This document shows positions 1 to 64,000 of a stretch of 64,000 bases of DNA, one piece after another. Made by a program: the position numbers and the translations under genes. The notes under the pieces were generated by a model. It had not been told where the DNA came from. It did no database searches and saw only the letters and a program-made list of their open reading frames with translations. The stretch lies in contig MNCI01002974.1 in the NCBI GenBank assembly GCA_015680685.1, forward strand, positions 115,433 to 179,432, in the 5' to 3' direction. The stretch comes from Gnetum montanum. Taxonomy: Eukaryota; Plantae; Gnetophyta. The first letter of the stretch is position 1; every line of letters starts with the position of its first letter.

Positions 1-2899
1 TAGCCTACTGCACATGAACTATGAATGGTAGGGGAATAATGAAAAAGTAATGTCTTAATGCTAAAAATGATAAATGTAAATCATTGAAAAAATGACTAAG
101 TATAAACTACTAAAAAATAAACAAAGTATGGAATAGACTATGAGTGATATAATAAAAAATAAGTATAAAATCTATGTAAAAGAGAAAAAAATATTAAACT
201 ATTGAGACTATGGTATAGGAGAAGGGTCTTAAATCCCTTCCAAACTAATAAAATTCTTTATTAATGAGTAACAAAGTGTTCGCCTTCTATGGAGGGCCAA
301 AACTACAAGCAATAGATGAAAAACACAAGTGAATTAAAATTGATAATAAGAGCTTGAATCTTAAGGAAAATATGGATTTCGAGAGTGGAATTGAGCCTCT
401 ATAGGGTTAGGATATGGATGGGAAAGTTATAGGTATGATCTAGAATCCACTTTGGTCCAAAATAGGGTTGTTTTGACTAAGGATACTATCATTGACACTG
501 AAGCTAAAAAACTTCTAACTTTGGAATTTGCTATAGAAAGCTGAAAATTCTATTTGGAAGTAATGCTGAAGATGTAAAAGATGGTTGTGGAGCATGTGGG
601 CACAACAATGATGGTAGGCGTTGGTACTCTTGATCTTCTAAAATCTGATAATGCTCTAAAATCTTAAGAAACTAACCTTGAAATTTGTGCTTTGAGCTTA
701 TATTTATAAGTCCAGAGTTACCAATTTTAACTTAGGATTACTAAAATTGAATTTGGAGTTAAGTATAGTTTGCTCAAAGTTGACATTGAGTTTGAAACTA
801 ACAAGTTTGACCTTTTGACTTTTCAAGCTCAACCACATGGATAGGTGATGCTAACACTAACATCATTTGAGACCTCATTTGATGCATGAATTGATGCCAA
901 ATCATGCTGAAATTATGCAAAGGATTTCATGAAACTAAGAGAAGGCGCCAAATGTAGAGCTTGATGGTTAATGATGTCATTTTACAAGTGTTGAAAGTGG
1001 TTACACTCATGCTTAAGTCAACATTAGTGTCACTAAAAGTCAGTAAAAATCTTGAAACTTTCTCTAAGTTAGAATTTTGAAATCTTGAGGCCTCATTCAT
1101 CTTTGAACTAATGGCAAATGCTATCAAGATTCCCAAGAAGCCTAGAGAGTTGTATGTCAATGGCAGATGTGAACGACATTATCTAAAAAATCCCAAAAGT
1201 GGCAAAACTCATGCTAATCTTAGCATCAATGTCACTAGTACTTAGTGAAACTTTTTAACTTTTTTCCAAGTTATAATTTTTGAACTCCTGGGATTCTGTT
1301 CAACCTTCGATATGATGTTGAAGGCTACTGAGATGAATTCGAGAAGCCCAAGAGGACTAGGAACACTATGAAATGCTAATTTGAATGATGATGCAAGCTT
1401 TGACAATGTTGACGTTGATGCCAGCATCAAGATCAACACTAGAGTTAGAAAAATTTTAAGCAATATTCCATATGAAAGTTATAATTTCTAAGATGCTGAA
1501 AGTAACCTTGAAATGAGTTAAAATATGATTTTTAAATGTCAAGAGGCTTGTAAACTTGTGAAATGCTACAAATTAGATGTGTAAAGTGACTTGGAGATGC
1601 TCTTACAAATTCTGACACAAGTCCCAAACTTATTGATGATCTAGATTTAGAAAAAATGTTTATTTTCTAAAACCCAAAAGAGCCTACAAAAAGTACCAAT
1701 TTTGGAAGCCTAATGTGCTAAAACTACTATTGATGAGACATCCAAGCTTTAAGAATCCATGGTGCATGTCAAAGCATAGTTCTGATGAGATTTAGAGGTG
1801 TTGAAAATGGTGTTTTCAATGTTGATTCTGGCATCAGCAAACATCATCCATACTTTAAAAAGTTTTGACATTTTTCTGAACTTTCTTGAATTCACTGAAA
1901 TCAAAGCCAAAATGGGATATGATTTCAAATGGTTCCTAAAGGTTTCCAAAGGTTAGAAATGTGTCATATGAAGCAATATTTATGGTATTTGGTCCTATTT
2001 TATTGAAGGCAGATTGATTTAGAATTTGTGTTACCTCTACTACTTAGAAAAACTTTGATCCTAGAGTTTTTCCAAGGTCACTAAGAATGAATTCCATAAG
2101 CTAGATTATGAACTCAAATGGTTCCTAAAGACCTCTAGAAATTGATAATGTGCCTTATGATGATATCTTTAGGGATTTTGATGTTCAAACTTGAATAGAA
2201 CAATGTCAAAACTATGCTTAGTCTCAATTTCAAGTAAATTGAAAGAGTGGATATAACACTATGCATAGCTTCAAGGCCAAGATAGTGAAATAAACATAAC
2301 ATCTTAATTTAATACAAGTTAAGTATCCAATCTTGTTAAAGAAGCATGGTTCCTATATTTGTAACTAAGATCCTTAACAAAATGGTTCTTTTAAAACAAG
2401 AAAATCAAATTTCCTAAGAGCAACCTTTAAAAGAAGTAAACTTATTTCTACTTGGTTTATCAAACATTAAAATCATAAAAATTTAATGTGTTCATTCTAA
2501 TTTTGAGACAAAACTTAAAATGAATAACTAAAGCATAACCAATTTATAAAATGACAAATAGGCAAAACAACAAACTAAGAATAAAGCTTTATTGTATTGA
2601 GACCATCTCTTCATTTTTAAAAATGGCAAGTACAACAGAATAGAAAACAAAAATTGCAAAAATTTTAGTATGTTCTTGATTAATTCATTTTCTTCCAATG
2701 CTTTCTATTTTTTTGTCTCTCTATCCTACTTTATTCCCCCTCTTTCTCTTACAACTTCTAATTTTGTGATTGTCAATATTGTAACTGCAAGGTCTCTAGA
2801 TTCAGGTAGTTCCTTAATGAATCCATATGATCATTTTTGTGGCTTTAATAACCATAATCATTATAGATAGTGCTTTTAAATATTACATTTAGCTTCATT

Positions 2900-4120
2900 T
2901 CTTCATTTTCATGAAATATAAAGATAGACTCTACAAATTGACAAAGTACTAATAAGAACAATAAAAATAAATCATACAAGTGTTTTGTTGTAACATTATA
3001 ATGTTGTCTCAAATGGGTAGTCATAGCACAAGAATGAAACACATGCAACTCATCTTCAAGGACTCCTAACCTACACAACCTACAATTGTGCTTTTATCAA
3101 GGGTGTTAAATCCATCTTCCACTTTTAATTCTAAAATATTGAGAACTTAAGCGAAACTTACTGATAGCATTCCAATACTAGATTAGAATATGAGCTTAAA
3201 AATAGGAAGCTTCTACTTCTAGTTTATTAGATCTAATGTGATATAAATAAAATTGTTTGTTTCCTTTTACATTATACCACATCTATCTTAAAACGTTTTT
3301 CTTGATTAGTTGGTGAATATGCTAAGATTTTGTTGCACGTCCTCCCAAGATATATTCTATTTTCTCAATCATTGCATTCCCTAAAAATACCAATCATAGT
3401 CTCATGAATCCTCAAGAATTGCTTTAGAGAATTTGTCTTTCCTTAAGATATGCAAGCTATGAGTGTATGTAATAAATTAGCNTTCTTTCCTTAAGATATG
3501 CAAGCTATGAGTGTATGTAATAAATTAGCACAAAGCTTTTGCTTCTAAAGATAAAAAATCACGTTCACGTAATAACATTTAGTAAGGTGTTGACATCTTC
3601 ACCTTTAACTCATTAAGAACAAATTTTTTTTGCACTTTTTAATATCTTTCCAAAGTTTAACACTGAGTCTAGGTCCCCAAACAACACATCCATACAATAC
3701 AATAGGCTAGATGATACTATGAAAAATTTATTTTCTGACCTTCCAAGCCTAGAGACCTAAATCCTTACACTTGTTTTTAAAAGCATACAATGCCTTAAGA
3801 GCACCTACTATTTTTTCTTTGATATACTTCCCCAACATGTAATTGTTCATATAAATGAGATCGAAATATTTAAAAGAATCTACTATTTACACATTGATGC
3901 CTCTAAAATGGAAGTTATAATAGGTATTTCTTATACCCAAGATAATTAATTTGGTTTTATTCACATTCACTTGAAGATCGTATAAGTGAAAATAATTTTC
4001 TAAAATTTGCAACATATTTTGCACACCTTCTATCATAATGGAGATTAAGGTAGTATCATCTACATATAAAAGAAGATTTACGACTTGGGATGAAATGAGA
4101 TCTAGGTTAATCCACTCCAC
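2900..4120 (-). mobile_element. Degenerate LINE (non-LTR retrotransposon), 3' half of ORF2
   Basis: The minus strand reads LLLYVDD (RT YADD motif), then LQVNVNKTK, FKYFD, and later KFRLSS..GRW..CRLCRLGVLEDELHVFHSC (C-terminal CCHC). It has many stops. Ends are approximate. Confidence 0.8.
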
Positions 4121-4824
4121 TAGAGTCATTAAGAACATGCTTCTCTTTATAGATAATGTGGTCCTAATTGCAAAATTAACTACAGAATTAAATTATATGC
4201 TTCAAATTCTTCATGACTATTACAACTATTTAGGTGTGAAAGTTAATATTAATAAGACTAAAATTCTAGTTTGTGGTACTATAAATAGAAAATACAATTT
4301 TTTCCTTAGAGAAAAAAGACGATATATGTGAAGCTTATAAATATTTGGGAGTTGAATTTGCCAGTAATTATAGTTGAAATACTCTTATTGCTCAAAGGGT
4401 TTCAAGTGGCATGTAAGCTCTATTTGCTCTAGGAAATAATTGTAGTAGGAAACAAATTCTAGCATGGAAGATTAGAAGAAAACTTTGTCGTAGTTTTGTC
4501 CAACTTGTATTATTATATAGGTGTGTTGCTTGGAGATCTTCTCTTTTTATACATAATTGGAAAAAATTATAGCATATTTAAAATTAGTTTCTTATATGAG
4601 AATTTCAAGTCAAAATGGAGATTTTTTATGATATCTTACTTTTAGAAGCAAATTTACTTGCTCTTGAAGTTGAAGCTCTTTGTCAATTCATTACTTATAC
4701 TTAGAAGTTAAGCCACATGGAGGAAGTTAATTAGGCTAAGGAGATAATGAATGTTATAAAAGAAAATGGATGGTTGCATCAAGAAAAAATATGCCTTTAG
4801 TCATAGAATATTACTATCGAGGAT
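4121..4824 (+). mobile_element. Second degenerate LINE, RT C-terminal part (left piece, interrupted by an LTR insertion)
   Basis: Reads MLLFIDNVVLIA..GVKVNINKTKIL..YKYLGVEF and ends ..NITIED at the target site AGGAT (4820-4824). Confidence 0.75.
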
Positions 4825-4906
4825 TGATAAGTGGTAGGGTATCCTAACACTCCATCATACAAGTCACAAGTGCATGTGCATGACCAAATTATAATCTGTG
4901 GATGGA

Positions 4907-5869
4907 TGATGAGCGGTGAGGTACCTCTACGTCCAACCATATGAATCACAAGTGTGCATGCATGATCCAATCAAATTGCATGGATGGGACTAGTTGTGCA
5001 TCTAGATCGTTATACCTTGATTGTAGTTCATTGTCTTCCCACTTGGACTAGTGATAGCTTTATCACATATGGTTTAGTCCAAAGTGAGGCATATGATTTT
5101 TTATGTTGTTCATCCCTAAGCTTCCCTTAATGATAATAAAGAAATTAATTGTTTAATCTAATTAACAATGGAAAGTAATGTATAACTAGCCTATGTGCAA
5201 TGAGTATCCATTCCCAACCCTCCATACATGCCTTAGACTTCATGCAACTACTGTTGGGATTACCAAGCATACCGATATTGGGTGTACCAAATGATAACAC
5301 TACTGGGTTACCAAGTAGTTACACTTAAGCGCTCATAATTAGTCATACTCATTCCACTTAATGACAAAAAACGATGAAGAGTAATAAATGATAAACATTA
5401 ACTAGGGGAAATAATAAGCATTTAAGTCATTAAAAATAATAATAAAGCTAAGTGGATGCTACAATGTTGGGAGTAATCTCGATCTTTATTATCGATCGTG
5501 TAACATATCCAAGTATGTCACACTCAAATGTCATATAATCACTTGACATCACATTGCAGGCATGCATTGGAAACTAACAAAACTTGAAATCTATCAGAAT
5601 CTATGAATCTATCTATCTATGTCTCTCCCTCCCAATCATGCATCCAAGTGTTGTATTTATAGGCTAGCACAGAAGGAGCAATATCGGATATTCGATAACA
5701 TAGCATGTGATCCAATATTGAATATGCAATATCGTGACTCCGAGATTGGAGCTTCAATATCTTAGCTAACCAAAAATTGACTTTTTATCAAATAGATGCG
5801 ATATAGCATCAACGATATCACAAATGTGATGTAACATTGGTGATATTCCAACCAACAAATGATTCATCA
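4907..5869 (-). repeat. 3' LTR of the Athila-like element
   Basis: Starts TGATGAGCGGTGAGGTACC (family terminus) and ends CATCA. It is followed by TACCCTCACAACTGAGTAAAAA, the reverse complement of the PPT region. Confidence 0.8.
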
Positions 5870-8800
5870 TACCCTCACAACTGAGTAAAAATTCATTCTC
5901 AAGGTAACATGATAGGATCGAGCTTTCCTTACAAAAAATTAGGAATGATGGGATTATTGACTGACACTAACTACTGACTAACTTTGAGTGCTACATTACA
6001 AAATTTTATTCAAGTGGATGCACACAAAACGATAGAGTGATAAAAATACTAGAAAAACATTGAAGATTACAAAATTTGCAGAGGTCTTCAAGAATTCGCT
6101 AAAGATGATTCTTCTTATTACTACTAATGATGGAAGACTTTTAACCTTGATTGTTATGTCGATGCTTCTTTAGTTATGTAGAAAATTCTTGAAGGGTGGA
6201 CTAAAATTTCCTCTCATCATCCCCTGGATCTAGCAAACATGTGAAGTTTAAGCTGCTATCTTGTATGTGCTATGATTTTTCCATGGGCATATCCTCCGTT
6301 GTCCTCATCTTGACTTCGTTTTCATGCCTAGAAAAAGACCTTCTTCCTTAGACATCTCTTTTAGCATCACCTATAGTCACCAAAGGATCAACATTAGTTT
6401 TGGTAAATTTTCCTTAATAATTAACCCTTTCAAATCCCTTATTTTGTGTTAACCATAAGGTGATGATAATATACTATGCCCAAGGCTACGAGGTAACTAA
6501 AATCATCAAGTTGTTCACATTTTTTTGATCAATTACTATTGGTTATCACAATGTTCAAAAATAGGATGTTAGAAAAAATTTTAAAAAATTTCAAAGCACA
6601 TAAGTTTTCAAACAATTGAAATCAAAGGTCTGATTTAGAAGATTGTTAAGAAATATTAATGGATATGGAAATAGAAAAGTAGGAAAAATTAATGAAATGA
6701 ATGAGAATTAGTCCCAAAATTATGCATAAATTAAAAGAAACTATCATTAGTGTTCTGGAAGATGTGAAGGTTAGTTCAAAGCCATGATCAACAAAAGTTA
6801 TGCAATTAGGTCCTCCCTAAAGCAGGCTCCTACCATAATGCCCTTGCATACCCACTTCTATGGATGTTCATGGGCACCCTAGAAGTTAAATGTAGATCAT
6901 GCCTTTGTTCTAAACAATACACAACTACCATGTTTGGGATGTTGCACTATACTATACAAAACCAAAAGGCTCATAATCACATGCAACAATGAGATGAATA
7001 ATGGGATGAGAAGGGATTGCAGAGATCAGGATGTAAGGTACTTGACCATGTCCACAATAGGTTCTTGTGAAAATTGTGGTTGAAATGATTAGCATACATA
7101 TCCGTCCAAGTTCAAACCAAGTCCAGACCATGAATAGTGACTACATTGATGTGTTCCTTCCTGCCCACCACCATGAGTCCATAACCACCTTAAAGAACAA
7201 TCATCACTCCAAAAAGAAAAGAAAAGATAAGAAGGATGGAAGGGCCTTAGTCAGAGGGAGCCTTAGTCAGAGGGACACCTTCAAGCATGGGTGACATGTA
7301 TTTTTAGCCCCATAACCAGTGCTTTGAATTCCCATTATTGTTTTTTTCTCTCTCTCTTTTTTGTTTTTTTTATGGGAACCACACCATGCAAATACTTTTA
7401 CCTTCCTCTTATTAGTCGATGAAGGAGTAATGATACGTTCCAAGATGAGTCATAAACCACATGAAGGAAGTCAAGAAGAGAACCCAACAAGTCCCCTTGA
7501 GATCACACCCTTTACCATTCCCACTTGGTCATTCCCTCTTTCTTCAAGGTACAATGATCATCAATGAATTTTAGTTTCATAAAATAAGAACCAAATCATT
7601 TCCATGAAAAAGACCTTTTATTCAGAGAACTAGAGGGATGTAAGAGGTGGTCTCACTGCTTTACACAATTACTTACCCAATCATCTTGATAGCATAGCAC
7701 AAAAACCCAACACATGGTGTTGAATTTTGCATCATTACTTGGCAATATTATTAATGTAAACATAAAATACATTCATAAACATAAAGAAAATGACTTAGGA
7801 AAATAGGAAATTATAAAGAAAAGAAAAGAAAAATATTAAAAAATGGAAAACATATTAAAAATTGAAAAATGTTGAAAAAAATGGGAAAATCATAAAGAAT
7901 TGTAAAATAAAAAAGTGAAAAGCACTTATTAGTTCTTAAACCACAATGGAGCATCTCCCCCATAACTAATCTTATCACTGCACATTCAAGAGATGGATCG
8001 CATAATCCCCTAGTTATACACCACTAGTTTCCCATCTATCACCATTACTGATTTAATTAATCATGTGGTAGCAAATCTAACATTGGTGATAGTCTCGTTT
8101 GGATCATTCGGAGACATATCTTCATCTAGAATTAAAGGTATTTCCATTTTGGGGGGGTCTAGATGTGTTTGCTTCTTCTTGATTTTCTATTTTTATTCCC
8201 AAGTCTCCTTGTTTAATATCCTTTTTTGGTGTATACTCAGAGTGTGTAAGATATATGCATCTAAGTCCTCTATTTGGTCTATTTTCTTAAGTCTAGAACT
8301 AATAAGAAAATAAGTTGCTTTCATGCATCTTTGAAATAGTTTTATATTCTAATTTTCAAGCCACTGGGTGTCTTCTGGTTTAGTGGCTATTGCATAGACT
8401 AGCTTTTGCTCACACACTTGCTCTTGAACTTTATGGTGGGTTAGTATATGGGTTGTGTTAATATTTAGAACTTTCGACCCACAACTACATCCTTTACTAT
8501 TAGTAGTGATGCATGGATTATTCTATCCTCCACAGTGATAGGTTGATTGTTTCTGTTAAGTATTGGAGCAACCAGGGATGTTGGCCTTTATGTATGATTA
8601 GAGAACATTGGTTGTGAAAGGAAGAGTGTTGCACTTGATTGGCATCATGCTAGTTTGGATGAGTTAGTGAGTCCATAACTATTGTGTTTATGTATGGGAA
8701 CCATCCTAAAGAAACGACATTTCCAAGATTGTGGTGGAGATCTACTAGCATTATCATTTCTGTGTATGTCCGCAACACAAGTATCATTCTCTCATTAATG

Positions 8801-10826
8801 TTGTGGTGCTAAACTTTCCTATGTTGCTGGTGATGACATATGATGGAGGGAGTATGAGAATATTAAGGATATGATGAAGGATGAGAGGTGTGAGGTGGTG
8901 ATCTCATGGAAGATGTTGCGGGATGATGATATTCGGGAGAGTGGTAGTAGTGATTTGAGGTAGAGGAAGTAGAACTAGTTGAGGAAATAGGTTGTTGAAC
9001 GTAATATCTATATGGGTTCATTTGGCAGTAAGGATAGTGCTGGTTTGATGATGGCCTCCCCCACAACTATGGGGTTTGCCATTGCATTTGATAGTAGTTT
9101 TGAGGCTGATAAAAAGTCCCACTAGGATAGTATGGTTGGTTGTAGGACTATATATAATTACCTTGTGAGTAAGGTAATTTCCTAGGCATTTGCTTTTGTA
9201 CAAACTTCTGATTCAATGCAAAAGCCCAATACTCATGTAGACGTAACATGATTGGGCAATAGCCCTTCAGATGATCATATATAGCCTCCTCTTCTTCAGC
9301 CATTTTCCTTGTTTGCTAATAAGTGTTCCTAGTTGTTTCTTGCTTCTTTTTCCTTCTTTTATTGGGATCACTTAATTCATTTTGCATTACTCTCTCCTCT
9401 ACAATTTCTATGCAAGTTGTAACTTTCTCATTTATCCATTCTAACATCTTATCTAACCTTGCTTCAAGCACATTGATAGACTTTTATATCATCAAGTTTT
9501 GTTGTGAAATCACCTCATCAAATGCTACCCTTTTTTCCTTATCATAGATGTGGACCTTCTTCTTTTGAAGAGTTTGGTCCTAGTGATATTTCTCAACATT
9601 CTCTCATTTACATGACTCTCCTTCTTCTTTTTCCACACACTCGATTAGCTTTTGGATCTAATGGGTTCCTAGTTTGTATAATTGACCTTAAGCATACATC
9701 CCAAAGATCTCTCTCATTTGACTATGAAGCCCATCTATGATGTGGAAAAGTTGCTATTCTTGAGAGAAACCATGGCCTAGGCATCTATTCAGCAGAGAAT
9801 AGTATCTATCTACGGCCATATCCAATGGTTCATGTTGTTCTTATTTCCATCCTTGGATTTGTTTCCCTATGTGGGACACCCTTTCATAGGTTTGGTATTT
9901 TTCATTGAAAACTTCTAGCATTGTGGACCATCAATGGATTGAATTTGGTTTCAACAATCTATACCACACTTTGACTTTATCTATTAGTGTCCTAGGAAAT
10001 AGCTTAAGCTTTTGCCATCCACTTTAAATGTTGTGTAAGACACAAGCATTGTGGAAGGCTTGTAAATGATGTTGTGGATCAAAATCATAGCCTCCTGCAA
10101 ATTTAGGAATATTATTCATATCAAGCCTTTTGATGCAACTTTTCTTGTGATGCTTGTGGGGTATTTTAACTGCCTCTATGATCTACATCATGCTCTTAGT
10201 GGGCAACAAGGGTTCATCATCATTAGACATGCTGTGGTGAAATTTTCTATTTCTATTTGTATGATTATGACGATTTTTCCTATGTTCATTTTGATGTCTT
10301 TGATTTTTTTCATGGTTTCCATTTCTATTTTTATTTCGATCCCATAGTGGAGCTTTGTTTCTATCCCTACATTCATCTTCATTAGAACTAGATGTTGAAG
10401 AGGATGAGAAAGATGAGAAATTGGGAGGATTGCCATGGCTTCTATGATGTTCCCCATGGTCCCTTGATTTATCTTTTCCTGAGTTTGAGGAGGTCCTATG
10501 CCTTGAGGACCTCCTTGATCTAGGAGTTACTCCATCTCCTCTAGGATTATTTATCTTAGGTGAACCTAGTTCTTGAGTGTAGTAAGAGTGAAAATGAGCA
10601 TATGAAACCCTTGGTTGAGGTTGTTCACCCCAATTCTCTTTAGTGTAGATCTTATTAGTTCTCAAATGAATGTTCTCATCATATGATGTGTTATTGGTCC
10701 TATGTGAAGAAGACATGATTTCAACGTATGTGAATTAAAATAAAATATTAATATTTTCTCAAAGATAAATCATTGATACTTTTACAACAATTCTGTATAA
10801 TATAACTAATCTAGATAATTAGCACC

Positions 10827-10845
10827 ATCCCCAACAATAGTTCCA
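10827..10845 (-). promoter_or_regulatory. Decayed primer-binding site, tRNA-Asp type
   Basis: ATCCCCAACAATAGTTCCA resembles the plant tRNA-Asp 3' end ATCCCCGGCAACGGCGCCA, with mostly transition changes. It abuts the LTR at 10847. Confidence 0.6.
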
Positions 10846-11233
10846 ATGATATGCAGTGAGGTACCCCTACGCTCAACCATACAAATCATAAGTGTTCACG
10901 CATGATCTGGCTGAATTCCATGGATGGGACTAGTTATGCATCTAGATCGTTATGCCTTGATTACAATTTGTTGTCTTTCCACTTGGACTAAAGACACTGG
11001 ATAACTACTCAACATCACACTATGAGCATTCACTCTCTATCGCTAACTACAAAAACAAATTACAAGAGTCTAGCTAAGGTGCAATGAAAATTGTTGTTGC
11101 TAGTGTGACCAAGTGTCCATATTCATAAGGCTGCATAGGTCCTAAGAAAATACATCAACAATGATGTTGCATGGGCTACGATATTATCGTAGATATGATA
11201 GCATGCTTGGATAAAAATGGTTTTATTAAGGAT

Positions 11234-11600
11234 CTTCCTTTAAACAAAAGGCTCTTTCAAAAAACTATAAAAGACAAAGTCTTAGCTAAATTTTGGCTAA
11301 ACACATCAAGGAAAAAGCATTTTTATTTACATTCTATTAGAGAAGGTTTGTTATCTAGGAGTCAATAGTATCTATTCTCACCTATTCCTATTCATTTAAG
11401 GAATCAAATTACTAGAGTAAGAATAAGCTCTCATCATCTTTTTATTAAGATAGGTCATTAGATCGATATAGCAAGAGAATAGTTTATTTAAAAACTATGT
11501 AAATAAAGCATAAAAGATGAAGAACATATTTTTTTTATTTGGACCATATTTGGCTCACATTCGATTGAATTATACTACCAATTATAATTTTTTGATTACT
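11234..11600 (+). mobile_element. Continuation of the + strand LINE after the LTR insertion
   Basis: LPLNKRLFQKTIKDKVLAKFW..RVRISSHHL..DEEH mirrors the C-terminus of the minus-strand LINE and resumes right after the second AGGAT. Confidence 0.7.
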
Positions 11601-11901
11601 TTCTTTCAAATTGATCCTATCTACTTGGGGCATTACATTAATGTTGTTCTCAACTTTCTTCAACACTATGTTAAGGCATTGTAACTATCCAACAAATTCT
11701 TTTTGATTTCTTAGATGTAATAAAAATTTCTAATTTCTAGTTTATTACTAGAAACTAGGATTTGAAAGAATACTTTTTGTCAATACCCATTTCAAATTGT
11801 AGAGATGTGAAACTAAAACTAAATTTTTACTTAACATCCACTACGACCCTTTTGGAGATGTAGTTTCGAAATTCCTTTTATGTATTTTTTTATAAAATTT
11901 T

Positions 11902-12140
11902 GTAACCTAGTGTTGCTTACTAGAATTAAACTTGTGAATTAGGGTTTCCATGCCAAGACTCTTACTACTTAGCTAACACCTCATTGTTAGGGGATGTTGG
12001 AACCCTAAAATAATTGTAATATATGTACACCCTTAGATATATGGTCTAATTTGAACTTTATAACTTAGTATTGCCCATCAAAATCAAATCCATGACTTGG
12101 AACTTTCAAATCAAGAGACTTACCACTAAGCTAACACCAC
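11902..12140 (-). mobile_element. Two copies of a tRNA-derived SINE-like repeat (family 1)
   Basis: Units of ~80 bp at ~11902-11982 and ~12060-12140. The reverse complement reads like GAGGTGTTAGCCTAGTGG..GGTTTGATT (A-box and B-box like). Related copies lie at ~19570, ~20000 and ~45810. Confidence 0.55.
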
Positions 12141-14145
12141 ACTGTTACTAGTTTTATTACTAATTCTAGAGAAAATCACCAACAAATTGGATTTGGAATT
12201 CATATTTTAGACCTTAGACATTCCATGAAAGAACTAACACTAACATGGAAGAAGAGGTCCCTATCCAACCTTTAGACTTCCCCATGGATTGTAAGTCTTC
12301 TTTCATATTTTTACTAATGATTGAAAATTGGTTTGAAATTAAAACTTCATTAAGATTATTAACACAAATTGTAAACTTGAGCATACCAAAAAATGATGAT
12401 TGTATTAATACAAAATTTTTTCTTTGCCTTTTCTATATGATTTGAAAACTTCTTCATCAATAATAGGATTTGATGGGATGCAATATCACATAGGCCACGA
12501 TATTGCGTACACGATGTATCGTACGCAATATCTCGTCTTCACCTATGATATCGCGTACGCGATATCACAGCATGTTGCCAAATCTATAAATAAGAGGTGG
12601 CTCTCCCTTGTTTCGCCATCTAGATCTAGACCTTAGCCAAACTCTTGCAGTTTTTCCATTCCAGAGTTAGAGTAATTTTCATGTGCCCACAATAGGAGTC
12701 CCAAAGTGAACGGATCTTTATTCGAGCAAATATTGTACCTAAGCACAAGTTTGTGTACGGAAATAAAGACGAAATTTTTGGATAAACCTTGTAGTGCATG
12801 GACTAAGCTAATTAGGACTTTAATTATTATTAATTTTTTAAATGCTTTATTAGTTAATTAATCTCTCTCAACCCTCAACACTCCTAGTTAAGTGCATTCA
12901 GTACGACCGCTTCGAGCACATGCGTTACGCTTGGTAATCCCAGTAACGAATAGCATTTGGTAATCCCAGAAGGTTGCATTGGTTCAGGGTGTGAACGGCA
13001 AGTGGGAATGGATACTGATGCTAGGCATTAGAACTTAGTTAATTAAAGGTAGTTATGTAGTCTCTTCNNNNNNNNNNNNNNNNNNNNNNNNNNNNNNNNN
13101 NNNNNNNNNNNNNNNNNNNNNNNNNNNNNNNNNNNNNNNNNNNNNNNNNNNNNNNNNNNNNNNNNNNNNNNNNNNNNNNNNNNNNNNNNNNNNNNNNNNN
13201 NNNNNNNNNNNNNNNNNNNNNNNNNNNNNNNNNNNNNNNNNNNNNNNNNNNNNNNNNNNNNNNNNNNNNNNNNNNNNNNNNNNNNNNNNNNNNNNNNNNN
13301 NNNNNNNNNNNNNNNNNNNNNNNNNNNNNNNNNNNNNNNNNNNNNNNNNNNNNNNNNNNNNNNNNNNNNNNNNNNNNNNNNNNNNNNNNNNNNNNNNNNN
13401 NNNNNNNNNNNNNNNNNNNNNNNNNNNNNNNNNNNNNNNNNNNNNNNNNNNNNNNNNNNNNNNNNNNNNNNNNNNNNNNNNNNNNNNNNNNNNNNNNNNN
13501 NNNNNNNNNNNNNNNNNNNNNNNNNNNNNNNNNNNNNNNNNNNNNNNNNNNNNNNNNNNNNNNNNNNNNNNNNNNNNNNNNNNNNNNNNNNNNNNNNNNN
13601 NNNNNNNNNNNNNNNNNNNNNNNNNNNNNNNNNNNNNNNNNNNNNNNNNNNNNNNNNNNNNNNNNNNNNNNNNNNNNNNNNNNNNNNNNNNNNNNNNNNN
13701 NNNNNNNGAGAGTGAGGAGGTGTTGTATCAGAACCTTCATTTCATGATACACAACCCTGGTTCTAATGCCCACGAACACCAAGTGTTAAATGAGGGAACA
13801 CAAACAAATGATAAGGATGGGCAGTCTAATCGTCATCACGATCAGGGTCGTAGCCACCAAAGAGAAGGTAGGAAACATTGTCATGGCAATGATTCTCCTT
13901 CCTCTTCCCCTTCATCACATCACTCACCTTCTCCTTCCACATCAGGACGTAGTCACAAAGAGCACAACCATGAGGATAAGGGTAAGGATAAAAAAAATGA
14001 GAACCCTCGATGAGAGAGTCAAGAGCAAGGATGAGGGCATTCTAGAGAGTCAAGGCATGAAAGAAGGGAAAGTAGGGAACCACGTAGGCATCATAGACTT
14101 CATGAGAGAAATTATCATGACAAACCCCTACTTTCCCCTCGAAGT

Positions 14146-14478
14146 ATGTTAGATATTACGGAGGCCGTTAGAATACCTACAAGGCACCAAAAAGATAGTC
14201 GAATCAAGAGACTAGACATGAATAATATCCCACGGTTTGAGGGGGGATACAATGCTAATCCGCAAAACCACTTACAGGCATTCCACGATGCTTGTGCCTT
14301 GCAGAATACTGAAAATGAGTGGAAAAAGTTAAAGTTGTTTCCAAGGACACTCACAAAAGAAGTAAAAAGTTGGTACCAATCCTTAGAACCGGAAACCATT
14401 AGGAGGTGGAGTACAATGCTAGAATTGTTTAACAATAAATACCAAATGTACTCCATAGTGTCCAACTTGTGTAAGTAG
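14146..14478 (+). pseudogene. Retrotransposon gag domain fragment
   Basis: IPRFEG..NPQNHLQAFHDAC..KLKLFPRTLTKEVKSWYQSLEPETIRRWSTMLELFNNKY is a typical Ty3/Gypsy gag pattern. Confidence 0.85.
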
Positions 14479-15879
14479 ATCCAAGGATGGAAGCAAGGTA
14501 ATCACAAACCCTTGGATGCTGCCATGGGCTGATATTATGCATTGCTACATTGTTGTCCAGGCCATGGTTACACACAACGCGATCAACTCCGCCACCTTGT
14601 AGATGGGCTAAGACATGAAACCAGGAGAACCCTTGGAACATATGCCCAAGGGAGATTATATGAACTTAGGTCCCATGAAGTTCATAGATTGTTGGAGTAA
14701 GTAGCTAAAGAAGAAGGGGAGCTATGGAAAAGAGAAAGCGCAGAGGAGTACAACCACGATCCTTAACTCCGAAAGAGGGGAGTGAGATTCTGCGAGGAAG
14801 AGGATGAGTCACCACTCGAAGAGTTGATGAATAGAAAAACCTTGCCACTTCAAAAATTGACAATGGAAGTGTCGGCTAAGGTAGATCAAATATGGAGCTC
14901 CTTAGATAGTAAAATTGAAACTATCTTGAAAATCGTAGAGGAGTCTAAGGAGGAGCGAAGTAGTGACCATGATAAGAAAAAGAGGAGAGATTCAAACCAT
15001 GCATGTAACAGGGGTAAGGGAAAAATGATTATCGTCGATGAGGTTGTGGATTCTAACACAGACAATGATGGTGGATGTGAGATCTTCCAATATGACCATC
15101 CTAAGGGATGTTGCCTAAGGGATGGATGCAAGAGTCTAGGGTGTATGCACTCAACCCAAGACTTAACAAACGGCAAGCACCCCGAAGGTTACCTTATCCC
15201 CAAGGTAACCTGAGGCAGTTCCACCAACCGTTAACATATTATCCAAGTGGAACTCTGCCACAACCTTTCGAGTAACACTAGCAGTGGCAATCCCCACAGT
15301 CATGGGGGATGCCACCACCTAGACAACAATACCCTTACCAGCAACCAGACCCTTATGGCTACTACATGCAACAACTAGTTTCTCCAAGTGACTCTATGGG
15401 TCACGCAACCCCACAATGTCACTACCAAGTTTGGGAGTATTTTAGGACTCCTTCTCCTACAAGATACACACCACATGCATACCATCCTCCGAATCCATCC
15501 GCCACTCATATGCCGATAGTTCCACTACCACCCGCTCCAACGATGCAAGGGGAACTCCCCACTCAACTGCAGCAACGTAATGCTACGAGAGCCGTAAACC
15601 TTCAACCCACTACTGGTTCTGACAACCGTACAAAGAGAAGACCTTTCTTCAGAACCACGAGTCCAAACAAGCTCTCACAACCACAAGCGATTGAGTCTAT
15701 GACCACTCCTCCAACAAATAAGGCTTCGGAGCTCCCTTCAAACCAACAACAGAGCTCAACACATACGGTTATGTTAACACATACCGTTACTGACTGGATC
15801 AATGTAGGTCACCTTCCCAAGAAACTCTCTAATCCTGGAAATCCCTTAATCTAGCTCCAGGTCACTGGGAATGAACCAT

Positions 15880-16150
15880 GAAAGGCTCTTCTTGACTTAA
15901 GTTCCAAAGTCAACTTAATATCACAAGATATGTATAAAGCCTAGAACCTGCCTTCACTCAAGAAGAGTAATATTCAACTAGAGTTGGCTGACTAGTCCAT
16001 CACCATTCCCTTGGGATTGGTGGAGGACATCGTTACCACTGTGTGTGGTTGGTGATACCCAGCTGATTTCCTAGTAATAGAAGTCAACAGTAACAAAGGG
16101 GACTTCCCAATTATAATGGGGAGGGCATGACTAAGTACCATAAATGCATG
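15880..16150 (+). pseudogene. Retroviral-type aspartic protease remnant
   Basis: Reads KALLDLSSKVNLI..IQLELAD*SITIPLGLVEDIV..YPADFLVIE..PIIMGRA*L, with stops. Confidence 0.8.
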
Positions 16151-18305
16151 CCTAGGAATCCATGATCTTTTCTTGGAAATATCTAAGGAAAACATTTATG
16201 GAAAGATCGAGAAGAAGAAAGTTCCATACATCACATACAGTGACTCAGAGGGTGATGATATGGAGGAATGCTCAACATCTCCTGCATGCAACTGGTGTNN
16301 NNNNNNNNNNNNNNNNNNNNNNNNNNNNNNNNNNNNNNNNNNNNNNNNNNNNNNNNNNNNNNNNNNNNNNNNNNNNNNNNNNNNNNNNNNNNNNNNNNNN
16401 NNNNNNNNNNNNNNNNNNNNNNNNNNNNNNNNNNNNNNNNNNNNNNNNNNNNNNNNNNNNNNNNNNNNNNNNNNNNNNNNNNNNNNNNNNNNNNNNNNNN
16501 NNNNNNNNNNNNNNNNNNNNTTCATACTTTTTCTTTTATTTGTGTGTATGTGTGTGTCTTATCCATTTTGTTAAGTTCGTCATCCAATAAGTGCTATTAA
16601 ATGATGGTATGAACTGTTTTCTACTGGTTGCTAATGTTTGGCTTTTACCTTTAAGATTATGATGTTGATACTAAGGTATGGTTCTTTTGATATGACAGGC
16701 AATGAACCCACTTCATCCATACATCCACAAATTTCTATGGTCTCTCTTGGCTTGGAACTGTATAGTCCTTTCTCAATAATAAGAACTATAACGAATCGAT
16801 GACTAGGCATTTCTCAAACTAAGGAAGGACTTAAGGATTGAAAAGGGCGTGACTTCAAGGGAACTTGATGCATTTGTGTTGGCCATTCTCTTGGGTGCTT
16901 GGATATTTTCTTCTTGAGTTTTCTTACCGCTTCAACGTTACCCAATTACCGGGAAGCTGAGTGAATAACAATAAAAATAATAAGTCTTTGCATGGTGTGG
17001 TTCTCATGCAAAAACCAAAACAAAAACACTGAGAATTCAAAGCACACCCCTTAGACGAAATAATCATTTTGGCTACAAGCACTGGTTATGGAACTAAGAT
17101 AAACATGTTCCCTCTAACTAAGGCCCTTCTCGCTTCCCATTCTCTCCTCCTTCGTTTCGTTGGAATGGTGGTGGCTCTTTGGTGAAGGCATTCTTGTTAC
17201 TTCAAGTGGATGGATTGGCCGAATGTATTAATGAGAAGTAACTGGATGTGGTTTGTTGAGGTTGGATTTGGAATGAGATTTACAAAGTCACAGTAACCAC
17301 GAAATACACATGGGTCTGTACACCACCTTGTTCTTGGGATTCTATTCCATTCTCTTCTCTCCCTCCTTCTCTCCATTGTTCACCTCATTGCTGGTTGTAT
17401 CATCAGTGTATATTTTAGTTGACGCATTGTTTTCTTGTTAGTAAATTCTTGTGGTTAAGACTTTAACTCTTGTTCCAAATGACATTCCTATAGCCTACGA
17501 ACTCTTTGAATGTGGATGGTTAGGGTATTAAGGGCATGAGCCTACTTTGGGGAGGACCCACTGGCATTCCTATTTGGTGCACCAATTAAATTCTTTCCCT
17601 TAACATTTTTTGCAATCAACTCTATTTGGTTCATTTCCATCTTGACATCCCTTTCATCAACGTTACAATTGTCTCTTTTTCTTCATCTTTCTTATTCCTT
17701 CTCTTTCTCCATTATATCGCTATCAGAGGTTCGCTCTTAGTCATGGGGGTCTTGACCCAATTTTTTCGATTTCCTCCTAGCCCTTGCACCTTCGATAGTC
17801 ACCATTATTATATCTCCAGATCCACACCAACCATACCACAACCCAGCCAATGGACCTTTTACCGAAGCAAGGTATCAACTGCATTGTGATTCATTTACCC
17901 TTGCTAATATAAAGACTATGTTGTGTGTGCAGATGGCAATCATGCAAACAAAGAAATGGATCTAGAGGAAACACTCGGAATGGATCGGTGCTGAAGCAGT
18001 CATGCAAGGAACGAGATTGATGACGTGCTTATGGATAGACAACGAAAGGCGCAATCTTGGCAGTGGCAGCAGCAAAATTTCTTTTTCTCTCTCTCTCTTT
18101 CTCAGTCGCCAAATAAGGCCTAATGTCAAATGTACATAGTGTTCACTCTTGTTGTCATGAACACTAATTTTGTCACGCTTTGTAATGATGATCTGTTCAC
18201 ATGTTGTCCCATTCACCATTAGTTCCATTCAAGTCAATAATCCCATACCTTCCTAATATTTTTGTAAGGAACTCAAGGACGAGTTTTTATTCAGTCATGG
18301 GGGTA

Positions 18306-19137
18306 TGATGGGACGCGATATTGCATAGGCCGCAATATCACGTACGCAATGTATCATACGCGATATCGCGTCTTCACCTACGATATCGCGTACACGATAT
18401 CGCAACGCGCTGCCAAATCTATAAATAAGAGGTGGCTCTCCCTTGTTTCTCCATCTAGATCTAGACCTTAGCCAAACTCTTGCAGTTTTTCCATTCCAAA
18501 GTTAGAGTAATTTCCATGTGCCCACAATAGGAGTCCCAAAGTGAACGGATCTTTATTTGAGCAAATATTGTACCTGAGCACAAGTTTGTGTATGGAAATA
18601 AAGACGAACTTTTTGGATAAACCTTGCAGTGCATGGACTAAGCTAATTAGGACTTTAATTATTGTTAATTGTTTAAATGCTTTATTAGTTAATTAATCTC
18701 TCTCAACCCTCAACACTCTTAGTTAAGTGCATTCAGTATGACCGCTTCGAGCACGTGCGATACGCTTGGTAATCCTAGTAACGAATAGCGGTTGGTAATC
18801 CCAGAAGGTTGCATTGGTTCAGGGTGTGAACGGCAAGTGGGAACGGATACTGATGCTAGGCATTAGAACTTAGTTAATTAAAGTTAGTCACTTAGTCTCT
18901 TCACCCTTTCCCTCATTAGCATAGGCGATAAAAGATAAAAGACATAAACATCACATACCTCAAACTTACTTAACCATACAACCGTGAAAAATACAAGTAA
19001 GTTTGGGAAGACAATGAACGATTAACCTTAAGTGTTCCATAAGGCGTGTAGGCACTTAGTCTGCAGAGTTCGACCGAATCGCGCATGTAACGCTCATATT
19101 CATATGGTTGAGTGTAGGGGTACCTCGCCACTCATCA
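18306..19137 (+). repeat. 3' LTR (832 bp)
   Basis: Runs TGATGGGACG...GGGGTACCTCGCCACTCATCA and is near-identical to 12471-13067. It has a TATA box (CTATAAATA) at ~18419. Confidence 0.92.
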
Positions 19138-19569
19138 GGATTCTTTCAAATTTTAGAGGTAAATACTTTATTATCTTTAGCTATGAAAAATTTCTTCTTT
19201 AATAGAGTATAGTGAATAAGAGGCATAGGTTTTTACCATACTTGAAAGGTAAATGGAGAAACAATGGATGGAAATTTGGCTACATCGACATTAATAATTT
19301 TTGAAATAACTTGTTAGTGATATTTTTGAACTACCTTATATTTGGGGGGTGTTGGAACCTGAAATAATTGAAGCATAAGTACACCCCAAGATATATAGTC
19401 TACATAGAACTTTATAGGGGGATGTTGGAACATGAAATAAGTGAAACATAGTACACCCAAGATTTATAGAAGTCCATAACTCATTGCTACCTAATAGAAT
19501 CAAACTTGGGGTTACCAAGTCAAGACCCGTACCACTAGGCAAATAGCTCATTGTTCTATACAGAACTTT

Positions 19570-20080
19570 ATAACTTGGCATTGCCCACCAAAATCAAACC
19601 CATGAGTTACAGTTTCTAAATCAAAACTTATCACTAGGCTAACACCTCATTGTCAACTACCTTATTCTCAAGAATGAATTGACAATTTAAAGGGGCCATT
19701 ATTTGGAGTGATGGCAAGGTACTTGTTTTTCAAGTCATAAGACTTGCATCTGAGCTTGGGCACAACCACCTGAAAAGATCAAACATTATTAGGCTTATGC
19801 TCATCCATCAACCCTTCTAAGTCTACATCTTAGTGAAATGAGTATTAAACATCAAGCATCAAGGTCAAAGAATAAACATAAAGGAACCATCACTTGGAGT
19901 GATGATAAGATTCTTCTTTCTTAAGTCATAAGATTTGGATTGAAACCTGAGAACAGCCATTCAAAAAACTAAAATAAACCTTGTTTGTTATGCAAACTAG
20001 AGGTGTTAGCCTAATGGTATGGGTCTTGGCCTCGTAACCTAGATCATAAGTTTGATTATGCTAGGTAACATTGAGTTATA
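19570..20080. mobile_element. Cluster of SINE-like repeats (family 1, and Au-like family 2)
   Basis: Family 1 copies lie at ~19570-19650 (-) and ~20000-20080 (+). Family 2 copies (..TTGGAGTGATGG..TCAAGTCATAAGA..) lie at ~19692-19860 and ~19882-19970. Confidence 0.55.
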
Positions 20081-20126
20081 AACTTCTATAAATTTTACAA
20101 TGTACTTACGTTTCACTTATTTCAGG

Positions 20127-20247
20127 TTCCAATACCCAAAAAAATAAAAATAAAGATTACGGGCCATCAACACTCAAACCAATTTTAGTTTCAATACCCA
20201 AAAAAATAAAAATAAAGATTACGGGCCATCAACACTCAAACCAATTC
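20127..20247. repeat. 62-bp tandem duplication
   Basis: CAATACCCAAAAAAATAAAAATAAAGATTACGGGCCATCAACACTCAAACCAATT occurs twice. Confidence 0.85.
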
Positions 20248-20582
20248 CAGTGAGACGAGAAAGACAACAAAACCAAACAGAACCAAACAGAGTCCAAAAC
20301 AAAAATTATTCAAATCTAAGGCGGAAAAGACAAATTCACGAGTTGAACTCCTCCGTCCATCCATTTCATGGAGAATTATAAATAAAACGGGATACCTGCG
20401 ACAAATTTACGAGGGAAATTACGCTGCCGTACTAATCTCAGCTTCATTTGTTAACAACTCAGATGCACAGAAATGACAAAACGAATACGTGACAAAAAAA
20501 CATATTAAATTTATCCTACAAACTTTTCGGTCAGGTGGGGGTCTAATATTTGTTCTCTCCTAAGTTCATCATCTTCCTCCGC

Positions 20583-20656
20583 ATTTATAAATGGGAATCC
20601 TTAGCGTCACCTCGTTCACTGTATTTATAAATGGCAATTCGAAGCGTCACTTGTTC
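20583..20656 (+). promoter_or_regulatory. Putative duplicated TATA + CGTCA core promoter upstream of NAT-A
   Basis: The unit ATTTATAAATGG..AGCGTCAC occurs twice, 40 bp apart, ~1.3 kb upstream of the ATG, ahead of a 5'UTR-like pyrimidine-rich region. Confidence 0.4.
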
Positions 20657-21897
20657 CAAATCTCTGTAATTCTGTAAATGTTCTCGTCCCTCGTCCATCC
20701 GTCTATGGTGGTGTCTCGTTTACCGCTGGAATCTCATCTCTTGAATGGCGATCATGCAATGTCAATCTCCCATCGCTATATTGGAGCTCATCTTAAAACA
20801 GGACAAGCCATGGCAAATGCCGTCCAGCATTTTTCTGGACGCTTTTGTCGCCTTTTAAGCAGTTTCTGCGTGCTGCTGCTGCTGCTCTTGTACGGTTGCT
20901 TCTGCGTAAGCTACATCGTTGCTTTTGCTGACAGATTCAGTTTTACAGATTTGCTGCAGAAGCAAGAACAGCAACAGACATACATTTTACCGTTGCCTTG
21001 GCCTCTTCTGCTGTTATTGCAGAAGCAAGAACAGCAACAGACATACGTGTCTGAGTCGCAGATTCTCCTTGCGGCTCGTTTTGGTTTTGGATTCTTTAAG
21101 ATTCATGTTTCGGCCGGCAACTCTGCTTTGTTTACTGTATTGCTTTCCTATCGGTGATTTCTTTACGGCTTTCAAGGTTGGATCGAATCCTTTAGACAGC
21201 AGCAGGTAGATGCTTATGCTTATGCTGATGCTCTATTGTTTTTCTGGAGTATTGCGCATCCTTTTTCTTGAGCTGGTTAAACAATTTGTTATTGCATTTC
21301 TTTAAAGCTTTCTACTTACCAGTGGTGGAATACTATGTTGCTTTGTTTGTTTGCTTATTCTTTTATACTATGTTCGGTGACATTTTTATTAAGTTATTGC
21401 GGTTTGATCGATAGCCTTTTATGTTTTTGGAAAATATTTTAAGGTTTTGATGTCGTTTTTTATTTTCGGGCTAGTTTCCGCTCGCACGCGGCTTTGTCGC
21501 AACAAGAGCGGTAATATCGGATATTTTTTAACTGTTCAGGCCGGTTCAGTTCACGAATTATGTAGCATGTGTCTATAGCCTATAACGTTCAGTATTTACC
21601 TTGTTTGTTTGATTCTTTTTATTTATGTGAGTTTCAACACTGTTGAAACCGTTTTCGTTTGCAAGAAAATCTTAGTTCAAGTTGTCTTGAATGTATTTTC
21701 TTGTATACAGTTCATGGCATGATATTGGAGAAGCTTTGATCATTTCGTGTAGAATTGCTAACTTGAAGAAGTTTTATGCTTCAGAACCTGTTAGCAGGGG
21801 CTCCCAAAATCCATCACTGCATATCGTCTTCTACTATATTATAGGTTTGAGATTTTTAGCTTGAATAGCTTGGAATTCCTACATTCAAAATAGCAAA

Positions 21898-24829
21898 ATG
21901 GCGGCCACTCCTCCTACTCCTGCAAAGTCAGAGGACATAGGTCATCCGCCTAAGGAACAGCTTGAGTGCGTGGAATACTGCCTAAACTCTAGTCCGTCAT
22001 GGGGTAAATCTTTTTTGTTTTATTTCAGTGAAACTTTGTTTTTAAAATGACTTTTGTTCTGCTCAGCATTGCAATTCTAAGTATTGATTCTGGGATTGTC
22101 TTTAAATATTGCTATCTTACATTTGTATTTCCTGCAGGCGAATCGATAATGTTGGCATTTCAACATTTTATTTTGACGATGGGAACTGTTGTCACGATCC
22201 CCACTTTTCTGGTGCCGGCAATGGGCGGTGATAATGTTAGTGTTTTCCAATATTGTGCTTCTATTCACCGCATGGTCTCCTTCTAAAATTATTTCTTTTA
22301 TGTTTTTACAGAGAGATAAGGCATGGGTGATACAGACTGTACTGTTAGTCACTGGTATTAATACATTTTTACAGACATTATTGGGAACAAGGCTATCCAC
22401 AGTAATGGGTGGTTCTAATTCATTTATCCTAGCTATCATGTACATAATTAATGATCCAAGCATCCAAAGGATTCCAGATGATCATGAGGTATTTTATCCT
22501 AGAATATAGAATTTGTGGATACAACACACAAAAACATCATTCTTCTAATTTAGGTTCCATGTTACAGAGATTTCTTTATGGTATGAGAGCCATTCAAGGA
22601 GCTCTGATGACTTCATCAGCGGTACAAATAATTTTAGGGTGTAGCCAAGCGTGGGGCATGTTCTCAAGGTGCGTAAATCAAGGAAACTTTTTATTACTAT
22701 TATTATTGGTTTGGTATGCTAACCTATACCAAGAGGCTTTTCCCAGGTTTTTCAGTCCTCTTGGAATCATTCCAGTTATAGCTGTATTGGGTTTTGGATT
22801 ATTTCAGCAGGGTTTTCCAGCAGTAAGATGTTTTAATATACAAAGAATGTTTTGTGGATTGTTACTGAAGTTCATGGAGTTCTTTCAAGATTGATGGCAT
22901 CTGTGCTTAACTATCGAAGAATATACAGCAAATAAGTTAAATGTTTGATTTGTTTTAGGTGGGAAAATGTATGGAAATTGGACTTCCAATGCTCATTCTA
23001 TTTATTGTAGTTTCGCTGGTATGTTCAGTTACTGGTTACTATACTCTGTTTGAAACCACCAACATTATGATCTCCCTGCCAATCAAAAATCCCTTGTTAG
23101 ATTAACCATTCTCCTTTGTGCAGTATTTGAAGCACGTGTATGCCAGGAATTTGCCCATATTCGAACGCTTCCCTGTTCTTTTTTCTGTCCCTATAATTTG
23201 GGGCTATGCTACGTTGCTGACTGTCTTTAAAGCATACAACCATGTGCCTGAGCTTACTAAGATTCATTGTCGAATTGACACAGCTCATATTGTGTCAGAA
23301 AGTCCATGGTGAGCTCGTGGATATTTCTAGCAGGATTTCTTTAGTAGTTTTTTAATACCCAAATTATTCAAACTGTTGTAATTTGCCGACCTCCAATGTT
23401 CTCTCCTTGAAGGTCTGGGGCTTACAGATTTAGCAGCTAATGTTGTTACCTATTTGCAGGTTCAGATTTCCGTATCCTCTGCAATGGGGAAGGCCGTCAT
23501 GGAATGTAGGTCACTGTATTGCCATGATGGCATCGGCTTTAGTCTCTCTTGTAGAGGTAAAACATTCTTTCGCTCCTGATTTTGCCAAATTCTTGTGTAT
23601 TTTAGCTTTTTGGATATCATGGAAAATCATTCCAGTTTTCTTAGACTTGAGATAATCATACAATTATTGACAAATCAATTTACTTTAATACATTTACAGT
23701 CAACTGGTGGGTACTTTGCTGCTGCTAGAGTAGCTGCTGCTACGACACCTCCTGCAGGAGTACTTAGTAGAGGCATTGGTGTTCAGGTAACATAGAGACA
23801 ACCCGTTGGGAATCCATTTGTGTTATTGTTAGATATTCATGCAGTTGTTGCATATATCTGCGTTGCAGGGAGTTGGTATACTTTTGGATGGTCTTTTTGG
23901 CACTCTCACTGGATCTACTGTTTCTATGTAAGTTAAACGTCTTCGTCCTTGTCAAAGAAGTTCTGCAGTTACTCTGAGTTATGTTCTAAAAATCCTTGGA
24001 CTCTAATTTTCTCAGAGAGAACGTAGGCTTACTTGCAATCACTAGAGTGGGCAGCAGACAAGTTATACAACTATCATCAGCTTTTATGATTGCATTTTCC
24101 CTTATAGGTACTTTAAGGAAATATGTTTCTAAATGCTAGGTCTTTATTTCAATTTTTTTTATCAAGTTTCAGAAAGGCATTTTTGCTAATTTGAATTGGA
24201 CAGGTAAATTTGGAGCACTCTTTGCTTCCATACCTTTACCTATTTTTGGGGCCATGTACTGTGTACTCTTTGGGATGGTTGGTAAGTATAGCGCTGTTAA
24301 ATTTTTCTTCACGGCATCTGCCTTTGCATCCCTTTGTTTTGAGTGTTTTCTACATTTTGGTTACTAGGCGCTGTGGGTCTCTCTTTCCAACAGTTTGTCA
24401 ATATGAATTCCATGAGAAGCCTCTTTATCATTGGAGTTTCCATCTTTCTTGGCTTTTCAATTCCACAGTATTTCAATGAGTTCTATGTAGCCTCAAGGAG
24501 AGGACCTGTGCATACGCATGCAGGATGGGTAAGTTTTCAAACACGTTATGTTTGATGTATCGTTAGCAAGAAAAGGAATGTATACATCTGATATGATGAT
24601 TTTTGTGTTGCAGTTTAATGTCTTTCTCAACACAATATTTTCATCTCCTCCAGCAGTAGCTTTTATGGTTTCTGTATTCCTAGATAACACATTTGATGTG
24701 GCAGCTGCAAGAAAAGATAGGGGCATGCCTTGGTGGGCCATGTCCAGGACCCTCGAAGGGAATAACAGGGCCGAAGAATTCTATTCCTTACCATTCAATT
24801 TTACCAGATTTATTTCACATTCTGTTTGA
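21898..24829 (+). CDS. Nucleobase-ascorbate transporter (NAT/NCS2 family), diverged tandem copy A, 14 exons, 530 aa
   Basis: Exons: 21898-22003, 22138-22235, 22312-22488, 22568-22668, 22747-22822, 22959-23018, 23124-23308, 23460-23556, 23700-23786, 23869-23927, 24016-24107, 24204-24281, 24368-24528, 24614-24829. All introns are GT-AG and the 1593 nt stay in frame. It has the QH motif and the NAT signature ENVGLLAITR. Confidence 0.93.
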
Positions 24830-26963
24830 TTTCGGAAACCCAACTGCATCGCCGATTGCTCTAGCATCTTCATAAGCTTTTGTAGAGTGAAGTGCTTATA
24901 GCGATAGCCTATATCTTTTAACGCATTCTTAATGCCATTTTAAGATGGAGATTATTCTTTTGTAGGCCATTCTTTTTTGCCGGTCATAATTTGTATCAGT
25001 TTCTTGTCTGGCATAAGGATCTTCGCAATAATATCAATGTTACTGATATAACAAACCCCACTCCACTGGTTGGTTGGAGAAACTTTTGACATTTTTATCG
25101 CTGTAAAATATTTAAATTGGTTTTTGGTACGTGTTCTGTTTTACATTTTCTTTGAATTCGCTCCTTTTTGGGCATACCGAATTTGTAACTATTGATCAAC
25201 TATTTGTGCACAGAAGCTTCTTAAATGGTACATATCATGAACAGTTAAAAACATTAACATGTTACTAACAGGGTACTTGCATCTTTCTGCAACACATCAT
25301 CGTTTTCTTTGTACTGTACAACAAATATTTGTTAAGGGAGCGAAATAGGTCTCTCAGGAGAAGATTTCATAGTGATTTATCGTTCAAGCTATCTATCACG
25401 GATAGGTGGCAGTGACACTATCATGCACCGTATAAAGTTACATTCTGGACGATTTGCTTCCAACGGCTTAATTCTGCTTGCCAATTCAAATTTGTTATCT
25501 TAGGTTTGCCATAAAAAGGTCCCTGCTCTAACGTCAACATCTTGCCCAGTAGCCGACCCTGCACCTTATTTGGTCAAAATCATGGTCTTGAATTTCTCCA
25601 CTGAAAAGCAGAAATTATTCAAAGCATCGCATAGGTCTACCTTAATGATTCGAATGTTACCATAAATTGCCCCTATGCATCTGGGCCCGTATCTCAGGCT
25701 GCATCCAGTAATAATCTTCGTTGTCAGTATAATTCGGATTTTCGGAATCGATCCCTGTTTCAAAGGACAGAGCCAGTACAGAGTAGCAGAGGAAGGCTCA
25801 GAAACAGCAGTGTCTTGGGAAAGCATGATGGAAAAGACTTGTTTTAATATTAATACAGAGTCTCAATTTTACGGCAAAAACAGCAGGGAGAGGGGTAAAA
25901 GGAGGCAGGCGACAGATTCTCTCACAGCTGCACAGTATGCCACAATATGGTTCACAGTTTATCACAGCGCATTCTCTTTTCCTCAAATTGCGAACTGTGG
26001 GTCTCTGTAGGTTTTCAGTTATAGGCTTGATGGCTCTGGTGCAGGTTTTGAATTTTGTCATGGTCGATAAATGGGGGTTTCGGTGGGATTTACCTTTGCT
26101 TTTATGGAACCCGAGAGTTGCTTTTTGTGGGTTTTTGTTTACTTTTATGGGTTGTTGATGGAATATAATCCGTCCCTGTGGTGTGCGTGTGGGAACAAAC
26201 AACCGACTGACAGCTGCGTTTGCCTTCACCGTCCTGCATACTCTTTTTGGCCTACCCTGCACCTTTTCTTCCTCTTTTTGCTACTGCTTCCGCCATTAAA
26301 GATAAGATTTTGCACAATTCTTCTTCCCGGGGGAAAAAAATTGATGCAACGTATATTGAATTGTTGCATCGGAGCCGTATTACTACCTGATTCTGCTTTT
26401 TCTTTACTCAGCTCGGCTGTCTAATAACACCTGATCACTTTTTCCTCCTTGGCTTATTATAATTCCGAGGTCTGCTGCAGTGCATTCTTCACTCTAATGA
26501 TGATAGCATTGGGTTCTATTTTTTCTCATGAATTTGACAGCGATATATCGTACTTGCAATTTTCCTCTGTATCATCTCTGCTGTCTGATCCGTTACTTGC
26601 GGTGTAAGGCTTGAGTATCTTTCCTGCCTGCTTCCCTCCCTCCGTCCCTCACCCTTGCTTTCTTGCTAAAGGATTCTTCTTTGTTGGCTGCCCTCAAATT
26701 TAAGGATCTGACCAGAGTAAAGGCTCGTGTCAGAGCTGAGCAAAGCAGAGCTGCTGGTTTTGTTGCAGATTTGTGGGTTTTCTCCGAAATCTTTGTTTTG
26801 GGTGTTTGAGATCCGATTTTAGCATCCTGGGTCGGCGGCATTACAGTAGATATCAAGAAGAAGAGTGGTGTTTATGCCTTTGAAGGTTTCAGAGAGGGAG
26901 ATTCATCTACATTGAAACTTGACACAAAGGAAGACACGGGGAAGTGGCTTTATTCTTAACAAC

Positions 26964-29900
26964 ATGGCTGCACCCCCAGACCCTAGGAGCCATCAGCCCA
27001 TGGAGCAACTCCAGTGTTTTGAATTCTGTATTGACTCAAATCCATCGTGGTGTAAGTTCAAGGAATTAGTATGTCTGTATGATGACATTAGTACTGAGTA
27101 TTTCTTAATTCATTAGTTCTCAGATGATTTGCATTCTAAAACGGGGACAAATAAGAAATGCATTTGTACTTTTATTGGATCTCTGTATATCCCATGGCCA
27201 GGATCGTGTAATTTTTAAAACACTAATTTATGGGCAACTTTGTTGGAATGGACCGTTAAAGAGCATTTGGTTTATTTTTCTCATCGGGCATTCTGTTGTT
27301 GGTATCGATCCATTTGTAATCTGGTTGTTCTATTTTCTGTCAAATACTGAAACGGTCTTATGTTTTCTTATAAATATTTTGCTGCAGTTGAGGCTACTGT
27401 CTTGGCTTTTCAACATTATATTCTGATGTTAGGGACGACTGTTATAATCCCTACGTTTCTTGTTCCAGCCATGGGAGGAGATAATGTGAGTGATTGCCTG
27501 CTAGGCTACTTGTAGACTTTAACGGCACATTATTCATCAGTTAGCTAAACCATTCTGTTATTTTCTGATCTTGCGTAACAGCATGACAAGGCTAAGGTGA
27601 TACAAACATTATTGTTTGTCACTGGAATCAACACCCTTTTACAGACATTGTTTGGAACGAGATTACCAGCTGTTGTGGGTGCTTCCTTTGCATTTGTGAT
27701 CCCTATTACGTCTATCATAAATGATCCAACTTTCCATGAGATCGAAGATGACCATGAGGTATTTGCCTTGGTTCTAGACTTTGCCACATAGCTGTCTGTC
27801 TTGTGTTTTAAAACAATGTTAATGAATTACATGTCATTGTATTTTCAATGTTTACCAAATAGACCATGCTGTAATTTTGCAGAGATTTATTGGCACAATG
27901 AAAGCTATTCAAGGAGCATTGATAGCTTCTTCTAGTTTGCAAATTATCCTTGGTTACAGTCAACTGTGGGGCATCTTTTCTCGGTAATTATCCATTCGCT
28001 CTCCTTATTCACCTTCTTTGTAGATGCTATATACACACAAACATTTATTATAGGGGGCATCATTTAAAATAATGGTAAGGTACTAGTTTTTAAAGTGGGG
28101 AAGGTGTGGGTTTTAGCTTGGTGCACCTACTAGCCTTCTTGGGACCACTTGGGGGATGAGCGTTGTGCCTTCAGACGAAGACCCTTTTCTACATAATAAA
28201 CATTTATTCTATTATCAACATGAGCAGACATGAGTGTCAAATAGCCAATCCCAATGCTTATATATTAATTTATTGTAATTTTGTTGAATACAATGTCTTG
28301 GGGTAGATCTTATTTGACCTATTGAATTTGAATCACAGATTTTTCAGTCCACTGGGAATGACTCCGGTGGTTGCTCTGGTTGGATACGGGTTGTTTGGAC
28401 GCGGTTTTCCAGCGGTACGATTCCCTGTCTATACCATGTTTTTTTTCCCTCGTGAAAAAAATGCCTGTCAAAGCACTTCATTGTTTCTCTCTCTCTGTCT
28501 CTCTCTTTTTTGTCCTGTCCATAATTTGGATATCACAGTGAAAGGTTGGTTATGCTTCAGGTTGGCAAGTGTGTGGAAATTGGTTTACCTACTTTTCTTG
28601 TATTTGTAGCATTTTGTCAGGTATTTTCAATTGTTTTGTAATATGATTTTAGTATTTTACTTATTCATATTTAAATTCGTTTCCATGGACGACTGCATTC
28701 TGAAGAGTCTGATCTTGTTGTGCAGTATTTGAAGCATATACGCATCAAATCAAAACCTATTTTCGAGCGTTTTCCCGTGCTTATTTCTGTTGCACTTTTG
28801 TGGGCTTACTCTCATCTGCTTACTGCAAGTGGAGCTTATAAGCATGTTTCTTTACGGACAAAGGAACACTGTCGTACCGATAGAGCTCATCTCATATCAT
28901 CTGCTCCCTGGTATGCGAAACTGCATAAATATGAATACCATAGTTTTTTTTTTTCTTTTTTTCTTTATATTTACTACTACTTGGTTAGACAAAAATATAT
29001 CATTAAAAAAAACAAGTTTTGATAAAATTTATATTGAAAGGGCAACAGGCCATGCGCTTCTAATTTCCATAGCCAAATTGCCAATTCACTGAGTCACTGC
29101 AGAAATTTTCAAATAACAATTTAACACTTTTATATTTGCCAGGATCAAAGTTCCCTATCCATTTCAATGGGGTGCTCCAACATTTAGTGCAGGTCATGCA
29201 TTTGGAATGATGGCTGCTGTTTTTGTCTCACTTGTTGAGGTAAATTTTTGTATGCTATTTGGAATTTGATGTTTTCCACTCATGGTGATCAGAATGGAGT
29301 TCTTTAAGCTTACATTTAGGTAATTTCTGTGTTTTGTATAGTCAAATGGAGCATACATGGCTGCGTCTAGACTTGCTAGTGCAACTCCTCCACCTGCCTA
29401 TGTTCTTAGTCGGGGTATTGGCTGGCAGGTAGGTTCATTTGCTAACTGGTTTTTGCTATATGTTGGCCAAATAATTGCTCGGTATTTTAAAGAACATCTA
29501 AACAGCCAGATCATAACTAAGAGTAAATTTTCAAAATCATTATGTTGAAAACGAGATATTTTGTTTAGTAATGGAGTTCTTCTTTGAATTTGTATGAAAG
29601 TGAAAGGGGCATGTGCTAGTGTTGTGTGTAAATTTGCATTCTTGTGGCCAAGGCTTGAAATTTTCTGTGAAATTAATTTTGACATATACCAGGGAATTGG
29701 CATACTTCTAGATGGACTTTTTGGTACTGTCACTGGATCAACTGTTTCTGTGTGAGTAAAAATTTGTACCCTGTAAATGATTGAACTTCATTTAAGGATT
29801 TTCTTTAATTTTTCTTTTTATCTAATCTGTGCGCATATATTGTTTATTTGTTTCAGTGAAAATGTAGGTCTTCTTGGAGTTACTAGAGTAGGTAGTCGAC

Positions 29901-30687
29901 GTGTTATTCAAATATCAGCGGGATTTATGATATTCTTTTCCATATTAGGTACAGTGCTTTTCTTTGATATCTCCTTCTCAATAGTCTCTTGCGTTTCTTC
30001 CATGTTTAACATAATGCCGGGAATTCACCATGTTTTCAGGAAAGTTTGGAGCTCTTTTTGCATCAATACCGTTCCCTATATTTGCAGGATTCTACTGTGT
30101 TCTTTTTGGTATAGTTGGTGAGCACATCAACCCTTGATGTAATTGTAACCTAGACAATGTGAATTCTAATCATTACTTCGTTTCTGACCTTACCCTCAAT
30201 TTCTCAGGTGCTGTTGGACTGTCATTCAACCAATTCACAAATATGAACTCAATGCGGAATTTGTTTATTACCGGTGTTTCCTTATTTCTTGGGCTTTCAA
30301 TTCCTCAATATTTTAATGAATTCTATGATACTTCTAAGAGGGGTCCCGTCCATACACATGCAGGATGGGTAAGTTCCAAAGACAGACTATATTGCTTATC
30401 TTACTTTATCTCCTTGCTAACATTTCACCTTATTATATACTTACTTTTCGTTGGTAATTATGTTCTCTCTGCAGTTCAATGATATTCTCAACTCTATTTT
30501 CTCCTCACCTCCAACAGTTGCTCTAATCATCGCAGTGTTTTTAGATAACACTTTAGAGGTTGCAGAATCCAAGAAGGATAGGGGGATGCCATGGTGGGTT
30601 AAATTCAGGACATTCAGAGGAGATAGTAGAAATGAGGAGTTCTACACTCTTCCTTTTAACCTCAACAGATTTTTCCCACCGTCATGA
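26964..30687 (+). CDS. NAT2: Nucleobase-ascorbate transporter, NAT1/NAT2 clade, copy B, 14 exons, 523 aa
   Basis: Exons: 26964-27051, 27388-27485, 27582-27758, 27883-27983, 28339-28414, 28561-28620, 28726-28910, 29143-29239, 29342-29428, 29693-29751, 29857-29948, 30040-30117, 30208-30368, 30475-30687 (1572 nt). It has FQHY, ENVGLLGVTRVGSRRVIQIS and the C-terminus RNEEFYTLPFNLNRFFPPS, as I recall for Arabidopsis NAT2. Confidence 0.95.
28052..28188 (+). mobile_element. Degenerate family-2 SINE-like insertion in NAT-B intron 4
   Basis: GGGGGCATCATTT..ATGGTAAGGTACT..GGATGAGCGTTG resembles the copies at 34807 and 36340. It explains part of the longer intron compared with NAT-A. Confidence 0.45.
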
Positions 30688-31707
30688 GTTCAAAATGCAA
30701 GAACTTGTTGATGTTCGCATGAACAGAGGAAGAGGTGTTCCCTTAAAAAATGGCCCATTTATCCTGTGATCTATCTGGATTAAACAACCAGAATGAATAC
30801 GAAGTTGATGAGACTAATTGATTCTTGAATGGATAGAAATTCTTTTTCCCAAATTTTTTAATTTGTGATTTTCTACTCCAAGCCTTGAAATTGAAATGCA
30901 TGTCCTTAAGGGAAATGACTCTTCGTTCCCTTTCATTGGCCATTTGGCACACAACAAATATTGCTTGTGTATGAGGCAATCGTTTCTGTAATAACCTTTT
31001 TTTTCCTTTTTAATCAAAATATTATTATCATTTTCCAAAATGTCTTAAGATATATCAGAGTAGTTTCTGTTTCCAGGGGGTTTTGGATTTTGAGGTGAGC
31101 ATTAAAATTACTTTAACATTAACGTGAAGGTTAATTCCATATTAAACTTACAAATGTCATTTCTTTTCCCTTTAACGTTGACTACACTATTAGTGTTTCA
31201 AAGAGATTGGACTCTCAGTGCCTATTATACGTCAATGTGGAAAGAGAATGAAAAATATAAAATATAATTTGATTACCTAGGTTATTGAATCTTTTAGGAA
31301 CAAGATGTGTATCTTTGAAATTAAAAAAGTAAATTGTTTGTGAAAGATAAATGAAAGAAATACTGATAATGTCTCTTGTTTTATCTCTTAAAACCCTGAG
31401 ATAATTCTGTCCGTTGCACTTCAAATCTTACTTTCACTACAAAAAGTTCCAAGTGTCTAAGAGTTGTTATATGCAAATTTTATTGCTTGTAACTCTATGT
31501 TTGATAATCAAATAGAATGTTACTAAGAATTAAAACTTTATCTATTTGTGATTGTATCATGTCTACTTTAACTATTCTATTTGCAATTTCATGACATCAG
31601 CTTTAACTGTTTTCTCCATGACTTCCAAATCTTAATAGCTCGTTTGAAACAACTTCCTTAAATTTTATAGATATTTATTTAAAAACTGCTTGACCTCTAA
31701 TAGGCAA

Positions 31708-32093
31708 TGTGAAAGTATTGAGTGCTTGTAAGCATTCAAATTAATTTTGTAAAATCTCATGGCAAATAATTTGAATGCAATAAATGTGTGATTTGCATTG
31801 TCATAAATATTTGTAATAGATTTGATGAGCATATCCATCAATCATTGCATTCTAAGAAATAGCAGCAGGTATGTACTGTTATAAAAATCTTCCAAGAACT
31901 TGCATTGAAAGTATTGAGTGCTTGTAGCTACTGTATTGCATTCAAATTAATTTTGTAAAATTTCATGGTAAATAATTTTGATACAAAAATTTGTGATTTG
32001 CATTGTCATAAATATTTGTAATAGATTTGAAGAGCATATCCATCAATGCATTACATGAAATAGCAGTAGGTGTATACTGTTATACAAAATCTT
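31708..32093. repeat. ~195-bp imperfect tandem duplication
   Basis: TGAAAGTATTGAGTGCTTGTA..GCATTCAAATTAATTTTGTAAAAT..AAAATCTTCC occurs at ~31710 and ~31906. Confidence 0.8.
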
Positions 32094-32489
32094 CCTTGAA
32101 AAGGTCAATCCTGCCACACTTAAAATAAAATGTAAGCATCGGCAACAAACTGAAATGCTAAGTCAGCACAAACAGAAAGCACTGGTAAATTTATATTCCT
32201 AAAAACATCTTCATTATGCTCATTCTTAGCATTGGTAAATTTGTACTCCTAAAAGCACCTTCATTCTACGCAATCAATAGAATTCTAATTCCAAAACTAA
32301 AACTGAATTTTTACTCAAATTCACTGAGATCCTCTTGGATTGTTCAGATAGAGCAGTTTCAGAATTCCTTTTGTTATGAAAATGCATGTTTTAAAAACAT
32401 ATAAATGAAAACTTTGCCTACTTTCTCAAAAACAAGTAACCATGTTGGGGACATTAGCCAAACATTACATTCCGTGTGATTGTCACTTT

Positions 32490-32852
32490 GGGCCATTTTG
32501 TTGAATGTATTTAGGGCTTCTTGAAGTTTTCCACGTTCAATTAGCCAGTAATCTAGTGCATTTGGGTTGGCCATTTTATCTATATGCTTCCTTCCATCTT
32601 CTATTATTTCTGACTGAACAAATCCAGTAATCGTGGTGCTCTAAGACCTTGCATCCTCCATGGGCATAGTTTGGAAAAGATGGTAAACCTCCTCTATCGT
32701 ATTGATATAACCCATTGAACAATTCTGTTAGCAAGACCATTAGTCCTGCAACTGTAAAAGTAAATCACAACACCAACGATGGGATTCCATGAAACAATGC
32801 TTTTCTCTAGCATTTTGTCACACAATGGTAAGCCTCTGCATTTTGAGCAAAT
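32490..32852 (-). pseudogene. Partial decayed duplicate of the PPR-DYW gene (exon 2 end, intron 2, exon 3 start)
   Basis: Nucleotide similarity to 41680-42145 (e.g. TTCCATGAAACAAT, AATCCAGTAAT, TTTGGAAAAG.TGGTAA.CCTCCTC), including the intron sequence ACTGTA.AAGTAAATCA. It translates as GKLQEALNTFNKM versus GKLDDALEIFNKM in the intact gene. Confidence 0.8.
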
Positions 32853-34805
32853 AGCGTATTAGAAATTTTTTTAATATAACTGAAATTTTATAAAAGAAGA
32901 AAAAAAAAGCTGCTCAATTAATTCAGACAACATTCAATGTCAAGGAAGAATTAAAAGTTGTACCAGATGTTTTGAATTATACTATATTCATTACCAATTG
33001 CAATGGATTTCTCAAGAATTAGAGAAAGAATAAATTTTTTGGGATAGTGATCATGATTATTTTAAAAATTAAATAATATTATTTTTTAAATTTAAAAACA
33101 AGAAAAAGTTTAAAAGACCAACAAAACTACATTTTCATGGTATTCACTAGCAATGACTAGCAATGAGTCGTTTTTAATGTTACTTAAAGAAATGGAAAAA
33201 AAATACAAGAGTGAGCAAAGGGAAAACTGATAAATCTTAACTAAGGATTAATGTAAGTAGATCTCCATCCTATAAACTTGTGTGAGCATATTACTTTAGG
33301 ACCACTAGATTGTGCTAAAAATTTATTCCAAAATCATCACATGGTTCCTACTTCACATGGAACAAAAAGATAGATGACCGGATCACTGGTTCAATTCCAA
33401 AATGCTATATTGAGACACATGCTACACATTCAAGGATTATCACATTCAGAGACTATTGCATCAAGTAGATGATCGACATAGAAAAGTATCATCAATTGGC
33501 CTACGTTAATGAGTTACCCATGAAATAAAGGCACCATGATGACGATCCAAGGGTAACGCCAGAAGTTCCAGTCATACAAAATGAAATACATTAAACATAG
33601 CTGCGATATTCACTCTATGAGCCAGCCATCCCAGTAGTTCCAATCAGAGTAACCAGCCATGGACAATCACAATAGCAGGGCTAAAAAAACGTCTAAGATT
33701 TTCTTTTCTAGAGATAACTACGAAATTTTATAGATGATACAGACCTTCCACCATTCTGTGTCAAGCCTGCTACCTTGCATCTTTTAATATATCATGGATC
33801 GGCCTAGCTCTGTTTCCACCTTCTTTCTTAGGTATGCTTCATCTAAACCAAAAGCATTCAAGTAATTTGAATAACGTTTGTATGCTGCTTCAAGCTCCTC
33901 AGGCAAGGGCCTTACATTTTGCACAAAATTATATAAGCGTTAGTCATAGAGGACAATCGTCCAATCAAAATTTAGTTGGCCAAAAAATACAAGTATTTTG
34001 TCAACTCTCCACAAAACTCTTAGCTAAAATAAGCATTACCATAAAATAGTTAATCGTTATGAAGATAAAATTATTCTACAATGGCTTAGGAGGACTCTCT
34101 TGGATGGAGCTGATATATAAACTTATTTTACCATGACTTAGAAGGACTCTCTTGAATGGGGCTGGTAATTGGTCTCTTAGCCAGAATAATCAACCAGAAA
34201 CATGCATGTTTGCTCAGCTTATAACTACTCTAGTTAAATTGTAAAGATATGAAATGAATAATATGTTAATTTCAATTAGAAAAAGAGTAAAGAGATCACT
34301 ACAGGATACCATAATTCCAGAGACTTTGATGGCTCCAAGTCAGCTATTTAGCAGCTTTATACAAGAGTTTATTAAGAATTTACAGTAGCTTCTAAAACAA
34401 GAAGAAAATGGCCAGTGTCATTCTAAGTTGTCTAGTAACTACAGCATATACTTGTAAACTTACAAACCTTTAAACTGCTCCAAGGAATCAATAATCCTCC
34501 CACACTGACAAGAACTTGAATTTTTAATTTTGGCTATCAGCAATATTTTTTGATTGTGTAGATTGTTTATATTTGAGTGTGGGCTTGAGATTATAAAAAT
34601 CACTCAGGAGGGCCAGCTGTGGGCATCCATCAGGGCTGGTGCAAATCCTGCCATTAATACCAAAGACTGGGTACTGAAATTAAAAATCTTGTAAGTTTTC
34701 CATGCATCTGAATCCTGATTGCCACATCATTAACCAATATTTGAAAGGCAGAAATGATTAGGCAAAGAATTCCAGAATATTATGCTTAGAGTAAGCACTC
34801 ATGTA

Positions 34806-34968
34806 GGGACCACCACTTGGAGTAATGGTACGGTGCTTGTTTTTCAAGTTGTAAGACCTGAGCCTAAGTGGAGCCACTCAAAAAATGTTAGGCTTTTGCT
34901 CATCCACTGCCCTCTCAGGACACTATATTGGTGGCATGAGCATTGAGCCTCTGGGTGATGATCCTTTA
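34806..34968 (+). mobile_element. Family-2 (Au-like) SINE copy
   Basis: Reads GGGACCACCACTTGGAGTAATGGTA..TTAGGCTTTTGCTCATCCA..GAGCATTGAG..GGTGATGATCC. Homologues lie at ~19692, ~35185 (partial), ~36340 and ~44040 (-). Confidence 0.6.
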
Positions 34969-36339
34969 TAGTAAGCTCTCATGTATTGACCAATTACCAA
35001 AAACTATTTTACCAAATTAGAATAATATGTTATGATCCACTCTTGAGACTGCAGTTTTGGCCATTTCCTAAATGTGACATGCCAGTTTAAACCTGTAGAT
35101 GAAAGAAATGTGACAAAATTTGTAACATATGTGACTACTTTAAGTAGGAACATGCTTTTCTCCCTCGACTTATCTGCCAAACTTCGTAGACCCTGCTTGG
35201 TGGGATGAGCATTAAGGTGCTAGGTGATGATCCATTTACATCCAATGGTAAATACCATTCATGGCCAGCCAAAAATGTGAGGCAACAATATTTGGCAAAC
35301 CATAACAGTTATTCAATGAATGCAAAACTTCAAATATCTGAAAAACAACAAACATAACTTTGGTATGTGCAAAACCTACACAGAAGCCAACATATTAACA
35401 CCAAAAGCATCAATCTGCTAAACAAAAGGGGAACACCTTCTATATGCACACCTATGTTAAGTTAAATTTTATCTACGGTACGCTGCTTTTTTAATCTAAC
35501 AGCACTTGCTATGGCTATGCATTTTCATGTCATGCATCTCCTATGCATTTTGATATCTTACTTACTAATGAACATATCCAGTTAACAGAAAACATTAGTT
35601 TATAATTTATAGACACACCGAAAACTCAAAAGAGGTTTAACTGAACATTTGACATGACCAGAAGGGATAGTTAACACAACTCAAATCATCTTGGTACACC
35701 GAAATTCTTTTATATAACAAAAAACCAAGGTCCAGTGTTAAAAATATCAAAAGTAAACTTGTGTGCTCAGCCAAGAATCAGCAAGCCCAAATATGCTGCA
35801 AAGAAAAGCTTACCTTCATGTTATCCAAGTGCAACTTTTAATAAAAACTTACATAAATGAATTTGCCAACTACCTCAAACAGATTCTTGCACACAAATTG
35901 GGCAACACTAAGAATGATGATAGCAATGCACTTGAACAGGAATCACTCACAATGGATATCATTTAAATTCTCTTGATCACAAAAAGTTATGATTTTGTAA
36001 TGGAAAATATTCAGGTGGACTAGATGTTCCTATTTTCAGCATTTAGAATTTGACAATTATCTTTGAAAATGTGAATTCTAATTGTCCAAAACAAAGGTAG
36101 CAGTGGAATATTCCCCCTTTTCAGGTGCTTTCTGTTGTGTAACACTGCAGAAAAAATAGTGTTCATCGTCAATAATATATTGGGTACAAAGCCAACATGT
36201 ATGCTGTTACTCAACAAGCAAAAAGCCATCTTCCTGTTTTAATTACAAAGGAATAAGACAACATTCTCAATGTATGGATGTGAAATCATTTCAACTGTTA
36301 GAAATTCAGAGGAAAGTTTAGCTAAATATCTTTCTACTA

Positions 36340-36456
36340 GAGACCGTTATTTGGAGTGATGGTAAAGTCCAGAAAAGAGGTTAGGTTTCGCTTATCCATT
36401 GACCCTTCTAGAACCCTGCTTAGTAGGATGTGCATTGAGACTCTAGGTGATTATGC
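36340..36456 (+). mobile_element. Family-2 (Au-like) SINE copy, internally deleted
   Basis: Reads TTTGGAGTGATGGTAAAG..GACCCTTCTAGAACCCTGCTTAGTAGGA. The 3' part resembles the Au SINE GACCCTTCCCCGGACCCTGC block. Confidence 0.55.
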
Positions 36457-39357
36457 TTAATTATCCTTCTACTATTTCAGTCCCTTAGGGTTACATTTTA
36501 CGACCCATGAACTTTGACATGATATTTTAATTCATATGAATATTGTAGAATAAGCAAAGTTAGATCTGCATCCTATCGAACTGTTAAACATTTTGTCTTT
36601 TATATGGGGTTTCCTTGTGAAGAATTATCGATTTTCCTTTTTGTCCATTTGTGCTAAGCATTAATTCTGACTCCATATCTTTTTACTGTCCCTATTACAT
36701 CAGATAGATAGCCTGCTAGAGTAGATCATCATGGAATCGTTCCCTACCCTTTCAGAATAGCCCATGTTGTTTGGATAAAGAGACCTTGATAATGATGGTA
36801 TGTTAACTATCATGAACTTTCGCGTAAAGGCATAAAGGCACCTTGATGATATGTTAACTAGATTTTTTCCTAAAAATTGCATGATGCTTCATTTGGGTTA
36901 AAAAATCATATACTCGTGGCAAAGGGTTTAAAACCATAACAAGAAACACAACGGTAGGCAAACTAAACGAATTTAATAGATACTACTAAAAACAGTAACA
37001 CGAACTAACGGTTTTAAGGTATTCAAATGTCGTGAAGCTTGGAATTTGGGTAAAAATCAAACAAATGCTGTATCATGTCAAAAGAATAACAATTTTTAAA
37101 AATATGGCATCTACCTGTGATGTTTCCTATGCTCGAAGGAATCTGTTTAACAACATCCGCATTAGCATGTGGCTATGAAACAATTGGTACTAAATAATAA
37201 TTATTTTTTAAAAATTCTTCTTAACAAAGAAAACCACCAAGTGCTTCTCTTACCAATCCTTCAGCAAAATTCTGTCCGAAAATCGTTTCCAGGAGTTCTC
37301 AGCATTGACTGAATAAAACAGTTTACAGAATCAGATTTCCGTAACGAAACATAGACATGAGTTGATCAGACCGAAAAATATGATAATGAAATCTTTTTTA
37401 AAAAATGTTAATTTAGGAAACCTGCATGAAACGCAATCGTGATAAGCGAAAAAATGCAGGGCAGAAGATTCTACCGCCCAGTGTAAGTCGGTGTGCCCTC
37501 GTACTCACCACGGCTCTACTGCAATCGAGTCGGAATCTCTTAAAAATTTTAAAAATAAAAAGAAGAAAACAAAATCTGCTGAATACTTTTCTTTCTTTTA
37601 AGCAAACAAAAAACGAACGTTAGCGTATCCTCGCTGGCCCGCCAAACTTTAATTTTCGCATTTTTTTTAACCTGGATATAGTTCAATTGACCCTTAGGGT
37701 GTGATTGGTCTTGGAATTTGCTAGTGCTTGAATGTATTGATACGTTGACTCCTGAGATTCTTGCACTGGGCCAAATTACATCCGAAGAGGTACAATCTTT
37801 GGAAACCCAAAAATCAAACTAAAAATATGAATCTACAAATTTACTTTCACAAAGCCAAACAATTTTTAAAATTTAGAAAGTTGAATCTACAAATTCAAGC
37901 AATTAAACGTGCTTAAGGATTTGATTATGGTAATTCTCCACCTAATTTGAATGTGTAATTTTATTGTACCCTTCCTTCCCATGCCCTATACCTAATTAGA
38001 ATATTCTCTCCCTATAGCCACCATCTAAGAATAAACTTGGAACACCCATAGATGTAGAACAATGATCAAAATACTCATTTCTCATCAATTATATCTTAGC
38101 TCTAAGAGAAACTCTGAGATCAGATCTCCCAAATGGTTTTATGTGAGTCAAGGTTCCACATTCATCATTTTCCATGCTTTGCCCTTGTAACATTACAAAC
38201 ATAGGAAGCAAAAAGTCTCTCCTACGGCATAGATTTGCTGGTCTAAGGTTGGCAAAGAGTTACTCCAACGTCTTGTTAATTTCCTCAGTAACTTGAGTTT
38301 TTAATGCTCAGCGTCCAAGAGACAGATATTTTTATTTATTAGATTTTTGTAATTTAAAATACTCTATGGAAAATTCTGCATGATACCATGCATTTGAGAA
38401 CATAAATTCAACAATTAAACACACACAAGCCTCCTTTGATTCGTTTTATTCTTGTTCCATCCATCATATATGATCCCTCTTTAACGGTGTTCAAAGAAGA
38501 ATATCATGTATATTGTTACTTCTACTGGCAGTGTTCAATGGTTGCATGTTAATATAATCGAATATCACTTTGAATTGCCTAGACAATTTCTGACTCTTGA
38601 TCGATCCTTTTATGCAAGATGAAACGGAGAGCATACAATGATCCAAAAATGCTAATTGATTAGACGATGGGTATGTTGGAAACAACTAACTGAAGCGGTA
38701 GATTACAGCACTAAACTAGNCCCCGGCCAGGTCTACAGATTCCCGACAATATAAATGACAGATAAAAGAGTTTTCTGTAACCTACAAAACACTTCCGTTA
38801 ACAATAGGTTCGTTTCCCTCTGCAAAACTTTCTATTTAGAAATTTGTACCCTGTAAACTTGTAATAAGATGCTCTCTTCACATATTATAAATTTACAGTC
38901 AACTGCCTATTCATCATGTATCTTTGAATCAGAATTCTTAATGGCTCACAAGCAACCACCTACACCAACACAAAACTGCTTTTCTTGCTTTCTTTCTTTC
39001 TTTCTTTCTTGCTTTTTTTTTCTATCTAATATGAAAAGATTGGGTTTTTTTATATACTCTCTTGCACTAGTTTTCATGAATAAAAATAACAGATTAGTTG
39101 TGCCATCTCTGGTGAGAAGATCTTCAAAGTTCATCGTGGGATCTTACCAGCGCTTTTAGTGCATTGTGAATCAATTAGCAGGTTCGTTTGGCCCATTACA
39201 GCCCTCCAAACTCCATAGATACACCTGTCCTCTTAAAACATAAAGCCCAATTAGTGTTTTATGAACTGCAAACACAGTGCTAAAAACTAATAAAAGTGTA
39301 TTTGAGAAGAAGCAAACTGCAGCATGTTACATAATAGAAAAACTGCTGTTGCAATCT

Positions 39358-39405
39358 CATCATCATCCTAGCCTTATCTCAACAACACAGGGTTGGCTAC
39401 ATGAG
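39358..39405 (-). mobile_element. RTE-type LINE/SINE 3' tail remnant
   Basis: The reverse complement CATGTAGCCAACCC..GAGATAAGGCT..(GAT)n resembles the plant RTE 3' terminal stem and repeat tail. Confidence 0.45.
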
Positions 39406-40255
39406 TTTTTTTTCACCAAATTATCATCAATGCCCTGAATCATTGTGAACCAAGTTCTAGCAAATAGAATAGTGAATATACAAACAGCAGATTCATAGAA
39501 ACATTACCTCTAACAGTAATCACATGAAAAATCTGCATGACGGTAAGAAGGTATCTGCAAGTTACTTCAGTTGAAGATGCATTCAACATATATCCATTTT
39601 GATCAAAGGTTCACTATTCTGATTCTTGGAAATCTAAAGTCATTGGTTTTCCAGATCAGATTTAAGATAATTAAGCATTGCACATCTCACGTGAAATTAC
39701 CTTATCTTTGCCTTTTAGGAAATAACTAACTGACTGTGATTGAACCTTCTTGTATTCAACTTTGATTCATTTTATACATATTATCATCGCCTTGGTGCCT
39801 TTATCCCATCTGTGATGGGCTGACCATTAAGGTAGGCAAAGGATTTAATGGAGATTTACTATAGCCAGTTGTCTACCTAATGTCATAGTGCCTAACATAT
39901 ATTTTTAACCATACCTTGTGTCTCAGCATACTGCTTAGAATCAAATCTATGACTTGCAAACCACAAGCAGCATGCTCTAACCAAGTGAGCAATGCCTCAC
40001 TGACCATTTCCTGCATATGAGATGTCATTTCTAAATCAGTTTTCAGTTTTGTATCAAAAACTGGATTAAAAATTACCAATTTTGAACAAAGATAAATGTG
40101 AAAACTAGTTCCACATTAATTGTGGAGAAGTAGAGAGATTACCCTGAATGTATAGCCACATCCCGCAAGACTATTCATTAGGGTTTCGATATGCCATCCC
40201 CAATTGTAATAATTTTTACCATGATAAACACAAAATTGTATTCCAAACGACCTTT

Positions 40256-43200
40256 TCACCAATAATCTCTGCATGAGCACTTACCATCTCTGAAATGATG
40301 GAAGCGGCTTGAATCTCTTACTATAATTTCCCTTTGAATGATCCCAGAAGTAAGTTTGATAAAATTATGACAGTCCATGCACACACGGAGATTCTTAATT
40401 ATGCAAATAGGTGCAGCTGAATACAAATTGATGAGAGCAAAAGCTAGAGCAAGCTTTTCACTATGATAGGTGATGGACCACACCTTCTGCTCATCATCTA
40501 CATCATGTTTTACAAGGTCTTTGTTAGGCATGTACCCCAGCTCTTTTATCTTAGAAATCAAGCTATTCAGTTGCAAGTAAATTTCATCTGATCGTGGATG
40601 TGAGGTATCATTTGCTAGAAATGAATGTATCTTGTTTTTTATTTCAATCCAACTGCACCCCGGCTGCTTCTTCACACTCTTCTCTCTCATCATTGCTCTA
40701 ACATTCTCCACATCAGTCCATCTACCACATCTAGCATATACGTTTGATAGCATAACATAATTCGAGGTCCTTTCTGGTTCCAACTTAAAAACTTCTTTTG
40801 CAGCAAATTTTGCAAGTTCAATGTTACCATAGGTGTTGCATTTACCCAAAAGTGCACTCCACATTGTAGCATTTGGCTTGCAGGGCATATTTCTGATAAG
40901 AGCCTTGGCCTCAGAAAACTGTCCTGCACGGCCAAGTAGATCAATCATGCATGCATAATGTTCTGGTTCTGGTTCTACCCCATACTTCTTGTGCATTGAA
41001 TTAAATAAAAGCCATCCTTCATCCACAAGGCCTGAATGACTGCAGGCATTCAGGACACCAACAAATGTGACAGGATCTGGAGCCTCACCCAATTCTTGCA
41101 TATGTTGAAACATTCCAAGTGCTTCCTTGCCCTGACCATGATAAGCATATCCTACAATAATTGCATTCCAAGATATAACATCATGCATATACATGCTATC
41201 AAAAATCTGCCTGGAGAGATCAATCCTGCCACATTTTGAATAAAATGTAATCAAAGCATTCCCGACAACATTCTTAGATCCAAACCCACTTTTAATAATG
41301 TTGACATGAACTTGCTTCCCTTGCCCCATTGCTGCTAACTCAGCACACACAGAAAGGGCACTGATAAATGTACACTCGTCAGGTCTTATACCTTCCAGCT
41401 GCATCTTGTAATATACTCTAAAAGCATCCTCATGATGTCCATTCTGTGCATATCCTGCAATCAAAGTATTCCATGACACAAGATTCCTTTCAGGCATGCT
41501 GTGAAACAACTGCAAACAATCTTTTATCATGTTCGATTGTGCGTAACCTGCCATCATTGTGTTCCATGAAACCGCATCTTTTGAAGGCATGGAATTGAAA
41601 AACTTGCTTGCTTTGTCAATGTCACCATGTTGGACATATCCACCAAGCATTGCATTCCATGAAACAATGTCATGTCTAGGCATTTTGTTGAAAATTTCTA
41701 AAGCATCGTCAAGTTTTCCATGTTGAATATATCCTGTAATCATGGCAGTCCATGCCACCACATTTGGATTGGGCATTTTATCAATATGTTTCCTTGCATC
41801 TTCTAATCTTCCTGACTGAACTAATCCAGTAATAATTGTACTCCATGAGACTGAATCATGCTTAGGCATTATTTGGAAAAGCTGGTAAGCCTCCTCCATC
41901 ATATGATTCTGAACATAACCTGATAACAGGGAAAAAGTAAGAAACCTTTAAAAGAACATACAAAATATAAATAAAATCTAACACCTGTTTGCAAAATCAT
42001 CAATACTTAAATGATAACAGAAGTAATCTTAGAACTGTAGAAGTAAATCATACCAGCAATCATGGCATTCCATGAAACAATATTCTTTTCTGGCATTTTG
42101 TCAAACAATTGTCGAGCTTCTAGAATCCTTCTGTTTTGTGCAAATCCAGTTACCATTGTTGCCCATGATACGGTGCTTTTAAAAGGCATTTTCTCAAATA
42201 GTTGATATGCATCATCAACCCTGCAAAAGTGAATTGTAAACAGATATAATGTTACAATGAGTAGTCGTTGCATGGAGCTACTTCCAATCAAATTGGCATC
42301 TTCCAAGTTAAAATGCAAATGTTCTAATCACTAAACAGTACTGAAAACATGCTATAAATTTTTTAAGCAGCCTAAGTAGTTAATTTAGGTGACACCTATC
42401 GAATGGTACAGAACACCCAAGAAAACATGATACTAAAACCAAAATAGTAGTTATGTTTATGTTTCCTGAATTGTTATTAAACCCAGTAACAAACAACAGC
42501 TACCTTTGGACTGTTTATGCTTTGTGTTCTTCATTGAACCTGATTTCCATGGGCTTGGATTTTTAGTGAATGGGCATGCTTTTAAGAGAGAAAGATATCT
42601 GGATTGTTGTCACAAAATATATCAATGGGCTGATGGAATTCATGCTCTAATTGTTCAAGTATTCCAGGTATAAGTATGTTGTAACTAACTAGAATTCACA
42701 ATACATTCACCTTCTGTAGTCAAAAGACTTACTGAACGTTGTCTCTCACTTTTCCAATAGATGTGCTTAAGACCATGAAATATGTTTGTTCCTGAAATTG
42801 ATTTTTGATGAGCGTCAAAGTGTCGCGTCAACGGCCCCGTTGACGCAACCTTGTCGATGGGGCCCCATTTACGTAGTGTTGCCTCATCGACAGGGCCGTG
42901 TTGACATAGCGTTTGCTACATCTACGAGGACCCATCGATACAATATTGTAGCAAAAACTATAAATATGAGCTCCCAACTGTGTTTATGGAGATTCAAGTC
43001 ATAGTAGTAGCAAAGCTCTTGTAGTTTGTCCATTTGAAAGTTAGAATATTTCTCTGAGTGCCCACAGCAAGAGTAAGAGAGCGTACAGATCCTTATTTGA
43101 GCACTATTGTACCTAAACCACACCAATGTGTACAGCAATAAAGATAAGCCTTTTGATCAAACCTTGCAGCACTTAAAATAGATTAATGATTTATTAATGC

Positions 43201-45246
43201 ATTTATTGTTTTCATGAAATATGCAATTAATTAAGATAAATTGGACTTTAAGCGATTAGTTAATTAATTAAGCTAAATAAATTAAGTACATAAGTACGAC
43301 CGCTTCAAGCATAAACACGTATTCGGATGGTAATCCCAACAACGTTATTGCTTGGTGCGCCCAACACCGTAGCGCTTGGCAACCCAGCAGTGAATACATG
43401 GGCTCAGGATGTGTACGGAAAGTGGGACATGTTAGGATTAGTTAAAGACTAGTTAAGTGGTTATATGAGATTAGTTGTTAAATTATTTCATCTTCTCTAC
43501 TCTAAGCACCAAAGAACATAAAACATAAAACAATAAAAATCATATGCCTCGATTACACTTAACCATACCTTTGTACATCACAAGTGTAATTGGGAAAACA
43601 ACTAACAACCTTCAGAGCAAGGTTGACTTCCTAGAAGACTAGTGTACCAAAAACTATATAGAGTCCGTGGAATTCGACCAGATCACATGTGAATGCTTCG
43701 TGATTCATATGGTTCTGCGTAGGGCTACCTCGCCACTCATCAATTTTCTATCATCAACTCTTCCTTCACAATAAGCATATCAAAAACATAAAATTTGTCA
43801 TCTCCATTATAAAATTTCCATCCCAATCCATATTTAAAAATCTCACAATTATGATTGCAACTCTCCATGCTTCAATTGCATAACCATTACTGACACAGCC
43901 AGAGCTCACTCATTTCCATAATCTAATACAGTAGTAAGTCATATCATGTTTTCAATGCTCAGCATTTTGTATATAAAATTTTGCTCAGCATTTCATAAAA
44001 ATGTTCAAATCTTTTTCCTATCATTTTCATCTTTCTTCTTCACCTGAAGCCTCCCTACTCATCCTGCCAAGCGAGGCTCCTAGGAGGGTCAGTAGAGGAG
44101 TAAAAGCCTAACCTCTTTGAGTGGCTGCCCAAGCTCAAACCTACATCTTTAGACATGGGAAACAATCACCTTACCATCCCTCCAAATGAATGGTCCCTTT
44201 TCCTACCATTTTCATCAGCACTTCTTAATTTGTATTTTATCTTATTGAATATTACTATCCTCTTTTGTCTGCAACATTTATCTACTTACGTTGAGCAAAG
44301 CAATATGCATATGCAGACATGACCCAAAAGGCAGTGGATAAGAATGAAGTAAGAAAAATTTTAAACAAATGTTGATAAATGCCAACCGTATCTGAAAGAA
44401 GAAGAAAAAACAAAACAGTCTTTACCTGTCACAGTGCACATAGCCTGCAATCATAGCGCACCAGGAAACAACATTCCTTGAAGGCATCTCATCAAAAACC
44501 CTCCTGGCCGCTTCAATCATGTAATTCTGAGAATAACCCGAAACCATAGCATTCCAAGATACCACATTCCTCTCTTTTGCCTTTTCAAAAACCCTTCTAG
44601 CTTCCTCCATTCTGCAATTCTTAGCATACCCAGCAATTATAGCATTACAAGAAGCTACAGTCTTATCTTCTAACCTATCAAAAATCTCTCTTGCATAATC
44701 TACCTGCCCATTATCACAGTAACCGGAAATCATGGCAGTCCAGGACACGTCGTCCCTCACGGGCATTTCATCAAACAATTGTCGGGCATTCCGCGTCTGT
44801 CCATTTCTGCAGTAGCCGGCAATCATTGCATTCCAGGAAACAACATTTCTGCTGGGCATCATGTCAAAAATTGCTCTGGCTTCTTTCATCATACCTTCGG
44901 CTCTGGCATAGGCTGATATCATGGAGTTCCACGACACTGTGTTTCTGCGCGGCATCGAGTCAAAAACTGATCGGGCTTCATCGATTCTACCGTGCTGAGC
45001 ATGGGTATTGATCAGGCAATTTGAGGTGTAAAGCAGTCCGCCTGTGTGATATGGGTTGTTTTTGCAGCTTTCATTTTTGTTGGTTAGGTTTTTCGGATCT
45101 CGCAATGCCGAGGATTTGCGCTCGAAATCTGAGTAATCGGGGTAGGTCCTGTCGGTGAACCGAGATTTCCTTTTGCGCCCGAAACAATGAATGGATCTTC
45201 TATGGATGGCAACTGAGAACACGCTTGCGATTCGTTTTTCTCTCAT
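40256..45246 (-). CDS. PLS-class PPR protein with E1-E2-DYW deaminase domain (organellar C-to-U editing factor), 3 exons, 883 aa
   Basis: Exons: 45246-44426, 42220-42054, 41919-40256. The GT-AG introns join in frame (2652 nt). It has a basic transit-peptide-like N-terminus, ~19 PPR motifs, the PG box KKQPGCSWIE, HSEKLA..CMDCH, and terminal DYW. Confidence 0.93.
42806..43742 (+). mobile_element. Solo LTR (937 bp) of the Athila-like family in PPR intron 1
   Basis: Runs TGATGAG...GGGCTACCTCGCCACTCATCA with a perfect TSD ATTTT (42801-42805, 43743-43747). Confidence 0.9.
44040..44200 (-). mobile_element. Family-2 SINE copy in PPR intron 1
   Basis: The reverse complement reads GGGACCATTCATTTGGAGGGATGGTAAGG..GAGGTTAGGCTTTT..GACCCTCCTAGGAGCC. 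Confidence 0.55.
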
Positions 45247-45807
45247 CTTTGGATTTCTTGCAGTTTTGTTGCATGTCTGTTATCAGGCATGAAACACATG
45301 GATCTGCATCATCAGTTGCTCGAGTTCTCTATATACGCTTGGCCTCAGTACCTGATAAGGCATTAGAGCTTGCGAATGTAATGCCTGTAAAATGCCAATA
45401 CGATGACATGCTCTGTAGCAGTTTGCCTTGGGTTTTCACTCTCGGGTCCGAGGTGTGGCAAGGGCGTATATCGCCGAAGAATAATATACATTATAAAGCA
45501 TCCATTCTGTTTGCATTTCTTACTAAAGACTCAGAGAGATCCCTTGAACTATCGAATGATGTTACTAATAAAGGAAAACATTAACCAGAGAATCTCCACC
45601 ATAAACCATGTTGCATTGAAATTTACAAATAACATAAATAAAAAACAAATGGATGAAAATAACTCCGAGTTCACTAAATAAAACTTCCTTCACCTTTGGG
45701 TTAAAACCATGTAAATATGAGTTGTGCTAAAGAGCATAATTCTTGAGTAGGGAAGATGTGAGAACCCAAAATCTTTTTTTAACAATATTACCCCCAAGAC
45801 ATAAACT

Positions 45808-45890
45808 ATATAACTTAACATTGCCCACTAGAATCAAACCCATAACTTGGAGCTTCCAAATGAAGAGTTTTATCACTAGGCTAGCACCTC
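45808..45890 (-). mobile_element. Family-1 tRNA-derived SINE-like copy
   Basis: TAACTTAACATTGCCCACTAGAATCAAACCCAT..ATCACTAGGCTAGCACCTC matches the copies at ~12060 and ~19570. Confidence 0.55.
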
Positions 45891-46149
45891 ATTATTAAGA
45901 ACTTTTGAGTAACTTTGATGATGCTTTCTATATGTTGACAATGTTGGACAACAATTTAGCATAATTTGCAGTGCTTAACAGCAATGAGTCTCGCAACAAC
46001 AAATGAGTATAATCCATAATGATTGATAAAGATGAGCCTTGTTCTATTGGTTAGAGCATTTGGCTTGTAGTTTGCAAGTCATATATTCAATTCCAATGGG
46101 TATGCTAATTTGACACCATTGTGTTCTTCTTAAAAGATGTTATCGCTAC

Positions 46150-49100
46150 ACTTGGAAACAACCATCGTTCCTCCTCATAGGCTTTGGCTTTATCCTTGTA
46201 CTCTTGAAAATTTGTAAGCCGTCGAGCCAAGTCTGCTATCACATCTCTTTGTCTTTGGTAGCTTGCTTTAACCACCTCTAGTTTAAAATTTGCAACTTCT
46301 AGCTTCTACAACGTTTTCTTGTGCTCCGCAAATTCTGCTTCATATTTGGTGTAGGTGGCAGCTACCTGCTTCTCGAGCTCTATCCTCGAGCACCCTACTA
46401 TCAACATGGCTAGATTGGCATACCGCAAGTTTGCCAAATTCATGTACTCTGTAAGATCTTGAATCTGCAAGTCCCAACTTTTAAGTTCTGCCTGGTGGGC
46501 AAATGCATGTGTCTAATATGCCCTGCCAATTAGTGTGTTGAGCACTAAAAGTTTTGATGTGGGCCTTGGCCATATGGAACTCCTTCTTAATGATTTGCTT
46601 ATACATCCTCACCTGGTCTCGAAAATGCTCCTTTAACTTTTCATGTCGCTTGGCCTCGTTTTGCCACGTGCTTATTTCGATGGCCGTCTTCTGATGAATT
46701 GCGCATACCTTCTCCATTGAGAGGGTTTGATTTTCTCTGGCCAAACGATTCATATCTTGATTGATCCTGATCAATTATTTTCATAACTGTTGAAAGTTTT
46801 CTTTGAGAACATTCTTCTATTTCTCCATAGCAGTCAACCGAAGATTGTCAGTAGCGAGTTGTTTATTCTCCTCTTGTAAGGTTCTACGTGCCTTGGCTTG
46901 CGTGTAAGTTCGCGCTTATGCCTTGGAGGCATCCTAGTCGGCCTTCTCTTTCTCCTCCGCCACTCTTTTATTAACCACCAACAATTTATTGAGTTGCTCG
47001 GTCCTAAAGGTGTCCAGTTGGTCTGCAGGAACAAATTGAGAGGGGTCCCGCTGTGCAGCTTACAGGGTTACGAGCCTCTCTTGAAGTTTTGCTGATTCTG
47101 CTTCTACATGCTTAGCCCTAATCTCTGCGATGACCAACTTTCCCTTGGTGGAGATGAGGTCTAATTGTGCTGTCGTGACATCTTGTGGAATGTTAAACAA
47201 GGACATCATTACTTGCCCTATTTGTAGCAATCAATCAAGGACATCCTCATGCTCTACAAGAGTCATCGAGGGACTGGCCAATGTTTGAGCATCACATGCT
47301 CCTGTGAAGTCTATCGATGGCACAACAGGGACGTTGAAGGATTCTTTGATGTGGTCTACAACCACTTCTGCGGCTCCTGCTGCATCTTAGTGCTACATGA
47401 CCACCACTGTGGCCCCTTCACTAGTCTCGAGTTGCACCTAAAAGGATGTAGCGTTCCCTAAAATCTGTTGTGACCAATTAGTCTCCCCTCCTCTTGTCTG
47501 AATGAACACCTCTCCCCATGCGTGATCTATAGAGACAATGAGCCGTATAGTATCATCGATGACACAGAAGAGATTAGCATCATCATGACTCCCCCAACTA
47601 ACCATCTTCGCGATGGCCATAAGATGTATCATCAGCGATCAATAATCTTGCGACAGCGGCAGTTAGTCTCGCTAGCTTATTGATGAGACGCGACTTACAC
47701 TAGGCCGCGATATTGCGTACGCGATATCGCGTCTTCTCCTGCGATATCGCGTNNNNNNNNNNNNNNNNNNNNNNNNNNNNNNNNNNNNNNNNNNNNNNNN
47801 NNNNNNNNNNNNNNNNNNNNNNNNNNNNNNNNNNNNNNNNNNNNNNNNNNNNNNNNNNNNNNNNNNNNNNNNNNNNNNNNNNNNNNNNNNNNNNNNNNNN
47901 NNNNNNNNNNNNNNNNNNNNNNNNNNNNNNNNNNNNNNNNNNNNNNNNNNNNNNNNNNNNNNNNNNNNNNNNNNNNNNNNNNNNNNNNNNNNNNNNNNNN
48001 NNNNNNNNNNNNNNNNNNNNNNNNNNNNNNNNNNNNNNNNNNNNNNNNNNNNNNNNNNNNNNNNNNNNNNNNNNNNNNNNNNNNNNNNNNNNNNNNNNNN
48101 NNNNNNNNNNNNNNNNNNNNNNNNNNNNNNNNNNNNNNNNNNNNNNNNNNNNNNNNNNNNNNNNNNNNNNNNNNNNNNNNNNNNNNNNNNNNNNNNNNNN
48201 NNNNNNNNNNNNNNNNNNNNNNNNNNNNNNNNNNNNNNNNNNNNNNNNNNNNNNNNNNNNNNNNNNNNNNNNNNNNNNNNNNNNNNNNNNNNNNNNNNNN
48301 NNNNNNNNNNNNNNNNNNNNNNNNNNNNNNNNNNNNNNNNNNNNNNNNNNNNNNNNNNNNNNNNNNNNNNNNNNNNNNNNNNNNNNNNNNNNNNNNNNNN
48401 NNNNNNNNNNNNNNNNNNNNNNNNNNNNNNNNNNNNNNNNNNNNNNNNNNNNNNNNNNNNNNNNNNNNNNNNNNNNNNNNNNNNNNNNNNNNNNNNNNNN
48501 NNNNNNNNNNNGAGTCTAGGGGTACCTCGCCACTCATCACTTATGCTAGGCCTTGCTTCTTGTTGTTGACTGGGCCTTGAGCTTGGGAGTTGGCTAGGCC
48601 TTGCAATTTGAGTTGTAGTGGGCCCTACCATCTGTTCTTGCTCTTGCTCTAGCTCCAATGTCTCACTAGCACTTTCTCTTGGAGTTGGTGGCTTCAGCAA
48701 TTCAGCTAATGAAGCATTTTGGGCTCTTTTAGGGACGTCATTGGTGTACCCCAGAATACCAGCATGCTTGCACAGCTTCCTGATGAGACAAGAGAAGAGA
48801 AACGCGAACTTCCCTATCTTGCATTCTTCGAACCACCTCAAGATCTCCATGAGATATAGATGGGGCAGGTTAGCATTAACCTTTCCCATCAATATCGCAC
48901 TTCCTCTTGCGGCATATGTTGAAATTCTGTTTAATCCTTTTATGGAGAAGGTGTGATAAGTACCAATCTTGAAGTAGATTCTCTCTTCCAACGTCAATTC
49001 TCCATATATCTTATCTTCTTTACCATATGCCCTATTCAACCAAATCTTTCATGCATCAACATCGAAGTGAGTGGACAGGTGAGCAACTTTTGACCCTGTG

Positions 49101-49588
49101 TTCGGAAGGTTTAACACTTCCGAAATGGCCTTGGCAAAAAAATCGACAAACACACCACAAATGTCAACTATGGTGCCTTCTTCCTTATTGTGCCAAAATT
49201 GGTACGTTTCTCCTAAGTACCAAGCACCACTTTCGGAGAGGATAGGCCATAATGGAGATCCTTTGAGTTGGTCCCCAATGGCCTCAGGAGCGAATTTTGT
49301 GAAGGGTCCGAAGTTTAATTCCATGATCACTATAGCTGATGTGGACCTTTCACGGATGGCCTGAACACACTCTGAGGACAATGTGAGGCACTGTCCCTAT
49401 TCAGGTGCTGCTGCAACTCCTCCTTTTGCCTATCCCGATTGTATAGTAGTAGGAGTCTCTTGATGGATACTAAAGGATTGCGCCTCTTGCTCTATATGTT
49501 GTTTGGCAGACACCTGTCCTCTACCTCTCCTGGGTTGCTTAGACGCACCTTGAGAAGGACCTTCTTATTGTCCATGCTTTGGGGCCAT
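46150..49588 (-). pseudogene. Athila env-like ORF remnant with a C-terminal coiled coil, interrupted by a solo LTR
   Basis: A TGCAG|ATGGCCCC acceptor/start lies at 49588. The motifs VDICGVFVDF..ISEVLNLP and NLPHL..FLFSCLIRKLCKHAGI resemble Athila env-like ORFs. The upstream region 50400-50750 is homologous to the internal 3' non-coding region of the left-hand elements. Confidence 0.7.
47681..48539 (+). mobile_element. Apparent solo LTR of the same family (mostly N gap)
   Basis: Starts TGATGAGACGCG and ends GGGGTACCTCGCCACTCATCA, with TSD CTTAT (47676-47680, 48540-48544). The interior is unsequenced, so it could be a collapsed full element. Confidence 0.8.
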
Positions 49589-51025
49589 CTGCAATCACAT
49601 GGGGCTAATCATTAGTAAGGTTGCTTACCAAAGTTAAGTTATACCTTACTCCTTTCCTTACTGAATTTGTTTTTTATTCCATGTGATTTGAAGTTAGAAA
49701 TTTTTATGGAAATATCCCTAAAAAGTTTTAATATTTAGCCCATTTTCTTAGGTGGCTTCAAAGTTTAATTTCCTAGTATAGATGAAGAGATGAAATTGTT
49801 TTTGGCACATGCTTATTAGTTTTATACTTAACTACCCTTGATAGTGTCCTTTGGGTGATGATGAATTTCAAAAAATTTATGCACAATTCAGCATGTACCC
49901 CTCCCCCACAACTAAGCTGAACACTTTAGGTTCTGGTAGGTTCAAACGAAATGAAACTCGGAGTGCTAGCAAGTGAGTTATGGCTATTGGAACAAGAGAG
50001 GTGCAATCGCAAGTCATAGAAGAAAATTTGAAAAACTCCCCTACGTGAACAATTACAAATGATGTTGATGTTTGCGGGGGGGTCCATATATATAGTTTTT
50101 GAGGATGCGATATCGCGTACTCGATAGTAAGGACCCGATATCACGGCTGACCTAATATTAGGGACCCAATATCTCAACCTATCGAAAATAGGGTACTTGG
50201 AAAAATTGATAAATTTTGGAAATTCTAAGGTATAAATTGAGGACTTTAGGTCAATGTAAAGGGTCCAAGGTAATATAAACTAGTCTTGAAAGCACAAAAA
50301 GTATAATGGTGTAAAATCTGAAAATGAAAGTCATGAAGAGTATGAGGAAAAAGGACATGTATTGGCTCATATGAACGTTTGAACCAGAAGGATGATAAAG
50401 GAAAGAAGAACGTTGATAATACTTGGAGGGTATAAGATGATGTGTGGGAGATGTGTTACAAGTGCAAATTACAAGGGTTATGCAAGTGGCTCCTCCCCAA
50501 AGAAGGTTCCAACCTATAATGCCCTTGCGTAACCACACCTTAAAATGTCCATAGGCACTAGAAGGGTTAAATGTAATCTACACCGATTTCACAAAACACA
50601 CAAATGTAGATATCACTGTGATGAGATATGAATCCCATACTACCCAAGTCACAAATCACAATTACACGAACAGCGAGGTGAGGCGAATCATAGAAGGGAT
50701 TGCAAAGATTGGGACATGCGGTGACTAACTCAAGGCACAATGAATCTTACGTGTAAGGCATGCTTAGTGTGTCATTAGCCCATCACTCCAAAATGAAGAC
50801 CAAGTCCATTTCTCTGATTAGTGACATCGCATTGTGTCATCCTAATGATAGACAACGATGAGAGCATCATGTCAGCAAGACGTACAATCACTTGGTGTTT
50901 CGTTCAAGGGAGGAGTGATTTTGCTTTGTGGCACTCATTTTTTTAATGAAGTATTGCTTAATCTAGAGAAGCCATCTACCTTTAAGCATGGGTGCATGTA
51001 TTTCTAGTGGGACCCCCTAGAACAG

Positions 51026-51805
51026 TGATGAGTGGTGAGGTACCCCTACACTCAACCATACGAATACTAGCATTACATGCGCAATCCGATTGAACTTCGC
51101 AGACGGACTAGTTGTGGCATCTAGATAGTTAGCCTTAGGTCGCAGTTCGCTATCTTCCCAATTAGACTAGTATTAGCTTTATCATGTATGGTTTAGTCCA
51201 AATTGAGGTGTATGATGGGTTTCTAATCTAATGCTAATCCTAAAGGCAATGAAAAGTAATATTAACTAAGCTAGGAGTGAAGGGTGAGAGAATCTAAACT
51301 GCCTAAGTGCAATGAGCATCCGTTCCTTGATTATTCATACACATCTTGGACTTCGTGCATGACTACCACTGGGATTACCAAGCACAGATCTTAGGTACGC
51401 TACTAGGTTACCAAGTAGTCACACTTAAATGCTCATAATCAAGTCATACTCATTTTACATTTTAACATGAGTTTAAGGGTGAGAGAGATTAACTAGGAAA
51501 GTAGTAAATAATAATTAATTAAATGATTAAGCTAAGTGAATGCTGCAATGATGAAGTAATCTCGATCTTTATTATTGGTCATGTGCATGTCCAAGTATGT
51601 CACACTTGAATAAAGGATGCTGTACAATTACATTCACCACACTATGGGCATACACGGAGAGGAAAAGGGTTGAGAGAGAAAATGAAAACTAAAATCAAAA
51701 CTAACTGTAAAAATTGACTTATTTCCTAATGATCATAACTGATTTGTCTACCTCTTATTTATAGATGAGGAGACAGGCTGTGATATCGCGTACGCGATAC
51801 CACGA
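51026..51805 (-). repeat. Athila-like LTR, truncated at its U3 start
   Basis: Has the TGATGAGTGGTGAGGTACCCC terminus, a TATA (reverse complement) at ~51757 and the GATATCGCGTACGCGAT motif. No CATCA end is present. Confidence 0.8.
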
Positions 51806-52002
51806 TTACCCAAATGACTGAATAGGTATGGGATTATTGGATGGTGACTGAATGAAAACTCGTCCTCGAGTTACAGTGATTACATAGTGGATAGGTATGG
51901 GATTATTGGATGGTGAAAATGGAATTATGCCACAATGTGGAATGAAAACAAAATAAAGACACAACACAAAAAATGTGCTACAATCTACAAAATTTGTGAA
52001 AC

Positions 52003-53145
52003 TCATGTAGTTCCTGGTGGAGGTGGCTCCTCCATTGGTGCTTTTTCTTTGTCTTGTGCTCCAAGCTTTGAGATTTGATGGCGTTGAAGTATGGCCTGGA
52101 GCTTCAAGTCTTCGGTCTGAGGGTCCTGTGCTATCCATGCTAATGTTCCAATGTTTGACGAAGTTGGCACTTCCCACAAATAGGGTAATTGCGGAAACAT
52201 TTGATTGGCCTTAACATACCAAGCCGCAAACACCCATCTTTCATCCTTATAGGCTTTGGCTTTATTTTTGTATTCTTGGAAATTCGCTAGTTGTCGAGCT
52301 AAATCTGCTGTGACACCTTTTTGGCCTTAGTAGCTTGCCTTTACCACCTCAAGTTCAGAATTTGCAATCTCTAGTTTTTCCAACAACTTCTTGCGTTTTG
52401 CAAATTCTGCTTCATATTTAACATAGGTGGTTGCTACTTGTTGCTCGAGCTCTATTCTCGAGCGCCCTGCTATTAACATGGCAAGGTTGGCATACCGTAG
52501 GTTTACCAACTCCATGTATTCTATCAAATCTTGGATCTGCAGGTCTTGGTTCTTAACTTCCACTTGGTGGGCAAAGGCATATGTGTCCAATATGGCCCAC
52601 CAATCAGTGTGTTGAGCACTAATAGCGTTGATGTGGGTCTTGGCCATATGGATCTTCTTCTCAAGGATTTGTTTGTACATTCCCACCTGGTCTCAGAAGT
52701 GCTCCTTTAGCTTTTCATGCCATTTAGCCTCATTTTGCCACACGCTTATTTCAATGGCTGTCTTTTGGCAAATTGCACGTACCTCCTCCATTGAGAGGGT
52801 TTGATTCTCTTTGGCTAAATAGCTTATGTCTTGGTTGACCCAGATAAATTGTTCTCACAACTGATGGAAATGTTCTTCGAGAACGTTCTTTTGCTTCTCT
52901 GTGGTAGTCAACCGAAGGTTGTTGGCAACAAGTTGCTTATTTTTTTCCTGTAGGGCGTTAAGTGCCTTGAGATGCACATGAGTTTGCGCTTGTGCTGCGG
53001 AGGCATCCCAAAAAGCCTTCTCTTTTTCTTCAGCCACCTTTTTATTCTCTATGATTAGCTTGGTTAGTTGCTCAGTTCTGCAATTATCTAGCTGGTCTGC
53101 GGGAACAAATTGCAAAGGGTCCCGCTGTGCTGCTTGTAGGGCCAT
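52003..53145 (-). pseudogene. Second copy of the env-like ORF 3' coiled-coil region
   Basis: Collinear with 46150-47070 (HMAKTHI..SAQHT, LRYANLAMLI, YVKYEAEFA). Confidence 0.75.
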
Positions 53146-54669
53146 TGAAACACCACAAAATTCTGAGCTTAGTACTTTTCTAACAAGAATCAAGTTAAGT
53201 CATGACTCTCCCCAGCATGATTAGAGCTTGAGGACCCCACACACAGTTTCAAGCAGAGTCGAACTCAACAAGAAACAGTTTACTGGGACCCACAGACGGC
53301 AACAGCGACATTTGGTATCAAACATGGCAACTTCGGAGCTCAAGATACTTAGTTTTCACTAAGTATGCAATATGCAGCGTATACGCCCAACGTATATGCC
53401 AAGCATACATTCCCAGCGTATATGCCCAACATACATTCCCAGCGTATACGTCTAGTGTATACGCCCAACGTACACGCCTCACATATATGCTCAGCATGTA
53501 TGACTGATGTGTACGCCCAACATGTAATCCCAAAGATGGCATGGAAACTACACTTCAGAGCAAGATTTTGTACAAAGCATTAACTCATAGGAACAGAGCA
53601 ATTATCAGGTGTCATCATGGGCTCTAGAAAGTCGAATTTTGGCCTCGACATCATGCACTTTGGAGTTCATACGCTGAGCATGTACATCCTGCACACCTAG
53701 CGTATACGCCCAGCATGTACGCCCAGCGTATACGCCCACCATGTACAATGTGTACACTCAGTGTGTAGCACAACGTATACTAATCAAAGCTCTCCAAAAT
53801 CGTGTCAGATCAAGGCCAACCATGCTAAACATCCATAGGCAGCATTCTCATGACATCCGAATTCAAATCCGAAGGCCGAATAACTTCTTTTGTTTTGATC
53901 AAGTCTATACGCTGAGTTCACACGCCGAGCATGTATACGCTGGCGTGTAGCATGCTGTACATTTGTAAAATTTCATTCTTTCGCATTCAGTCAACGCACC
54001 ACATGTCACCTGACCTGAGAGTCCAACACTCCACAACCAATCATCCTCTCTCAGATCCGAGTCTAATGTATAAACTTATATAAAAATCCCAATTTTTCAC
54101 TAAATCGGGGTTGGCAATTTTAGAGCAAACTAGAGACAAAAAAAAAGAACCAGAGACACTGAGAAACCAGAGCAAAACAAAAACCTGTACGCTGGACCTC
54201 AACCTTACATGCTAAGCATACAACCTTCATGCTGTGCCTGCAGTTCAAACCAGCACATAATCATCCCTCCACATCCACCGGGGCTCTTCGTCCGCCTTGT
54301 GTCAGATTCACAACTGCGTTAGACCGTTGCATTGTAACTTTCCGTTTTGCAATAATATTGCCACATTTCTTTTGCTAAGATTTGTTCCAGTTTTTCGTTC
54401 ATTATTATATGCTTATTGTTTACATTCCTGTACGTTTACACTCTGTTTTACATTAGTTACGCCATTTACATATAACCCAGTGTACAGTATATCGGTGTAC
54501 GTTTGGGAAAATCCTTGTCTGATCCGCGTGCGGACCACTCAAGGTACTCTGCCTTTGTTAATTCCAGCTTACCCTCAAGCAAAGGTAGGGTCTTCTGTGC
54601 TTGTCCAGGAATCTCCTGGTTTCTATTTCATTCCAGCCGGAGACCGACAATTTTGGACTGTATAGAAAA

Positions 54670-54686
54670 TGGCACTAGAAGGAGGG
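54670..54686 (+). promoter_or_regulatory. Primer-binding site, tRNA-Asn type
   Basis: TGGCACTAGAAGGAGGG differs at one base from TGGCGCTAGAAGGAGGG, the complement of the plant tRNA-Asn 3' end as recalled. This primer type is used by some Tat-lineage elements. Confidence 0.75.
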
Positions 54687-54807
54687 CGTCAAACTATTTA
54701 AACTTACTATGATCTCATACCCTGGTCTTCCCAGATTCACATCGCACCGACACCAAACCCGGCTCTGAAACTCCCAAATCAGTACCCCGTTCTATAGAAT
54801 TCCCAGC

Positions 54808-55277
54808 GTCTACACGTTGCTCAGTCTACGCCGTACGCTATAGATTCTGTGTATACGCTGCTCAGTATATCTGTACGTTGTACGTTGTAGACTCTATCTA
54901 CACGCTGCTCCGTATACCTGTACGCTGTACGCTATAAACTCTGTTTATACGCTGCTCAGTATACCTGTACGTTGTATGCTGTAGACCCTGTCTACATGCT
55001 TTTCAGTATACCTGTACGTTATACATCGTAGACCCTGTCTACATGCTGTTTAGTATATCTGTACGCTGTACGCTGTAGACCCTGTCTACACGCTGCTCAG
55101 TTCACGCTCTACACTGTATGCTGTAGACCCTGTTTACACGCTGTTCAGTATACCTGTACGCTATGCATTGTCAACCTTGTCTACACGCTGTTCAGTATAC
55201 CTGTACGCTATGCGTTGTCGACCCTGTCTACACGCTGCTCCGTATACTTGTACGTTGTACATTGTAGATCCTATACG
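54808..55277 (+). repeat. 47-bp tandem array, ~10 copies
   Basis: Consensus GACCCTGTCTACACGCTGCTCAGTATACCTGTACGCTGTACGCTGTA. GACCCTG occurs at 54984, 55031 and 55078. Confidence 0.9.
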
Positions 55278-55379
55278 TTGGTTGTTGGAGCCTATAGGCT
55301 GAGATCCAGTCTATACGCTGTACGCTGCGGACTTAGGTGTATGCTCCGATAAGTATACCAGTTTCATATCCCTTTCACC

Positions 55380-58300
55380 ATGCTACATTCACAACCGTTC
55401 ACCATGAACACTGCGAACCCCAATGCTTCAACCAAACCCATCACAGATATCGTAGGTCCCATGGCCGTTCAATAACCCGTAGTACAACCCACGACAGGGC
55501 CTCGTCGGTCTCTCAAATTGCAAGGAAGGAACCCATCATTTAACATTATAACTCAGGAACAATACAATTTCATATGTGTAAAAATACAAGCCGGCCTAGC
55601 CGTGGATCAAACCGAAATGGAGGTTAAGAGACAATATGAACTCTTCCATAGGGAAGGACATGAGTTCATCCCTTCCTCGTATGATATCATCCCTTTCCCA
55701 GAGCACTACTTTGAGCTCATCTCACAACTTCTCCTACTAAGGAGTCAGTCTCTAGACCAGTCTGTGGCAAATCCTCAATTGGAGGAGGAGGATGACTTCG
55801 CAGCTCAGTCCGAGCACAAAGATTCGTACCATACCCTTAGCCCACAAACCTATGCAAACCCATTGTTTCATCCAGCCACAGGGGAAGCTACGTCCCTCCA
55901 ACCATTTAAAATCACCCAAGCACAGATACCTCAACAGGAATCATTCACGCTTATCCCTACTCCTCCTGTAACCAATGTGTAACTCAACACACTTCCCCTT
56001 GCTATTCCTCCTGTTGCAACAGTATCCCCATTCTCGCAAATACAACCTCCTCAAAATAATGTAGGAGTAACCTTCCTGCCTCGAGTGATTGGGATGCCGC
56101 ATGTGATATCGGCTTCTACATTCGCTCACTATATACTGCAGATCCAAACCCAAGGAGCATCCTTTACAACTGTAACTCAACAAGTTCAGGGTGTTCCTAC
56201 ACAAAGTGTGACCGGGTAATGGGCAGCGATTGGGGCTCAACTGCATCAACCCCCTCACTATAACATATCGCCTCATACAATTTTACCAGCTAACATCCCT
56301 CAAGGACAACCACAACAACAACAGCAACCCCTTACCTACAATGTGCCACTCCTAGTACCACCCGCCACAAATATTCTGCAAGTGCAGCCTTCAACCACAC
56401 AACTTTCTTCCTTCCAGCCCACTGTCCAACAATCTAACCTATATACTGTACAACATCCTCAACCTACTATCTCACCTAGTGCCCAAGACTGGGCTGATGC
56501 CAAAAAGCTAATGCAAGAGCTAACTGATGAGGTCAAATGCCTCAAAATAGCCACTGACGGAGAGCTTAAAGTAGTGGACTTCTATCACAATGACCCTATC
56601 AGCTCTTCAGTTCTGCCTCTAACACTACCTAAGGGTGTTTCCTTACCCATGCTGACTAAATACAACGAGGAGATAGACCCCAACGCTCACCTTATAACAT
56701 TTAGACTCGAATGCATGCTACTTCAGGCGTGGCCACATGCCATTCTGTGAGTGTTCCCCATGTCCCTCGTAGGGAGAGCACTTGATTGGTATTGGGCCTT
56801 GCCACAAAATTCAATATCTTCTCTAGAAGATTTGTTACACCAATTCGTTACTAGGTTCAAGTATAACTTGAAGCCTGAAGCAACACGTGACAGCCTCATA
56901 CAGGTCAAGCAAGCACCTCTTGAACCTGTCCAAAAATTCATTCAACGGTGGAGTGCTGCCCTCAATGAGCTCCACGAGCCAATCCCGGAGACATATCTCC
57001 TCACGATTCTAAAAAACATTGTAAATGATTTTGTCAAGTCCAAATTATATTATCTCAATGCACGCACTCTTAGTCAGGTGTTTGTACATATCAAGAACAT
57101 AGAGGAGGCAGTCCAAAACAGCCACGACCCTGCATATTCAGCCTTTAGAAACCAACATAATAAGAAAGACAAAGAAAAGGCTAAAACAACTATAGCGGTA
57201 GTAGCGAAAACACAACAAGCAAATGCGGGACAACAAAGCAAACCTCCTGCTGCCCCTGCTCATTACGCTAAACCTACTGCTGCGACGGCACCCGAATCAT
57301 CCGCATCACAAAACCCTACACTGGGTCGTACGAGAAACTTCGAGAGGAAGGACCCCTCTCAATATACACCGTTGCCCATGAAACTGTCGCAGTTATTTGA
57401 CCAACTCTTGAAGGCCAGACTGATGAAACATAAACAGTTCTCCCGTACAGCGATCCAAAGACATGATCGGTTCTGTCAATTGGTTCAGAACCCAAGCCTG
57501 GCAATGCCAGATGAGCCCCCAGTTCCAAAAGGCTTTAGAATGGATCGTTTTTGTGATTATCATCAATGTAATGGGCATGGCATTGACTATTGTTTCACCC
57601 TAAAACAAGATATCCAACGAATGATCAACGGAGGTCAAATCACTTTTGATGAAGCCAACCCAATCCAACTACAAAACCAAGCCATGGGCGTATATAAAGA
57701 TCCTCTAAATACTAAAGAAGCACCATATGTAATTAACACCATTTACTTCGATAATGAACCAGAAACACCTAGGATTAACACCGTCCATTCCGATCATGAG
57801 CAGCAAATGCCTAAGAAACCATTTGTAGTGCACATTCCTCTCACTGTACAAACACCTATGCCTCAACCATCATACCCCCCACAAAAACTTTATGTCATCC
57901 GAATACCCCCCACCGTAGCAACTTCTATCATACCACCACGTGAAAAACCATACATGGTGCATGTACCTCCCGCCACTACTACCGCAAACACACAAGCACC
58001 TCCTACTCGGCCCGCTCCCTACGTAGTCCGAGTATCACCTGCGGTCGCAACTACGGAGGCACAACCTCCAACTAGGCCAACTCCATATGTTGTTAGGATA
58101 CTCGAACGTCTTGATGACCACCAATCCTCCACTTCGCAGACATAGAATAAACCGATCCCCTATGTCATCAAGATGCCTAGCTAGCCTGACACTCAATCGC
58201 ATTCAACCATCCAACCGCAACCCCACCCTACTCCATACGTTGTACAGGTTCCAAAGCAACCTGAGGTTCCAAAACCAACTGTAGTACCTTATCCCATCGT

Positions 58301-58979
58301 CGAACAATTAGGGCTTATAGAGCTAATTAAACCAACCACCACCATGTGTTTGAAATCGTTCAGTGGATCACGCGTAGTAGTCAAAGGCACAATGACTTTG
58401 GACTTTATAGCAGGGGACCAATTCCCCACATCTGTCGACTTTGTGGTCATCGATGAAATGCCAAGGTTCAATTTAATATTGGGAAGGCCCTGGTTAGCCC
58501 AACTGAAGGCAGTCTCTTCCCCCATACACCAAGAGATTCACCTGCCTTATGAAGGTGGCGAAATCATTATACATGGGGAGGCTGCTACACCTACCATCTC
58601 ATCACATACAGACACAGACCAAGTCTCAGAGGTTAAGTTCGAAGAGCCTAAACAAGATGATACAAATGAACAACAAAGATGCACGCAATCAGTAAGCAAT
58701 GATCTCTTAGACACAAAGAAAAATTTACCCAACACAGAAATACTTAGGCCTGAAATTGTACATATACAGCCTCACTTAGAAACTACAACAAATGTAGAAA
58801 CTACAGTACATGCAGAAGTGTCAGAAAGCACCAACGCGGGAACTGTTCCATTAGACGTCCCTTGGGCTGAATTACCGTTCAACGTGATCAGTGAAGGAGA
58901 CGCTGAATATAGGATCATACCTGTTAATGCTACTCCTAATGTTAAAATGAAGAAAATTAAAAAATTACTAAGCCAATAA
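55380..58979 (+). pseudogene. Tat-type gag + truncated protease reading frame with in-frame stops
   Basis: One frame throughout. It reads LPKGVSLP..KYNEEIDPNAHL, FPMSLVGRALDWY, the zinc knuckle CDYHQCNGHGIDYC, and the protease C-half VDFVVIDE..FNLILGRPWL. Confidence 0.85.
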
Positions 58980-59912
58980 ACGACATTAAAGTCTGAAACG
59001 ACGTTAAACTACCTTCATAGTCCGAAACGACGTTAAACTATCACGTCCGCAACGACATAAAACTAGCCACGATCAAAAATGGTCGGTCTACCAAGAAATC
59101 CACCAGTGTCACTTGAAACTTCCCTTATTTACACATGGCCCAAAATGGCCTTAAACTAGTGCATGGGGTCCGAAATGGCCTTAAACTAAACCACTTGCTT
59201 ACACTTTGTTTTTTCTCGCAAATTCGAGTTCATGGTTCGAATTTACGTTTGTATTGTCATGTTATCAATAATAGTTTTTCTTCACATTTTCCTTTTCACA
59301 ATTCCTTCGCTTATAACTACATTCCTACTTGCATTCCCACTTTGTGCATTACATTTAAACAGCAAAACAAAAAAAAAACATTTTACATTTCCGCATCGTG
59401 TTTACATTTAAACTCAAAAGTCAGAAATAATAATAATAATAATATATATATATAGAAATGTATGTATATACGGTTAGACATGTACAACAGTTAACTAATT
59501 CCATTCACCAGTTTAATACAATCTAAGGCAAAACATTCAGTTTACAATTCATGTAAAATTATGAGCCAGGACAGTTTCAAAGTCAAAATTAAACATCAGG
59601 AGCGGGAGGTCTCTCCCCTTCAGACTCACCGGCACAATGGGTCCCCGCTCCGCTGGGGCCAGCTTCTTGAACATCGTCCTCGCCTCAACCCTATAAAAAG
59701 CAAAAGAAACAATCAACACAAGAACAAAAGAGAAAACTCCCAAACATTACTCAACGAACAAAATGCAAAACAAACAAAATGCTTACTGTAGGAGACCCCC
59801 CTAAACCGAATTCCAACCGATGGAGAATTTCTTCCTTTGAGACGCTAGCCTAGTCAATCCCATCGAGGCCCAGATCGACGTTCGCTAAGGCCTTCCCCTT
59901 GTCAACCGCCGA

Positions 59913-62900
59913 TCATGTGGGACGTTTCAAGTGAAATTCACCCACAAAGACCTCCCTAGAAGCAGTCGTAATCACCCTCGTGGGCGATTCCATCTCAACA
60001 ATGGTATTCTTAGCAAAGGTATCAAATGCAGAACATAGACCCAGACCCTCTACGAACATTTCAAGCTGACACTTCTCTATAGATACTTCCTTTAATGATT
60101 TCTTATAATGATGCTTTTGGTTCTTCTCATCTTGACCCCACTTTCGCACCTTGGAAGCGAAAGCCTTCCAATCCTGACACTTGAGGTTCAGTAAATCTAT
60201 CTGGGCCTTACGCTTTGCTAGCTTCCGAGTTAGTGATGCATGGCGATTTAGCAAGTTCCAATATTTGGTATAAGTGATCTCGGAAGTTCGCCAAGAACGA
60301 TCACCTATTAATCTAGCCGAGGCAAACTCATAACGAGCCTTAATATCATAACGTTCAGTTGATAACTCGAAAACCTCTTTTTCCTTTGCCTGGATCTGCA
60401 ACCATAGTTGTTCAATGGAACGCCTATAGGTCCAAAGCAATTTGGCGTTATGCACAAGACATTCCGCCACCTCATCATAGACCTATCTCGGTATCTGTTC
60501 AACTTCTAGTGGTAGTGCAGGCAAGCTCTCAATACAAACGGTCTGAGACGGGTCCCACTTCAGCTTAGCTCCTACACACATGAAAAGAATAGGCATTAGA
60601 TCTTAGATGGCAAAAAAGAGTGTGAAACTTGAAGGCTGCAAAACACTTGAGACATCTGTACCTATTTCAAGGTGGGCCTGCTGAATGCGTTCGACCACCT
60701 CGTCGACGATACTGGTGACGAAATCCATTTTGCTTGGCATCTCGGTCCAAGTAAATGGTTCATGAGTGTGAGATGGATTAGCCTCAGGGGTCGTTTCAGG
60801 GGGAGCCACTATCATAGGCACTTCTAACCGCATTGTAGGAATCGTCCTAGTTTCAATATCTTCGTCTGGAAGCGATAAAAAACATAAAATTAGAACACCA
60901 CATGATGGAAACAACAATTCACAAGGCAACGCAATAAAAAAAAAGGGAATATACTGAGTTCTCTGTTCCCTTCCCAGTTCGGAGGGTCACCAGGGTCCAA
61001 TTTTCCCTTAAGGAAGCTATTAAACATTTCATCGACACCATCCTGGTCATCGACCAGTTCTGTCTTCGTGGTGTCTTTCGCCAGCTCTTCAGTCACTTCC
61101 ACCTGATCTTTGCCGACCTCTTCCTCCTCAATCATTAAATCCATTGGAACTTCCTCCTCCTCGATAATGGTTTCTAGCTCCTGCCTCCTCACTTTCCGAG
61201 TCAGGTCTGAAGACATTAGTTTCATGTAAGTAGTCAAAACAAAAAAATAATGAATAAGACGAAAATGACAATACAATAAGTGCATCAAGCTTACTTACCT
61301 CGAACAGGCATTTTGAATTATATTCGCTTCACCCTTGGCTCTTCCACAGTTGAGGCCACCTCTTTAGGGCATTCGCACTTTTGAATCTTCGATTTGGCTT
61401 TCCCGATGATCTCCTTGATCGCCCGATCAGCCCTCCTAGCAGTGTAGAGCACATTGTCTGGTTCCAACCCCACACTATCACGTGTATGGATTGAAGTATC
61501 AGATGACGCCTCTGTTGTGATGGAAATCGATTCATCGATCCCCTTGGGTGCATCTTGAGACTCAGCTACCTCGAACAAATGGTTAATCCATGGGCGAGAT
61601 AATTGAGTATGATCCCACAAAACATATTTATTATCTGCACCACTAGAAATTCAGCCAAGCGATGTAGATAACTTGCGAAGAATGCGAAGGTAAAATGGGA
61701 CTCTGCCTCAACATTTGAACGTAATCACACTATCTCCCTATGGAAACCCGACAACAAAAATTGGGCCCAATTATAATGCATCCCGGTCTCTAAAATGGTC
61801 CACATGATGTGCACGACTTCCACCCCAAGACTCTTCACTTAAGATAGGGATTTAGGAAATACCCGTGCCCTAAATAGGGGATACAGTTCATTGACTTCCA
61901 CCACCTTTGATGTTCCCTGCATAAGGAACCCCTTAGAGCCCTTGAGAATGCCTAACCAATCTTCCAGCTCACGCACCACATGGAGCTCTTTTTGTGCCTT
62001 GTCCAAAACCACATTCACACCATCTACCGGGACACCGAAGAGGTCTGAAAAGAACTCGGTTGATAGATGAAAAATTATTTTGACACCCTTAATACGGGTG
62101 TTGTAGTAAGTGACAGAGTTGTCGAATGAATCAACAATTCCAATCATTTCAGCTATAGAGACATCAAGGCTCAGGGTTGTGAATAGCTCCATGAGGCTGG
62201 CATCATTCAAACAACAGACAATAGATGGTGGGGCACTGGTACGCAACCATCGCTGCGCCTTGCTGACCTCCCCAAATTTCATCGACAGGGTGCTCTCAGT
62301 CCGCCCTGTCGTAACAGGGTCTCCACCGGGGGGGATGTTAACTATAAACACAATTTAAAACCATAGCACCAATATGACTAACGTTGCAGCCGAATAAACA
62401 GACTAAGGCGTCAGGGAAATATCATCACTTACCTTCAGTCGTGGGTGTCACGTTGCTAGGACCCAAGTCAGTATCACGGGGGAAAATCGGTCCATTGCGT
62501 GACCAATCTCCATGCAGCCACCCTCGAGCCGTGCATTGCGCAAACGCCCTAGAAAATCACTTAGGAAAATAAACAATGTCACCCTTAGTCTGAGCTAATA
62601 TAGCTCCGCGGAGGGTGGGACCTGCCATGAAGGTCTCTAAAGCAGTGTGAGCCAGTGCAAGTCTATCATCATTGATGCATATTCCATCTTTATCAACTTG
62701 GAGCCTGCAAAAGAACGATCATCAGAACAGGAGCAAACACCAAACAACAAAATAGGAACGGCAAATTAAACAACTTTACCTCTCTACCCTGTACACCATG
62801 TCCAGAGGGTTCTGAAATAATGTATGTGCACACGTGGCCAAAAACAAGGTGCTATTGAGATAGTGAGGCCCACGTGGCAATAAGTCCCATACGCACAATA

Positions 62901-63229
62901 AGGAATGGGTAGATCTGGACCCTCTAGAGGGACCGTCCTCAATCACAAGCGGTCCCTCGTCAATGTCCATCATGAAAGCTATGACACCATTTGAAGATCC
63001 TGGCAACATTACTTCGAGCACGCTCTACGCTACCTGTTCGCTTAGGTGGGACCATATCACTACCTTGAATCCGTCTAAGATGAAGGCAAGGAACTCATAG
63101 GTCTCTTCCCTGAACCATACCCCATTGTTATTAATAGTCAGATTAGGGGCAGGTTCGTTGGTATCAAGGGGCCCAAACCAGGCCAGTACCCTAACCAGCT
63201 CAACCACTAAGAGGAAAGGTTCAGGATCC
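59913..63229 (-). pseudogene. Antisense multi-exon cargo gene: FCP1/NIF-like HAD pseudo-phosphatase + PMD-like domain + coiled coil (~960 codons, decaying)
   Basis: Exons: 63229-62780, 62704-62433, 62341-61299, 61206-60955, 60865-60662, 60571-59913. Five GT-AG introns of 75-92 nt all join in frame. It has a few in-frame stops and one frameshift near 61640. Confidence 0.75.
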
Positions 63230-63325
63230 CTGCAAATAACTAGAATACCATAGTAAATCAGTTATACACGGAAATGAAGTAGAGAAAAGAAGTTCCATGT
63301 TGAAGGCCAAGACTTCGAAAAAAAT

Positions 63326-63781
63326 TGCAAACTGTCTACACTTAGCGTGCAGACCCTGCATGCTACAAAATTGTTTACGCCCAACGTGTAAACCCTACAT
63401 GTTGCGAAAATTGCCTCCGCTCAGCGTGCATACCCTGCACGCTATGAAAACTGTCTACGCCCAACGTGCAAACCCTGCACATTGCAATACTGTTTACACC
63501 CAGCTTGCAGACCCTACACGCTGTGAAAACTGTCTACGCTCAGCGTGCAGACCCTGCACGCTGTGAAAACTGTCTACGCCCAGCGTGCAGACCCTGTACG
63601 TTGCAAAACTGTTTACGCTTAGTGTGTAGACTCTGTATGTTGCGAAAACTGTTTACGCCCAACGTGGAGACCTTGTACGCTGCGAAAACTATTTACACCC
63701 AGCATGGAGACCCTGCACGCTGCGAAAACTGTCTACACCCAACGTGCAGACCCTGTACATTGCAAAACTGTTTACGCCCAG
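63326..63781 (+). repeat. 40-bp tandem array, ~11 copies
   Basis: Consensus GAAAACTGTCTACGCCCAGCGTGCAGACCCTGCACGCTGT. GAAAAC occurs at 63525 and 63565. Confidence 0.9.
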
Positions 63782-64000
63782 TGATGAGTGGCGAGGTACC
63801 CCTACACTCAACCATACAAATACGAGCGTGCACGCGCGATCCGGTCGAACTCCACAGACTAAATGCCTTAACGCCACAAGAAACACTTGGGGTTAATTGT
63901 TCGTTGTCTTCCCAGGCTTGCTTGTAAGTGTCACGGTGTATGGTTAAGCAAGTCTGAGGTATGTGATTTTTTTGGTATTTTCGGCTTATCTTCTATGCTA
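63782..64000 (-). mobile_element. Athila-like LTR inserted into the 40-bp array (runs off the window)
   Basis: Starts with the family terminus TGATGAGTGGCGAGGTACCCCTACACTCAACCATAC. Confidence 0.85.

Follow-up and report, generated by a model that had tools for sequence, protein, structure and literature searches.

The window (the whole stretch of DNA analysed, 64,000 nucleotides long) contains, within what appears to be an abundant Tat/Ogre-like LTR retrotransposon, an antisense gene carrying a degenerate phosphatase domain of the NIF/FCP1 type. NIF ancestry of this domain is almost certain, judging from several sequence comparisons, and its catalytic residues have very probably been lost in most copies of the family, the reading frame of which is likely to be under purifying selection. 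The captured, dead domain is proposed, with moderate confidence, to be the front module of an antisense accessory protein, in which it would bind a partner instead of dephosphorylating it. A dead NIF domain in this known kind of antisense accessory ORF is apparently an undescribed cargo.

The antisense gene and its transcripts

A multi-exon gene on the minus strand spans positions 63229 to about 59913, antisense to gag. Its features are as follows:

62780..63229, minus strand, degenerate NIF/FCP1-type HAD core exon (Pfam, protein search, NIF profile and alignment; splice sites predicted)
63201-63190, minus strand, motif I, E replacing D
63051-63049, minus strand, motif II Ser, kept
62907-62905, minus strand, motif III, H replacing K
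62838-62833, minus strand, motif IV, AT replacing DD
62705..62779, minus strand, intron 1, GT-AG, 75 nt (predicted)
62433..62704, minus strand, exon 2 (predicted; in phase with exons 1 and 3; stop at 62559-62557 in the window copy)
62342..62432, minus strand, intron 2, GT-AG, 91 nt (predicted; RNA depth lower there in run X11)
61299..62341, minus strand, exon 3, second globular domain (predicted)
60572..60661, minus strand, intron, GT-AG, 90 nt (joint in RNA: 4 reads in X14, 8 reads in X15)
59913..60571, minus strand, last exon, coiled-coil-like (weak Filament/HAUS1 matches, E 0.07-0.09)

The original prediction described a NIF/FCP1-like motif order spread over the first two exons of a pseudo-phosphatase. 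The peptide that it quoted is minus strand 63228-62782, and all of its motifs lie in one exon. This exon starts at an acceptor at 63230, upstream of which no start codon lies in frame. A different exon must therefore come first; it is presumably missing or located beyond the insertion described below. Exon 2 alone does not match the NIF profile (E=0.25), and it may hold the C-terminal NIF helix. The prediction had also overlooked the stops of the window copy. There is an in-frame stop at 63027-63025, inside the NIF-like exon and hidden by the dots in the quoted peptide, and together with the stop at 62559-62557 it means that the protein cannot come from this copy, which is a decayed pseudogene unable to make protein.

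In exon 3 the frame is further broken by stops at 61841-61839 and 61727-61725, and it shifts near 61650-61690. The middle domain that this exon encodes has, in this broken copy, no Pfam match, including PMD or TRP28, and its leads in Atlas are all below 0.9 (ATHILA ORF-1, 0.86; Transposase_32, 0.81). Identification of this domain as a PMD was considered but received no Pfam support; the matches to PDB sequences (archaeal RNA polymerase, E 0.4-0.6) look like chance.

RNA evidence was obtained from the raw reads of four runs from two studies. Depth over the antisense gene is low (mostly 1-20), and near zero over exon 1 in X12. The reads are mostly less than 95% identical to the window copy, and the RNA therefore comes from other copies of the family. 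First mates in X11 fall almost solely on the plus strand, which corresponds to minus-strand RNA under the usual stranded library. No joint was found for introns 1 and 2 in the four runs. Exons 1-3 and the coiled-coil exon would form one protein, and their splice phases agree; if the stop at 62559-62557 is real in the family, the NIF-like protein stands alone. The genomic RNA being of the opposite strand, the antisense gene can probably retain its introns when the element retrotransposes.

The retrotransposon

The antisense gene lies in a retrotransposon-like unit extending from about 53300 to 63781, with these features:

54670..54686, plus strand, primer-binding-site-like motif, upstream of gag
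54827..55272, plus strand, 47-bp tandem array, between the primer-binding-site-like motif and gag
56580..58142, plus strand, gag with one in-frame stop (PF03732, E=1.2e-7)
58185..58979, plus strand, ORF with a weak, partial protease match (RVP_2, E=0.17, profile positions 83-130 of 136)
63329..63781, plus strand, 40-bp tandem array, upstream of the antisense gene
63782..64000, minus strand, LTR end of another abundant family (nested insertion likely)

The element has a PF03732-type gag before the protease, for which the match is weak and partial, and an antisense extra ORF on the 3' side, as in Tat elements. No ORF for reverse transcriptase (RT), RNase H or integrase is present downstream of the protease-like ORF in the ORF list of the window. 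The sequence suggests a Tat/Ogre-like element with no RT in this copy. At 58185-58979, a long Pro-rich stretch after gag is followed by only the C-terminal half of a protease; the catalytic N-terminal half seems to be absent. The primer-binding-site-like motif is presumably of the tRNA-Asn type, and none of four loci with this motif had a match to NIF or to the element.

The 47-bp and 40-bp arrays have 28 8-mers in common, against a background maximum of 10 (246 tiles), which suggests that the two halves belong to one element. The adjoining gag supports the original description of the domain as retrotransposon cargo, and linkage of the antisense gene to gag would be expected across copies. The motif AGACCCTG has nine of its ten plus-strand copies in the window inside the two arrays, and may represent candidate cis-binding sites. 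The LTR at 63782, together with the window edge, hides the element's own 3' end. This LTR family has related ends near 4907, 10856, 19137, 43742, 48541 and 51025, and loose ends of RNA beside 63778 show a primer-binding site, presumably of the Athila tRNA-Asp type.

Homology with NIF phosphatases

The searches for NIF homology made use of the read-through peptide of the exon, with an X at the stop. PF03031 (NIF) was the sole Pfam family matched, as the original prediction had anticipated, with E=0.0077 and a score (16.4 bits) under the gathering score of 21.8. UBLCP1, a NIF protein (PDB 3shq), was one of two weak matches among PDB sequences (E=0.74). A search of 1,835,955,588 proteins returned a single protein below E 0.001, a tandem-NIF protein of a chytrid fungus (E=1.4e-4), in which NIF is recognised at E=6.5e-40. 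The scores of its two NIF domains add, so this match is uninformative on the donor. A profile of 21 NIF domains, which was derived from the chytrid match and is not independent of the protein search, gave the read-through 24.1 bits, against at most 6.7 bits for 2,000 shuffles and the reversed sequence; the best non-overlapping piece among 2,544 pieces of the window reached 6.1 bits. The read-through aligned with 16 NIF homologues and was collinear with them from end to end, in keeping with the motif order originally read by eye. The nearest relatives found are the DLNG subgroup (for example Chytriomyces KAJ3385173.1) and UBLCP1, rather than FCP1 or SCP1 themselves.

The domain shares with the NIF/FCP1 HAD phosphatases (PF03031) the hydrophobic strand before motif I, the FxR..EFL helix, VxxW[ST], LxxxW, the N.T.(hydrophobic) strand and NP, at about 25% identity. 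It differs from them in the replacement of the motif I Asp, the motif III Lys and the motif IV DD, in its location inside a transposon and in its predicted fusion to transposon domains.

Word-indexed searches for protein relatives of the read-through confirmed none of 218 and none of nine candidates, and none of 76 stretches held up in a search of metagenome loci; these protein and locus searches yielded neither an intact copy nor a protein of the family. The domain was presumably captured from a DLNG-type host gene, and there was no plant NIF donor among the NIF homologues retrieved. A horizontal origin from chytrid fungi was weighed but not taken up, as the scores of the two NIF domains of the top match add and there was no plant NIF for a tree.

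The single-sequence structural model has a pLDDT of 36 and is uninformative, and no HAD protein is present among the 50 structure-search (VIA) matches listed. The alignment-guided model (pLDDT 75) resembles SCP1 and CTDNEP1 (TM about 0.6), and also the CTD-like phosphatases of giant viruses, but these predicted likenesses are circular, because the model was built on NIF homologues.

Loss of the catalytic residues

The Lys of motif III contacts phosphate and the acids of motif IV bind Mg. In the alignment, E10 of the read-through stands opposite an Asp in 16/16 homologues (motif I), H108 opposite a Lys in 16/16 (motif III) and A131/T132 opposite DD in 15/15 (motif IV). The prediction that the motif I Asp and the DDS motif had been replaced is thus borne out, with the motif III Lys lost besides. 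W59-S60 stands opposite W-T/S, and the Ser of motif II is therefore kept. The nucleophile of these enzymes is the first Asp of hhhhDxDx(T/V) (PMC8346121, partial text); motif I of the homologues reads DLNG or DING, not DxD.

The state of these residues in the family was assessed with DNA contigs from four runs (organism codes A-D, three studies), one of which (X1) may share the source of the window. Between 1,779 and 2,207 contigs per run were placed on 62790-63240, at thresholds of 80% likeness and 40% share, below which subfamilies (<40% share or <80% identity) are invisible. The analysis concerns 40 differences listed of 42. At a 40% share in the four runs, none of these 40 affects codons 10, 12 or 108. 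Differences are present at codons 131-132, none of the 40 listed giving Asp, and the only listed difference at codon 60 (motif II Ser) is silent. Codon 13 is Gly in 96-98% of the family depth; read without a gap, the motif would place this residue opposite the Gly of DLNG, but MAFFT put a gap there. Counts by kind show that a C>T (X1, X7) and a C>G (X5) make up the two unlisted differences. The latter might conceivably lie in codon 10 in X5, although depth is high there and unlisted differences have the least support. The pseudo-phosphatase reading thus stands for most copies of the family, on sequence evidence.

Probable selection on the reading frame

The stop at 63027-63025 is not family-wide, as two of its letters differ in 56-88% of the depth, and no indel at a share of at least 40% is present across 62790-63240 among the 40 differences listed of 42 for the four DNA runs. 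Silent changes were counted for 38 differences, the two in the stop codon being left out, with a split at a mean share of 0.75; contig depth is no count of copies, and this applies to all shares given here. Of the differences with a mean share below 0.75, which are differences among copies, 16/23 are silent versus 7.2 expected (p about 1.6e-4), whereas only 1/15 of those above 0.75, which are largely private to the window copy, are silent (Fisher p 1.6e-4). The outcome holds when the split is moved to 0.7 or 0.8, and the contrast weakens with a cut at 0.9 (Fisher p 0.053). In the other five frames, 2-11 of the 23 intermediate-share differences are silent. All four transversions are silent, and the pooled transitions (13/34 silent) are close to neutral, so the selection signal rests on the split by share.

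The silent-rich pattern is compatible with purifying selection while lineages replicate and neutral decay of the copies once they are inserted. A first stop that is not family-wide and shared differences that are mostly silent point to purifying selection on the family's frame. The residues of the family are not more NIF-like than those of the window copy: with respect to the fungal NIF profile, six changes are toward it, 14 are away from it and one is the same, and the idea that they would be more NIF-like was dropped.

Possible role of the domain

In the mechanism proposed, a NIF/FCP1-type domain would have been captured from a host gene, with subsequent loss of three catalytic sites. The accessory protein would consist, in order, of the dead NIF domain, the middle domain, an acidic linker and the coiled coil, with a promoter of its own close to the 40-bp array driving its expression. 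The middle domain would act on the chromatin or repeats of the element, the coiled coil would oligomerise the protein, and the dead NIF domain would bring in a phosphorylated factor of the host or protect it. A specific binding role of the dead domain seems reasonably probable on the analysis presented here, and binding via the former substrate groove is suggested because of an analogy with yeast Tim50. Fungal Tim50 has a non-catalytic NIF fold without DxDx(T/V) and binds peptides (PMC8346121, partial text). It provides an example of a NIF fold that lacks the motif and is reused for peptide binding, as an analogy only; Tim50 is a receptor for mitochondrial import in the cell. With the Lys and the acidic residues lost, the dead domain is more likely to bind proteins in general than to read phosphate specifically. 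A more elaborate scheme, in which a pseudo-phosphatase with a chromatin-targeting domain and a coiled coil would dock on the element's arrays and trap a phosphorylated factor of the host, either the Pol II CTD or a silencing protein, or shield it, serving as an anti-silencing factor behind the expansion across at least four related plants, is distinctly unlikely.

The captured relic might be required only as a folded unit that spaces or stabilises the accessory protein, with no specific binding. The selection data show constraint on the protein and not on a surface, and none of the three catalytic sites survives, the phosphate-binding Lys being among those lost, which argues against phosphate recognition; however, the stretch kept in a high-copy element is about 450 bp or more long, which suggests a benefit, and this explanation is rather unlikely.

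Because phosphate-specific reading is less likely, a decoy for the phosphorylated CTD of RNA polymerase II is possible and not favoured. Such a decoy would shield the CTD from host CPL/SCP phosphatases and so boost transcription of the element. The antisense gene is transcribed and the alignment-guided model resembles SCP1/CTDNEP1, a likeness subject to the circularity described above, but the closest relatives found are of the DLNG type and UBLCP1, and the residues that would contact phosphate and bind Mg are lost, making this role improbable.

A neutrally decaying captured fragment, amplified as a passenger, would require no protein. The several stops and the frame change of the window copy, the near-neutral pooled transitions and the low RNA depth would all suit a fragment of this kind, but the shared differences are silent-rich in this frame only, the first stop is not family-wide, no indel reaches a 40% share and one intron is spliced, so that a mere passenger is very improbable. 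That a retrotransposon ORF evolving fast has come to resemble NIF by chance is barely tenable, as Pfam, PDB sequences and the 1.84-billion-protein search agree on a family named beforehand, with an alignment collinear from end to end and shuffles scoring far lower, although each score is modest and other ORFs of the window have spurious Pfam matches at E 0.006-0.016.

Relation to known systems

Antisense ORFs with a PMD and a coiled coil, together with a Gag-protease fusion, mark the Tat lineages of angiosperms, and Tat lineage V has antisense 3' ORFs with a PMD plus a coiled coil (PMC4408406, partial text). The antisense ORFs of Retand elements contain TRP28, SMC-like and a few other domains, and the available text on these ORFs has no occurrence of "FCP1", "phosphatase" or "HAD" (PMC11963269, partial text). 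The gene described here resembles the extra ORFs of Tat, Ogre and Retand elements in being an antisense ORF downstream of gag-protease with a C-terminal coiled coil, arrays and weak transcription (PMC4408406, PMC11963269, PMC6317226, each in partial text). It differs from them in its N-terminal NIF-derived domain, which has no counterpart in the portions of the published domain lists available, and in being intron-rich, with no RT in this copy and a middle domain without a PMD or TRP28 match. The REXdb table of extra-ORF domains has 12 entries and no NIF, although this domain would fall short of the 1e-10 threshold used there (PMC6317226, partial text). A screen of 121 genomes reported 15 extra domains, with no NIF among those named in the section consulted (PMC9289625, partial text). 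The same study described a captured AlkB m6A demethylase in orchid Gypsy elements (PMC9289625, partial text), another case of an enzyme domain of the host that has become fixed in a family of plant Ty3/Gypsy elements; AlkB is catalytically active, whereas the NIF relic is devoid of catalytic residues. The word "phosphatase" does not occur in the available main text of an atlas of Arabidopsis transposon products (PMC13547354) or of a review of gene capture (PMC13317346). The listings of papers searched, drawn largely from outside the subscription literature, showed no report of NIF cargo in retrotransposons, in agreement with the original remark that this domain was not known as LTR-retrotransposon cargo.

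In the PMD-PP7/PP7L modules of plants (MAIN, MAIL1 and MAIL3), a phosphatase domain is likewise paired with, or fused to, a domain related to transposons (PMC7156037, partial text). Those phosphatase domains are of the PPP type and belong to host silencing genes, whereas the HAD-type relic is in an element and its partner domain has no PMD match.

According to a 2020 review, the antisense extra ORFs of plant Ty3/Gypsy elements have no clear similarity to host proteins and are of unknown origin (PMC7264820, partial text). The gene described here would be one antisense extra ORF in which an enzyme domain of the host can still be recognised; the domain was inactivated, but protein-level selection would have preserved it in a high-copy family. 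The gene would constitute evidence for the capture of host domains into antisense extra ORFs and for the production of a pseudoenzyme by a transposon, and the former substrate groove would provide a defined surface for the question of the host partner.

Other features of the window

Two minus-strand coding stretches (46156-47067 and 52228-53141) are 77% alike and contain coiled-coil-like ORFs, probably of another element family, and 48520-49048 has a weak match to Transposase_32 (E=0.0023). PPR genes or fragments are located on the minus strand at 40259-41947, at 44422-45279 and near 32741, one of them with E, E+ and DYW domains; the PPR-DYW genes at 40259-45279 identify the DNA as that of a plant. 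A multi-exon host gene at 22177-30479 resembles, by eye, a nucleobase-ascorbate transporter. A second decayed gag (PF03732, E=0.0074) lies at 14035-15851, beside an assembly gap.
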